Positions 1 through 64,000 of a DNA stretch of 64,000 nucleotides are shown here, piece after piece. The first letter of the stretch is position 1; the number at the start of each line of letters is the position of its first letter. Origin of the DNA: a virus (Duplodnaviria; Heunggongvirae; Uroviricota; Caudoviricetes); the IMG/VR virus record IMGVR_UViG_3300012016_000001, positions 64,001-128,000 of that record; one strand, written 5' to 3'. A program made the translations under genes and the position numbers. The notes under the pieces were generated by a model. The model had not been told where the DNA came from. It saw only the letters and a list, made by a program, of their open reading frames with translations, and made no database searches.

Positions 1-1
1 G

Positions 2-154
2 AAGAATCTTGATTCAAGAAGTGGTTATAGAGAGGCTATAAGGAAATATGGTCTTGACTTTGTAGCTAAAGTAGAAGATAGAGTAACAGCTAATGCCTAT
101 AAAGATGAGTTACCTGTAGTACTAAAAAATATGGTAGATTTAGGCCATAGATAA
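2..154 (+). CDS. 3' end of a gene running in from the left; possibly NH3-dependent NAD+ synthetase (NadE-like C-terminus)
   Basis: Frame 2 reads KNLDSRSGYREAIRKYGLDFVAKVEDRVTANAYKDELPVVLKNMVDLGHR*, with TAA at 152-154. 'VAKVEDRVTANAYKDELP' resembles the NadE C-terminal 'V.KI..R...xxHK..P' segment, and the gene directly precedes nadD. Only 50 aa are visible. Confidence 0.4.
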   Translation, partial: KNLDSRSGYREAIRKYGLDFVAKVEDRVTANAYKDELPVVLKNMVDLGHR

Positions 155-155
155 T

Positions 156-683
156 ATGAAAGTTGCTATTTATTTGGGTTCTTTTAACCCTCCTCATTAC
201 GGACATCTTACAGTTATTAATGATGCATTACAAAGATTTAATATGGACAAAGTTGTAATAGTTCCTGCTATGCACAATCCTATTAAAAAGGAAAAGCCTG
301 CACCATTTGATTTAAGGTGTGACTGGATGGAGAGAGCTTGTGAAGGATTTAATAGATTAGTGGAAGTGGATAGAATCGAGGAATCAATGATTCCTCCTTT
401 CTATTCTTATGCTACGTTACATGCAATACGTAATAAATATTGTAAAGATGAAACTTTTTTGTTAGTTGGACAGGACTTAGTAAAAGAAATCCCAAATTGG
501 ATGAATGGAGGTCAAATTCTAAAAGATTGGGATTTATTAGTAGTAGACAGAGACCCTGGTGGACCTAGTTCATCAGAATATAGAAAGTGTCCACTATTGT
601 ATAATAGTTACATTCCAACAAATATTAGAGATGAAGTATTTTATTATTATATTGAACACAATGGAAAAGAATTGGAGTTATAA
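156..683 (+). CDS. nadD: Nicotinate/nicotinamide mononucleotide adenylyltransferase (NadD family), 175 aa
   Basis: GSFNPPHYGH (HxGH nucleotidyltransferase motif), SYATL, LLVGQDLVKEIPNW (GxD...W), VVDR and SSSEYRK (SSTxIR-like), all in NadD order. Confidence 0.9.
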   Translation: MKVAIYLGSFNPPHYGHLTVINDALQRFNMDKVVIVPAMHNPIKKEKPAPFDLRCDWMERACEGFNRLVEVDRIEESMIPPFYSYATLHAIRNKYCKDETFLLVGQDLVKEIPNWMNGGQILKDWDLLVVDRDPGGPSSSEYRKCPLLYNSYIPTNIRDEVFYYYIEHNGKELEL

Positions 684-1299
684 AATAACTGAAGGAGAGC
701 ACGCTGGAAAGACTCTTTGGAGTGGTAGATACTGTGCTGTTGTAGGTTTTGTTTTTCGTAGAATTGAAGGAATTTGGTCTGTATTAGCAAATAAAAGAGG
801 TACTGGTACACCAGACTACCAAGGATATTGGAACGCACCCTGCGGCTTCCTAGAGGCTAATGAGGATGCTCAACAAGGTGTATCTAGAGAAATTTTTGAA
901 GAAACTGGGTATCGAATAAAACCAGAAAAATTCTTACAAGTTTTCACTGAGACAGATCCAGAGACTTCAAATAATGCTAATGTCTCTATAAGACACTTAG
1001 CCATAATATTTGAGCATGAATTAGGAGCTCCTATTGAGCCTACTGGAGGAGAAGAAAATGAAGTAGATGCAGTACAATGGATAGCCATAGACCAAATAGG
1101 TAATTATAAGTGGGCATTTGGACATGACAAAGTTATTAGAGACTTTTTCTATGACTATGTGTACAATCTCACTGACCATACTATGCTGACTTCTGGCGAT
1201 TTCTTAATGTTAAGTAATTCTCGCTGGTTAAAGTTCAATCCTAGAGTTAAAGATATACTTAAAGGTAAAATACTTGGAACATTTGACATATATGATTAA
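661..1299 (+). CDS. Nudix hydrolase (ADP-ribose pyrophosphatase-like), about 212 aa
   Basis: Nudix box GFLEANEDAQQGVSREIFEETG (GX5EX7REUXEEXG), preceded by WNAPCG and followed by AFGH. Start moved from 559 to ATG 661, because the upstream part overlaps nadD out of frame. Confidence 0.88.
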   Translation: MEKNWSYKITEGEHAGKTLWSGRYCAVVGFVFRRIEGIWSVLANKRGTGTPDYQGYWNAPCGFLEANEDAQQGVSREIFEETGYRIKPEKFLQVFTETDPETSNNANVSIRHLAIIFEHELGAPIEPTGGEENEVDAVQWIAIDQIGNYKWAFGHDKVIRDFFYDYVYNLTDHTMLTSGDFLMLSNSRWLKFNPRVKDILKGKILGTFDIYD

Positions 1300-1723
1300 C
1301 ATTGATTCATTAATTACTGAGGCTCGTAAGGAGCAAAATCCTATCAAACTTGAAGCTTATAAACAGGTTAAGCAAGAGTTTGTGCTTAGAATTACTAATA
1401 AGGAGACTATAACTCCTGGAGTAGAAGTTGCTGTTATTAAAAAGTTAACAGCTCATTATAGTGATCAAGCCAAACTATACCATATAAATGGTAGAGAAGA
1501 AATTGCTAATGAGTATAGAGCATATGCAAGTGAACTTGAAAAACTTCTTCCAGAAATGATGTCGGAATCTGAGATAAAAGAAAAGGTAGAATACATAATA
1601 GAACACAAGTATCCTAATCCTACTAAAAAGGACATGGGAAAGATTATTAAAGACTTTAAAGACTCTTATTCTAATGCAGATGGTGCACTTCTTGCTAATG
1701 TAGTTAAAGGCTATTTGCAATGA
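1292..1723 (+). CDS. yqeY: GatB/YqeY domain protein, about 143 aa
   Basis: All-helical protein with YqeY hallmarks: 'LEKLLPEMMSESEI', 'KKDMGKIIK' and 'ADGALLANVVKGYL'. Start at ATG 1292. Confidence 0.8.
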   Translation: MINIDSLITEARKEQNPIKLEAYKQVKQEFVLRITNKETITPGVEVAVIKKLTAHYSDQAKLYHINGREEIANEYRAYASELEKLLPEMMSESEIKEKVEYIIEHKYPNPTKKDMGKIIKDFKDSYSNADGALLANVVKGYLQ

Positions 1724-2307
1724 TTATAGGAATATCAGGTAAAGCACAAGCTGGTAAGGACACTACTGCCAGAATGATTAATTTCTTGCGTTGGTATCCA
1801 AATGCTTCATGGTGTACATATCGGGATTCTGGGCTTTTTCCATTTGACTTTGAAGATAACATAGTACATTTTGCAGATTTATTAAAGTATGTTGCAGAAC
1901 GTATGTTATCCGTCCCTGTTTATACTATGCAAAGTATGGAAGGGAAATCTATGACTTTTGATTGGTTAGATGGGATGACTGGAAGAGAGTTCTTACAAAA
2001 ACTAGGTACTGCAGTTAGAAATGAAGTACATCCAGAATTCTGGACTCGTGCCTTATTTATAAAGGAAAAGGATAATCAAAACCTTATAATTCCTGATGTT
2101 AGGTTCCCAAATGAAGTCCAAATTATAAAAGACCATGGAGGAATGTTAATCAGAATAGAACGTCCTGGTGCAGGAGCAGGTAACCATATTAGCGAAATTG
2201 CTCTTGACAATTATAAAGGATGGGATATAGTTATAGATAATGTTGGAACATTAGAGAACTTATACAATCAAGTTAAGTTCTTAATGAATAATGATCAGAT
2301 TAAATAA
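1720..2307 (+). CDS. Deoxynucleoside monophosphate kinase (T4 gp1-like), 195 aa
   Basis: IIGISGKAQAGKDT P-loop, FADLLK, GREFLQKLGT..R, IPDVRFPNE and 'NHISE' motifs typical of phage dNMP kinases. Confidence 0.88.
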   Translation: MIIGISGKAQAGKDTTARMINFLRWYPNASWCTYRDSGLFPFDFEDNIVHFADLLKYVAERMLSVPVYTMQSMEGKSMTFDWLDGMTGREFLQKLGTAVRNEVHPEFWTRALFIKEKDNQNLIIPDVRFPNEVQIIKDHGGMLIRIERPGAGAGNHISEIALDNYKGWDIVIDNVGTLENLYNQVKFLMNNDQIK

Positions 2308-2310
2308 AAT

Positions 2311-2354
2311 AAAGGGGAGCTCGGTAGAAATACCGGGTTCCCCTATTTTTTTTT
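2311..2354. terminator. Bidirectional intrinsic terminator between the convergent early and late blocks
   Basis: 13-bp stem GGGGAGCTCGGTA-GAAA-TACCGGGTTCCCC (2314-2343, two G-U pairs), with an A-rich run on the left and a T9 run on the right, lying between stops at 2307 (+) and 2353 (-). Confidence 0.85.
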
Positions 2355-5300
2355 ATTTTTGGGCTTGTAAATACGCACGATATGTATCTTTTCCTCCTCT
2401 TGCAATAGCAAAATTATTTACTATAACACTTAATGCAGTCTTGTCTCCAAAAACAAATCCCATTGTGTCCCTTATTAACTTAGTATTTGTATCGTATATA
2501 GGAGCACTATTATTTTCAAATGCCCATGATATATAATTAATAGGTCCCATTAATGAATCTGGAGATTTTTTAGCAGCTTTATAGAATATTTCAGTAGTTA
2601 AGTTAGCAGCTATAGGATTAGTCTTCATTTCTTTCTTATAGTCTGTATAAGCAGGATCTAATGCTAGTTTAAATAAGAAGAAGAAGAATAATGAACTAAA
2701 TATGTCAGTAAGAAGTTTATCCATATTAGCTTTCTACCTTGGATTAGCCAATACCCAATCTTTTGCTATCTTCCAACCATCTGTAGTTCCTATATCCCAC
2801 ATTTCTTTGACAGTGTACCATATACCTTGTACTATCTCTGGAACTTTTTCAAGTACAGGCATTCCAGTATCTTCTGTTACCATGCTTCCATCATAATTCC
2901 AGAACAGTAGATTACCAGCCTCATCACGGGCTTGTTTGTCTACAAGAACTGTATTCTATCCAAAATAGTTATTATAAATACCATTCATCCAAGTAGTATA
3001 CATACCAAAGAACCACATAATAGTTTCATGTTCAGCCATACCTTTAAGTACCTTATCATAAGCACCATAAATATTATTAGCTAAAGCTTTTATATTTTCT
3101 ATTTCTTTATCAGAATATGGACTTAATAATCCTTTTTCACCATCTGGAGTTATATCTACCATATTTTCTGGATGTTCCATATTCCATTCTCTAGCCATTG
3201 ACATATAAAGAGCTAATGCTTTTTTGTATTCTGCATTTTCTTTTGGAGTTCCATCTACAAGTGCTTTAAATCTTAAGTCTTCTTTCCAATTATATACAAG
3301 TTGGTCATCAACTATCGAGTAACCATCCCACGCTCCGTCTTGCATACAACGTGCAACGAAAAGAGTCATACGATTTAGAAAGTCAGGCCTACGTAGTGTT
3401 GAATATGCCCAGTTTCTATAATTCATAGCACCTGCACGGCCTACTTTTAAAGATTCAGTACTTGCAAGGTCTATATTAGATAGACGATATCTAGACATTA
3501 ACTTACTGAGCATATTAATATTCATGGAATTTGTCATTCCATGAGTTACTACATAAGCATATGCAGCGGATATATTTTTAGCATCTAAGTCAGTATTTAA
3601 TTTAGTAAGTGCTCTCATATAATTCTCTTCAAAACCTTGGAACGTATCCCTAAAGAATGAAACTAAATTACCTCCTAAGTTTATAAGCGTTACCTAACTT
3701 CTTGCTTTAGATAATGCTCCGGTGACTATCTATCCAAATTTATTTTTAATGGTGCTATCATACACATTAACTGTTAAGAAATCCTATATATACTTGATAG
3801 CTTCATCAAAGTCTTTTGAATTCCCAGACTCCCTTCCCATTATATGCATTTGTAGTAATAAGGCCTTAGTACCTACTAGAAAGTTATTAAGTTTTTCTGT
3901 ACGTATACTAGCTGTTAGATAGTCAATTAATAATCCTTCTAGATTAGTTTCAAAGTAATCAACACCTTGTTTATCTATATATTGCTATCTGCTTATACTA
4001 CTAAATTTTCCATCACCAATATCGAAAGGATTTCTAACAGAGAGTTGTTCCCTTTGTTCCATTAGTACTTGCCTTTCCTACTCAGATATTCCTTCTACAA
4101 ATTCATCATACCATAAATCTGGGTCTTTTAGTATTTCAGTTACTCTCTTTAGCCTATTCTTCCAAGTTTCTTTCTATAGATTCTGCTAAGTTCTAGTTCC
4201 AGAAGAAGCTCTTTTTAAAGGTACGTATAAATAATCTCTAAATCTAGGCTTTTTTAAGTCCTATGCTATTTTAGGATCATTATATCCTGTATATCCTTTT
4301 GGATTAGATAATCCATGTCTTATTTTATAAAATTCAAATAGTAGCTTTTTTAGAAATACTCTTTCAGCATCATCTAGTTCTGGGTCTTCATATGGATTTT
4401 TAAAATTCATAGTTTTCTTACCCTAATCATCAAGTTCAAAGAGATGTTCAAATACTGAATTAATATTACCGATAATAGCATTCTAAGTTAGAGTATATCC
4501 CTTTGCTTCTAGGTACTCCATAATAAAACTTCTTAGATTCTAAGAATAATATTGCTCAATCTCTGTAGCCATTGTATTAAAGGTCTATACCAAACCGCTA
4601 GTAACAAGTCGTATATTAGCATTTGAAACATTAGTACTAGTACTCATGTTTCTACTACCTATTCCTAATTTTTCCCCATAAACTAACTTCTCTCCTTTAT
4701 AATAATGGTAAGCATTAGCTACAGCAATATATAGTCTACAAGCTTTTTCTCGATCTCCATTATAGCTACTATTTGCTTTATCAATGATATCTTTTGGAGT
4801 TTTTAGTCCAGACATTAAATGTCCAAGACTTCCTCGTTCAAAAGCCTTTAATAAATCACCAAGAGCTTTAATTTTGGCTGCTCTATCCATAGTATTAGCA
4901 AGTTCAAATACTTTCTAGAAGTTTCCACTTCCGTAATCTTGTATATCTGCTTGTGAAAAATGCTAAGTAGCTAAAGCATATTCTCTCATTATTAAATCTA
5001 TAGGATTAGTAAAGTTAGAACGTCCTAAAGTATTAAAATTATTTGTAAACTTAAATTCAGGATTTTTATCACTTACTACCTATACAATAGTTGGTAAATA
5101 GTTCTATACTACATCAGATACAGAATACTATACCTATGTTCCTAAAGGACTTATTACTTTTATATTTCCTAGTTGATTATTTTGCAAGTCAAGCTTTCCT
5201 AGTATCTAATTGATTAGTAGTGTAGTTCTTAATACTTCAAGACTTCCATAAGTTCCAGGTAACATATTTTGAGCATCTGCATCTCTTTTATACATTCCTA

Positions 5301-6960
5301 GAATAGTATGTGTTCCCTTTTTCAAAGGCATTTGTACATCAGTATTATAACCACTTAGAGTAATAAAGTCTATCTAATTAGTAACATTATTTTGTATAAT
5401 AAGTACATTATAATCAATTAAATCATCCAAAATTTTCCAGTTATAAGTTCTTTTCTTTTTATCGGGGCTTTCGGTATAGTCTTGAAGGTATGGACGTAAT
5501 ATTTCTTCAAGAAATACTCCACTTCCACTTAAGCCTTGTGTTCTAGCCAATAAACGTCCAGCATCAACAAAATAACCCTTATCTCCTGAATCTTTAATTT
5601 TCTTAATAACCTATTTTAAAGTGTTTACTAGATATAAATTATTATCTTCTAATTCAGATATATGTTCTTTAACAACATCTAAAATTTCTTGGTTACTGTT
5701 CTTAGGTTTAGTGCTTTTTATATGATACTAAGTACCATTTAACACAACTTCCCAAGTTTTATCAGGATTTCTTGATATTACTAAAGGTTCTGCTTGTCCA
5801 GAGACAGGAGCGTTTTTTACATATTCGATGGCAGAACGATGTATACCTTCGCTTTTTATATTAATTCCAGGAACAATATATTGTGCTTGTTCTTCAACTA
5901 TATCAAAATCAGAAGTAGATATATTTGGAACTTCTATGTCTGACTTTACAAAGAACTTAGCTTTATTATCATATGGTTCCATGCTATATCCTCCTTTTCC
6001 AGCAGTTATATTTCTAGGGTTACCTATAATTACATTTTCTAACATACTATATGTCTAGTCATATTGTAAAGTTACAGGTACAATATGCATGTCAATTCCT
6101 TTTACAGGTATACCATTCTATCTGAGTATCTACTTTATAAAAGCCATATAATACTTATATTTTTCTATTTTTTCATTAGCCCACATATCATAAGGCTAAG
6201 TTGAAGCTTTAAAATTGTATAAGTGTAGTACTCCAGAACTATCTATTGCAAGATAATCAATATGTCCAAATATATCTTGTCCTAAAGACTCTATTGTTCC
6301 TTTTATACCAAGGTGACTTATAATTTGTGGATCTGTAAATCTATATATATTATTATTAGCAAAAGCTTCCATTTGTCGTTTTATAGATTTTATTAAGTCT
6401 GAACGTCCAGCAAATGCAGTTCCTGATATATGTTTACTTATCCCGTCTTCAAAATCAGCAGTTCTTTTTGAATATATAGCATTTATATTGTCTATTATTT
6501 TATGTAATACTACAGAATCTTCTAATATCCTTTGTCTATTAGCAATTAACTCGTCAACCTTCCGTTCTGCTTCTGCCTATGATAAGTTAGCTTTTTTCTC
6601 ATCCATTAGATTAGCTATTTCCATAGCACGTAATTCTGCAGAATCATAGCGTCTAACTAGAGGTTCTCCATCTACAAAACATCTAGGATCATCGATAAAT
6701 TCCTATGCGGACATTCCCTCAGTAGTACCTAATTCGTCCTCGGATAATGAACTATTAGTAGAAGAAGATAGTTTAATTTCATGTGCAACTTTTTCTCTTA
6801 AATCTTCGAGTTGTCTTGCTATTGTTTCTTGTCTTAGATTTTTTGCAAATACTATATCATCCATATCTGTAAACTCACTAACATCCATTTTATCTATCTC
6901 TGCTAATAACTCTACTATATTGTAGGGCTTCCCATTAAAAGTATATATACATTGTTTCAT
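2353..6960 (-). CDS. Giant virion cargo protein, 1535 aa (TAG=Gln), with an N-terminal PD-(D/E)XK-like domain
   Basis: Track fragments 2353, 2956, 4585, 5728 and 6703 share one frame; all but 2353 end at TAG. Start is MKQCIY at 6960 and the stop is TAA at 2353. Contains 'VLHKIID...GHIDYLAIDSSGVLHLYNFKAS'. Confidence 0.8.
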
Positions 6961-9857
6961 TATTCACAACTTTCTTCTATTTTCTTATCGTTTAACTACT
7001 TTTCTAGCCAATTAGCCTTTTTTCTTTGCATTTGGATTTCACCGTTACCCTTTATAAAGGATGGGTTATTCTTAAGAGTTAATGCTACGTCCCTATTAAA
7101 TCTATTCCAAAAACCTAGCATTGTAGAATCTGAATATTCCTTGAGAGGCTTATCAGCATCCTTCATATCAAATATATTGTTTTCATTTTCTTTTAGTTCT
7201 TTAGAATCTTCAAACAAAGTATTTAAATCGTACGGTAAATGTTTATTCATATGCTGTCCATACATATCTGCAAATACTTCTTCTGCAAGATCGTAGTAAG
7301 AACGATTTGGATATAATTTCCTTTTACGTTCTATAGCATTAGCTGCATATTCTGTATTTAAAGCTCTCTATAGTAAGGCTATATAAGCTTCTCTAGTAGC
7401 TGGATTAGCTTTAAGTACTCCAAGTATTAAATGAGCATATTCATGGAATGGATCTTGTACGTCAGCAGTAGAACTATTTATATATATTTCTCCGTTATGA
7501 ATAAATGCTTTTACTGTAGAATCTAATTCAAGTCCATTTAAATTCATAGCTAATTGAAGCATTTCTTCTTCGGCTTCAGTTCTCCCTTCTATAGCCTATA
7601 ATTTAGCTATTGTTTCTGGATTTGTAGCCTCTATAATATCATCATTAGATATTACATGTACTGGAACTCCAAATTTATTTTGCAAAGTAGTAGAAAGAGT
7701 TTCCAAAAATTTTATGATTGGAACTCTAGGAGAAGTTTTTGCTTCCTAGGGAGTAGTTTTATCAGTTTCTATAAAGTAATAACGTCTTTGACCTTCATTC
7801 TTAGTTTGTACAGATGACTTTATATAATAATATTTTACTGGAGCTTTCTTTATATCTGTTACTATAGCTCTAAATACATCTCCATTTTCTCTATTATATT
7901 GTATTCTTCCATCTTCTCCAACAAAATTCATTCTTTGGTTCACTTCACTTAGAAATATGGCAGCTTTTTCTGCAGTATCTATATTATTTATAATGTACTC
8001 TTTTACGTCAGCTCCGACATTTAAACCATTTATATAATCATAAAAATCCCACAGAGTTTTTTCTAGTAATATGGATTCATTATTTAACATATTATCAGTA
8101 CTAACAACCATATCTATAGAGGTTATTATGCTTTTAGCTGGAATAAATCCATCACTTAAAAATGTACTACCCTCCCTTGTAGTGAGCTTTCCATTCTTTT
8201 TCCTTACCTTTAAATCAAATAAGCCGTAATTTTTTAATATTTCTCTACTAGATTTAATAGCAATAGCTTCTTTTGCTTCTTCTAAGGTATGATAAGATGT
8301 ACCATCTGAATAAGGAGTTAATATACCCTTAGTAAAGAAAAATGCCTAAACTCCATTTATTGCTCCTGAATATATTGTATATCCATTTTGTGTTTCTATT
8401 TCACTAAACTAACTAATAGTGTCATATCCAAGTCCGTATACACTTTTTATTGTTGGATATGCACTTTCTAGTTTTAATATATTTCCCTTTATTTTTTTCG
8501 CTTTGTATCTAATAGGATTAGTGGTTGGACCTAAAAGACTTTGTAACCAATTAATAAAAGATTCGCCTAACCATTGTTCTTCGTCCTAATCGATATCCTC
8601 ATTCAGTCTATTTACAAAAGATTTTTCTAATTCTGAGAGTTTGCTAAATTTTTCATCAGTTATAGCTGCTTTTATAGCCTCTTTTACTTCAGAGCCCTCT
8701 TTGTTTATAAATTCTATAAACTTTTCTGGAGAGTTAATATCCAATAGCTTTAATACTTCTGGTATATCAGACTTAAGTACTTTAGAATAATACTATTTTA
8801 AATTTACTTCTGCAGAGTTAAATCCGTAAGTGAATCTTTTTACAAATTCATTTACTAACGGGTGGTCATAACCTTTTAACTTATGCTCTCCATTTAAAAC
8901 TAAATATATATCTTTAACAAATGTTTTTTCTTCATCAGACAGTCTACTAAATTCACTAGTAGCTATTAAATCTTTGAATCTTTCTTTTATGTATTCCTTA
9001 TTTTTAGCTCTAAATTCATTGAATTTATCTATAGTATCTATTCTAAGTAGTTTTGATACACTAGGTAGTTTCTACTAAAATGTATTACTGTAATAATCAT
9101 CTACTTTAATATCACTAGAATTTAAACTATCCATAAATGTAGTCAGTAATGGATCTCCTTGTAATTTAGGTATACTATTTAAAACGTTAGCTACATCTTC
9201 TAATACAAGGAATACACTACGTTTACCAGGCTCTTTCTTAATATCCTTATATTTCTTTTTATTATTTAAGTAATCACTTACTAAATCCCTTTTAGTTGGA
9301 AGATCTTTACTTTTAAGCTTTTCAAAAACTTCATCTAATTCATTAACTAAGTCTTCATTAAGAGAATCTATAAAATTCTCTGATAATCTTTCTCTTGTTG
9401 TTAAATATTTTCCTAACTTAATTACAGAATTCTTATCACCCTTGATTACAAATATTTCATTTCCTTTTGTATCGATTACTCTACCTTGAACTCCATTTTT
9501 AGTACTTCTATCTAAATTATCTAGAAGCAAGATAGGAACATCTACATCAGGAAATTCTATATCTGGATACATTGCTTTTATATAGGCAGTATTAACATTA
9601 GGGATTAAATCTTTAGCTTCTTGTATGTCATTATAAGTAACATCTTTAATAACTGCACTAGTAGAGCTCATGTAATTAATAAGATTATCTACAAATGTTT
9701 TCCATTCAGGACTGTTTTTTAATATCTTATTTAGATTTTGTTGAAGATTATCTACGAGAAAGTTTCCTTTCCCGTAGATTTCTTCATCACTAAGGTTAGA
9801 TATAGTTATACCTTCACCTTCTTTAGTTCCATAATTTATCTGAATAGTACAAGTCAT
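6960..9857 (-). CDS. Virion cargo protein with zincin metallopeptidase-like domain, 965 aa (TAG=Gln)
   Basis: Fragments 6996, 7368, 7746 and 9075 are in frame. HEYAH at 7431-7445 and EEVFAD at 7266-7283. The TAA at 6960-6962 overlaps the next ATG (TAATG). Confidence 0.8.
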
Positions 9858-12800
9858 ACACAGTTTATTTTGAATTGAATAGTACTCGTTCTCATTAGTT
9901 CACTAAGTACAGCTGCTGGATTATTAGCGTTTAATAACATCTTTATTTGAGCTAAGTATGTAGAATAAGGATTTCCAAGCAAGAAATAACCTCTCTAAGC
10001 TGCAAACCTACCTAATCTGTCTAAGTTAGTTTCTCCGGAAACAGTTGGTAACATGGATGGAATTTCAACATACTTATATCCTTTACGCATATAATATCTA
10101 GGAACTCCATCTTTTATCATAATTACTACTGGAGCAGTCTATCCTTCTAAACTGCTAACAGTCTTTGCTTGAGCTAAAAATAAGTCTCTAGCAGTAAAGT
10201 TGAATAATTCATCAACATCTTCTCCTTTGTGGTCCATTTCTCCTATATACTTTAAATATCTATTTATTAAGCTATTTCCTTTTCTATCAAACTCATTTAT
10301 AAAGTTCTCAAATGCCTTAGTTAGTCTATCAGAACCATATCTATTGTTATTTACAACTAAATTGTATAAAGCAAACCAATCAGCTAGGTTATGACTTCCA
10401 AATTCAATATTACTTAACTATCCTAATGCTTTAGAATACTTAGCTAACTGAATAGTAGTATACGCTGAATCTGCGCTCATATTAATATTAGTTTTCCATA
10501 TAGGTACATCTCCATCCATATCCCTAGTTAAAGATTGTATAAATTCATTATTCCTTAATTGAACATTAATAGCACTATCTTGGAATAGATTACCGTTCTA
10601 CAATCCAGGAATTACTACATTTTCAAAATAGTATTTAAAACTAGCTATAGATTCTTCAGAATTTATATTTAAAGTGCCACTATTAGTCTACCTAACTAAC
10701 TATCTATTACTATTAAACAACCTAGCTCCTTTATTTATAGGAAGTTTAAAACTCTCTTTTTCGGTTATAAATTTAGTAATAATAAGTTTAGAAGCAAACT
10801 TTAGTATACTTGAATAAAGATCTGTATCAATATATGTATTTGGATTTTCACTTCTTATCTTTCTTATAGCACTTTGTAAAATTCTACTCTTTGTAGAGAA
10901 AGCATTTACAGTACATTCACTTCCAAGAAGCCTGAACATATTACTAAAGTGTGGTATATAGTCAGCTGCTGCAAATATATTTACACTATGCTTTATATAA
11001 TTATAATATTCACTAGTAAGTCTTCTATAACTATATTCTTCTCCTAGAACAGGATTTCCTTTATCATCAGTTATTATTTTTCCAGTTTCATCTACTTTAG
11101 GTAATCTAACTGTAGCATCTTGTAACCATTTAACTGGATCAAAATTACCATTAGCTACTAACATGTACTTCTCTACATTCTTAGAACCTACCTTATTTAC
11201 AAAGGCATCTAGATTGAATGTTCCATCTTGGCTAACTAATTTAACTGCTTTTTCCCTTTGTTCTATATTGCTTCTAAAACGTTGTAAAGCACTCTCCAAG
11301 TCTTCTGTTTTACCAAGTAATCCTTGGTTAATACTCAACATTTTACCAAAGTTACTAAATTCATTAGCCCCTTCAAATACTTTTTCGAACTCGTTAACAT
11401 CTGCAAGCATATTATTAATCTATGCAAGAGACATATTATCTGGAAGAGCCTATCCAATTATAGTTTCTTTATTTGGAGCTAGATCCTTATCTTGTTGTAC
11501 TATAGATTCTCTTAAGTTAGTTAAATAATTCTTTAGATCTCCAATTACTTTTGCGGGTTTAGTATCATTACCAGTAAACATATTAGGATTAGATAATCTA
11601 TCTATTAAATCTACAGCATCACTTGTCATAAATGCTACTATATCATTAATATCAAATCCTAAAGACATTAAATAAAGATAACATTTAGCTAATTTACTTC
11701 CAGCATTAATCTTAGCTAGAATAAGCTCTTTAGCATTATCAGTTGCAGCAGAAATCATCTAACTATTAATGTTGTCAGTTTTAATATTAGGATTTAGCTT
11801 ATTTTTTATTAGGCTATTTATAAAGGTTTCTACTGCTGTTTCTCTTTCTTTTCTCTTCTCTGGAGTATCAGTTTCGTCAAATATAGCTTTTATACCTTCT
11901 ATATTTATATCTGGAAGCATTCTTATCGATGTATCTACAGGTTTGAAATCATCTGAGCTTCTACCAATAATACGCTTAGTATTAAATTCAAACCTTGCAA
12001 ATTCTAAATCAGAATGTGGTGTTACTATTAACTCTCCATTTTCCACAGTATAATCAACCCCTTCTCTAGCTTTTTTGATTACATCATTTACATAAAAGTT
12101 CCACATAAACATAGCCTTTTGTCCAGTAGCTGCAATAGCAATAACACTTTTACCTGTCATATTTTGATATTGCATTTTATAAACTGCTAATGGATTAAGT
12201 AATGTAATTCCTAGTGCTTCTTTACCTTTAGGGCTATTATCGGATGCGTCTCTTAAATCTTCCATTTCTACGGGAATGTAAGAATCAGCTGCGTTTCTAA
12301 CGTGTTGGATAGTATTCTAAATATGGGAAGATACAAAGTTACGTAGAGCCATAGGTCTAACTCCAACTGGAATCTATACACTGTGATGTCTGTTTAAAAC
12401 TTCTCTTACATTTTCTATGTAATTGTCTTTACAGTATATCTTAGTATTATCACCTAATTTATTAAGGATGTCCGCGTAAAGATTTATTTTATGTACTCTA
12501 TCATTAATTTCTTGTTGTTCATTCTCATACTTATGTATTTTTAGCCTATCTTCTATTTCATGCAACTATTGAACCTATGCAGTAATATCTAGTCCTTCTT
12601 TTGGATCTGAAGTTCTTGTAATAACTACATCAGGATTAGGCATAGATAAGTACTCAGAAGCTTTAATAGTTTCAATACTAGTATAATCAAATAGACTACT
12701 CCATCCTATATATGAACCATTGTCATCAAATGCAAGCCCCATTATATAAGCTTTATCAATATCATAGTCAGAACCTTGTAACCAAGTCTACCAGTGAGAA

Positions 12801-15800
12801 ACATATGCCTAGTTACTTCCTTCCCCAGAAAAGCCTACAAGCGTCATATTCATAAATGACTGTAACGTTTGAGCTGGAATACGAGAAGCAGTGAATCCTG
12901 TAGAGCGCATAAAAGATGCTTTTCTCTTTTTACTGAGTTTATTTATATACTCCTTAGTATAAGATTCATTTAAGTCTTTAAGTCCTCCCTTTTTAAATAC
13001 AAGAGCGTCTCCTTGCTAAACCATCTTGAAGTTATCAGAAATCTTAATTTTTCCTCCAGATGCTTCAGGTATTTGATATATAATACCATCATATAGATTA
13101 GTTAAATAACTACTTAACTCAGGATCATACAAGAACTCATCTGCCATTTTTGACATGACGTTCTTTAGTCTTCTAGTTCTAGAAACACTGACTCTATCAT
13201 TATTAATTGTCATTAGTTCATATGAGTCAGCCTAATATATATCACGTATAATTTTTCTAGTAAGATTAGTAATACCTTTATCTATATCAGCTGCTTTTTG
13301 TTGCTCAGTTTCTTTAAAACTTTGCATAGCTCTCTACATTTCTTGGGTGTTTATATTAAAGACTGCATGTCTAATATGTTTACCCTTAGAATCTTGAGTT
13401 ACTCTATGTTTAGTTACAAATTCAATATACTCAATTACTTCTCCAGAAGGATTAACTGAGAATCTACCTTCTATTACTTTGTCTCCCTATTTATATACTT
13501 TATTTACAGAATCATAAGTTAAGTCTTTTCTAACAATATCCCTACCTACTTGGAATAATTTCCTTCCATCATCATCCATTGCAAAAACATCATTAACTAC
13601 AATGTCATTGGCTCTTCTATGATTAGTTTCTCTATGAAGCTTACCCCAGGATGAAATTTTATATTCTGTTCCTTCTATAGAACTACTAGATAAGTCCCTA
13701 TCTATAGATATATAAGTATGTCTTCCATTACCTTTCATCATTATTAAGTCATAGAAGTCCTAATTAATAGCGCTAGAACGAACTTGTCTATCTTTAGAAG
13801 CAAAGAAAGACTTAGACATATTTAGTACTTCTGCTAAAGACATATGTTGGTTAATTCCAAACTTTGTCTGATATATATTAGACATAATAAGTTCAGCAGG
13901 CGTATTATGTAATACTATATCATAGGTCTTTTCTCCAACTGTCCACTTTCCTTTATCTAGTTGGTCAAGTAACTACTATGTCTTAGGATTCTTGTTATTT
14001 TTAAAGGCTTCTATACATTCGTCTGTATCAAATATATTTGTTACTCTCTGACGTCCTTGTTCATCTGTCCATTCCCACCAAATCTTTGTTGGAGCTAGAT
14101 TACGTGCAATATGTAGATTCTTTCTAAAACCTGTTATAGTAACAGGAATGCCTAGTTTTTTCTATACATATGCTCTTGGATCAGCTTTAAAGTTATAATA
14201 GTCTTTTATTTCGTTTAAAGTAACATCTAACCAATGTTCTTTACCTTCAGCATCCTTATATCTAATTCCTATATTATCAGTAGGCATAAATGTTTCTAGA
14301 TAATATTTAAAATCAGGTAATTTGCCAGGTTCATTAGGAATACTATAATAATATTTATCCTTATTATAATCATCAGTAACTTTCTAAAGAAAAGCTTTTA
14401 CTATTTTGGAATTAAAGATATGAGCGTCAAATCTATTAGTAGAATCTAAATATAACTACTCAAAGTATTGATGATATGGATGTGCTAATACTTCTTCTAC
14501 TGCCTCTTTCTTTTCTTCTTCATCTTCAGCTTCTTCTGCAACTGATTGTAGATAAGCATACTCTTTATATGCTTCAAGAGCCTCTCTCTTTATATCATCA
14601 TACTAATAAGTTCTGCCACCTATTTCGTATATTGTTGCAACTTCATATCCTGGAGATATAACAGCTCCTAATCCTGGATATTTTTTACGTATTGATTTTT
14701 TTGTTATAACTGAAGCATAAGTAGACAAAATACTACTATAGATATTATCATCACTGAATGGAATTTTAAATAAATCCATATCATGCGTACTAGTTAGATT
14801 AAATTTAGCTTTAATTTGACCTAAAATAGCCTCAGCTAGTCCAGACTTACCACTACCCATTTTTATGTTGTCAAGAATAGTCTTTCCTACAATATCATAT
14901 AAGGCATCTCTAGCCTAAATTTTAGCTTGAGCAATATGCTATTTAATTGTTTCTATTTCAGATACTAAATTAGAAGTATTAAGATCAGGATATTCCTTTT
15001 TAGGAAACTCATCTTCGAAAGCTTTAATAAGACTTTTCTAGTCATAATCTAATACTCTTTCTAATAGTGCAGTTACTTTTGTTTCTTTGTCTAGTCCTAT
15101 ATTTTTCTTAAACTATTCAATAAAAGGAGCTTCCTCAATAAGAGTTCCTGCTTTCTAATAGGCTTTAATAGCATCCATTTCGATCTTAGCCTCTGCAAGA
15201 GCGATTTGACCGAGAGCTTTATAAATACTTCCCACATAATCATGTACACGTCCTCCGGCATCTAGTGCTGATATAACCTAAGAGAATTCAGTCATTTCAG
15301 CTTCATCAGCTTCATGGTCAGCATCCATTTGAATACCATAATAACGTGTATCCATAGTTATATAGTCTAAATTTTCATCATTATAATATCTCTATGATGA
15401 ATTTCTATTACCAGCCCCATTTTTAATGGCACTATTATTACATAGATAGTCTATCATTAAATATTTAAGAGGTTGTACGTAGTTATCCTAGTTAAGTGCT
15501 GCATATTTAGTGAGACCTGCCTTTCTAATAGTTACATTATTTATAATGTTAGCTACTACATAGTTAGATGCTTCAGAAGCTCTTAATTCTTTTTTAGACT
15601 GTCCTGTAGAATCAACGACTTCTGTAATAGATTCACTATCTATGCCTCCAAACATTTCATGTAATTCATAAATACTATTTACTGTATGTAAGCCTCTGTC
15701 CAATTCCTCAAAAGCACTTAGTATATGGTCTTCTCTATAATGATTACCCTACATGTCAAAGTAATGATAAACCTTTTGCTATATATCTGGAGCTTCTCCG

Positions 15801-18800
15801 CTTTCAGTAACTATTCCCTCTATAGTATAATATGCAGACCTAGGTCTAATATTACTTTTTTCCTATACAGTTTCAAAACCAGCATCAGTAATAGCATAAT
15901 GGTTTCCTTCTGCTCCCATATAATAAAGCATTGTATTTCCATCAGTAATAGTACTAAATTTTATAGCTTTATCACTAGTATGCCCAGCTAAAGCGAATAT
16001 GTTTCCATCGAATTTAGTATACCCTTGTTTAACTGGTCTGCCATCACTCATTAATATTGGTTTCTTATTTATATCAGTTACGATTTCTCCAGTCTAGTCA
16101 TATAAAGCATCACTAATGACTTTTGACCAACTTTGGTTTGTCATTTTCATGAACATTTTACGCATAGATACAGGAGAACCTTCAGACTGTCTCATTAGAG
16201 TATTGGTCATAGTATGCGCTGCAAACTTAACAAGAGAAGCAGTCATATGTTCACCATCATAGTAATGCCATATAGGTTTCTTAATTGTACCTACTTCATT
16301 TTCTTGTAGTGACCAGTTTTCTAAAATAGATGTAATAGGATTTATCCAAGCTGAGCCATCATGTGCATCTATTCCATCTGATTTTCCAGTAAAATTAAAC
16401 ACTGCTGCTTTTATATCATCCATTACAGCTACTTTCATATGTGTACCTATACCCCTTATAGTACCCTGCATATAGTAACGCATAGTTGCAGGTATAATTA
16501 CATTACGTTTTAACTGTGCTCCTTGCCCAGCTGCCTCTACATAATAAAGTTGCTATTGTCTTACTTCTTCAAGTTCTTTAGCATACTTAGGTATTCTACT
16601 TATTAATTCTTCTAAATCACTGAATGACATACTCTCAAAGAAATAATCAGGATTTATTCCTCTTTCTTGAGCCATTTGTTTAGCTACTGGAATAATTTCG
16701 GTATTAACAGCTAAATCGTTATTTATTCTTTTTCTTATTTCTTTACCAAGGTTAGTTCCAATAAGTTGTTTATTCTTGTGATTTATTTCAGAACCAGTAA
16801 GTAGCATTCTCATACTATTATTTAGATAACTATTTACTAAGAAATACCTTTCTAAAAGAGGATTAAGCTACATATCTGGCTTTATATCCTGTACTTTTGT
16901 TATAGCATTACCTTCAGAGTCTTTAGCTAAAATTATATTTCCATCACTAGTTGCCCATCTTCCAGAGTAAGTAATTTTACTAAAAGCCATACCAGTAGGA
17001 GTATCGTCTTTTATTTTTCCATAAGAATCTATCTTCACTTTTTCAAATTTAAAACCTGTTTTTATTAAGTCAGTTAAGAACTTAACTTTTTCAGTCATTA
17101 GGCGTTTTCTAAACTCTTTTGGTGTGTATAATTCTAGTGCGTAATGTGCAAGAGACTCATTAAAAGCTAAAAAATTATGCTTTTTACCATTAGAATCTTT
17201 AGGCGAATTTGGTCTAAAGTGAGTATCTAAGTAGATGTCTACTTTAGCTGCTTTAGCTAAATTTATAAGTACTTTTTCTGCATCTTTACCTTCAGATATT
17301 GCTTTTTCAGAAAGTTGACGTAGTTTTTTGTCTACCTATTTTACTAACTATTTTATATTGTCTTTATTATATGTAATTAACTTTGTACTTGAATCAACTA
17401 CATAAGCTTGATCATATAAAGGCTATAAGTCAGTAAATATTTTAGCATAGTCACCTAATACATTTTTTAGTATAGCTCCATAAGCATATCCCATTTCATG
17501 TGCATACTTAGATTCTATATCAGATAATTCTGCTTGCATTAAGTCAAGTCCATTTATTTTAGTTTTAATTCTATAATTAATGAACTTTGTCTTATCAGAA
17601 TATGTAGTAGGTTGTATTATTATATAAGGACTATCTTCGATTAAAGGAAGAATGAACTTGTCCATTATAGCATGATAATAAAGTTCTCCTTCTTCCATAT
17701 TCTTTACCTATTTAGTAGCACCATTAGGTAATCTGACCTCGGTATCAATTACAGTACCAATAACTGCTGTTGGGTCTTCTGCAAATATATTATTATTTAA
17801 AGGTTGTCCAGCAGTAATATAAGGAGCATGCTGTGCGTCTTGTAATAACGTCTATAAGTTAGAGCCCATAAATGCTAATCCATAGTTAGGTAGACTATCT
17901 CCTAGTTGATTCTTGGTATTAGCAGTAGATATTTCTCCTGACATTATGTGTTTTATATCTATATAATTCTATAACCAATTTTGCCCACTAGTTAAAGTAA
18001 CTAGGGTATTACCTAATTCAGAAAGCTTCCATATTTCTTTCCATGAGTAATCACTTTGAGAAATGTCAGAAATTTTAAATACTGGATATAGATTTTTATC
18101 AGCTATAAATCTAGCTAAATCTGTTCTGTTATATATTGTACCTGGATTCTCTAATTCTTTTTCAAATTTTTTATGAATGTCATTTACAACTAATCCTCTA
18201 GTAGCAGTAGCTAAAGCATTAGCTACACCTGTAGGATATTTAGATTTAAATAAGAAATACTCTAGTAGGCCGTTTTCATCTAAAGTAAAATGTGTTCCTG
18301 CTAAGTCATCAATAAAACGAAGTACATTCATAAAATCTGCATTAGTACCCTCTTGGTTATCAATTATAGCTTTACGTCTTTTATATGTAGAAACATCATG
18401 TTTATTAAGAAAAGAACCGAGACTAAGAAATTGAGATTCGTCTTTACCCTTGACCTCTATTGTAATATTCTTATCTTCTGAAGCTTTACTTAATAAGCCA
18501 TACTTATTACTAGCTAAAGACTCCATTCCATTTACTCTAGTCTGAACTGTAACTCTTACAGTAGTTCCATTAATATCTATAGTATAAACAGATTGAGCTT
18601 CGTCTACGTTAGAAGTAAATGTATACGGAAAATCTGAGTCAGTACTAATATTATTTCTATTTACAGAGTTTAAATGATTAAATAATTCTCTCTTACTAGA
18701 GTACTTTCTTTTAATTCTAGTAACTAATTCACCATTATCCACTGTAGTTTCAAGATAATTCATGCTAGTAGAAGATAATACTTGGGCAGATAAACTATCT

Positions 18801-20221
18801 ACTAAAGAATATCTATTAGTTATACCATGTTTTCTATTGTAACTCTATTCTATTTTATATAGTGAATTAGGACGTGCAAATACAAAGTCATATACTGCAT
18901 CTAGTACCTAAAAATCAAAATCATTTATTCCAAACTTAGAAAGCTATCCATATAATCCAGTTTTTACATTATCTGTATTACCTTCTTTTAGATGTTGTTT
19001 GTAAGCATCATGAATATTATGTAATATTGTTTTTAGACTTTCTGTAGGATTATTTGAGTAACCAACAAGTAACTTATACATATTACTAGTAGTTGGAAAT
19101 CCAGATACTACATCAAATAATGATGTGAAAGTATTTAAGAAATTAACAGGAGTTAATTTAGTATCCTTAATAGGAATTAATTGTATTAAGAACTTAGAAA
19201 AATTTCCCATTTCTCTTATAGCATCACGTACATCTACTTCCCATCCTTGTACTCTATTTTCAGTATCCTTTCCGAAATGATATTTATAAGATACTTCACC
19301 ATCTTCATCTATTTCAATAATATTTTTCTATTTACTAGAACTTACGTAATCTCCTATAGAATCTTTTATTAAATCATCAAAGTAAACTAAAGTAAGATAG
19401 GCATTCATAGCTTCGAAGAATGAAGGAATCTCTCCCATTTTGTATTCTGGATTAAGGCTTTGACTCATCCAATCTTCTTCTATATCACCTTGTAATGTTC
19501 CTACTCTTCTCTTATACTCTATAACTTGATACATTTTATCCAGGGTAGACTGATATTTCTTTACCAGTTCATTTCCTGTATACGCGTATCCAGCTAAGTC
19601 TGAGACACCTAGAGCTTTTAAATATTTAAGAATAATTCTAAACTTATCTTTCTATAAGTTTTTTATATGTTCATTTAAACTTTCAACAGTATCTACTATT
19701 TGGTTTTCTTCAGCCTCAGTATCTATGACAGTTCTTAAAGCAATTTCATCCCTAATTTGGTCTCTAAAGAATTTTTCTGCCTATCTATTATTAAGGAAAA
19801 AAGTACTTAAGGCACGTCCTAGTTTCATTCTATGACGTTCCTAAGCATTTTCAGTAACTCCAATAAGTGCTTCTAAAGGTTCTTCAGATTCCCTTTGTAT
19901 TCCAAGTTTTGGAAAAAATTCTATTTCTAGACCTTTTCTTAATAATTCTGATTGATGTCCACCAAGAGTTAGGTCAAATCCTTTGGTTTCCATTTCTGTG
20001 GATCCTAATTCGGTTAATACTTTTTCTATAAATTTTACCATAGAATCCTTAAAACTATCAGGTTGTAAAGACGTATTTTCACTTAAGCTAAAGCTAGTAA
20101 AATCATCTTTAAATCTATCTATTAAAATATTAAGCAAGTCATCCACAGACTTAGCTTCCTTCACACTTGAAGGAAGCACTATTTGGTCTGTGTCTTTTAT
20201 ATTAGGTTTCTTACAACTCAT
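9854..20221 (-). CDS. Virion-packaged single-polypeptide double-psi beta-barrel RNA polymerase, crAss/phi14:2 gp66-like, 3455 aa (TAG=Gln)
   Basis: Seventeen track fragments from 10700 to 19841 share one frame. The catalytic motif GSDYDIDK is at 12752-12775, preceded by 'ASRIPAQ'. Start MSCKK at 20221; stop TGA at 9854 overlapping the next ATG. Confidence 0.88.
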
Positions 20222-20223
20222 AA

Positions 20224-23200
20224 TTAACTTTTTAATGTACAAGAAGTTTTATAAGCCTCTATAATTCTAGATAACAAATCTTTTGCATCTTCATCTGTAT
20301 CTGGATAATTTTTAACTAAGTTATTTAAAGCTTTATCAAAACTTTCAGTTCCAATTACTAAGGACACTTTATTATTGTTTATTGCCCATTTCTTTAAATA
20401 ACCTTCCTTAATTTCTCTAGCTAATGCTTGTGCAGCTTCACTATAATCTTCATTATCTTTATAATTATCAAGAAGTCTCTCTATATCTTTAATTATTGCA
20501 TTAGGTTTAACAATCACTTTTTTGTTCTTCTCTTCAACTTTAGGTTGTGGATTTATTAAGGAATCAGCAGTAATAGTACCATTTACATATCGTAACTCCC
20601 ATTTCTTTGATCCATCACTTACTATTAATGATTTTCCGTCTCTAATTATTTCATTAACAGCCTTTAATTCTGGATAAGAGTCTGTTAAGTATGTAACTTT
20701 AACAGTATTTCCATCATACTGTAATCCTGTGATTACTTTAGATAAATCTATAGACTTAGTAGGCTGTGTTTCAATAATTTTTTGTTCATGTGGACGAATC
20801 ATCTAAGTTTCAATTTCTTCAATATCCTTCTAAACATCTCCAAATTCAAAGTTTTCAGCATTATCTATAATACCTAAAGTTTGTAATGTTCCAAGAGTTT
20901 CTTTTAGAGGACTTTCTGGTTTTAAGTTACCAGGCTTAATTGGCTCTACTACAGGAGCCTCATCCACTGGTTCAAAATTCCATTCTAAGATAGGTCCACC
21001 AGGTAGAGCATCACTCAAGAATAAGGCTGAGTTAGTTGCACTATATGCAAATAATTCACCATAGTTTTTATTTCTAATTATTATTGGGTCAGAGAACATA
21101 CCCTATTTATAGATTGCATCCTCTGAAGTTTCCTATTTATAATTGAAATCATTATAATGTTCTGAAGACTAGGCTACTATTCCATGAAATATAAGATTAA
21201 ATAAGTTATCTAAACGCTAGTCAATATAACCTATTTCTCCATCATCTGTTCTAGAGTGCTCAAAACTTATATAACCAGGTAATCCAGTAATATCAGGGTC
21301 ATTATTCCTTAATAATCCTTTTTTACCTTTATATTCAAAAGCTTCATCAAGTTCAGTATAATCTATATCGTGTTTAGCCTACCCTTCTAAAGCATATCCA
21401 ATATGGAATGTTGGGTTTTCCTAATCATTATATTGATTTAAGAACTGCTGTTTACCAAGAGCTGCTTTTCTATATAGATTGTGTGCTATATTCATTAAGG
21501 CTATTGGGAAAGCATCAACAAGAGCTTGAGGTCCAAATGTTACATCTATAACACGGTTATCAACTCCAAGAGAAACTTTACCTCGTCCAGATAAGTCATT
21601 TGCCCAGCCTTTTACTTCATTATAGTCTATTTGGGAGTCTATATCTAACTTTTTGGCATCTGGGAAGAACTCATAGACTACTTTATCAAATAAATTGGTT
21701 ATGAAATTAGTATATTGTTCAGCTAATTCAGGGTTAAGATATATTCCATTTGGATTTACTTTATCATAGAATGGATTATCTGTTCTAATATTAGTTAGTT
21801 TCCTAATATAAGCTCCACTTTTTGTACTATATCCTATTCTGAACTAACGTACCTTTGTAGCTAAAGAGTCATTAAATTCTCTGATTTTAATAACTTGATC
21901 TACTAAAGGCATAGCAGTATTCTTTCTAAGCCAATTATTATAAGCATCTTCGTCTACATACTGAGAACCTAATTCCTATTTAGCAGTTTCATAATACTAT
22001 TCATCTGCTTTAGCGTAGTTTATTAAATCTTCTTTTGTCCAGTTATTAGCTTCTAATAATTTCTATACTTCGTCATTAAATGCTGTAAGGTTTGCTCTGA
22101 AGTTCCATAAAGAGGCAAACATTCTTATAGCATTATGTCTTAATCGTACAGGTAAACTAAAGTCATTTTCTTTTCCTGCCTTTCTATATGCCTATTTATA
22201 TATCTCTTGAAAAGTTCTTCTATATAAAGAGTTAAAAGATACTCCAGCATTATGTAATACAAACATTCTTACTTGGGGTTTATTATTCTTCCTATCTCTC
22301 TATTGATTTTGCCAAGTTGTATATAAATCTTCTGGTCTTATATTAGGATTAGCTGATGCAAATACTACAGGTTTTCCCTTAAGATTTTTACTAAGAGTTG
22401 GATTAAGTCCTTCTAGTGCTCCTGTAACTATAAATACAGGGCTAACTGACATATTAGCGGTTCTATCTTCCCATTCATTATATCCTCCATCTAGTGCCCC
22501 TAAACGTATCTCATTTCTTATCAGACCTCTAGCATTTGCTTGAGAATTTGGAATCTATAGTAATTGAGTCTTACCAGTAAATTTAGGTCTTTTAATTTTA
22601 ATTTCACCTTGATTAACTAAATTTTGCAGTTTAATTCTATAGTCCTCAATTTCTGCTCTTTTAGCTGTTAGTTCATCGTTAGTAAGACCTTCTTCGTTTT
22701 TATTAACATATTCAAGCCATTTATCTGGATTTGCTATAGCTCCTAATGTTATAGTAACTGGATCACCCTTAGATTTAATTCTTGCCTATATAGATAGAAC
22801 TTTCTTCTTACCATCTGGACCTTCTATAAATGAAGTCTACTTATCATCTGCTGTAGTACGTCCAACTAGACTATGAGTATTAGGATCATAATCTTCCGCC
22901 ACTGCATAGAATTCAACATTTTCTGGAGTAAAATCTTTTTTATTAAATAAATCCCTTACTCTATGTGGAAGAATATTATATGTATCCTCCATGTCCATGT
23001 CAAACGTAAATATGGCACGTAAAGCAGATAAAGCTCTAACAAGTTCTCGTCTCTCGGCTCTATTAGAGGCTGCAACAGTTCCTCTACCTCCAAATATACC
23101 TATATCTCTACGTTCTCCTGTTAATATCCATTTACCTTTGTCCCCTATTGTAGCTCCCCCTAAGAATTGTATATTACTATACGCTCTATAACTTACAGGA

Positions 23201-26200
23201 GCTCCAGTAGGAGTGGGTTCTGGTTCAGGTTCAGTAGTAGTAATTACTTCATTATTAACTGGTTCTATATCTTCAGGTAGGAATACTAAAGCAGGATCTT
23301 CTTCATAGAAACTTTCTGGTATTGGAACTTCATCTAATGAAGGTTCCCCAGTCTCTTCAGTTTTCGGTTCTTCAGTTTTCGGTTCTTCAGTTTTCGGTTC
23401 CTCAGTCTTTTTAGGTTCAACTTTCTTCTCTTCAGGTTTAGGCAGTTTTTTGTATTTTCCAAGAATTGCTTCAATATCCTATTTTCTTGATTCAGTAAAT
23501 GCTTTTTTAGCTTCATCGCTCAAATTTACAGACTAAGTAGTATATTCTTCTTGTTTATTACCTATTCCATATTTACCTTGAATTCCTTTACTAATTTGTC
23601 CCCTATCTATAATAATACTGCCATTACGACTACGTGTAATCATAGTATATATGTCCTATAGATAAGGCATTATGTGTCCTCCCTTTAAAACAGAATCGTC
23701 CTCAGTAATTTGGTCAAAATCTTTGTCCACTATTACATAGTCAAATTCTTGACCTTGAACATTAAGTGGGTCTATATGCTTAATTTTTTTAAGAACTGAA
23801 CGTAATTTAGTAAATGTAGCACTATTTACATCACCAACAAATGCTATAGGTACAGCCTATGGATTCTACTATAGAGATGTTGCTTCTAACATTTGTAACC
23901 TAGTTAGATCTTCATCGGATAAATCAGAAACAAATTTATCTCCATTTAACGTAGTTTCATTTTCATAGAAACTTAGGCTAAGTCCCTTCAGTTTTTCCAT
24001 TACTTCTTTAACTACAGCAGCTCCATTCTATTCATTAGAAGCCCTTAATTTGTCCATTAAAGTAGTAAGTAATTTCTAGTTGTATGTTTTCCATACATTT
24101 CCAGAACGTAAAGATATGTTAAGTCTTGGAGTTCTATAAGCTAATACTACCTCCCTTTGAATATTCTATAATGGAGAATTTAGTTTTATTTCCTTATTGA
24201 AGCCTTTCTAGTTCTCATCTCCCAGCAATGTAATTTTAGCACCAGTTAATTTGGCATACTGTCCTAATGCCTATAAAGTCAATGTATCTATATGTGTAGC
24301 CTCATCAATTACTATATGCTTAGGAGCATTAGTCGTTATAAAGTAAGAAGATAAATCATTAAGTACAAAAGTCTTAGATTTATCTAGACCTGTTCCTATT
24401 TTATAGTCAGTTTGTACTTTACCTTTATTATTTCCAAGTATAGTCTATAATATCTAATCAACAGTCATTCCTTCAGCTGAAGGTGCAACTCCCTTTAGTC
24501 CATTTACTTGATCTTCTGTTGGACCAGATATCCAAGTTTTTTCTTTTGGATTAATAGCAAACTTAGCTTCTACTTGTGACTTACCTGCCCCTCCTAGTCC
24601 AGTATATATTCTAGTATTATATAGTATAGGAAGCTATAATCCTTTAGCTGTAGCTATATTCTTTAGTTTATCAAGAGTCTCATTTATTATTTCAGGATGT
24701 GTATCTAACGCCATCCCTAATAACATTCCAGGCTATTGTGTAGCAATAGGAGCTATAGCAGAATTATTATTTATAAAGTCTAATTCTTTATTTAAATAGT
24801 CTATTGGGTCTACAGCCATTAAAGAAGCAAAGTACATTAACTAATCATACTTTGTGAATGATGCTCCAGTTAAGTCCTGGTCTATTTTTGATGTCATTCC
24901 AGATAATAAAGCATCATCATCTCCTATAGCTTTTATTAAAGAATCTAATATCTAAGAAGTTGTAACTCCTTTAGCAAGTAATTTTTGTACATTATTATGA
25001 AAAAGATTTTCAAGTACAAAACTAGATTCAAGGTCATCTCTGTCAGTTACTCTTTCAAATCCTTCTGATAATTCATCTAAATATGGAATGTCTACAGCAT
25101 TTGGAACTACAACATTTTTAAGAATATCGACTCTTGCAGCATTAAGTCCTTCTAATGTTTTCCATAGAGCTTCAACCTTATTATCAGAATTCATTTTACC
25201 TACTTCCATCCACTAATTGATTTCTTTTTCATATTGTTCTAAAGATAACATTAATGAACTTCCAGTCTAATTATCTAATGTATACAAGTCTTCAAAATTC
25301 TTAAATGCTTCTTCTCCAGCTTTACTATGGTCATGTACAAACTAATTTATAGTTTTATTATAAGCGTACCTTTCATTATCGGCTAAATTAGCCTCCATAT
25401 AAGTTGAAGCTACTATAGCTTTAGTAAATTTTATTAACTATAATGAATCTTTTAAATACTTCTTTTGTTCATCAGACAATTCAAAGTCATTAGGATTTTC
25501 TTGGTTAACCCATATTTTATGAATAGTTTCAAGTCCTTTTTGTATATCAACTTGTTCTCCACCTAGAGCTGCAGCTACTACACTTATAATTTTCTATGCA
25601 GGACCTTCTAATTCAATCTTAGACTCTAAGTCTTCAATAAGTCTTAAATCTTCATTAGTAGTTAATTCGTTTATTATTTTTTCAACCTGAGATTCTCTAT
25701 GAGTATACTCTAAGTCCTTTTCTTCTTGTTTCTTTCTCTCTACATAGTCCTCTCTCCAATCAGTAAACTGTAAGTCTTTTGCCAAGTCATTTAATAAATC
25801 TTTTTTACGTGTTTCATCAGATTCTATATAGTCTTGGCTAGCTTCTAATTCCTATCTTCTTTGTACGTATGTGTTATAAGCATTAATGAGGTCTAGTTCT
25901 GGTAAATCTTCAGTTGTTATTGCAGTTCCTAATTCTTCTGGAGTTTGATCTTCACTAGTTTCTTCGTTATGTATTTTAGTGGTATTATAAAGTTCTGTTA
26001 TTTTTTCTTTAATGTCCTGTCCATTTAATTGTTCATAAATAGCAGCCATATCTATTTTATCACCTAATAAGGGACGTAATACATCAAATAAATAGTAGAG
26101 ATCTTCTAGTTCAGCAAAATAAAAGTTTTCTCCTTCTCCTAATATATCTCTTGCTTTTTCTGACCATTTATCCTCAACTATTTTATCAACACTAGCTCTT

Positions 26201-29200
26201 ACTGCTGTTCTAAGTTCATCAGGTGTAGGATTACCATTTAAAGCATCTAGGACCACTTTATCACTTACTATACGAGATATAATTTGTTTTTTAAATTGTT
26301 CTGAAGTCTTTCCCATCTAAGCAAGAAAACGTCTCTTTACATTAGAATCCATATAAGAAGATTGCGCAGCTAAATCTTTAATCCACTCTTTCCAATGTGA
26401 ATTATGCTCATCAATTATTTGCTATCTTTCTAATCTTCTTGTTATAAATTCTTGTGGGTCTTCTCCAGGTTTTGGACGATTACGATATTCATATTCTTCA
26501 TCATCATCAGTACCAAGACGTGTATCTGCATTCCATTTAATTACTGTAGGATCATAGTCTTCTAGTTTCTTAGTAATGTCTTCCCAAAAATTATAATAGT
26601 TGATGTCAATATCATCAAGCAAAGGCACTTTTCCCATATCATTCTATCTAAGTAGTTTATACTACATATTCTAGAATATACGGAAAGCATAATCAAGAGT
26701 ATCTTTTACATTATGATTCTTACTATATTCTTCCCATTGCTGGTCCATTTTTTGTTTTGCAGTACCAGATAACTAACTATAATCCCATCCTTTTGCTTGT
26801 GCATATTGTTCAACATTAGTAACTATGAATCCAGAAGATAGACCTGGATGCATAGCAAATAACATTTTTTGCATATAATCAAGAGAATGTTCTCCATTGA
26901 AGAATTTATCTCTTTCTAATCTTGCATTATTAAGTGCTTCATCAAGTTCATCTATACGACGTTTATCAACTTCTGTATCCTTTTTAGATAGTTCTTCTGC
27001 TTTCATTTGCTCGATATCAATTATTCTATCAACAAGCTATTGATAGCGTTCTTGATATCCTGTTACATAAGAATTATCTCTTAATTCCATAGCTAGTCTC
27101 ATGTAACGTTCATCAGAGAGAACTAAGTTTTTAAACAAATCGTCTTCTGTTTTATTTAGTCTATTACGTTGAATAATTTCTTCTAACTAGTCGACACTCT
27201 AATTAAGAACATTAAACACAAAGTCATTCTATGATTGATGTTGACTATCTGCAGTTATAAATACTGGTTTATTACTTACTCTACTGTCTACTAAATAAGA
27301 AAGTTCAGTACTTCCTAACTGTCCTTTTTTATGTAAATCAGCTATAGCATCTCTAACTTCTTGAGCTTTTCCCTATCTAATAAGTAAGTGTAATGCTTTT
27401 GCCGCCTGTTTTTGTTGTATACCTGGGTCTTTAAGATAGAATAGTCCTCCACCAACAGCACCTCCTAAGAAAGACATTAAGTATCTATCTCCTGCATTTT
27501 CCCAAGCACCATAGCTTTTTTGTGATGTCCATCCATATTGTCCAGCTATTTCGAATAGTGATTTAGTTAAATCAGTTACAAGTTCTTCTGAAACTTCTTC
27601 TAAACCTTCACCTACTGCTTTTCCTAAGAAGCCTAAAGTACGCTCTTTTGCTTTACTTTCAAATAATTTAACTATTCGTTTTCCGGATTCTATTCCAGAC
27701 ATAAACCATTTACCTAGATTCTTTCTCTAAGCTTCTTGAGTTACCTCGGTACCTACTTTAGTACCACCATATTTAGCTAAATTTTCAGTAATTCTTCCTG
27801 CTTCTTCTCTTGCAGTAGCTCTAAACATATATTTTGGGTCAGCAGCATCAAAGAACATTTCTCCAAGGCCTAGGAACTTATCAACTAAAAACATACTAAC
27901 AGTACTTCCTAAAGCCATAAGAGCAGCTTCTCCTCTTGTTGCTCCTTTTTCTAAAGCAGTTTGATATACATCTGTATTAGAAACTATAGCCATATAACCA
28001 AGAGATAAATCCTGTCCTATACGGGCATATTTATTTAGTTTATCCATAGCTGGAGTTAAGAACTACTCTTGTGCAGCTCTTCCATAAACTGTTCTTTCCC
28101 AGTCACCACTCTTTATGAGATTTTCAAATCCTTCTTTAGTTTCTGCACCAGCTAGTTCTCTTACTCTGCCTATTTCAATTTCTCCATTACGGGAACTATT
28201 AAGTAAACTATTGGCTTGTTTTCTATACTAATTAAGTGCTTTACCTTTGGCGGCATCAATCACTGCTTCTGAGTTCTTACTTAGTTTTTGGAAAGATTTT
28301 ACAATCCACTTTTGTTGTCCCCATTGTAAAGCTACATCTGATACTAAATTGCCAAAGTTCTCAAATGAAAACATATGGTCTTTAGCATAATCAGATGTAC
28401 TTGTACTAAACCTATTAGCAACACCAGCTAGATTATTTAACATAGGAAGTTCAGCATTGTCAGTAAATAGGGCACTACCTATACCATATAGCATTGGTGC
28501 TGCTTTAAATAGTTCTCTTAATACTAAAGCTCCTGAATAATATGGTGCTAAAGGTGTAAGCATGGGTAAGAAACTAACTATTGTTTTGGCTACTGTACCT
28601 GGAACACTTTTATCAATTCCATCAGAATCAAAAAAATCATATTTATTAATTCCTTTATTATCAATAGTCATGTTATCAAAAACACTAAGAGCATCTTTAC
28701 CGAGCATAGAACGCCCTCCTAGTGTTTCGTAGTAAGGAACACCATTAGCATTAAGTTTCTTTTGTCCCTTTGTGTGCTTAACCTCTCTTCCTAATATTGG
28801 ATCATAATGCGTACCATTTTCATCATATGTTGCTAGTACTAAAGGGTTTTCCCATAACTGTGCTATCCAACTAAAAGGATTAGTAGTTAAAGCATGATCA
28901 TTTGGAGTATAATCTCTATACACTCCTTTTTCATAATCGAATACTTTTTCTCTTTGGGCTATTTCTCTATCAGACAAGGTTCTTCTCCCGACTTTATTTG
29001 GACCTACTATACCCATACTTACGCGTTCAGGGTTAGGCATTAAAGTCAGTACCATTCCAAAGGGCTATACTTTATCTCCAGGTCTACGTCTAGTGTCGAA
29101 GGGGCTATATTCATAATCGTCCACAGCTCCAGCCTATGCAAATTCCTAGAAATCTTTTAGTTTCTATTGATAGAACTGAGCAAATTTTTCTTCACTAAAA

Positions 29201-29373
29201 CTTCCACTACTATCTGCAAATAATGGATTTTCTCTAATAAATTTACTCTTAGTATACTAATCTTGAGTTAGCATTTGAGTATTTTCTAGATTTAGTCCTG
29301 CAATATTTCTAAATTCTGCAGGACTGAAATCTGGATTATTTATACTAGCAACTATATAATCGTTCTGTTTCAT
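20224..29373 (-). CDS. Giant virion cargo protein, 3049 aa (TAG=Gln), with hydrophobic N-terminal segments and a central SF1 helicase domain
   Basis: Fragments 20224 to 28228 are in one frame; start MKQNDYIVASINNPDF at 29373. Walker A GLGGAGKS 24577-24600, IDEA about 24298-24309, LLGDENQ about 24208-24228, VQGQEFD about 23740-23760 and YTMITRS about 23630-23650. Confidence 0.82.
23356..23400. repeat. 3 x 15-bp exact tandem repeat encoding an (EPKTE)3 linker
   Basis: TTCAGTTTTCGGTTC occurs three times in a Pro/Glu-rich linker just C-terminal to the helicase domain. Confidence 0.9.
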
Positions 29374-31304
29374 TGAATTAATTGATCGCTACCAGCGTTA
29401 ATATTTCTATCTAGTTTACCTGCCTAGTCTGCCTAATAATCAGCTTCTTTACGTAATGCTGAAGACTCGTTAATAGTCTAACCCCAAGCATTAGCAGCTT
29501 GTAAGTTATTATTAGTAAGAGGTATAAATACGTTTGCATGATAAACTTCATCAACAGCTCCAAACCAGTCAAGTGGATTTAACCAGTTATGTGTGTCTAC
29601 TTCATAAGCAGTCTTACCATCAGGACTTAAAACTGTCTTCATCATATTTAATATATTATCATCTGAACCTTCATTTTCCATATAATGGGACTATTTATAT
29701 GCAGGATTTATAGCACTTAATACATTATCTGTAGTGTAACCCTCAACCATTAAGAAAGTTCCAAATTTTCTCTTATCTATTTGTCCATCTCCAAGTAAAT
29801 ATTCACCTAAACCTTTCTCTTTAATTTTCTTTCCTACAGCTTCCCACCATTCATCAGTACCTTGAGCGTATTGAGTTACTGAGTGTGTAATTTCTTTAAA
29901 TTCATCTAGTAATGATAAATCTACACTCTAATTTCCTAATGTATCATATTTACATGGGAGTATAGCAACAATACCACCGCCTTCTTTATATACAATATCT
30001 TTTAGATATTCTGAAGGAACCTAAATATCTCCGAAAGTAATTCCACCGTAACCTCTAACAACTCCTCCTATACCAGTCTTATTGAGCATATTACTAATGC
30101 TAGTAGTGCCTGGGTCTCTTTCAGTTAATTTACTCCATTGTACACCAACAGTACCCATTGCTTCATTTCCATCAGAAGTAACAAAATGCATAGGTACAGT
30201 TGTTCCTCCCTATAGATTGATAAGGTCTTGTAATGGGTTATCATGTTCGTCTTTTAATTCCGTATTCCCACCACTCTTGGAGTCAGTTTTCTTTTTAGTA
30301 CTAATAGTAGGACTCCATATTCTAGAAATAAGACTTGACTATTTAACATTAACACTTGTTTTAGAACCGATAAGGTCGGTAAGGAATCCAAGAACTCCAG
30401 AACCTCCATTCTACATAGAATGATAAGCAATTAAAGCCTATTCCTGAGGTTTAAGGGTCTAAATTATAGAACTAATAGCTTGTTGTGCTTGTTCAACCTA
30501 CTATTCTGTAGCTTTTCCAGAACGTACAATCATCATACTTCCTAAAGCCTAACCAACGTCCTATCCTTCTTCGTTTAAGTCCTATATAAATTCAACTCCT
30601 TTTGCTATAGACTTCATTTCATCACTCAATAGTTCTTGGTTAGTTTTACCTAAAGTTTTAACAAGACTATTTATTTTTTCGATTATGCTATCCATTCCTA
30701 TTCCTGATATATTACCTAATATATCATTTCTAAACGCAAATCCTTGATTTTTATCTCTTATATCAAGTAAATCGTGATTGGTTAATACTTGATATGCTCC
30801 TGGAGCGGACATATACTAGTCTACAGTAATTTTATCAAGTCCGTTTTCATCTAATACTATTAGATTACCGTTTGAATCTACAGCTACTTCATTTAAACTA
30901 TTATTTTTTTCTAATTGTGTTCTTATATTGTCAAACTCCTACCAGTTATTCCTTAAGGCATTTACTTTAGCTAAGTTACTTAAATACTTAGTTGCTAAAG
31001 AAGATACTGAAATTTCTCCATCAAAAGAGGTTAATAATTCTCCCTATATAATTTTAGCAAAATCTTCTATAGCAAAATTTACATCAGAAGTTAAACCTTT
31101 AACATTATCAAAAACCTAAATAACATCTTTTAATGTTAGTGTATCTTCTTTCTTGGAACTTTTAGTACTTGTAGTACTGCTTGTAGTACTGCTTGTAGTA
31201 CTAGCTGATGCAGGCTATACATCTAGAGGAGTATAGGAAGCCGAATATTGAGCAAATCTGCCTCCTATTTGACTTCCTCCTTTAGCAAATTTTAATATCT
31301 TCAT
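29370..31304 (-). CDS. Probable virion cargo protein, 644 aa (TAG=Gln)
   Basis: Starts MKILKFAKGG at 31304. Fragments 29478 and 30582 are in frame. The TGA at 29370 overlaps the next ATG. Confidence 0.75.
31168..31203. repeat. 3 x 12-bp tandem repeat encoding a Ser/Thr linker (STTS)3
   Basis: CTTGTAGTACTG x2 plus CTTGTAGTACTA. Confidence 0.85.
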
Positions 31305-34300
31305 CGTCTCAAAGATTTAATAAATTCTAATTTTCCTCCTTTTTTACTAACGGCAAGGTCTTTGTCCTTTATACCATGTAATTTATCTGGAGTTTTGATT
31401 CTTCCACCATATAAAGAGTAATATTGTTGATAATATTTTTCTCTTCCGTCTTTTAAATATCCAGCCATTAATTCTTGATATTTAGCTAGTTGTTCAGGCT
31501 TATAGTTACCTGTAGATACAGCGTTATGTAGTTCTGGATATAAAGTCTACATTTGTTCAATAGCATACTCTCTAGGAGTCTACATCATATTTTTAGTAGC
31601 TTCATTATATACTGCTTTCTTCTCTAGATATTTTCCAGCATATAAATTAGTTAAGTTATCTACAGCTCCTACAGTTGCATCTACTCTAGCTTTATCTTTA
31701 GCATTCTGCATATCAAATCTATCAGAAAGATAGTCGTACATTAACTTTCTATTTATAAAGGCAGTGTCACGTGCATCTTCTAAATCCTTCATATCAAGCT
31801 GTACAGCAGCTTCATGAGTAACAGCTTGTTTATTAGCGTCAAGTAATCGTGCTTTATCGTCGATTTCTCTACCTATTCTTCCAGACTCGAAGTCTGCAGC
31901 TAAGTTAAGTGACTAGTCGGATACCTATCTAAGACGTTGTATTGTTCTTAAATCAGCAGACTAATTTCCTGCATTTGCTATTGCAGCATAATCACCTATA
32001 GTATCAAGTTTTCTATCAATGAAATCTTTAGAATACCAAAGTGGCTATCTATCCAACATTCTATCAAACATCCAGTCATTTGACAAGATATTAGTAGCAG
32101 CTCTAGCTCCTATAAGTAACGCTCTTGGGTCTAAAGGTTTCTTTAATTCAGCTTTTGGTAACTGTTTTTGAAGTCTTTCAGTTTCTGTATCCTATGGTTT
32201 TATAGCCTACGGTTTTTGGTCTCCTTCATTGTTAGGATCTACATTCTGTTTAGAATTGTCTATAGGTAATATTCTATAGTATTTATCATTTGGGTCTAAT
32301 TCCATTTTAAAGCCTTTAGCCTGTAAAGCTGTCTACCATTTAGCTAATTGTTCAGGAGGCCAGTCACCTTCTCTTCCTAAAAGTCTTCTATCATCAGTCA
32401 TTTGACTATATAAACCATCAGGAGAGCCTCTAAACTACCTTTTATTTACTTCTAAAGTTCCTCTTTTATTTGAACCTGAAAAATCATAATGTTTTGGAGT
32501 ATTATATGCTTTTCCTATACCATTAGTGTTATATGGATTACCTGTATCGTATCCATTAAACCCTGTTTGATACTAAGTTTGATAGTTTTTTACTGATTCA
32601 TTTTCATAGGCTTTTCCTCTCCAAGAACCGTTCTTACCACCAGCTGCATTATAAATACCAGCATGACTTCCTTGCATCGTATTTAGCCAATTTACGTACC
32701 CTTTAGTGCTTAGACCATCTAATATGTGCTATCTATAACCACTAAATACATTGTTATACCAGTTATATCCTTCTCCAGCACCTATACCTGTTTTACCTCC
32801 TTCTTGGTATTTAACTGCTCCTCCAGTCCTCAAGAACTTAAAGTATCCTCCTAGTTCATGCTTTCTAGCTCTTTTAGGCTTATTGTTTTTCTTTTTATTC
32901 TCTACAGGCTTAACAGTTTCTGTAGGCTTAGCGGTTTCCGCAGGTTTAACCTGTGGTTCAACATCTGGCTATTGTAAAGGTTTATTATCTGGAACATTAG
33001 GCTATGTCCTTGCACTATAATATTTAGTATACGGATTTGTAAAGTTTATTTTCTTAAAATTAAGATTTTCAACTCCTTCTACTAGATTTTCATCTCCCCA
33101 CCAATGATTACGTTTACCTTTTACTTCTATTTTAGACTATCCAGGAGTATATCTAAATATTCCAAAATGCTAAGAAGTATTAAATGGATTATAATCTTTA
33201 TGCTCTAACTTTACTCCTGTTCCTAATAACTTTTCAGATAGTTTATTACGTGCATCAACACTGCGAACCTTCCTTAATTTATTATAAGTATCATCAGATA
33301 CTGATGTCCATCCATTAGTTGTCTTAATTTCGTACTAAGGCTCTGTTGTATCAACTTTATCTTTTACCATTGCTGATTTTTTAACCTTAGTAGCTACAGA
33401 TCGTCCATGGCCGCTTACTATTTGTACTGCCTATTTTACGTTATCCCAATCGTCTAAGGTCATAGTAGATGGATTTGGTATCTTTTTAATTGATGCTATT
33501 AATTCATTAGCATTACTTAGTCCATCCATAGTGTTTAACCACTAAGTTATTTTTGGAACTGCCCATAAGAGATTTTTTGCTACTTTTGCTCCTTTACTAA
33601 CACCACCTAAGCCAGGAATAAGTCCCATAACATCTGCTGCAAGTCCAACTCCAGCATTTTTAGTAGCCTCCCACATTCCTCTTCCATCAGCTAAATCAGC
33701 ACCAAAGTTAGTAGCTGTGCTGCCTAAGCCTAATAGTGCAGAAGTAGCAGTACCATAACCTGGAACAAATGCTGCCGCTATAGAACCTATATCTGCTATA
33801 GAAGAATATAATCTAGCCTTTTCTGCAGATGTAAACTTTACTTCTTGAGAAGGTTTTTCAGCAGTAGGTTCCTAAGAAACTACTTCAGGAGCATTATATT
33901 CTATGGCAGCTGCAGGTGGTACATAACTACCTCCCTATAATTTTAATATTCCACCTTCTTTTTCAAATAGGGTATTACCTAAAGCATCTCCTAATGTAGG
34001 ATATTTTAATATATTAGATTTTACTAGACGTTTGTTATAAGTGTCTAATAATAATATATCTCCAGTCTTTCTATAAGTTCCTGGTATGTAAAATAAATCA
34101 TTTCCTACTTTTATTGGCTTTTGTCTATCATCTACATATGCGTAAACACTTTCTGTGTCACTAGTAGGCATTTTATACGTAAGCTATGCTAAACCTTCCC
34201 ATAACTGTTTTGAAGGCATAGTAAATTCATTACCTTTTTCTTTGTATTTTAATCCTCCTGAATTAGGAGTAAATAAACTTTCCCAGTTCCCTTTTAATCT

Positions 34301-35503
34301 TTCTAAGAACTATGATACTGAAGCGTTAGTATCTATAAAATGCTATTTATAGTTCTAATCAGCAGTTAAAACATCTACAAAAACCGAACCTGCATCCTGA
34401 ATTGGGGTTAATTCATCTAGTGTATTACTAGAAATAAACTCCTTTGGAACGCCCCAACCTTCCTTTCTTTTTCCCTAAGAATCTGCAGGACCGTTATTGA
34501 CTCCTCTTACCCTACGGATCGTTCCGTCAGTCGCTTCAAATGTAGCTCCTTTATTAAACCATATTGGTTCACTTGTTCTTTGTTGTCTTAATTTCCATAA
34601 GTCTCTACCATTCTTTCTATCTGAATGAATTGTATTTAACTCATTTACTGCATTATCAAAGAAATCAGCATAACCATTGTTATAATATGTATCTGCACCT
34701 CTATTTTGGTACCATCCTAAACGGATTTGATTTTGAGCGTCTTGTTCAGCCTATTGATACTGTGCAATTTGTTGTTCAACTGTTAAAGGTTTCTAAGTAT
34801 TTTCAGCTTTTGCTGCAGTAGCTCTTTTAAGTAAATTCGGAATACCTAGATTACCAAATTGTCTTCCATAATCACCATTTGGGTTAGTAGTTATCTAAGT
34901 AGCTAGTGTAGCCATAGCACTTGCTAAACCTTCTTTACCTAAATCCTTATATGCTTCATCAACATCCTCTACATCAGTACCTCTTAGATATGCAGCTTCT
35001 TTATTAAGGAACTATGATAAGTGCGAGGCTCTTATAGCCTAATCAGCAGTTCCCCACCATGTATTATCTAGATTTAAAGCAGTACTTCCTCTCTATACAG
35101 AATTGTTAAATCTTTTTATTAAACTCTATGTTGAATATTTAGATTTTTTAAATTCTTCAGTTTTTTCTTCTTTTGGGGTAGAAAGTAAGGCTCTTCCCTT
35201 ATTTCCTATATAATTGAGAGCAATCTAATGTGCCCATTTATCATACTTATCCCTATTTGGAGAATATAATTGACTCTTAAAATTATAAGTTCCATTTGCA
35301 GACCTTGACATCATATCTCCATTTGATATTCTTCCAACTAAGTTGGACATTGCTTTACGTATCGCTGCTGCTTCCTACTTATGATAAGTTCTATCTACAT
35401 CAGCATAATATCCATTAAGGCCTGCATCAATATCTTTTAACCATTGGTCAACGTCTATCTCTCCAGTTCCAAAATTAAATTTTTTCTTGCTATCTGGTTC
35501 CAT
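31301..35503 (-). CDS. Probable virion cargo protein with a Gly/Ala-rich hydrophobic helical region, 1400 aa (TAG=Gln)
   Basis: Starts MEPDSKKKFNFG at 35503. Fragments 31580 and 33935 are in frame, and I spot-checked the frame at 32.8, 33.0, 34.2 and 35.4 kb. TGA at 31301. Contains KYQEGG and 'DGLYSQMTDDRRLLGREGD'. Confidence 0.75.
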
Positions 35504-35518
35504 AGTCGTATTATATTA

Positions 35519-35553
35519 TAAAAGGGGGCACACAATTTCTTGTATGTCCCCTT
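35519..35553 (-). terminator. Intrinsic terminator-like hairpin downstream of the 107-aa gene
   Basis: Minus strand reads GGGGACATACAA-GAAA-TTGTGTGCCCCC-TTTT, followed by an A/T-rich tail. Confidence 0.7.
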
Positions 35554-35562
35554 CAGTTATTT

Positions 35563-35886
35563 TTATTTTATAACTCTAGCTAATTTACCACCTCTGCGAT
35601 ATACAGGTTCTCCTTCTGGAGCAGGCTGTTCTTGAGGAGCGCCTTGGCTTTGCTGTGCTAACTGAACGAGTGCTTGACATACAGCCATAGCAGCTTGGCA
35701 ATCTTGATTTTGTAGAGCTTGCATACTCATCTGTAATAGTTGTTGTAATGGATCTCCTCCTTCTGCGCCACCTTCAGGTCCTGCGGGTGCGCCTGCTGGT
35801 GCTCCACCTGGAGCTGCTCCTGCTGGGGCTTGTTCTTGTGGAGGCATAGCTCCACCTTCTTGAAATTTTCTAAAATTGTACTTCAT
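35563..35886 (-). CDS. Small Gln/Ala/Pro/Gly-rich virion protein, 107 aa
   Basis: Intact ORF MKYNFRKFQEGG...YRRGGKLARVIK with a central helical Q-rich core. It has 17 Gln and none is encoded by TAG. Confidence 0.8.
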   Translation of the reverse strand: MKYNFRKFQEGGAMPPQEQAPAGAAPGGAPAGAPAGPEGGAEGGDPLQQLLQMSMQALQNQDCQAAMAVCQALVQLAQQSQGAPQEQPAPEGEPVYRRGGKLARVIK

Positions 35887-35919
35887 AATTATTAGTTTAA
35901 TTAAACTTCTTATACATAG

Positions 35920-35927
35920 CGAATCTA
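35920..35927 (-). promoter_or_regulatory. Possible Bacteroidota-type -7 promoter element upstream of the 107-aa gene
   Basis: TAGATTCG on the minus strand (one mismatch to TAnnTTTG), in an 84-bp intergenic gap, 33 nt upstream of the ATG. No clear -33 TTTG. Confidence 0.35.
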
Positions 35928-35970
35928 TATAAATTCTCTATATTTAAAAAGGAAAACACTTAAAAATATA

Positions 35971-36543
35971 TTAATTTGGAGCTGAAACATATTCAGGCTC
36001 TCTATTATCCTAATTTTTAAACACTTTAAATATGTATCTTCCCAGAGCTTTATAATCTTTTTCTTCTTTAGAGTCTCTAGCCTTCATAGCCTTTTTAATA
36101 AGGACTTTTGTTTCCCTTCTACTCACTATTCTTTCTCCACCTTTAAGTTCCATCTAAGTAGAACCATCAGGAGCGAGTACCTTCATAATAGGAGTAGGAT
36201 TGTCATAATCTTCCTCAAATTCCAGTTCATCTCCAACTTTAACTCCACTATCTACATTAAGTTCGACTACATACATAGTATCTTCATGAGATAATAAAGT
36301 TTCATTATTTGGAGTTCCTTGTTCGACAGCTATTACTTCTTGGTCTCCATTTATAAAGATAATGTCTAGAGGAATAAGGGTATCTTTCATCCACATAGAT
36401 ACTTCCTATTCTGAATCAAAATAGAAAATCATTCCCTCATCTTGTGCAAGTTCAGTTACTCCTTGAAGTCCTTTACGCCTTTCTTCTTCTGTTTTGGCCT
36501 CCTAAACCTTCCATACCTATTCACCTAAAGTAATTTCAATCAT
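35971..36543 (-). CDS. DUF192 (UPF0127) family protein with a C-terminal extension, 190 aa (TAG=Gln)
   Basis: 'EAKTEEERRKGLQG...EGMIFYFDSEQEVSMWMKDTLIPLDIIFIN...YVVELN...VKVGD' is the DUF192 pattern. ATG at 36543, TAA at 35971. Confidence 0.82.
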
Positions 36544-38393
36544 TTTTTATTTTTTCTTTTACGGTAATAGTATCTGTCACCTTCGTACCTTAGATCATGA
36601 GTGTCTCTAAGTCCATTTTCTCCGCTCCAGTATCCATCAGTTTCAAAGTGGAGTTCTGGATTATTCTCCTCTCTTCCTTTCTTTAAAAATATATAGTCTT
36701 CAGTTCCTGGAATTGTGGCTATTGAACCTAAATGATATATGTATCTACCATTTTTGTCTTGATAGTCCATATAGTAATTATATTCATCCTCAGTAGGCCT
36801 AGTTGCTGCCCACTTCCATCTTTCAAGATCTTCTTTAGGGTAATATTTGTAAGCAGTTTCTAAGTCATAATTACCATTATACTCATTAGGATTTAAGTCT
36901 TTTATCCACTCTTTATATGGAATTTTCTCTTCGGTCCAATCTTTTGGTTTGGACCAATGTGGATAAGTCTTTCCTCCTTTCTAAAAGACTCTATGTTCTT
37001 TTACTGCTTCTTCCTATTTTTCTTTAGGTTCTTCCAGAGATTCGATGAGACCAGTTCTATCTTGTGTGTTCTCAAAGATTTCTTTTACAAGCATTTTGCC
37101 ACATTCAATGGCTGCATTATCAGAACCATCTTTCATTAATTTTTCAATTTCGTTTGTAACTTCAAGTCTGAAAATTATTTCATTTAGTTCTATTTCTGCT
37201 TGTTGCTCTATTTCTCCACCTTCTTTTTCAGCAACTACAGGAATACCTTTCTTGGTAATATTCTCAGCGTCTTCCATATGGTGAAGTCTAGCATGTAGAG
37301 CACCTTCTGGAATTACATTAAAAGAACCTCCATTTTTAAATTGGACAATGTCATCAGACAATTCAGTTTCCTAGTGTACTTTAGATTGATAGGCTTGAGT
37401 TATCTTTCTAATAGTTCTTAAACGTACTGGGTCTATTACTAACCCACGTCTTCCAAAGTATACCGCTCCATCCTGCCATCCACCTTTCATTCTAAAGTTT
37501 TCCTTATTAAATGCGGTATCAGATTGAGTACCTTGAATAGCTCTATCTATCTACTAGTTATCCCATATTTTTTCAAGTCTAGCTAGTTGATAGTTACCCT
37601 CATACACTTTATTGTTTGCTCTATCTCTCTACCCAAATAGATTTCCCATCTTTTTACCTGCATATTTTTCTGCATTAGTAAGGTCAAAAAGTGCATTACC
37701 ATAAGCAGGACTCATGTCAGCTTTAACCTTATTATAATCTAATCCACTATTTAGTGTTTGTCCTTTCTTAGCTCCAAGTGAGTTGATTAAACCTAGTGGA
37801 GTTAAAGCTAAAAATTTACTATCTAGTATTTTATCTTCTGTTGTTACTTGATCAGTTCCAACTCCAAGCGCTCTTAGAATATCTGTAACTGCACCTCCAC
37901 CTTTCATTATGTTACTAATGAGAGCACCAGTAGGACCCATATTTGCTATAACAGAAGAGGCTGCATCATATCCTACATCTAATCCAGAGGTTAATCCTGA
38001 TTGTGGTTTTCTAGGAATAATTGCTGACCCTATGTCAGCAATACTTCCAATAATATCTCCAACCTTATTCATCTTAGTAGGGTCTCTTTCTTCTACTTTC
38101 CTAGATCCTAAGTCTGTTACACCTTCTGGAGTAATGTCTGTAACTCCTGCTCTAGTAACTGGTTTACTAACTGTTGGAGTTGGATCTTTGCCAGGACTTG
38201 TTATGTAAGATCTGCTGGATATCCAAGACCCTATTTTTTCTGCCTATGAGTTGTTAGATTGCTAAGCTGTCTATCTATAATTAGGCATAGCACTAGTAGG
38301 TTGTTGAGAAAACATGATTGAAGCTCCAGAATTATATGTTTGAGGCTGCCAATTTCCAAAAGTTCCGGACTAAAATTTAAATATTTTACGCAT
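36540..38393 (-). CDS. Probable modular virion cargo protein, 617 aa (TAG=Gln)
   Basis: Starts MRKIFKFQSG at 38393. Fragments 37629, 37014 and 36540 are in frame. Contains an amphipathic Gly-rich segment plus QFKNGG and VFQKGG motifs. Confidence 0.75.
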
Positions 38394-41300
38394 AACTTAT
38401 TGTATATAAAGTTTTTATAGCAGATATAACAGCTAAATCTTCCCCTGTATATCTCACCCTTATTTTACAATACTTATCTCTTATCTTTGTTTCTTTTCTG
38501 GAAGTCCATCCTCCAATAGTAAGTTCTCCGTATCCATTACCTCTATTATAAGTGTTAGGAAGAACTTTAACATCATCTAAAGATAGATTCTCTGGAAGAT
38601 TTTCATTACTTATAGTAGTAGATTGTATATCTGAAGGTAATCTATTAGGTTCTAGAATAATAGGAGGATATTGCCATTGAGGTTCGTTCTTTTGCATGAA
38701 CGTAATAGATGGAATCTATACATTCCATTTATCCTCTAGGTACTGAGAATTACCTCTTAATCTACCATAGAATATGCGTTCATAATACTTAACTTCATCA
38801 TCATTTTCTCTCCAAGCAAACACTCTTCTCTGAGTTGGAGGGAAATGATTAACTAAGTACTAATACTACTCAGCTGTTATTTCTCTATCTTCATAACTAT
38901 TTATAGGTATGTTTCTAATGTGTGTCTATACCTTGAATTCATTCAAATCCTAATCATATACTATTTCAGAACCAGATAAGTGCATATAATCTCTAGGAAC
39001 ATCAGAAGGATTAACCATCATAGTGTAATGGTCATATATAGTGTCTATATGTCCTCTTCTTTCATAATATAAAGGAAGATAAGTAGATTTATCAAAGTAG
39101 AAAGCTCCTATCATTCTACGTTGTTGAGGCTTAATTTCCTTATATTTAGGGTCAAATGTAATATTAGAACCTAAATTTTGCATTAAGTTTTTGGTAGCTT
39201 CCTATCTAAAGAACATATTAGCCTTGTCCTTAGCCCAATCATAAACTTCTCCTACTATTTCAAAATGGAATGAATCTGGTTTAGCCTTATTGCTTATTAT
39301 TTCTAAGTTATTAAAGATTTTATGAGTATTAGGGTCATCTCTAACTACAAATTCAAATTCAAATGGATGTTGTTTACCATACCAGTTACATGGTTTTATC
39401 CTATCAGTAACTGTTAATCCAGCCTGTCCATGTTTCCAAAATGCGGTAGATGGAAGAGTTCCTTTATAAGTACCGACAACTCCATAAATAGTACGAGAAC
39501 TCGAATTCTATGTTATTCCTTGCTCTGTAGTAGTCTGAGATCCATCTAGTATGTCCGCTTTAATAGCACAAGTCAAATAATCATTATCTTCATAATTTGA
39601 GTTAGATGCATATAAATAGTAAGCATAATTTGGAGGAGTATTAGTATCAGGTTCTTCCTCTATTCTGAACTTTCCTGAATCATAACTGTTGACTAAAGTT
39701 ACATTTTTTCTAATAGTCATACCGTAATCAGTAAATTCTATGCGTCCTAAGCATGTCCAATTTGCCAGTTCTACAGTTGCACCCGTATTTAAATACATAG
39801 GATAATATTGTCCAGTAGTAATAGCTATAATCTTAGAAGTATCTCTATCAAAACTAAAGAACATGTTATCTATATTGGCAGAGTAAGACGGAACCCAAGA
39901 GAAAAAGGTTACAAAAGTCTAAGATATTTCATTCCAACATAAATTCCAAACTTTCTCATTCTATGCATCTAAGTTATCATAGAACGTAAACATTACATCT
40001 GACTTGTAAGCATTGTAATGACTCTTTACATTACGAATACCTATAATTGGAGTTTTTTCCGTTTCAGCAAGAGTGATATTATTTATTAAGAATTTCTATA
40101 CTCTAAAATCAGAAATTATATCAAAAGATGCTCCATTGGTTCTCCAAATTTTCTTTCCGACAGTATCTACTCCATATACATAGTAAGGCGTTTTTACGAC
40201 ACTTTCTGGCCACTGACTACCATACATATCACTGAGCACATTTAGCGTCTCAGGAAGAACGTTAGTGGCGTTTATAAAGACATTTCCACCAGCTCCAGCA
40301 CCAGAAACAACACGTTCATTGACTGGTATGATTCCAACTCCATGTTCAAAAACTGCAAGTAAATTACCTTTTAATGGTATTAAATTTATTAACTCACCAT
40401 ATGTCATTGGATAATCTCTATAATGTGATAATAAGAACTCTCTATATCCATTTTTAAATGCATCATTTATAGCAACTTCTGAATATAATATTCTAGTTTT
40501 AAATACATCTTTTATTGCTGGAACCATAGGTGTTTCCCAATTGTATTTATCAGAAGTTGTACTTGAATATCCATGATTATAAGCAAATGATTCTGGAATT
40601 TTATTATTACCACTAGAATCCATACTATATAAAGGATAGAAATTTCTTGGACGTCCATTAGTAAGTTCTTCAGAAGCAAATGAATGGTCTACACTACGTA
40701 AAGATACATTTATATTTGAACATACTTTAGTAGTAATCCAATGTCCTATTGGCACAGCATTTACATCTCCTCTATTTAACTTAGAAAGCTTTTCTGTATC
40801 ATTTAAATCATAATAGTCTTTCCAAGTTGAGATTTGTAAAATGTCATCATTATTAGGAGCACTAGGGTCTTGGAAATTACGTACCATCCTATGTGTGAAA
40901 TTACCTATAAAGCAATCACCTCTATAACAAGTTAAATCTTTGGCATCTTCAGTTCTTATTCTGTCAGATATAGCATAAAAAGCAGAAGTGTCCTAGTATC
41001 TTATCTAGAAGTATTCTTTCATCATAGATTCGTCATATCCAGGAATGTATACATTATAAATGTCAGGTAATATATCTTCATTACATTCTATACCAAGATA
41101 AGGTCCATAAGATCCTCTAAACACATGAATATTATCAGGACCATTGTTTTTGAATTTAGCCTATGCCGTTCTAGCAGCTTCTTCTGCTTCTCCTGCTCTT
41201 GCTGAATATAATACATTCTTATTTTTCATGTATTTTACATTATCTTCAACAGCTACTATCTATACATCATACAACTAATCAGAAGTCTAATTCGTATTAG

Positions 41301-43125
41301 GTAACATGAATAGATGTCTGTTATTAGGTGTACAGTAATGCTAGTTAAATGAGAAGTTAGTAGTTCTTATTCTAAAGTCTGAAGCAGTAAATAACTAATT
41401 AAAGAAAGGTTGATTCATTTCATACTCTGGGCATATTGCTGCTCCTCCTAAACGTATAAATCCTTCAGTATAAATACGTTTTCTAGCATTAAATGATGGG
41501 TCTAAGAGCCTATTTTTATCAATAAAACTCTCCATCATATATCTATAATTAGACTAGCTTCCTGTAGTAGTGTCCATATCAGAAGCTTCAGTTGGGTCAT
41601 CATTAGTGTTTACAGGTAATGCTGGCAAATGTGCATTAATCTCTAGTCCTATGGTTAACATTTGGCATAATATTGTAGGAATTCTCTTCTGTCTAACAAA
41701 AAAATATCCTCTAATTCCTAATGCTTTTAAATCCCTTTCAAGAGTTTCCCCATTTAAAGGTTCATTATTAGCACCTTTTGGTATATAAAAGTTCATTTTA
41801 ATACCAATAGGATATACTTTAGTGCCATCTATCTGTGTATCTTTAATACTATTATTTTGGATATCTATTTTTGATACACCTTTACAGTTAATATTATCAT
41901 TTATTGCATAAGTATCTTTATTAATACTAACATCAAGAAGGTCTTTCTTATCAGATGTAGATAAATCATTATCATTAAGAATAGTTCTGCCACATATATT
42001 GAATACAGGACTCAAAGAGAAATCATCTAATATATAAACGATTCCAAAACGATAAATTTCTTTATCCCAATATCCGAGGTAGTTGTATATATTAAGTGGA
42101 TTGTAATACTCATACTTATTACTACCATCCGTGTAATCTTCCTTAACATAACCTATATTAGTGGACATATCTACAACTGGATAGAATTTTAACGATAACT
42201 AAGTAAGAGCTTTATAGTCTATTTCAGGTTTCCTTAAGTTTCCTAAGAATAGCCTATTCTATACTGAAGCCTATGTATAAGCAGAATCAACTAATTGATA
42301 CTACACGTTAATATCATTTAAACTTACTTCTACCTAATCTTCATATCCATTAATATTAATAGAGCATACATTATTATAGATAGGATAATCTTTAATAATC
42401 TTGTATGCGGTGGTCACTTCTGGAGTCCATATATCAGAAGTACTTCTAGTATAATATACTTTTACATAGTTATAAGAAGAATCTATTTTAGATATTACAA
42501 AGTTAACACTTTTGTTACTTAGCTCATCTCTATTACCTCCCTATATAGAATGAGGATCATTAATTCCTCCTATGTAACAGGTTACTATTCCAGATTCTCC
42601 AGCAAAATCAGTCTCATTTCCGTCTGAATCACAAAGTTTAAAATAAAATACATAGTTTCCTACTTTCATTCTTCCACCCTGTGAAACACCTTTAAACTCT
42701 ATCTTTATAATCTGGTTAATCCTTTTATATAGGGAAATATCAGTATCAAATGATTCTTTATCATATATATTAGTATCATTATCTCCTTCCCTATCAACTA
42801 TCTAATAAGTATCTTTACCCGTCACAGAAAATCTAGTGTTAATCAAACGAGGCTAGTTAACCCCATCATTTAGAATGAGATTAACTGAACCATCGTATGA
42901 TGCTTGAGCTTCCATTTTTACTGGATATCTCAAGTCAAAATTGAGTAACTCAGTGTCCATATCTATCAAAGTGCCTGGAGGTAGAGATTCGTTCCTCCCT
43001 ATTACTGGAGTAGCTTCAGCACTTCTTAAATTACGTAATGGATTATACTCATATTTAAGATTTCCTTTCTAAGGTAAACACCAAAATGTAGGTGTTAAAG
43101 TAACTGTAGTGTTTATTTTACTCAT
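38386..43125 (-). CDS. Tail muzzle / tail-stabilisation-like protein, 1579 aa (TAG=Gln)
   Basis: Fragments 38386, 38950, 39508, 40096 and 41554 are in frame. N-terminal 'KYEYNPLRN...QASYDGSVNLILNDGVNQPRLINTRFS...DREGDNDTNIYD' and C-terminal 'ETKIRDKYCKIRVRYTG' are as I recall from crAss-like tail proteins. Confidence 0.7.
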
Positions 43126-46100
43126 ACCGTACTAGAACTGTCTTCTACTATATCTAAAAATAAAGTGGAAGGATTTTGATACATTCTTCCATATATGGAA
43201 TTATAAGAGTTTCCTAAAGCTGCTACCATATCTGGAGCATCTCCGTCTTTATTATGCCTCCACATTCCACGAGACTCATATTCCCCTACATGTCCAGAAT
43301 CTCTGTTGACTACTATTTCGTTAAATATATCAGAAGATATATTTTCAGATTTCCACTGACAATAAGTCTTAAATACATGTTGGAAAGAATGATAGAATGG
43401 CCAAACCTTTCCATCCCATGTACGAAGAATATCACCATAATTCTCTCCTGGAGCCATATATCCACCAAAACTATGATTATTGTTGTAGTTTTCTGCTACA
43501 TTAACATTTTGAGCACTTGGACCTCCTATTAATGGGTCATCTAAGTCAGAAATAATGCCTCCGGCTTTTTTTACTTTATAATTACCAAATTCATCAACAA
43601 AAGCATAACCAGAACCGTCTTTAGTTCCACTTAACTTTAAATATGGAGTCATATCATTAACTTTCCATCTAAATGTATTATCTGATAATACTTCATATAT
43701 ATTATTTCTTCCTGCGTTATCTACAGCTGTCCAGTCTACTGTATATATCCATCTATCACTAGACATATCATCTCCTTCACTAATAGATTCCTGGTAATTT
43801 GCACCAGATAACATATAACTTATATCAGCAATACCAAAGTCCGTAGCAAATGTAGTTTCACAATTATCTACTTCAATTTGGTAGTCATATTTCACAGTCA
43901 TTAACTCACTATTTTTAATTCCTATAGTATTGTTACGTTCATCATATAATAGTGGATTTAACCATTTCTCTATAGTATAATCCTATAATAGAATATCATA
44001 ATTAGTACGTAAACTAGAGTCGCTTGAACTATATGCAACATCATTATAGTTAGTGTTACTGGAAGATTCTAAATCTATATCAACTTTTATAGATGGTTGA
44101 TAGTATGAATATTCATTACCATTTGTAGTAATATATCTTATAGTATCTTTAAAAGCTTGTTTAGTAAATATTTGACTTAATAAACTTCTTAACATATAGT
44201 CAAGTCTTACTAGTCTTGCGCTTTTATTTGTACTATATTGTTTCTAAGATGCAAGTAAAGTAAATCTATACTTTTCATCAGTCTATTTCCATACAGCTAC
44301 TAAAAAATTGTCACCTCCATCTATTTCGTTACCACTACATCCCCATCCAGCTACATTGCGTCTAAAATAGTAAGAAGCACTATTACTAGAAGAATAATCT
44401 CTTACAGTACGTTCAGGAGAATAGGAAGCTTCATCTCCTCCTATGCCTGCTGCCATAGATACCATAGGTCTATCCATTTGTTCCATACAAGTACATAAGC
44501 CAGTATCGTCACAACCTGCTCCTGCATCAGTTCCTCCAGTTACATTTCCTCCTGCTAATGTAGTATTATAGCTATAATTATTTTCATCAGCACCTGCACA
44601 GAAAAGTGGGTTGTCTTTATTCCATGCAGTAAAGGCTCTCTACTTATAAGCTCTATCCATATCTGGATAATATAGAGGTCTTAAACCTTTCTTATCAACT
44701 ACTATAGTCTTTACATCACTACTCTTTGCCTTCATCTATGAAGTTAGTTCTAAGTCAGTTCCAAATGTCAAAGTTCCTGTATCATATGTTTCACCTGCAG
44801 CATAAGTACTTACATTAGTTCTTTCTAAGAATCTATTTATTTGTTCTGTAAAAGAATTATTGTTAGGCATAGTGCCTATCAATTTACTTTCATCTGTTAA
44901 ATGCAGTTTGCTACCGGCAAAAGAATTTAATATAGCCCTAATAGTTGCTTCTGCAGGAGTACCAACTATTGACTAATCAAGAATAACTTTAGCTTTTAAT
45001 CCTACTTCAAAATGATATTTATTATTAACATCTATAACATAAACTCCATTACCTGTTTCATCAGCTTTAGTTACAAATGTTCTTGATGTTACATTCTCCA
45101 ATGTAGTATTAGTAACATGTCCTAAAGGATCAGTAATTCGTATATTGTTGCCTTCAGTTGTTTTAGTAACCTTGATAGTTGGAGTAATTTTAACTTTTAT
45201 AGTCTTTCTAAATGCTTTATCAGTTCCATTATACTGCCACATTAAATCAGAAGTAAACCCATCATTTGTAAAATCCTTAATTTTTCCATAAAATGCGTTA
45301 AATATACCACTAGTATAAACCATTCTGTTACCAAGGTGGACTTCCTAATTAGCAGTATCAATAGAACTACCCTTAAACCCAACTATTTCTACTACATATA
45401 TATCGTTCTTATGAATACCATTATCAAAATTTATAATTTCTTCAAAAGAACCATTAAAACTATCTTTTTCTATATCAATATTTATACTTCCTGTAGGATT
45501 TGTTATAGGTTTGAATTTAAATTGTACCTTACGTATTTCTTTATCATCATCTAAGTTATAATAATCAAAACTCCAATTTATTTTCATATAACTATCTAGC
45601 ACTAGATAACTCCAATTTCTAAGATCAGCAGAATCAGATTTAAATTTACTTAAGTCAATACTTCCAGATTTAGTCATAGATATTAGATTACCTTGAGGAT
45701 CAAGTCTAGGTATTATTGTATATTCGAAAATACCGTCCATTGGCTAATTAATTATTTGTATCTCTAATCCATCAGATTCGGAGTCTTGTCGTCCTGTTAT
45801 TTCATCAGCTAAATTAGCCTCATACTTTAATGTTACTACTGTATTAGGATCTTCTTTTTCTGGTTTTCCAATAAACTCAATATTTACAGTATTATGTTCC
45901 CCTCTAGAGTATTTCCTTTCTAAGTTGAAAGAGCGTAAAGTTAATAATTTAAATATAACTAATGGATATCCTGATGATTTACCTGTATATACGTGTTCTT
46001 GTCCATCTAAATAGTTTCCTTCTACTATTTCTATTGAACCATCTTTTTTAATTATTCCAAACTAAACTTGTACACAAGATGGTAAGTTTAATAGATTTTC

Positions 46101-46592
46101 ATTTTCTATCTGTATCTTATCTCCTGTATGCAGTATATGTATATCCTAACCATCTCCATTCTATCCTAAATAAGCCCTACATTCAGTTCTAGTAATATCT
46201 TCAGAAGCTGCAGAACTGTAAAATTCCTGTCCTAAATTTATGCTCTAAGCAACTAAAGTAAAGGTATCGACATTAACTGACCACATTTCTGCCATATGAG
46301 CCTACTATGGAGAAGGAAAAGAACCTATCTATCCATGCCCAGTACTTGGGTTATATGATGCTACATATATTATTCCTCCATACTCAGTTATTCCTATAGG
46401 TATGTATCCTTCTGGAAGAGCTGCACTGCCTATAGTAGTATTTCCCATATCATTCTACAAAATCATTTCATTACCGTTATAGGTAATTAAAGTTCCATTA
46501 AGACAGTCTGTTAGTATATCTGCAGGAGTAGTAAGTGGATGAGTATCTGTAACCATCCCTTTTGTAAAAGTATTTACTGTTTCTTTGTGCAT
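43122..46592 (-). CDS. Tail protein, muzzle/stabilisation-like N-terminus, 1156 aa (TAG=Gln)
   Basis: Starts MHKETVNTFTKGMVTDTHPL...LTDCLNGTLITYNGNEMILQNDMGN...GGIIYVASYNP. Fragments 43122 to 45345 are in frame; true TGA at 43122. Confidence 0.65.
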
Positions 46593-47164
46593 AATACTTC
46601 ATAATTATTAATACTTACTAATATATCTTCAAATTTAAGTGGATTTCTATCTAATATATGTTCAGCACAATTAGACTCAAAATCCCTATATAAAAGGGAC
46701 ATACCTATATCTTGTTTATATGGGACTCTAAATAAATGTTTACAATTAAACTATCGAAGACTACATTCTTCTTTTAATTTATATAACATTACTTGTCCAT
46801 ATTTAAACCATTTACGGGGACGTCCTCTAGAATGTTTCTACTTTAAATAGTTTTCCCACTAAGTATCGGTTAAAGCAAAGTAATAATAACCGTCCCATGG
46901 GATTTTTCGTCTTTTTGCTAGGACTCTAATCTTTATGACTAATTTCTTTATATAATACTAAAAGTGCTATATAGAATTATAGCGTAAATATCCTATATAG
47001 CACAAAAAGTTACCATCTTTTATAAGGGTATCTCCACCATAACTATTATGTAAATATAAAGATTTAAATCCAAAATTTAAAATTCTTTTAATGTCCTATT
47101 CTGGAAGACGAGGCCAAAGTTTATGAACATCTTCATAATAGTCTTTAATTGTTTTAAATTGCAT
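46574..47164 (-). CDS. Conserved crAss-like protein, probably IHF/HU-like, 196 aa (TAG=Gln)
   Basis: MQFKTIKDYYEDVHKLWPRLPEQDIKRILNFGFKSLYLHNSYGGDTLI...KFEDILVSINNYEVLCTKKQ*. It is basic, and its position matches the paired IHF-like genes of crAss tail modules. Not in the track because of internal TAGs. Confidence 0.6.
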
Positions 47165-47610
47165 TAGCAGTACCTTTTTCCATTATTCGTATTCTCAGTT
47201 ATCTTATTTTTTAGATTCTTGTCCACATAAATGGGCTTTCTTCTTCTAATTCCACTTTCCTTACTATACATATCAAGTACTAACTAGTTTCCTGTAAAAT
47301 TTGACTATAAGAAGTCTACATCTTGCCACTTTCCATTCTTCCTAGCTTTTATAAAGTCCTCTCCTTCATAGTTATTAACATGAATTTCTGCTCTCTTACT
47401 ACCTGTAGGAAGCTAGAAAGTAACATTATTGTCTATTATATCATTAAGGATTAGTTGAAGCGCATCTTTAAAGACACGCTTCACTAATCTATCTTTATGA
47501 TAATCTCCATTAACTATATTACAGTCGTCACAAGTTACAAGCAATTTGTCATACGGAAAGTTTTCAAATATTTCGTCCGTATTAAAGGCATAGCCTGTAG
47601 CGTAGTTCAT
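47164..47610 (-). CDS. Conserved crAss-like protein, probably IHF/HU-like, 148 aa (TAG=Gln)
   Basis: MNYATGYAFNTDEIF...NNVTF(TAG=Q)LPTG...KPIYVDKNLKNKITENTNNGKRYC*. TAA at 47164 overlaps the next ATG. Confidence 0.62.
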
Positions 47611-47975
47611 TTTGTAACTTTTACCTTAATTCCTGTATTGTTTCCTTCAAAATCATATAAAACATAAAGGGTATTACTGTTTACTAAAGCATTACTATTT
47701 ATCCAAAATTTAAGACCTACAAAATTTATAGCATTTGGATCTGTAGAAGTATTAGTTAATACCTTAACTTCTGTTCTACCATCTGATACATTTCCAGTAG
47801 TTTGTACCGTACCTTCTCCATATTTTACAGCACCTGTAGAATCATATGATTCAAAACCATAAACTACAGGTGTGAAAGTTGGGCCCTCTGTAGTTACAGA
47901 GCCTAATACTGCTTCCATTCCATAGGAAGCTGCCATAATTCCTGCACTTCCTGCAGGCATTGCTTTCTAATACAT
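47607..47975 (-). CDS. Small beta-rich virion protein, 122 aa
   Basis: The track ORF extends upstream through one TAG to ATG 47975 (MYQKAMP...), which overlaps the previous TAA. The 'YGEGTVQTTG...DG...VKV...N...F.G.KFWI' pattern resembles crAss head-decoration domains. Confidence 0.55.
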
Positions 47976-48667
47976 TATCGTATAGGTTTATAAGATTTAT
48001 TAAATATTTTACGATTCCAAGATGTTTTAGCATCTAGAATCTCATTCATCTCATTCTATGATAAGTGTGCTGGAACTCTAGCGGCATCACAAAGTCTATA
48101 CCATCTTTGTTCTAATGCTTGTGCTACATTTAGAGTATCTTTATTGTTTGTTTTAAGAGCTTCTTTAAATTTCATAGTCCAAGCAACAAATGCTGCAATA
48201 GCTGTAGCCTCAGCTGAAGTTATAGATGGAAGACCTTCATCATCCATTAAAACTCCTTTATAAAGGATAGCTACTTTTTGAATTCCTTTCTAATCAAGGT
48301 ATAAAACGTCCCCATCTCTTGTATATTTTACATACCTTCCTCCTATATAAAGAGGATCAGTAAAACGTTTTCTACTTTCTATAAATTGTTCTATCCATCC
48401 AGAATTTATATCACCATTTACATAGATATTAGACGTAAACTCCCAATCTTCAAAGGGATAAGTAACTGCTTCTATTATATCACAGTTACAAGGTAACTAA
48501 ACTTTACCAGTTTTACAATCTACATTTGCTATGGTCTTATAAAGTCTGCAGTTTTTATTTCCTATCATATTCCATGCTACTAAGCCTAATTCTTCAAAAT
48601 CTTCAGGTAGTATGTGCAAGTCATACATACTATTAGCAAGGAACATTGCATATCCAAAGTTTTCCAT
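47975..48667 (-). CDS. Tail ring / tail tubular protein, 230 aa (TAG=Gln)
   Basis: MENFGYAMFLA...EELGLVAWNMIGNK...LYKGVLMDDEGLPSIT...LDAKTSWNRKIFNKSYKPIR*. Both ends overlap neighbouring genes. Confidence 0.65.
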
Positions 48668-49344
48668 TATGCTGAGTATTTCTAATCATTAGGTTTGGCT
48701 GGCATAGCTAACTATCTATAATAACGTAGCTTCTTTTCTGTTAGACGTCTTTTAATTTCATTGTTTATAAATGACATATTATCATCATCTAAATCAGAAC
48801 AACAAGCATAGTTTTCTAATTGTCGGGGATCCTTAAAGATTGCTACTATAGAGACTTGTTTAATCATTGGAGCACCAAAGATAAAACAGTCATACATACC
48901 ATTTTCATTTGGAGTAGTATCTATATAAACATAAGGTCTATTTTTACCTCTTTTACGATATTTATTATAGATATTTTCCATTGGAGAAGTAGTATATCTA
49001 AAAGGAATCATTCTGTCAGTAGACCCTATATATTCTATTGCTTTGTCACCATAGTCATTATAAATTTGTGGTATTTCAAAATGGGCTATAGGGTCAGCAC
49101 AGAACTAACTTCGACATCTACATCTATCTAAATCCTTACAATCAACATTAATGCAATTAATAGCGATTAATAAGTCCTTTATAGGTAAAATTCCTTTTAA
49201 TGATTGTTCTTTCATAATCTAAAGTCTTTCATCTACTACATCATCCTCTAGCTATTCCATAGAGATAGATGGGTTATGATGATAGCCTTGTAGACCTGAT
49301 ACAACATCATTATATATTGCAGATGCTAACTTAGATACTAACAT
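48667..49344 (-). CDS. Tail ring / neck protein, 225 aa (TAG=Gln)
   Basis: MLVSKLASAIYNDVVSGLQGYHHN...HFEIPQ...IEYIGSTDR...PYVYIDTTPNENGMYDCFIF...FKDPRQL...KKLRYYRQL. Cys-rich; in frame with track fragment 48712. Confidence 0.65.
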
Positions 49345-49354
49345 AAACAAAAAT

Positions 49355-49382
49355 AGGGCAAGGGCATTTAGGCCCCTGCCCT
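49355..49382 (-). terminator. Intrinsic terminator after the 307-aa capsid-associated gene
   Basis: Minus strand reads AGGGCAGGGGC-CTAAAT-GCCCTTGCCCT-ATTTTTGTTT. Confidence 0.75.
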
Positions 49383-49401
49383 TTATCTTTAGTTAAAAAG
49401 T

Positions 49402-50325
49402 TCACGCAATAGTTGTTAGAGTACCAAGCTTTGCAAGTTCTGTTTCGAAATCAGAAGCAATAGCTTGATTTACAAAGAATACATGAGTAGTCTTTGACTT
49501 AACTTGCTGTCCAACTGCTGCACCACCCATAAGTCCTCTGTTAACACAATATTCGATAGTGTACTGATTATACTTAGCACCAACTACAGGAGTCTCGTCT
49601 TGTATAATCTTGTTCCATCTTGTATTAGCTGCAGTGGGTAGTCTGTAGTCTTTAATCATATTACGATAAGTACCAAAACCTTCCTTACCTTGTTTAACAA
49701 GAGTAATTATTGTTCCTGTGTAATTATCATTGTCTGCATCAATTGTATCAAGAGTAGCAAAAGCTCCAACAGGGCTTCCTTCTTGCCATAGACCAAGACT
49801 CTGATCCCAACCTTGAAGTTCTGCTTTAGAGAACACTTGATATTCATCTGTAGCATCAATAGTTACAGTAGCACCACTATTAGTAATATTTAGAAGTGCA
49901 TTTTCATAAACCATTTGCTGATATTTCTTAGCATTCTTTACTACTTTTGCTGCTGCCTGAGCCGCAGTTTCTCCAACCTTCCAAAGGAACTCAATATAGA
50001 AAGGTTTTCCTTTGAATAGGAGGTTATTAGCGTAGTAACTATTCTGTGAACCAGAAAGTTTAATATAAAGAGCCACTCTGAATACTCTATCTTCAGTAGT
50101 AGGAGCTGTTACTCCACTTAAGTCAATAGTTAGTTGACCAAGAACAGGGTCAGAAGCTGCTCTTTTATATATAGCCTCAACGTTATCTTTTAAGAATTTG
50201 AAGTCTCTCTTGATGTGGATTCCCACAACAGTATTCCCTTCCTTAACCTCAGTAATAAGGTCATTATTAGGGAAGTTATAGTCTTTTAGACTATTTACGA
50301 TTGTAGTTGTTGTAAATTGAAACAT
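49402..50325 (-). CDS. Probable auxiliary capsid / decoration protein, about 307 aa
   Basis: Intact in the standard code (no TAG). Starts MFQFTTTTIVN (alternative ATG at 50331). It sits in the head module and is followed by a terminator, as expected of an abundant structural protein. Function is inferred from position. Confidence 0.6.
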   Translation of the reverse strand: MFQFTTTTIVNSLKDYNFPNNDLITEVKEGNTVVGIHIKRDFKFLKDNVEAIYKRAASDPVLGQLTIDLSGVTAPTTEDRVFRVALYIKLSGSQNSYYANNLLFKGKPFYIEFLWKVGETAAQAAAKVVKNAKKYQQMVYENALLNITNSGATVTIDATDEYQVFSKAELQGWDQSLGLWQEGSPVGAFATLDTIDADNDNYTGTIITLVKQGKEGFGTYRNMIKDYRLPTAANTRWNKIIQDETPVVGAKYNQYTIEYCVNRGLMGGAAVGQQVKSKTTHVFFVNQAIASDFETELAKLGTLTTIA

Positions 50326-50342
50326 AATCAATTATCATTTAA

Positions 50343-51737
50343 TTAAGCTCTTCTTCTAGCTGTTTGCTATTGAGCGGGTTCCTACTGCTGAGCTGGATTA
50401 GCAATAGATTGAGTAACTTGTACGTGTGTTGGTAGTCTTGGGTCACTTAGGTTTTCCATGACTAGATTTACCAGCTCATTTATGATCTCTTGACATACGT
50501 AATCTGGGAATTCCATCATTTGAGAGGTATCCTCTGTTAAGTCTAATTGTTCTTGTGATAGTCTGATGTGTTGTGGTGCCTTTATATAGTCCACATAAAC
50601 TCTCTCTAACTGGAACAAGCTATTGTCTTTACCGTAACGGATTTCCATTCTTACATTTCCTGGGTTACCGTAACGTACTTGTCCGATTCTTTCTACAGCA
50701 TTTACTTGTGTTGAGCCTGCAGTTCCATTAGTGTTTCTAATATCAATAACACGGCTTACACCACCTGTTGTAGCAGCTACGTCAGGATTAGCATACTTGT
50801 TACCAAATTTGTCAAGAATATTAGAATTTCCAGGAATTGTAACTGCATAAGTTACGTCACTTGTTAAATCAGTGTGTTGAGCACTTAAATAAGCCATTAC
50901 ACTAGAATCAGTAGTACCCATCCCTTCAACGTAAGTAACTGAACTAGCTCCAGTACCACTATTTACTACTGACCAACTATTACTATCAGCAGTATATTTA
51001 ACATATACGGTTCTTGAACTTCCAACTAAGCTTTCTCCACAGCCAGTATCATCAGAGAATACTGTACTGATAGCGTTAATGTCTGGTCCGTATGGGTCTG
51101 TAGGAATCTTCCAATTGTCATTTACTCTGCACTCTGCTTCTCCATTTTGGTTAATAGAGTAACCACTCTTTCCATGATAGAAATGAGAAGTATAATCCTT
51201 ATTAGAATCAGGCTGTCCAGTCTAACCCGTAGCATTTATAAGGTCTCTATTAACATTGTGTAAAAAGTAATAAGGTCTCTTATAAGTAGGACGTGTATAC
51301 ACATTATTAATAACGGTTGACCAGCTGTCCGAAGTTAATCTTTCAGCTGCAAACTGTACATATGTATTAGCGTCATAACACTTAAAGGGTTTTAATACCT
51401 TATATTCACAAATACAGTTAAGTAAATGTAGATAATCTGTTGGAAGATCGAACTCGTAAGTTGAATCATAGAGAGAGCCCTTTCTTGTAACGTTTCTTCC
51501 TTCTGTAGTAGCATAAGGCTCGTTATTTCCTTCTGCTACTTCAAGAGTAACTGTAGATTTTAGCACTCTTACATCATCTGTAGTCTGTTGACTAATGTCA
51601 TAGATGTTATATCTCTTATTGACATACTAATCAACAGCTTTGTTGAAGAAATAATTAAAGTCTTCAAGTAAAAGGTTAGGAGCCTAAACTTTATTAAGCT
51701 CAATTAATACACCTTCATAAACTTGTCTAGCTGTCAT
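50343..51737 (-). CDS. Head-tail ring protein with a large insertion, 464 aa (TAG=Gln)
   Basis: MTARQVYEGVLIELNKVQAPNLLLEDFNYFFNKAV...LPTDYLHLLNC...RPYY...MEIRYGKD...DYIKAP...EFPDYVCQEIINEL...DPRL. Fragments 51222 and 50382 are in frame; TAA at 50343. Confidence 0.7.
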
Positions 51738-51758
51738 AATTCTATAAACAAATCATGT

Positions 51759-52613
51759 TTATTTTGTCTTATCTTGCTTAGCAGGTTTATCATCTACTAA
51801 CCCGCTATCATTATAAAGATCTGGGTAAGTATCACGTTTAATTAATTCAAATAATTTCTTATTCTTTGGATTACGCATCCAAGTTATTACAGCTTCGTCA
51901 GTTCCGCCAAGTAATGTGGTATCTCCATACCAATACATCTTATCCTTAACGTAAATGACTCCTTTATCACGAGCATCTACAAGAGCAATGCGTAAAGCGG
52001 TATCACTTCCTGTATAAAGCTTGATAATTTTATCTGGGTCTTTTTCAGCTATCTGAATTAGGTAATCTTCAACATCAGCGTCAGGCATATTATACATTCT
52101 CTTTCCAAGAATCTTAGCCATTGTAAGACGTCCACCTGCTCCGTTTTCATCATTAATAATAAAATCGATAGCTTGATGTATTTTCTTTTTACGACTGATA
52201 CGTCTATTAGTTTCAAGTCCTGGACGGTCTACGTATAGCTCTGCTATTCCATATCTCTGTTTAGAAGCATGCTTATCCATAGTCCCATCTATAAGGTTAT
52301 CACCGTTAGGACCTTTTGCCCATCTATCAGGAGCAATCATAGGATTATTTTTGATTGCCTCCCATGTAGCTGCTTGAATTTCATCGTCCAAATTAAAGAC
52401 AGTTCCGTCCTCAATTACAATTTGTTCAGTTTCCTTTATAAAGTATTTACCGCTATTTCTATCGGCATCACTTAGAATTAAATCTCCAAATGAATTAACA
52501 GGCTTTACACAATCTGGAAATCTACCTGTTTTGGGGTCTTTGCAGGGATTCATATAATATTTTATTCCTACCTTACCATATACACTACGCAATACAATAT
52601 AGTTCTCGTTCAT
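51759..52613 (-). CDS. Conserved crAss-like virion protein downstream of MCP, 284 aa
   Basis: Intact ORF with no TAG, in the conserved post-MCP position. Function not identifiable from sequence alone. Confidence 0.7.
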   Translation of the reverse strand: MNENYIVLRSVYGKVGIKYYMNPCKDPKTGRFPDCVKPVNSFGDLILSDADRNSGKYFIKETEQIVIEDGTVFNLDDEIQAATWEAIKNNPMIAPDRWAKGPNGDNLIDGTMDKHASKQRYGIAELYVDRPGLETNRRISRKKKIHQAIDFIINDENGAGGRLTMAKILGKRMYNMPDADVEDYLIQIAEKDPDKIIKLYTGSDTALRIALVDARDKGVIYVKDKMYWYGDTTLLGGTDEAVITWMRNPKNKKLFELIKRDTYPDLYNDSGLVDDKPAKQDKTK

Positions 52614-52642
52614 ATTATCATATAAGAAATAAATTTAAATAT

Positions 52643-52667
52643 GGAAGGAGGTATTGTTCCTCCTTCC
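52643..52667 (-). terminator. Stem-loop downstream of MCP (terminator or mRNA-stabilising hairpin)
   Basis: Perfect 9-bp inverted repeat GGAAGGAGG-N7-CCTCCTTCC followed by an A/T-rich tail without a clean U-run. Confidence 0.65.
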
Positions 52668-52688
52668 CTTATCTAGATGATACGCTTA

Positions 52689-54110
52689 TCAGACTTCTCT
52701 TAGGATAAAGCTTCTGTATGGATTGAATACACCAACACCGCTATAACCCCAGTTAATAATCTTAGAACCAGCAACAGGTGAACTTACGATACCTGAGCTT
52801 AGTCCATCCATTCCACCAACACCAGGATACTTGTTAGTAATGAAGTCACCACCCTTTAGTGTGAACATTTGGATAGGAGGCTCATTACCAGTGCTGTCAG
52901 CAGTAAGGTCTAGGCATAGGCAGTATGCTTTGTCAAATCCATATTCTCTTGAGAATGTTCTATCAACTTTGAAAGTAATTTGGTTACCACCATAGATATA
53001 AGAATCAAATGTAGCACCAACCTTTACATAGTCGTTAGCTCCTTTAGAATAGATATATGTTCCTTCAGTTCTATACTTAGCAAGATAATCACCAAGAACA
53101 GTCTGGATAAGATTCCACATTCTTTCGTTGCAGATGAACATATACTTATTACCAGTTGGGTTCTGAGCTTTCTCATTCATTGTAGCAATAACAACATTGA
53201 ATACTTCAATAGTTAGCTTGTTGAATGCATACTTGCTAGCAAATCTTTCAACTTGAGGAATAATACCGTCACCTATATAAATAGGACGACCTGTATCTGG
53301 GTCAGAAATAGTAGGTTTACCATTTACATCAACATTGCACTTGTTGAATAGTAGACCGTTATTTCTAACGTAGAGGAAATTATCAAGAAGAACCTTTTCT
53401 TTCTTATCCATCTTATAGATAGTTTCTGTTAGGTCTCCTTGGTTCTTTCCTTCAGCAATAGAGATAAACTTATCTTCGTGAGCAGCATATAGTGCAGAAT
53501 AGCTATCATCAACACGGTGTGTTGTAATGTAGTTACGATGTTTCTCAATATTGCTCTGATATTTTATATAACCTTCTTCATGTAGTTCAGGCATAGCATT
53601 GCTTTGGAATCTTGTAGTCATGCCAATTTGACAACCACTTAGGTCAAGAACTGAACTGTAGTCATTGTCAATGAGTCTAACTGTTACTTCCCAATAATTG
53701 TCAGCCTTACGTACTGGACGAGAAACTACGATACATTGCTGTCCTGTTTCATCAATCTTGAAGATGTCATATTTTTCATAGTATCTTTCTTTGAAAGCCA
53801 TCACGATGTCCTCACCGCCAGCCCCATCAGTTTCGGGAACAGCTGCAAACTCAACTCTCTTAATGTAGTTGGTTTCAACTTCCCACTCAAAGTACATACT
53901 ATTAATGCTCTGATATTTATTTCCACTCTTCTTATTTTGCCAGAAAATATTCTTTAGTGATTCTGTTAGATAAGAAGCAGTTAATTCTGGATAAAGTCTT
54001 GAAACAATACCTAACTTATGAGGTTTTGTACCTAGGAATTTGTAAAAATCTTCATAGGTTCTTGTTTCAGACATTGTTGCTCTGTTTGTAACAAAATTAG
54101 CTACTATCAT
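52689..54110 (-). CDS. Major capsid protein (crAss-like HK97 fold), 473 aa
   Basis: Size, position after an acidic scaffold-like gene, and crAss MCP-like segments such as 'SNAMPELHEEGY.KYQSN.E.HR.YITTHR' and 'GRPIYIGDGIIPQVE'. No TAG codons. Confidence 0.85.
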   Translation of the reverse strand: MIVANFVTNRATMSETRTYEDFYKFLGTKPHKLGIVSRLYPELTASYLTESLKNIFWQNKKSGNKYQSINSMYFEWEVETNYIKRVEFAAVPETDGAGGEDIVMAFKERYYEKYDIFKIDETGQQCIVVSRPVRKADNYWEVTVRLIDNDYSSVLDLSGCQIGMTTRFQSNAMPELHEEGYIKYQSNIEKHRNYITTHRVDDSYSALYAAHEDKFISIAEGKNQGDLTETIYKMDKKEKVLLDNFLYVRNNGLLFNKCNVDVNGKPTISDPDTGRPIYIGDGIIPQVERFASKYAFNKLTIEVFNVVIATMNEKAQNPTGNKYMFICNERMWNLIQTVLGDYLAKYRTEGTYIYSKGANDYVKVGATFDSYIYGGNQITFKVDRTFSREYGFDKAYCLCLDLTADSTGNEPPIQMFTLKGGDFITNKYPGVGGMDGLSSGIVSSPVAGSKIINWGYSGVGVFNPYRSFILREV

Positions 54111-54136
54111 AATAAATAAATCTTTTTAAAAGTTAA

Positions 54137-55228
54137 TTAAAAGTCTAAATCATCAATGCTTTCTATTTTGCCTACAGGTGTTGTTGCTGCTGCAGGCTTT
54201 GGTTTAGTTACGACGCGAGCTTGTTGTATTCCTTTCTTTCCATCCTCTAATCCTTTATTATATGATTCTTGTCGCGCCCTCTATATTTGTTCTTTAAACA
54301 TTGTTGTCATATCATCTACTAATGTATCCCCATTTAATGCCCACCAAGCTATGGTTACTAAACTTTCTGGGTCATTGAGTGCCTTACCTAAATTACTTAC
54401 TCCTGTTTCATCCCTTTCCAAGATAAAATCAGCAAGTGCTTGTTTGTCATTATCGTCTAATTCTAAATCTATTCCTTCTACGGCATTAAAACCTTCAATT
54501 TGGTCAGTTATAGTATCAACGAAACTATTCCACTGCTAATTTTCTCTTTCTTGAGCAATAGCTTCTTGTTGCTGTCTGTTATTATCCTCAAGTTTCTAGT
54601 ATTCTTTACGAATACCTTCCATTTGTTTTTTGAACAGAGTCTCATCTGCTTTAGCTGCTTCTAGGGCTTTCTAAAGTTCATCTTCAGTTGCATCTTCAAC
54701 ACGAGCCTGTAAATCTAGTAAGAACAGGTCTTCATCAGTTATAGAATCTATGGCATATTGTACAGGAGGTTCAGAACTACTTAATTGCTCAGAATACTGA
54801 GTTGGAGTTAATCCATTACTCCTAAGATAAGCTATAAATTGCTTTTCCTCGTCTGTATAGTTATCGGTAGGTTGAACATTTACAGCAGGTTCTTGAACAG
54901 AGCCGGTAAGAATATTTATTTGTTCTTCTTTAGTAAGGTCTTTCCAAGAACGTGTTATCTCTTTTCCATCTTCTTCTTGAAATCTAATCTTATCAGGGTC
55001 TGTAATTCCCTTAGTTTTTAATATATCGTGTATAATATTATCATCTTCTTCCTGGGCTCCTTCTTGATTAGATGGGGGCGTAATATCCTCCTATGTAGTA
55101 GATTCTTGTCCAGGATTAGTTATCCAAGTCTTCTCTGTTAAATCATCCTCTTCAGGATTTTGTGATGAAAAACCACCTGCGTTCAGGTCATCATCATTCC
55201 AATCAATTTCATCAATTCCTATTGCCAT
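54137..55228 (-). CDS. Acidic coiled-coil protein upstream of MCP (scaffold-like), 363 aa (TAG=Gln)
   Basis: MAIGIDEIDWNDDDL...; very Asp/Glu-rich N-terminus, a coiled coil 'RKEYQKLEDNNRQQQEAIAQERENQQW', and ends KIESIDDLDF* (TAA 54137). Absent from the track because of internal TAGs. Confidence 0.75.
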
Positions 55229-55253
55229 ATTTTCTTATTTTTAAGGTTCACAT

Positions 55254-55283
55254 CAAATATAAATATAAATTTCCAAAGCCAAA
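55254..55283 (-). promoter_or_regulatory. Bacteroidota sigma-70-type promoter for the scaffold/MCP operon
   Basis: Minus strand TTTG (55283-55280), an 18-nt spacer, then TATATTTG (55261-55254), which matches TAnnTTTG exactly. It lies 25 nt upstream of ATG 55228. Confidence 0.6.
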
Positions 55284-55355
55284 ATATGAAAATATAAAAT
55301 AAAAGAACTTTAATAAATTTATATCTCGACTTTGGAAATTTTATATTAAAAAATC

Positions 55356-55877
55356 TTAATCGTTAAATTTTAAGTCATTTAATCTATTTAGCCAACCTTT
55401 TAGAAACTTCTTCTAACTTGCATTAGCTGCAACAATACCTTCAAAGTGTGCTTTTCTTTTAAGCCAAAGTTTGTTAAACAACACCTTTGCATCTGGATAG
55501 TTGTTAATAGCTTCAATAGTTTTTGGACCTACTATTCCATCAACCTTTATACCAAGTACAGATTGTGGATATTTTACTCCCCATTGTCCACTTCCCCAAA
55601 TCCAGTCAACTACAAGATTAGCTATCGATTGACTGTTAATTTTATCTGCCTGCCATTTATCCCAGAATAATGTTTTAAAAACGTCTTCCCATTCTTCTTG
55701 AGATATATTTTTCAAAGTTGCCTATGTAGGGACAGACTTGCCTTTCATCTTACAATATGATTTATAAGTATTAAGAGTAATACCTTTCATAGTTGGGCCT
55801 CCTTTATCTACTGGGTCATTTGCCCAACCACCTTCCCATTTAAGAATGTGTGGAATTAATTTTTTATAATCAGCCAT
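55356..55877 (-). CDS. Endolysin, glycoside hydrolase family 108 with a peptidoglycan-binding C-terminus, 173 aa (TAG=Gln)
   Basis: 'ILKWEGGWANDPVDKGGPTMKGIT' (GH108 EGG motif), 'VDGIVGPKT' and 'SQKKFLKGWLNR'. Two in-frame TAGs at 55722 and 55413; TAA at 55356. Confidence 0.88.
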
Positions 55878-56178
55878 TTTTAACTTTAAGTATAGTTTCA
55901 ATTTGACTAAGATTAATCTTTCCTTGTTTGTCCAGTTTATCTATGGCTCCCATAAATATAGACATCTAATCTTTAGAGAATGTTATATCTTTATTAGGGT
56001 CTTTATTATAGTCCCAAGTAATAGACTATCCATTTTCATTATAACTTACTTCTTCTTTTTCTTCATCACTTAATTTTAACTCTCTCGCTAAATCATAAAT
56101 ATCAACCATTTGTGAAAGAGATCCCTCTTGGGGTAGCAATCCTAAGACTATAAGTCTATCCTTAATTTTTAATTTCAT
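55870..56178 (-). CDS. Hypothetical protein, 102 aa (TAG=Gln)
   Basis: MKLKIKDRLIVLGLLPQEGSL...KVKNG*. Overlaps both neighbours; one internal region contains TAGs. Confidence 0.65.
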
Positions 56179-59100
56179 TAACCTAATTGTGTATAATTAT
56201 AAATACCACTACCTTGTAAGTAATGTGCAGTTAGCGTAAATCCGCCTTTTACATACTTACTTCCATTTCTTACTAGTATTCTTATTCCATTATCTAGGTT
56301 TGTATCATTATCATTATTTGAATCATAGTTATTAGATTCTTTTCCAAACAAGTATAAGTCTCTATATTTAGATTTGCTGCTAGCATCAGCCTCATTATAA
56401 TACCAATCTAGATTTTCACTACTAGCATTTCCATCCTATACTGCCCAAAGTAAATATACTCCCTATTCATTGGGATCATTCGAAGGGAACTAACTATTTT
56501 TAGGACGTAATAAAAGACTTTGTCCATAATGTTCTTTTATAAATTTTGGTGCATAATAGTTGCCGAAATGATTACCAGCCTATCCAAAACCAAAGCTAGA
56601 TATAAATGCATTAGTTACAGGTGGATTAGTTTCCGGGTCTCCAAAGTTAGGTTCACCACTATTTATTGCATTTTTATAACTCTCAGCATTTGTTAGACTC
56701 TCACTAGTTTTCAAAACGTTTAAACCTGTAACAGAAAATACTAGTTTTCCATTCTTAATAGCATTAGCAATCCAAGAACTATAGGTATTATTATCAGTTA
56801 ATCTTGGAAAATATATAAAATAGTCACCTGAACAGAAACTCCTAGTATAGGTGTCATCAATATATTCATCAACCCATCTATTTCTACAATAAATATTTAC
56901 TCTATCAAATGGACTAGTAGATATACTCGCTACTATTCCAGGATAATCTACAATTGAATTGTAGGACATTTTAGCATAAGGAAGTGTAAGATTATTCTAA
57001 GTACTAGCTATTGAATAAACTGTCAAATTAAATAAAATAGAACTAGCTTCAAAAGCCATTTGGTCATCTCTCCAAACTAAGCCTCTATTACTTAGATTTA
57101 CTTCGCGAGTAGCATCACTAGATTCTGTGCCATTCATGAGCCTAAGTCCGTTACCATCAAGCACTACTTTACCAGTAGTAGTTACTATAGGGGAAACTGA
57201 AGGCTCATTATATGTATACATCTCAAATGCATCACTTATTTTAATCTTAGGATATTCTCTAGTGTAATGGGATTCATTTCTTACTAACTATGTCTAAGAA
57301 ATTTTAAATCCTCCAATAGTTCCTGACTTAGCTTCAATATTACCGCTAACAGTAAGATTACCTTCCATATCCCAGTAAAGTCCATTACCTCCAAGATTTC
57401 CTACACCATCTTGATGTAAGTTCCATAATCCAGGAATACTTAGCTGTTTTTGAAATTCTTCAAAAGCTTCTCTTGCTAAGTTTCCTCCATTATCAACATC
57501 AGTCATAGTAGTTGGGTTCCAAGTATAAGTTATAGTACCATCTCCTTCTGGATTTTTAGTAGTATATTGAACATAATTCCAAACTTGGTTAGTTACTCTC
57601 CTATAATAATGAGTTTCATACGAATGTGTTCCTGAATTATACTCTTCACATTTAGCATATATGGGACTTTCTACAGTAACATTGTTAATATTATCTACGC
57701 TTTCTGCTGAACTAGTACTACCCATGGGTTCATAACTATAAGTAGTTTTTATAGGATTACCCCATATATCTACATATAACCAAGCATGACTATTACCCTA
57801 TGTAGGTTTAAACTCTTTTACAAAATAGGTTTTCTTTATACTAGAACCTTCTTCTTTCTTTTGATAAAGTCTAAAAGTATATGGATCTCCATTATAATAT
57901 ATATCTTCTATGTATACAGCACCTGTAACCTAATTAGTAAGGCCTGGGCCATTCTATTCATTTTGATAAAGAGGAACTAAACACTATAAATCGTAAAGGG
58001 CTAAAAGCTTAGCGCTTATTTTTCCATCTGCAAATAAAGCTGTAGGTTCACTGTTTTCTGATAATTCATCTTGCTAGGTAATTATCATCACAGTATCTCC
58101 GTACAAAATTAACTTATTATTAGTTAAAAATACTCCTGCAGATTCTAAGTTACCATAACTTGGAGTATTATTAGCTAAATTTATTAAGTCCTATCTAAGA
58201 CTCTAGAATACATTAGAGCTATGTTCTATTCCAGAAGAAAGTAATAAGAAATCTTTTTCAAACTCTGCTACATTCTTACCACTAGAAAGTACAAATTCTC
58301 CTGTTAGGAATACATTTTCTCCATACAGACCAAAACCATGAGGTTGCTTGTCAACACTAAACCTGCTATCTATGATTCCATCAAGCCTTCCAAAACGTGC
58401 TTTAGTTGTTCTGGTAGGAGTAATAGTATCTTTCTTTATGTCTTGTTCCAAGATAATAGATTCTTCCTATTCTTCTCGTGATACCATTTCACCATTTTCT
58501 AGCAGTAAGTCAAATGCTTCATAAGAAGTAACTAACTATGTATACTCATTTGGGTAACCTCGTAGAACAAGTATAGTAAAGTCCGTTAAGTCCTCTTCAA
58601 ACTTACTCTACATTAAGAGTTTAATTTGCATTAATGACTAAACAGTAGTAATGTTATCTCCTGTAGGTTCTTCTTGTATTCTTACAGGATTTGATAATAT
58701 AGCTTCTCGTTCTTCCTTAGTAAATAGGTTAGAATCGAATAAATCATCAAAATTAGTTCTATATAGATTGTCTCCAGATTTATACCATACTATAATACGT
58801 GTAGGAATTTTATTCAATTCCATAGAATATGAAGTAGTAAGGCCTTCTTCGTCTGTTTTATATGCCAATGCATACTAGCCAGTTTGTATTCCTTCTACAG
58901 TATTAGTCTATATATAATAGTTACCAGTAAAAGGCAGAGCTTGTCCTTTATAAAGTTTAATAGTCTAAAAGGTTGGAGTATAATATATTACTGAATAATC
59001 AGGTCTATTTACCTAAGACATAGTATCTATAAATGGAGAGCCATCATCAGAAGATGTTATATAAACCGCATTTTGTCTTGTAACATCCCATAAATGTCCA

Positions 59101-60746
59101 ATCTATACTAGGTCATCTCCTTCCTGCACTATTCCCTACATATCTCGACTTCTACTTCCATGTCTATTATAGAAATCCTAGTTAATATGGTCTTCTTCTC
59201 TTGTTATGGTTGGATTTAGATTATCATTATAAATAATTGTAGTAGATTTATCAAGTATACCTTCAGCTAACTATATAACATATATAGAATCTTTTAACTT
59301 ATTACATACTACAGCATCATAATATTTAATACTATTTCCAGTAAATTTCTAACATCTTAATAAATCCCCAGGTAGAAATATAGGAAGATTATCAGTATCA
59401 AACTATACTAAATACAAATTTGTATCATACACTACAGGAGTGTTACTTAATGCTTCTTGTGAGAAATATTTATGATAAGTCTTAACATATTTAACATCAT
59501 ATATATCTTCTCTATTTGCGCCATTAGAATCATTATACCAATTTATTCCTTCCTTTATTACTGCTATAGGCATAACTACATCAGTATCGAAATATTGGTC
59601 AAATAAGTTATCATAGCTAAATATAGAACTAGCTTCGTCACTCTATAAATCTTCTTCTCTAAAAGAAAAAGTTCTTCCTGCGTTATTTACATCCTATATA
59701 AAGCTGGATACCTTAGACTAATCATTACAAAGAAATACTTTTAGATTTTTGTAATTGTAGTCGCTTTTAGCCTATCCCTATCCTGTATTTGAAGACATCT
59801 AGTCACTAGACCAATTATCTATGCTTACTCCATTATGTGTCACAATGAGTCCTTCATGGTTCTGTAATCCTAAAATAGCTGATTTTATAGCAGTTTCTGA
59901 TGAACTAGATGGGCTGATGGACTGCCATATAGTCTCTGCATCTGCATTTATTACTTTCAATCTGCAAGTATACTTTACCTTACTTGCATTAGTTACCCAT
60001 AATGAACCATTAGTAGCTCTTACTTTATTAACTACGAGTTCATATACATACATAGCTTTACGCACTACTATGTAATCTATAGTAAGTGTATTTGTTTGCC
60101 CATCTATTCTCCATCCATATCCTCCAAATCCACTTGCAAAGTCTGGAGTTCCTACACTTCCTGCATGTAAGGAATCTCTATAGTGTAAAGTATTAGCTCT
60201 ATAATATACAGGGTGATTAAAATAAGTATTATTATTAAATTGCCAAGAACCTCCTATTACTTCATTCTTATTTTTCTAAGCAAAAGCACTACTAGGAAGG
60301 CCTTCAAGGTACTAAGCATTAAGATTTTTAACAAGAGAAGCAGAAATTACTCTAAGAGGAGGAGTTCCAGACTAAGTATTTATAGTTAAAGCTCCAGTCA
60401 TAGTATCTCCAGTCTTCTTTACATATCTAGTATCCTAAGTACTTACACTTATTAATTCTACTAATTCTCCATCAACCTTTATATAGAGTATATCAGAAGA
60501 TTTATCATAGATAAAACTTCCATCATTTATGTTGAGTTCATCTAATTCTTCAAGTCCATCTATAATTATTGTCTTATTAGCAATGGATTCTCCAGAGCTA
60601 GATGTAAGACTAGAGATGATTTCATCCAATGTCTAGGCTTTGTTTCGGGACTTAATATAGATCTTGCCTAGAGACTCTAATACTAAGTCAGCCGAAACAT
60701 CACCTACAACATTTACGTTTTTACCAAATAAAGTATCTGTTCTCAT
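56178..60746 (-). CDS. Large tail / tail-fibre-associated protein, 1522 aa (TAG=Gln)
   Basis: Fragments 56580 to 60435 are in frame; start MRTDTLFGK at 60746. Contains 'FASGFGGYGW', 'VRKAMYVYELVVNKVRATNGSLWVT', 'KARFGRLDGI...GFGLYGENVFLTG' and 'IEAKSGTIGGFKI', typical of phage tail proteins. Confidence 0.7.
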
Positions 60747-63700
60747 TGATTGTCTCTCCAATTAACAGGTAGCCATGTTATATCAGAATGTACGCTGATA
60801 AAGTCATTAGCATTATTAATATTAGATTTAGAAACTCCTTCAATATAACCAGCCCATGATATGATATAATTACCTAACATAAGAGGAATAGTTCCAGATA
60901 ACAAGGAATTATTAAAGAATGCACTTGATACATCAGATAGATATGGATGAATCTCTGCATTTTCTGGCTAGAACATTGTAGAAGAAACATGTAATAATCC
61001 TCTAGTAACATATAAAGTATTAGTAACCTAGAATAAGGATGATATATCTCTAAGTTCGTGATTACTAATAAATGTATCCGCACTTACTTGAGGATATAAT
61101 ACTAACTATCCATTTATATAGGATGTACTATCATCATTTCTAATAGAATCTCCAAACACAGGACTGTCATATAGCTATATATCTGATAACATTCCATGTA
61201 CACTTCTTAGATTTGGTAGATAGTGTAAATTAAGATTCATATCTATTCCAGCTTCTACTGTGATTCCTCTAAATGTTTCGTTCAGACTGGTAATGTTAGG
61301 AGTATATCTAAATAAATCTGGAGGTAATTTGATTCCTCTTGATGCTTGTGCAGAAAGATGCTAAGAGTCATACTTATAACTACTAAATCCTATAAATGGA
61401 CATATTTGTAAATCCTAGAATACGTTTTCTAACTCAGTTATTTCTGTGTTATGAATAAATAACTTCATAGGTAATCTACCTTTTAGTCCATCCATTGGTC
61501 CATTTTCCATTGTTGTGAATCCATCACTTCCTGAAACAAGTGTATGAGTTTTGTAACTTAATCCTTGTAATGCATTCTTTAAGGTACAACTAGGAGCACA
61601 TGAGTAGAATAAGTCTGCAGGGAATATGTAATTCTAATAACAATTAGAATATCTATTAACTGGACCTTGTAATACTTGCTATTGCTGTATATCATAATCA
61701 TACACTTCAGAATCGAATGAAGAAAGACTTCTCCAAGACTCTGGCCAAGGATTTCCATCTATATATAATGGATCAGCATTATTTATATCAGAATAATCTA
61801 AACTAAAATATATAGGAGTACCAGGATTAGTAATTACTACGTCATTCCAAGTAGTTCTTTGTTGTCTTTCTCCTTTAAAGTAAACTTCATTCTCGCTTAT
61901 TGTTCTATCCATAGTATATCCTAGCTTGTAACACCCAGTAAATACATTCTGTAGATTAAGAATATTATTATTAGAAGTTCTAAAGAACTTATAAGGTATA
62001 GCTCCAAATACTCCAGAACTATCTAACATATTAGAGAAGTCAGTTATAGGATTACTTAAAAATCCTTCTCCTAATAACTTAATATTTAGATATTTATCTC
62101 CTTTAAATAGATTAGACACATTAATTAGTTTAGTGCAATCTCTAAATAATTCCTAAGATGGGAATTCATAAACTTGTCCATTGTTTCTTATAGTCTCATT
62201 AGAGAAGAATCCACTTACACTTAATAAATTAGAACATCCACTAAATATATTATTAGGAATTAAACTATTAGTAAAGTATATTCCAGACAATACATTAATT
62301 AAGGACGTTGGATCTAGGTTCATAAACATATTTCCATAAGTACTTAAATCCCCTAATAATTCGTCATTAGCACTCATAGAGAATGGGCCATTTATAATAG
62401 TAAAGTTAGGAATAGTATAATAACCATCAGTATTAGTTATACCTCCAAATACATTTGCATGTATTTCTCCAACTAATTTGACTCCAGTGTAAAGTGAATT
62501 ATTCAATGTAGTAGTAGTAGGCGTTTTTCCATTCGGATAATGAAATAAATAATCGAAAGTTATAGTACCTAACTATATACTATCTATAAGCATCTTTATA
62601 TTTGTACAACCCTAGAACATTCCTTTTGGAACTACATTGGTTAAGTTCTGTAAGTTCAAGAAAAAATCTTTAGAATGTAAATATCCATCACTGGGATTAT
62701 CTGTATCTGCACAACTATGTAATAATGTACAGTTAGAGAACATATAATCAGCTTCAGTTATAGAAGTATTACCCTTAAATGCATTATTGTCTATCCATTC
62801 AAGTTGTGTTCCTGCAAATGCATAGTTTGCAATACTTAAATGTGGTAAGTAATCTAGAATTCCTGCCCCACTTTCAGTTGTAGAATAGAAAACTCCAGAT
62901 ATTCCTGTACCTTCACAGAATGATGTAATATCAGTTACATTTGGACATTTATTAAATAAATCTCTCCATATAACTACGCTAATTGAAGAGCATCCCTAAA
63001 ACATTTTATTTAGAGTAGCAACATTCGCCTATAACTTTGACATTACATATCTAAAATCTTGTCCAGTAACTCCGCTTCCTGAGAACATTTCAGAATAAGA
63101 AGATAAATCAGGATTAAAACTTATATTACAGAAATTTCCAGGAATATAGTCATTAGTAAATACTACTCCTGTATAGTCAGTGTTTAATTTTAAATTTAGA
63201 CATCCTTGAAATACCTAAGTACCACTTAATTCAAAATTGCCTACTAGTGCTCTTAAACTAGAACATCCTTTAAATGCTCCTCCAGTCAACTAAATCTTAT
63301 GGTTCTGTATATTTGGACATTGTACTTCTACTAAAGCGTAATTATTAGAAGCAATTATACTAGAAAGATTTGTATGTCTAGTTAAATCTAGTATTGTAGA
63401 TATATTTCCTCCATAGTTAAATGCAGTAATAGTAGTATTAGCTATATTTAAATTTTTAAGTGATGTCCATTGTGAAGAAAATTCTATATTATCTGCAATA
63501 GTATTACTTAAATTAACTGTTTCTAGATTCTAAGCACCTTGTAAGAATATATCTAAATTTGGATTATTTTGTCCTTGAATATCAAATATTTTCAGTCCTT
63601 CACATGCAGATATAGTTATTTGTTCTAATGGACTAATTAATCTACCATTGAATATACATGTTAGAGATTCTAATCCTGGACAGTTTGTTAGTATTACTCT

Positions 63701-64000
63701 TTTTACTGAGGGTGGTACTACTAAATTTTTAAGTTTAGGACAGTTAGTAAGGTTAATTACCTCAAGTTCATTACATCCATCTAGTAATAGTTCTTCTAGC
63801 AAAGGCTATCCAGAAAAGTTTACTTCTTTAATCTTAGTGTCACTAGCATTTAAATACTTAAGAACTCCAGCTTCTGGCAATGAAATATCATTAAATGAAG
63901 AACCTGAAATATCTAACCACTCAAGACTAGGTAAGTTTTTAACAAAATCCAATCCCTAGTAAACGATTTGTGCATTTCTTGTAAGTAAAACTCCTGATAA
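60743..64000 (-). CDS. Leucine-rich-repeat / BspA-like tail fibre (probable receptor-binding protein), 5'-partial, more than 1085 aa (TAG=Gln)
   Basis: Fragments 61679, 62153 and 63530 are in frame. LxxLxLxxCxxL repeats (LEELLLDGCNELEVINLTNCPKL) are followed by 'MFxGCxxL'/'AFxGCxxL' repeats. TGA at 60743 overlaps the next ATG. Confidence 0.75.

Follow-up and report, generated by a model that had tools for sequence, protein, structure and literature searches.

A predicted nicotinamide-to-NAD+ route with putative ADP-ribose-handling partners in one gene chain of a crAss-like gut phage

Defence by depletion of NAD+ is widespread among bacteria. Bench experiments have proven three routes by which phages rebuild NAD+; the nicotinate route, of four steps, is known from annotation. 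Two rebuilding routes other than the one described here defeat Thoeris, DSR2 or Sir2-HerA (10.1101/2024.02.11.579819; PMC13464706), and NARP3 consists of a PnuC-like transporter and a NadR-like enzyme in phage Bas30 (Sci Adv 2026, PMC13464706). Clusters of pncB, nadD and nadE were described in Bacteroidota-infecting gut phages by Li et al. (Microbiome 2024, PMC11662467), who proposed that they counter NAD+ depletion. The initial annotation of the present DNA had suggested a third, new reconstitution pathway, a suggestion that does not hold given that such clusters are already published (PMC11662467) and that the NARP3 label belongs to the PnuC plus NadR pair (PMC13464706). A literature search on crAss-like phages with NAD genes, on "NARP4" and on phage nicotinamidase returned nothing relevant, and no experiments on any phage Preiss-Handler cluster were found in the literature searched.

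The locus belongs to a TAG-recoded crAss-like gut phage of a gut Bacteroidales phage lineage, with a genome of 194,529 bp (194.5 kb) and a CheckV completeness of 100%. The window, which is the whole 64,000-nt stretch of DNA that was analysed, begins within the 3' half of a chain of co-directional genes in the early/replication block of the genome (Table 1). Neighbouring genes of the chain overlap by 4–23 nt or lie 1 nt apart. The three features first reported at positions 2–1299, the NadE tail, NadD and the Nudix gene, were all found there, and the described tight coupling of NadD and Nudix behind NadE is seen in the single nucleotide (1 nt) that separates NadE from NadD and the 23 nt over which NadD and Nudix overlap; the Nudix gene in turn overlaps the YqeY gene by 8 nt. 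The true start of the Nudix gene is the ATG at 661, giving an MxKN start common to 22 relatives. For the metallophosphoesterase that opens the chain the only matches were the structural-genomics protein 1xm7 and the broad family phrog_547.

Table 1. Positions of the genes in the co-directional chain and their profile matches.
Feature	Window position	Genome position	Strand	Place in the chain	Match
Metallophosphoesterase		G000:C1:59920-60537		first gene	
PncA nicotinamidase		G000:C1:60534-61103		in chain	PF00857 E 3.5e-12
ARH3-like ADP-ribosylglycohydrolase		G000:C1:61100-61915		between pncA and pncB	PF03747 E 5.5e-40
PncB nicotinate phosphoribosyltransferase		G000:C1:61912-63093		in chain	TIGR01514
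93-aa ORF		G000:C1:63077-63358		between PncB and NadE	
NadE, NH3-dependent NAD+ synthetase, 272 aa		G000:C1:63336-64154 (L001:15336-16154)	+		PF02540, TIGR00552
NadE C-terminal 50 aa	2..154		+	gene start 665 nt before window	
NadD-type nicotinate-mononucleotide adenylyltransferase, 175 aa	156..683	G000:C1:64156-64683	+		TIGR00482
Nudix hydrolase, 212 aa	661..1299	G000:C1:64661-65299	+		PF00293 E 3.7e-17
YqeY/GatB-like domain protein	1292..1723		+	next in chain	PF09424 E 9.1e-15, phrog_1460
Deoxynucleoside monophosphate kinase	1720..2307		+	last of + strand block	PF21448 E 1.4e-17, phrog_139 E 7.7e-42

The identities of the genes, the integrity of their active sites, their conservation and the absence of other routes are direct observations of this analysis. 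The upstream gene had been called NadE-like from its last 50 residues, with the warning that the call was weak, and the caution was justified in that this tail alone matches an NAD+ synthase model at no better than E 0.047. The full 272-residue reading frame is nevertheless a true NadE, which matches the Pfam NAD_synthase family (PF02540) over its whole length (E 1.4e-38), scores 123 bits with TIGR00552 (nadE) against a cut-off of 63.65, and can be aligned from end to end with NH3-dependent NAD+ synthetases of known structure, the best PDB match being 3p52 (E 9.6e-25) in an alignment that takes in the C-terminal stretch inside the window. Of 73 homologues 72 share the SGGIDS P-loop (S30–S35), and no glutaminase domain was found within the protein. 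The assignment of the next gene to the NadD family is upheld by a TIGR00482 score of 108.6 bits (E 3.9e-31), about 4 bits under the equivalog cut-off of 112.45, and by PDB matches that are NadD or a close homologue in 17 cases out of 17. The GSFNPPHYGH and SSSEYR motifs are present and conserved, with H14, G16 and H17 found in 65/65 homologues and S139 and R143 of SSSEYR in 63/65. NadD models match at E 1e-31 and NadR and archaeal NMNAT models at 1e-7 or worse; the enzyme, encoded by the sole CTP_transf_like gene in the genome, is by sequence of the NadD type and a predicted user of NaMN.

PncA has the nicotinamidases 1ilw and 3pl1 as its best PDB matches, and its triad D9/K98/C149 and metal site D49/H51/H68 are kept in all 73 homologues. 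Residue C142 was rejected as the nucleophile, as it varies (55 C, 16 V, 2 A) and the 1ilw alignment points to the invariant C149. PncB scores 344.8 bits with TIGR01514 against a cut-off of 269.55, is matched by both PF04095 and PF17767, and has H213 and H219 invariant in a five-sequence alignment. Across 61–73 homologues the catalytic residues are invariant, those of the NadD S139/R143 pair and the NadE P-loop nearly so, and neither active-site losses nor frequent frameshifts were seen among these relatives. All four Preiss-Handler steps from nicotinamide are predicted to be encoded, and the genes are intact.

A single NAPRTase-family (PF04095) gene is present in the genome, and since it scores as PncB (TIGR01514) there is no Nampt. 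No Pribosyltran_N match that could denote Prs or Adps was found in the phage genome, the control being matched in 14/14 genomes, and the genome gave no match for PnuC (PF04973) or for a macrodomain, LigA or SIR2; in the PARP search the control matched in no genome. The Nudix gene is the only one of its kind in the genome. With a true NadE, PncA and PncB, and with no Nampt, Prs or PnuC, the route is therefore the deamidated one, unlike NARP1 and NARP2. The initial annotation had proposed just such a Preiss-Handler route apart from these two, and the presence of NadE, PncA and PncB together with the absence of Nampt and Adps agrees with it. Annotation of the upstream flank, which it had advised, yielded those three enzymes and neither Nampt nor Prs, so that the adverse case of an upstream gene other than an NAD synthetase accompanied by Nampt is found in neither of its parts.

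A locus search with the NadE protein alone retrieved one relative only, and it took five aligned PncB sequences to recover the 401 PncB-encoding viral stretches found in IMG/VR. Of the best 80 of these 401, 74 have PncA nearby, 73 have NadE, 70 have Nudix and 66 have NadD, for the most part in the same order, and the YqeY/GatB-like gene lies downstream in 38. In the PncB tree (FastTree, midpoint root, with the possibility that some "genome" contigs are wrongly binned phage) the phage sequences are scattered among those of Bacteroides, Phocaeicola, Parabacteroides and Alistipes, with at least five label changes, which points to repeated exchange with hosts; by sequence, PncB is of a gut Bacteroidales type that appears to have been exchanged repeatedly, a conclusion to be taken only coarsely. 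This mixing would suit a recent capture of the NAD genes from hosts, the phage carrying them along as passengers without selection for any role, but the query clade comprises six phage sequences on a long branch (0.66) within a group of 12 that are all viral, and identity to the closest cellular PncB reaches only about 50–54%. Recent capture is further opposed by a module order conserved over phage contigs of about 60–190 kb, with the genes recurring in phages of up to 413 kb, and by the invariant catalytic residues and a dN/dS well below 1 (0.08–0.41 against the five nearest relatives, to be read only qualitatively as dS is saturated, at about 1 or higher, and has no defined value in two pairs), and we consider it highly improbable.

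The early report of a Nudix hydrolase in the cluster is confirmed by its PF00293 match and by a complete Nudix box, G62–Y84, which matches GX5EX7REUXEEXGU; this box, P100 and a WAFxH motif are invariant in 61/61 homologues. A proline about 15 residues past the Nudix box marks the ADPRases; P100 sits 16 residues after the box, which makes the substrate less certain. A 23-sequence profile searched against the PDB gave 2fml first (E 1.6e-13) and then 3gz8 (E 4.3e-11), 3gz8 and 3gz5 being NrtR, with the NadM-Nudix protein 2qjt further down the same list (9.5e-9) near NudJ and NUDT1-type matches. The WAFxH motif aligns with AFDH of NrtR-type proteins, and the predicted model (pLDDT 91) had 2fml and 3gz8 (NrtR with ADP-ribose bound) as its top Foldseek matches in the PDB. 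By profile and predicted fold the protein is thus placed nearest the ADP-ribose-binding NrtR/NadM-Nudix group, which fits the recycling of ADP-ribose suggested at the outset, and it is probably an ADP-ribose pyrophosphatase. A single-sequence PDB search, in which NudJ/YmfB and DR1025 came out best at about the same rank as NrtR, and a Swiss-Prot fold search that ranked NudJ, Arabidopsis NUDT24 and NudC close to NrtR and did not separate the Nudix subfamilies would instead suggest either a (d)NTP/NDP-X hydrolase with a house-cleaning function or a NudC-like enzyme that removes NAD caps, set beside NadD by synteny and not by shared function, and the dNMP kinase and ThyX among its neighbours point the same way. 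We consider this rather doubtful in view of the NrtR-type proteins heading both the profile and the Foldseek results, the absence of the NudC-type downstream motif, the company of NAD genes in the 70 of 80 loci given above, and the adjacency of Nudix to PncA or PncB where the order differs (loci L012, L014 and L074). A role as an NrtR-like regulator was rejected in view of the complete catalytic box and of the length of most relatives (158–185 aa), which are too short for a DNA-binding domain, and a match to the PADLOC candidate system PDC-S07 (E 1.9e-10) was set aside as generic Nudix resemblance.

The best PDB matches of the glycohydrolase are ARH3 structures (6g1p, E 1.2e-18), DraG appearing only at 4.5e-5. 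Acidic residues of ARH3 are kept in the DD of YSDD, in the GDTDT motif and in the E of the GVPYE stretch, and YSDD and GDTDT, the paired acidic Mg2+-binding motifs, align with ARH3. The gene is patchy among the nearest relatives, lying between PncA and PncB in loci L007–L010 and missing there in L006, and in LR756500, an unrelated phage of 462 kb, it has PncB and a metallophosphoesterase as neighbours. Its insertion between pncA and pncB is the only less ordinary feature of the locus. That it is a counter-defence enzyme, opening O-glycosidic ADP-ribose linkages made by host immunity and passing linear ADP-ribose through the Nudix enzyme to PRPP and ATP for salvage, is a speculative and on the whole unlikely idea, suggested by this gene context; were it true, the enzyme would play a part like that of the RyDEP glycosidase found inserted in a NARP1 operon, without being its homologue.

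The mechanism that we propose follows from the established activities of the enzyme families; the substrate preferences, the expression of the genes and their role in defence are likewise inferred. PncA would deamidate nicotinamide to nicotinate, PncB would join nicotinate with PRPP to give NaMN, NadD would adenylate NaMN to NaAD, and NadE would convert NaAD and ammonia to NAD+. The Nudix enzyme would most likely split free ADP-ribose into AMP and ribose-5-phosphate, which host Prs and kinases could turn back into PRPP and ATP, and the ARH3-like enzyme may release ADP-ribose from O-glycosidic conjugates, so that NAD+ would be rebuilt from both leftovers of an NADase, nicotinamide and ADP-ribose. 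We assign a probability of about 0.8 to the reading that the chain combines a four-step nicotinamide-to-NAD+ route with ADP-ribose handling and upholds the NAD+ pool in infection, most plausibly against NAD+-depleting defences. Against this reading stand its three ATP-consuming steps and its need for host PRPP, which arises because the phage has no prs; as an emergency response it is slower than NARP1 and NARP2. A further point against it is that Bacteroides encodes an NAPRTase-family gene of its own, as seen in the control search, so that the phage copy duplicates a host function.

A general auxiliary metabolic module, supplying NAD(P) for phage nucleotide synthesis and replication, for example to the NADPH-dependent ThyX, and useful in any host cell, is a tentative alternative. 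The operon is set within a conserved nucleotide-metabolism block (PolA, ThyX, MPE, NAD genes, YqeY and dNMP kinase), with ThyX encoded 1.4 kb upstream, and a general metabolic role fits this setting equally well. In addition, NARP2 of KVP40 raised NAD+ even without a defence system (10.1101/2024.02.11.579819), and Li et al. favour a redirection of NAD+ metabolism to phage needs (PMC11662467). We regard a purely metabolic purpose as possible yet somewhat unlikely, considering that the searches of the genome yielded no phage enzyme that consumes NAD+ (no LigA, no SIR2) and that the companion Nudix and ARH enzymes handle ADP-ribose, which speaks of NAD+ breakdown products and not of redox demand. 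The metabolic and counter-defence readings are not exclusive and can both hold.

As a discovery the locus adds little, its gene set being already in the literature and common in IMG/VR. It is a clean and complete example, with four steps, no competing route and ADP-ribose-handling partners, and a reasonable first candidate for a functional test; if the counter-defence role is true, NAD+ reconstitution extends to gut crAss-like phages.

The route is not new in kind, and it is none of NARP1, NARP2 and NARP3. NARP1 (Adps plus Namat) likewise recycles NADase products, and the Adpp phosphatase or RyDEP glycosidase inserted in its extended operons parallels the ARH gene here; however, neither its Prs-like Adps nor its Nampt-like Namat is present in this phage, and whereas NARP1 pyrophosphorylates ADP-ribose, its probable fate here is cleavage to AMP and ribose-5-phosphate. 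NARP3 is also a phage system of NAD+ restoration, directed against Sir2-HerA (PMC13464706), but it imports nicotinamide riboside, whereas no PnuC was found here and the sole adenylyltransferase is NadD-type. NARP2 of Vibrio phage KVP40 (Nampt plus NatV; Osterman et al. 2024, 10.1101/2024.02.11.579819) also leads from nicotinamide to NAD+ via PRPP and ATP, in two amidated steps through NMN as against four through nicotinate, NaMN and NaAD, and its NatV is a bifunctional Nmnat-Nudix fusion where the adenylyltransferase and Nudix of this phage are overlapping genes. The NARP2 pair of Nampt and NMN adenylyltransferase is absent here, the sole PF04095 match being PncB and the adenylyltransferase NadD-type, and the Osterman preprint makes no mention of the nicotinate route (10.1101/2024.02.11.579819).

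The NAD-jumbo phages, such as Kuafu_71 of the Bacteroidota-infecting Kuafu clade with its pncB-nadD-nadE cluster, are large gut phages assigned Bacteroidota hosts that carry the same clustered enzymes, known from annotation only, and the same role against Sir2-type NAD+ depletion has been proposed for them (PMC11662467). They are defined by a genome of >200 kb and at least one complete NAD+ synthesis pathway; here the pathway is complete and the genome, at 194,529 bp, falls below that size, but the limit is definitional and the module therefore of the same kind. The text of Li et al. mentions phage pncA genes and not Nudix, whereas PncA, an ADPR-type Nudix and an ARH3-like hydrolase stand in one chain here, and an NAD-dependent ligase occurs in 90/174 of their phages, whereas no LigA or SIR2 was found in this one. 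The chromosomal pncA, pncB, nadD and nadE genes and NrtR of Bacteroidales and other bacteria belong to the same families, and in the tree the phage PncB groups within the clade of PncB from gut Bacteroidales. The Nudix domain resembles that of NrtR, but in the phage protein the catalytic box is complete and the winged-helix DNA-binding domain of NrtR is missing, and, in contrast to the chromosomal salvage genes, the four steps are packed in one phage operon.

The 50-residue fragment that opens the window, weakly called NadE in the initial annotation, is the C-terminal end of a 272-residue ORF. The NAD_synthase match spans the entire ORF (E 1.4e-38), and the TIGR00552 score exceeds the cut-off. 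Solved NH3-dependent NAD+ synthetases align with the ORF end to end, the in-window part included. The rest of this ORF lies in the flank 48001-66500, fetched from the source record, a single IMG/VR virus of 194,529 bp with a CheckV completeness of 100%, of which the window covers bases 64001-128000. As the initial annotation had suggested looking there, nadE, pncA and pncB are all present in this flank, and neither Nampt nor prs was found in it. Within the window, positions 1-2307 of the + strand were read under table 11. The adenylyltransferase scores 108.6 bits against TIGR00482 (nicotinate/nicotinamide nucleotide adenylyltransferase; cut-off 112.45) and is closely joined to the Nudix gene, so that the tight array originally described holds. 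From the metallophosphoesterase gene through the dNMP kinase gene, neighbours always either overlap, by 4-23 nt, or lie 1 nt apart; metallophosphoesterase and PncA overlap by 4 nt. These genes contain no in-frame TAG codon and no TAG stop, and the late genes on the opposite strand can be read only if TAG encodes an amino acid (Gln).

Features of the operon and its surroundings (G000:C1, coordinates of the whole phage record; L001, fetched flank; L166, a further phage locus; w, window)
Feature	Location	Strand	Evidence
ThyX and family A DNA polymerase	further upstream of metallophosphoesterase	+	
Metallophosphoesterase	G000:C1:59920-60537 (L001:11920-12537), directly 5' of PncA	+	phrog_547
PncA-like isochorismatase	upstream of window	+	top PDB matches nicotinamidases
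ADP-ribosylglycohydrolase	G000:C1:61100-61915 (L001:13100-13915)	+	PF03747, E 5.5e-40
PncB	upstream of 93-aa ORF	+	TIGR01514, 345 bits (cut-off 270)
93-aa ORF	G000:C1:63077-63358 (L001:15077-15358), between PncB and NadE	+	no family
ORF 1 (end of NadE)	w 2-154, open-ended	+	alone, NAD+ synthase model E 0.047 only
ORF 2, NadD-type	w 156-683	+	Pfam CTP_transf_like, E 5.6e-16
ORF 3, Nudix	w 559/661-1299	+	NUDIX, E 3.7e-17
ORF 4, YqeY	w 1274/1292-1723	+	family match
ORF 5, dNMP kinase	w 1720-2307	+	family match
Late ORF	w 2353-6960	-	TAG=Q: 1535 aa, 30 TAG codons
Late ORF	w 6960-9857	-	TAG=Q: 965 aa, 10 TAG codons
Further ADP-ribosylglycohydrolase homologue	L166:7455-8216		

The enzymes appear intact when their residues are checked against solved structures and homologues on related phage contigs. 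PncA retains D9, K98 and C149 and the metal ligands D49, H51 and H68 in 73/73 sequences, and the SGGxDS motif of NadE is found in 72 of 73. In NadD, H14, G16 and H17 are invariant (65/65) and S139 and R143 are present in 63/65, while the Nudix box (G62, E68, R76, E77, E80, E81, G83) is complete in all 61 sequences. The acidic motifs YSDD and GDTDT of the glycohydrolase align with those of ARH3. Compared with the five nearest relatives, every gene has a dN/dS of 0.08-0.41, values that are only qualitative because dS is saturated. This includes the 93-residue ORF, which has a basic, Pro/Lys-rich N-terminus and no match in Pfam, PHROG or NCBIfam, and is retained in all five relatives (48-59% identity, dN/dS 0.18-0.41). 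The best PDB match of the metallophosphoesterase is only the uncharacterised Aquifex protein aq_1665 (1xm7); in relatives a second, different Metallophos protein takes this place directly 5' of PncA (L015:6516-7211; L012:6244-6936).

A family search of the whole genome returned one NAPRTase-family gene, one CTP_transf_like, one Nudix and one ADP-ribosylglycohydrolase gene, and no match to Pribosyltran_N (Prs/Adps), PnuC, macrodomain, NAD-dependent ligase or SIR2; a PARP search was run without a working control. Since the sole NAPRTase-family gene is PncB, there is no Nampt or Namat, and the only encoded NAD+ route is the four-step deamidated one from nicotinamide, distinct from NARP1 and NARP2 as first proposed. 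With no Prs in the genome, PRPP must be supplied by the host.

The Nudix protein was further compared using a profile built from 23 phage homologues. Its first matches are NrtR-type proteins (2fml, E 1.6e-13; Shewanella NrtR 3gz8/3gz5, about 1e-10 to 1e-11), followed by the Francisella NadM-Nudix ADP-ribose pyrophosphatase 2qjt (9.5e-9), which ranks near NudJ and NUDT1-type enzymes. In the alignment, the invariant WAFxH motif falls opposite AFDH in the NrtR-type proteins. A Foldseek search of the PDB with the AlphaFold model (pLDDT 91.2) places 2fml and 3gz8 at the top, the latter being the Nudix domain of NrtR in complex with ADP-ribose. NrtR-type proteins lead other Nudix enzymes by a small margin, and a Swiss-Prot fold search does not discriminate. 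The protein is predicted, at somewhat better than even odds, to be an ADP-ribose pyrophosphatase, which fits the suggested recycling of ADP-ribose. That the catalytic box is complete and most relatives are short argues against a regulatory role. Residues 169-212 (window 1165-1299) form a 45-residue helical C-terminal extension shared by the closest relatives only; other homologues end at 158-185 residues.

PncB relatives are encoded in 401 IMG/VR viral stretches. Among the best 80 of these loci, PncA lies within 8 kb in 74, NadE in 73, Nudix in 70, NadD in 66, metallophosphoesterase in 62 and the glycohydrolase in 5, counts that are not independent because many contigs come from one metagenome. 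The usual order is ThyX, metallophosphoesterase, PncA, PncB, NadE, NadD, Nudix, YqeY and dNMP kinase. Some related modules carry genes missing here (L074:7156-7986; L015:4545-5450; L012:9161-9733), namely a weak Prs-like phosphoribosyltransferase-domain protein just 5' of PncB (E 1.4e-4, under the Pfam cut-off) and radical SAM proteins, so that the pathway may exist in fuller or hybrid forms. PncB is uncommon among GenBank phages (13 records, among them contigs from human faeces, huge phages and the jumbo phages Atu_ph07 and Phosso, both cultured). The PncB-bearing jumbo-phage contig IMGVR_UViG_2799112330_000002 (L084) and ONIZ01000001.1 (L111, 'uncultured Firmicutes bacterium RUG343') are both 410,106 bp, and the latter MAG, binned as bacterial, is probably the genome of a phage. 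The closest cellular PncB proteins, at ~50-54% identity, are from Bacteroides, Phocaeicola and other Bacteroidales (Alistipes, 47-48%). In a quick tree, gut Bacteroidales and phage sequences are intermingled within a single clade that excludes other Bacteroidota; the query, which has a long branch, groups with phage sequences only.

The best-supported reading of these sequences is that the locus would be a functional pathway that salvages nicotinamide to NAD+ and clears ADP-ribose. The operon would be co-expressed with the early genes for replication and nucleotide metabolism, and the pathway would keep NAD+ up during infection. Selection may have acted through general metabolic demand or through NADase defences, and the sequence evidence points both ways. 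Demand is favoured by the surrounding genes of nucleotide metabolism and by the fact that the phage genes duplicate a pathway of the host. Defence is favoured by operon partners that process ADP-ribose and by the finding of no phage NAD+ consumer (NAD-dependent ligase, SIR2) in the genome.

The biochemical interpretation in the initial annotation is right; its proposal of a third, new reconstitution pathway is wrong, as this kind of cluster is already known. NARP1 and NARP2 were described by Osterman et al. (10.1101/2024.02.11.579819), whose text makes no mention of a nicotinate route, and NARP3 is PnuC+NadR (PMC13464706). According to Li et al. (PMC11662467), 174 of 668 gut jumbo phages encode a salvage or Preiss-Handler pathway in complete form; no bench test of a phage Preiss-Handler cluster was found in the literature searched. 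The least ordinary element of the operon is the ARH3-like gene. Of the five nearest relatives, four (L007-L010) have it between PncA and PncB, and in the fifth (L006) it is missing at that site; in another related locus (L085) the gene is found 6.6 kb 3' of PncB (15806-16621). In the unrelated 462-kb phage LR756500 it adjoins PncB and a metallophosphoesterase on one strand. The link to PncB is not obligate, since small phages of Porphyromonas and Bacteroides with no PncB match also have homologues of ~40% identity. A near conceptual parallel is the RyDEP glycosidase, which cleaves the ribose-ribose bond of 2'/3'cADPR and is inserted in a NARP1 operon (10.64898/2026.05.28.727677); by analogy the ARH3-like protein may do the job of RyDEP.

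Follow-up and report, generated by a model that had tools for sequence, protein, structure and literature searches.

The podoviruses N4, T7 and P22 encode large proteins (the N4 virion RNA polymerase gp50 with gp51 and gp52; T7 gp14, gp15 and gp16; P22 gp7, gp16 and gp20) that the virion keeps inside its capsid and expels via the tail before the DNA or together with it. The sequence in which they leave is ascribed to packing and to non-covalent contacts. In Cellulophaga phage phi14:2 three giant proteins, gp67, gp66 and gp65 (GenBank gp078, gp077 and gp076), are encoded side by side, and gp66 is the virion RNA polymerase (RNAP) (Drobysheva et al., bioRxiv 10.1101/2020.03.07.982082). Some phages fuse the three into one polyprotein, and cleavage of the fused forms has been proposed; the phi14:2 paper does not mention cysteines or disulfides (bioRxiv 10.1101/2020.03.07.982082). 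The GenBank record annotates the trio as structural proteins on the basis of MS/MS proteomics. In PhiCrAss001, mass spectrometry (MS) detected the proteins gp47, gp50 and gp49, of 263, 277 and 155 kDa, in virions at an estimated six or so copies each, and the cargo was proposed to pass the tail partly unfolded (Bayfield et al. 2023, PMC10172136). Gp47, gp49 and gp50 were not resolved in that study and no link among them was reported; the order of ejection was left to 'packing and interactions', and intersubunit disulfides were found in other parts of the purified virions (PMC10172136).

The window analyzed here is a stretch of 64,000 nucleotides from the 194.5-kb genome of a crAss-like gut phage. 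Like phi14:2 it encodes adjacent giant proteins, of which there are four. All genes of this region lie on the minus strand and can be read through only if TAG is translated as glutamine. The relevant features are as follows.

29370..35503, minus strand: two upstream cargo-like proteins, 1400 aa (0 Cys) and 644 aa (1 Cys, residue 451)
20224..29373, minus strand: chain protein A, 3049 aa with TAG read as Gln; AAA_30 helicase-like domain at residues 1588-1739 (24157-24612)
20239-20241, minus strand: Cys3045, the sole cysteine of protein A, fifth from the C-terminus; the N-terminus has none
20213..20241, minus strand: junction 1 (A/RNAP), SCTLKS followed by the stop TAA, 2 nt, then the ATG of MSC
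9854..20221, minus strand: chain protein B, putative virion RNA polymerase, 3455 aa, ATG start
20213-20215 and 9860-9862, minus strand: RNAP terminal Cys3 and Cys3454; five internal cysteines bring its total to 7
12755-12769, minus strand: RNAP motif DYDID (DxDxD), residue 2485
9849..9862, minus strand: junction 2 (RNAP/Z), the stop after NCV overlaps the next start (ATGA), then MTC
6960..9857, minus strand: chain protein Z, zincin-like, 965 aa; HEYAH at residue 805 (7431-7445)
9849-9851 and 6966-6968, minus strand: Cys3 and Cys964, the only two cysteines of protein Z
6949..6968, minus strand: junction 3 (Z/C), the stop after SCE overlaps the next start (TAATG), then MKQC
2353..6960, minus strand: chain protein C, last in the chain, 1535 aa, 4 Cys in total
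6949-6951, minus strand: Cys4 of protein C in the N-terminus MKQCIY, followed by the invariant Tyr6

The block has the make-up of a crAss-like virion RNAP cargo module, with a giant DxDxD protein, an adjacent HExxH protein and a position after the structural genes; it sits downstream, on the same strand, of ORFs matching the PHROGs major head, virion structural and tail fibre families. BLASTP of the RNAP against crAss001 gp50 gave collinear weak matches around DFDVD and the 'AA(S/T)xDN' block (E = 0.002 and 0.007, single comparison). The RNAP had no match in Pfam or PHROGs, and of the four chain proteins three could be assigned to no family of either database. Proteins A and C showed no significant BLASTP similarity to crAss001 gp47 and gp49, of which they would be the equivalents by position only. 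Compared with phi14:2, the chain proteins of the window number four and total about 9000 aa, the zincin follows the RNAP, and there is no BLAST-level similarity beyond the catalytic motifs. PhiCrAss001 differs from the window in having three such proteins, not four, and in that its gp47 gene is convergent to those of gp50 and gp49. The presence of the cargo in virions was established by MS for phi14:2 and crAss001 only.

The four consecutive chain proteins (3049, 3455, 965 and 1535 aa) contain 14 cysteines in 9004 residues, and six of the 14 lie no more than five residues from the six internal termini. Translated with TAG as glutamine, protein A ends in YKTSCTLKS; the RNAP begins with MSCKK and ends in KINCV, and protein Z begins with MTCTI and ends in EESCE. 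The two outer termini, MKQNDYIV at the start of protein A and AYLQAQK at the end of protein C, carry no cysteine, the nearest one to the latter being Cys1205. The upstream 1400-aa and 644-aa proteins have no terminal cysteine and are outside the chain. These terminal residues had been read in the same way in the first-pass annotation: every coordinate it gave for the six internal cysteines was confirmed, and translation verified their absence from the outer termini and from the ends of the two upstream proteins. It had also described cysteine as scarce in the cargo proteins and its placement as apparently selected, and the counts bear out both statements. Cysteine made up 0.14% of the residues of the six cargo proteins, or 0.08% once the six terminal ones were left out, compared with 1.19% for 17 of the window's other ORFs. 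Among the 23 other window ORFs, none had a cysteine in the first seven residues and two had one in the last seven. The probability that all six internal termini carry a cysteine was about 1.2e-13 with each protein's own cysteine count as the null, and about 2e-8 under a generous null set to the genome-typical frequency; conservation in relatives further supports selection.

In the zincin family, whose 128 members were mostly drawn from clusters below 50% identity, a cysteine was present within the last six residues of 128/128 proteins and within the first eight of 126/128. H805, E806, H809, E859 and E860 were invariant in an alignment of 129 sequences, and Cys964 was as invariant as the HExxH residues (H805, E806 and H809). 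Homologues of the last protein, C, carried the N-terminal cysteine in 66/66 cases and a C-terminal one in 0/66. Of 104 true gene junctions surveyed across 47 distinct related loci, 103 had the cysteine pair, and the single exception was a start miscall. In this survey the C-terminal cysteine was followed by 0-3 residues and the N-terminal cysteine was preceded by 2-5. Elsewhere the C-terminal distance reached 8 residues, in crAss001 gp50, and about 10 in homologues of that protein, and in the wider zincin family the N-terminal cysteine occupied positions 3-8. The junction cysteines were encoded by TGT in 140 cases and by TGC in 18, and were flanked by alternating hydrophobic residues on the C-terminal and N-terminal sides alike. 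The pattern was followed by PhiCrAss001, DAC15, IAS virus, phi14:2, p-crAssphage, crAss002, three Suoliviridae and the Flavobacterium phage Fpv1. The phi14:2 trio, which includes the DxDxD RNAP and a zincin-motif protein, has four cysteines in 5398 aa, all at its two junctions, and related locus L115 has five in 4683 aa, every one terminal. In crAss001 the sole cysteine of gp47 is at position -3, gp50 has Cys5 and another at -9, and the sole cysteine of gp49 is at position 5. These comparative data from Crassvirales and Fpv1, with outer termini devoid of cysteine, agree with the original proposition and strongly support selection on the terminal cysteines, the C-terminus of one protein being paired with the N-terminus of the next. 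A search for related loci with the single 965-aa protein as query returned nothing, and in tblastn of this protein against phage records MT835470 and MT835492 were the only matches.

The cysteine pairs are strictly coupled to true protein termini: they are present at splits and absent at fusions and insertion breaks. In MT835492, where protein A is split, the first part ends in FEACKVIA and the second begins with MQSNC, placing a pair at the split. Locus L105 has the zincin in two pieces, of 333 aa and 549 aa, each with two cysteines only, both terminal. Fpv1 gp33, a fusion of 4401 aa in which DYDID and HExxH occur together, has just one cysteine, at position -2, and Fpv1 gp34 begins with MAC. 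Of the two terminal cysteines, p-crAssphage gp44, in which the RNAP is fused to the next subunit, has only the N-terminal one. The 31 ORF breaks found within RNAP genes in the 47-locus survey, probably due to introns or homing-endonuclease genes, had no cysteine pair. In crAss001, DAC15 and IAS virus the gene for protein A is convergent to the RNAP gene and kilobases away from it; protein A nevertheless retains its C-terminal cysteine and the RNAP its N-terminal one.

The best explanation of this pattern is, in our judgment and with somewhat better than even confidence, a redox-cleavable head-to-tail link, probably a disulfide, that would substitute for a polyprotein. The four proteins would be separately translated segments of what are fewer, fused giant proteins in other phages. 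Once made, each segment would dock by its C-terminal tail on the N-terminal tail of its successor; the two tails resemble short amphipathic beta-strands. The paired cysteines, each no more than five residues from a chain end, would then form an intermolecular disulfide. This would yield a linear chain of about 9000 residues without branches (A-RNAP-zincin-C), in which all segments run N-to-C and are present at 1:1:1:1. Such a chain could be packaged in one piece and pass the narrow tail as if it were one polypeptide, and the reducing cytoplasm of the host would resolve it into its parts. The scarcity of other cysteines would avoid branches or loops able to jam the channel. That all relatives examined keep the terminal-cysteine rule suggests proteins tied head to tail as one thread. 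We counted no cysteine in the 4294 residues of the N4 ejected proteins gp50, gp51 and gp52; since cysteine is avoided there too, the terminal cysteines of the chain proteins appear to be a deliberate exception, and N4, which has none, could therefore not form such a covalent chain. We infer the disulfide chemistry, the timing of oxidation, the threading and the reductive release.

A disulfide tethers two chains during unfolded translocation in AB-type toxins, and reduction in the target cytosol then frees the active part. The two toxin chains arise by nicking of a single polypeptide inside a disulfide loop, whereas the proposed chain would consist of separately translated proteins joined end to end, several in series. 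Disulfide formation is disfavoured by a reducing host cytoplasm and an anaerobic gut, and no thioredoxin, glutaredoxin or Erv1/Alr-type oxidase was detected in the 194.5-kb genome, although the Erv1 search was also blank in every control genome and is hence uninformative.

The pairing logic would be identical if the paired cysteines bridged a metal ion (e.g. Zn, Cu(I) or Fe), giving the same chain with a metal clasp. Such a clasp would form under anaerobic conditions without an oxidant, and a nearly invariant Glu (E962) stands two residues before the C-terminal cysteine of the zincin, where acidic residues are common. However, each partner supplies only one cysteine, a two-ligand site is weak for Zn, and the different junction types, with termini such as KINCV, SCTLKS, LRCNS, NTIC and SFSCM, share no conserved His, Asp or additional Cys; we consider a metal clasp unlikely. 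A Rad50-type zinc hook was ruled out by the single cysteine per terminus, in place of CxxC on each partner. Counting cysteines does not by itself fix the pairing, and homodimers or ring closure of the middle proteins are compatible with the counts. Thiol chemistry that is not head to tail (like-termini homodimers, ring closure or attachment to another virion component) would accommodate the several copies of each cargo protein in crAss001 virions (Bayfield et al. 2023) and the C-terminal cysteines of p-crAssphage gp47 and gp48 and of crAss002 gp30, for which the next gene has no N-terminal partner. Ring closure is impossible in two-protein systems (Fpv1, Suoliviridae, p-crAssphage), because they have exactly one cysteine of each kind. 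Such topologies are made improbable by the co-occurrence of a C-terminal cysteine on protein n with an N-terminal one on protein n+1 at nearly every junction, both being present at splits and neither at fusions, and by outer termini that never carry cysteine.

We attach an equally low probability to a role with no interchain covalent bond, in which the cysteine would be a packing residue of a non-covalent docking motif or an MMP-like 'cysteine switch' of the zincin. The beta-strand-like context on both sides of the junction would suit the former, and for the latter the C-terminal cysteine lies 160-220 residues after HExxH in protein Z, crAss001 gp47, p-crAssphage gp45 and Fpv1 gp33. A switch might apply to that C-terminal cysteine, but it needs just one cysteine per zincin domain and leaves the N-terminal partner unexplained, and pairs also occur at zincin-less junctions (A/RNAP in the window). 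Moreover, the cysteine is invariant, never replaced by Ser, Ala or Val, in proteins that are poor in cysteine elsewhere, which points to thiol chemistry. Split inteins, whose catalytic Cys stand at intein position 1 and extein position +1, were rejected because, in the genomes examined, cysteines 0-8 (up to about 10) residues from the C-terminal end and at positions 3-6 (3-8) from the N-terminal end leave no room for intein halves (about 100 aa N-terminal and 35 aa C-terminal); no Hint or intein Pfam match was found in the chain proteins. All three window junctions have TGT a few nucleotides either side of the overlapping or near-overlapping stop and start, as might be expected of a nucleotide-level signal (e.g. 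for translational coupling). Yet the spacing is variable, other overlapping gene pairs of the window lack the pattern and TGC is used too, and the convergent partner genes of crAss001, DAC15 and IAS virus keep both cysteines, so the signal is not in the DNA. This explanation was rejected; it and chance, at a probability of 1e-13 to 2e-8, are together close to negligible.

The head-to-tail link may extend beyond this phage. We give about even weight to the broader proposition, drawn from these sequence comparisons, that in Crassvirales and related Bacteroidota phages the injected transcription machinery is one covalent, redox-cleavable, head-to-tail thread of 5000-9000 residues, a polyprotein assembled post-translationally from pieces with genes of their own, passed N-to-C through the tail and dismantled by host reducing systems, with the cysteine pairs letting the giant genes split and fuse. 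If true, a covalent chain would be a simple physical answer to how several megadaltons of protein pass a narrow tail in order and in the correct ratio, and this in the phage order that is most abundant in the human gut. The free fusion and splitting of these giant genes would be explained as well, and early phage transcription would presumably depend on thiol reductases of the host. Searches of the literature on Crassvirales cargo, cysteine, disulfides and ejection proteins yielded no description of such a link. PhiCrAss001, DAC15 and phi14:2 are cultured phages that carry the pattern. The cysteine rule also aids annotation, as it tells true protein termini from intron breaks and miscalled starts (crAss002 gp33 and locus L113). 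One fixed A-B-Z-C order across the whole order of phages was dropped, since module order varies: in cr50_1 a fused 4774-aa protein has its helicase domain close to the C-terminus.

Read with translation table 11 the cargo region was fragmented into short ORFs, and with TAG read as Gln it resolved as a minus-strand row of giant genes:

Giant genes of the cargo region (all TAG=Gln ORFs)
31301-35503, minus: 1400-aa protein
29370-31304, minus: 644-aa protein
20224-29373, minus: 3049-aa protein (A), AAA_30 domain
9854-20221, minus: 3455-aa protein (RNAP), DYDID at residue 2485
6960-9857, minus: 965-aa protein (zincin-like), HEYAH motif
2353-6960, minus: 1535-aa protein (last protein)

The window covers bases 64001-128000 of a virus record that is 194,529 bp long and rated complete by CheckV. 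Its size, TAG recoding, and lack of close known relatives appear to match the 'Zeta' crAss-like group (Yutin et al. 2021, PMC7886860). In-frame TAG codons (read as Gln) occur all along the structural and cargo genes of the minus strand (2353-63952), but the four ORFs on the plus strand near the beginning of the window (156-2307) contain none, a distribution that fits recoding confined to late genes. The 3455-aa protein gave a weak, collinear alignment with PhiCrAss001 gp50 around the catalytic DFDVD motif. Among the last four proteins of the row, the chain proteins, residues 1416-1434 of the 1535-aa protein (LLTDIFSSLFFFFLFKLAL) were the only strongly hydrophobic 19-residue segment; lying near the C-terminus, it could be membrane-inserting.

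The first-pass annotation had reported cysteines at every internal terminus of the chain proteins. All termini and coordinates were correct on re-reading, and the scarcity of Cys was more pronounced than first reported: the 3049-aa protein has a single Cys (5th from the end), the 965-aa protein two (positions 3 and 964), and the 1400-aa protein none. In total the chain proteins contain 14 Cys in 9004 residues, with Cys in 6/6 internal and 0/2 outer terminal windows. The probability of this pattern by chance is ~1e-13 with each protein's own Cys count as null, and ~2e-8 at 1.19% Cys, the frequency in 17 other ORFs of the window. Among the 23 ORFs of the window outside the chain whose termini were compared, none carried Cys in the first 7 residues and two did in the last 7.

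An IMG/VR scan with the last-protein alignment yielded 58 loci, 47 of them distinct, using table 11, TAG=Q, or TGA=W. Junctions were accepted when the distance from stop to next start was within -80 to +40 nt. At 103 of the 104 junctions in the distinct loci, one Cys lay ≤4 residues from the upstream C-terminus and another at downstream position 3-6. The one unpaired junction (locus L113, whose sibling L114 starts MDKGC) is a start miscall. Four further genomes also obeyed the rule at the junction from A to RNAP.

Interruptions of the RNAP ORF provided a comparison. We found 31 with gaps >40 nt, most of them located at two conserved sites, ...SHWQTWLQGSDY / MGLAFDDNG... and ...LSAATD, and none (0/31) carried a Cys pair. 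In many relatives (L064-L121; also L001 25484-26545) the gene is broken at the first of these sites, exactly at the catalytic motif, and at ...LSAATD. The RNAP gene of the window is free of interruptions.

Examples of RNAP interruptions in related loci
L064, 4362-4717
L086, 3309-4708
L091, 3310-3688

The gaps span 0.3-1.4 kb, some with small ORFs inside. Group I introns or homing-endonuclease genes are their probable cause; introns or homing-endonuclease insertions are reported as frequent in Zeta phages (Yutin et al. 2021, PMC7886860). The interruptions act as an internal negative control, since a break that is presumably repaired in the RNA needs no pair.

Conservation was assessed in two families. 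Each of the nine homologues that a word-index search gave for the 965-aa protein (26-87% identity) starts MxC and has a Cys 2-3 positions from its C-terminus. Pooling them with 50%-identity cluster representatives from an exhaustive HMMER search gave 128 full-length members, of which every one has Cys among its last 6 residues, 121 within the first 6, and 126 within the first 8, the two others apparently having miscalled starts. In the alignment of 129 sequences, most of which share 20-30% identity with the window protein, no columns were invariant except H805, E806, H809, Y825, E859, E860, and C964; C3 was >90% conserved. Full-length homologues of the last protein all had the N-terminal Cys (66/66, C4 and Y6 invariant), and none had Cys within 12 residues of the C-terminus, the nearest being 72 residues from the end.

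Natural splits and fusions followed the same rule. The 3049-aa homologue of MT835492 is in two pieces with a new junction, ...FEACKVIA / MQSNC..., and in the group of locus L105 the zincin is split into 333 aa (only Cys 6 and 332) and 549 aa (only Cys 3 and 548). Chains of five proteins were also confirmed. Locus L115 (TGA=W) encodes an RNAP of 2882 aa, a 282-aa protein, and a last protein of 1519 aa with five Cys, all terminal. Conversely, Flavobacterium phage Fpv1 gp33 (4401 aa) carries the RNAP and zincin motifs on one polypeptide, with a single Cys at -2 (counted from the C-terminal end) opposite MAC... of gp34. Three Suoliviridae have a fused protein of ~4300-4800 aa with a Cys end followed by a last protein with a Cys start, and p-crAssphage gp44 (RNAP and next subunit fused) has only an N-terminal Cys, opposite ...SFSCM of gp45.

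The zincin HExxH always lies 160-220 residues before the C-terminal junction Cys:

Positions of the zincin HExxH
Window, 7431-7445
PhiCrAss001 gp47 (L003), residue 2157
p-crAssphage gp45 (L056), residue 1743
Fpv1 gp33 (L059), residue 4179

The protein that follows this Cys is the last protein in the window and Fpv1, whereas it is the RNAP in PhiCrAss001 and p-crAssphage; module order has therefore been shuffled between lineages. That the pairing rule is kept whichever modules meet favours a generic linking role over a catalytic one.

In phi14:2 the four Cys in 5398 aa all lie at the two junctions. PhiCrAss001 encodes gp47, whose only Cys is at -3, on one strand and both gp50 (Cys5 and a Cys at -9) and gp49 (a single Cys, at position 5) on the other, and DAC15 and IAS virus share this convergent layout and its Cys. 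Partner termini there are not DNA neighbours and the Cys are still kept, and both Cys codons are in use (TGT 140, TGC 18), so no nucleotide-level motif, translational coupling included, can explain the pattern. Both terminal Cys were retained in all 120 retrieved gp50 homologues. These comparisons confirmed, at the sequence level, that the terminal-Cys pattern extends across the whole crAss-like assemblage.

Together the data show that selection keeps one thiol at the very C-terminal end of a protein and another at the very N-terminal end of the next, only at genuine polypeptide ends and in proteins from which Cys is otherwise largely absent. The ejected proteins of phage N4 (L126, NC_008720, 34523-47523; vRNAP gp50 3500 aa, gp51 644 aa, gp52 150 aa) have 0 Cys in 4294 residues; Cys avoidance may thus be common in proteins stored densely in the capsid and passed unfolded through a channel, which would make the terminal Cys a deliberate exception. 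The first-pass interpretation thus finds partial support. Functional head-to-tail pairing, as that annotation proposed, is very likely given the conservation, the surveyed junctions, and the behaviour of splits versus fusions. The disulfides it envisaged we rate, somewhat less firmly, only as the most likely chemistry. An interchain disulfide between facing Cys would be the simplest link; that of AB toxins is the closest mechanism in principle. Joined within a few residues of their ends, the proteins would form a nearly linear joint of uniform N-to-C polarity, exactly what a thread through the tail channel would need. Hydrophobic residues alternate on both flanks of the junction Cys (upstream I, L or V at Cys-4; downstream Y or I at Cys+2, F, L or I at Cys+4, I or V at Cys+6), which suggests that strand pairing may pre-position the thiols. 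The chain would be released in the reducing cytoplasm. Phage-encoded thioredoxin, glutaredoxin, and Erv1/Alr were not detected in the 194.5-kb genome, the Erv1 search being empty in controls too.

In PhiCrAss001 the tail channel has constrictions <50 A and intersubunit disulfides are documented in virions, in which gp47, gp49, and gp50 were detected, not resolved; ejection order was ascribed to packing and interactions, and the word 'cysteine' is absent from the main text (Bayfield et al. 2023, PMC10172136). Some phages have the three phi14:2 proteins in fused form, as noted by Drobysheva et al. (bioRxiv 10.1101/2020.03.07.982082), who proposed that the polyprotein is cleaved and make no mention of cysteines. 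Paired terminal Cys in crAss cargo proteins are a feature described in no paper found in our full-text literature searches.

The annotated start of crAss002 gp33 (L058 13088-13190; MVLDYS...) precedes an in-frame MSC (residues 33-35) by 32 codons. Given the terminal-Cys rule and the likeness to p-crAssphage gp44, which starts MSCGN, translation probably begins at the downstream Met instead. Lone C-terminal Cys occur on upstream cargo-like proteins of p-crAssphage (gp48/gp47, L056 673-4161) and crAss002 (gp30, L058 2393-4066), with endings ...KQSCR, ...YRCGGHRR, and ...FRCGGKKKIA; the following protein has no N-terminal Cys, and RCGG is reminiscent of the MMP cysteine-switch sequence. Two small structural-block proteins of the window (46574-47610, minus; 148 aa, ...KRYC, and 196 aa, ...VLCTKKQ) likewise have a C-terminal Cys and no N-terminal partner in the next protein, and could be connected with the disulfides seen in the tail ring of PhiCrAss001.
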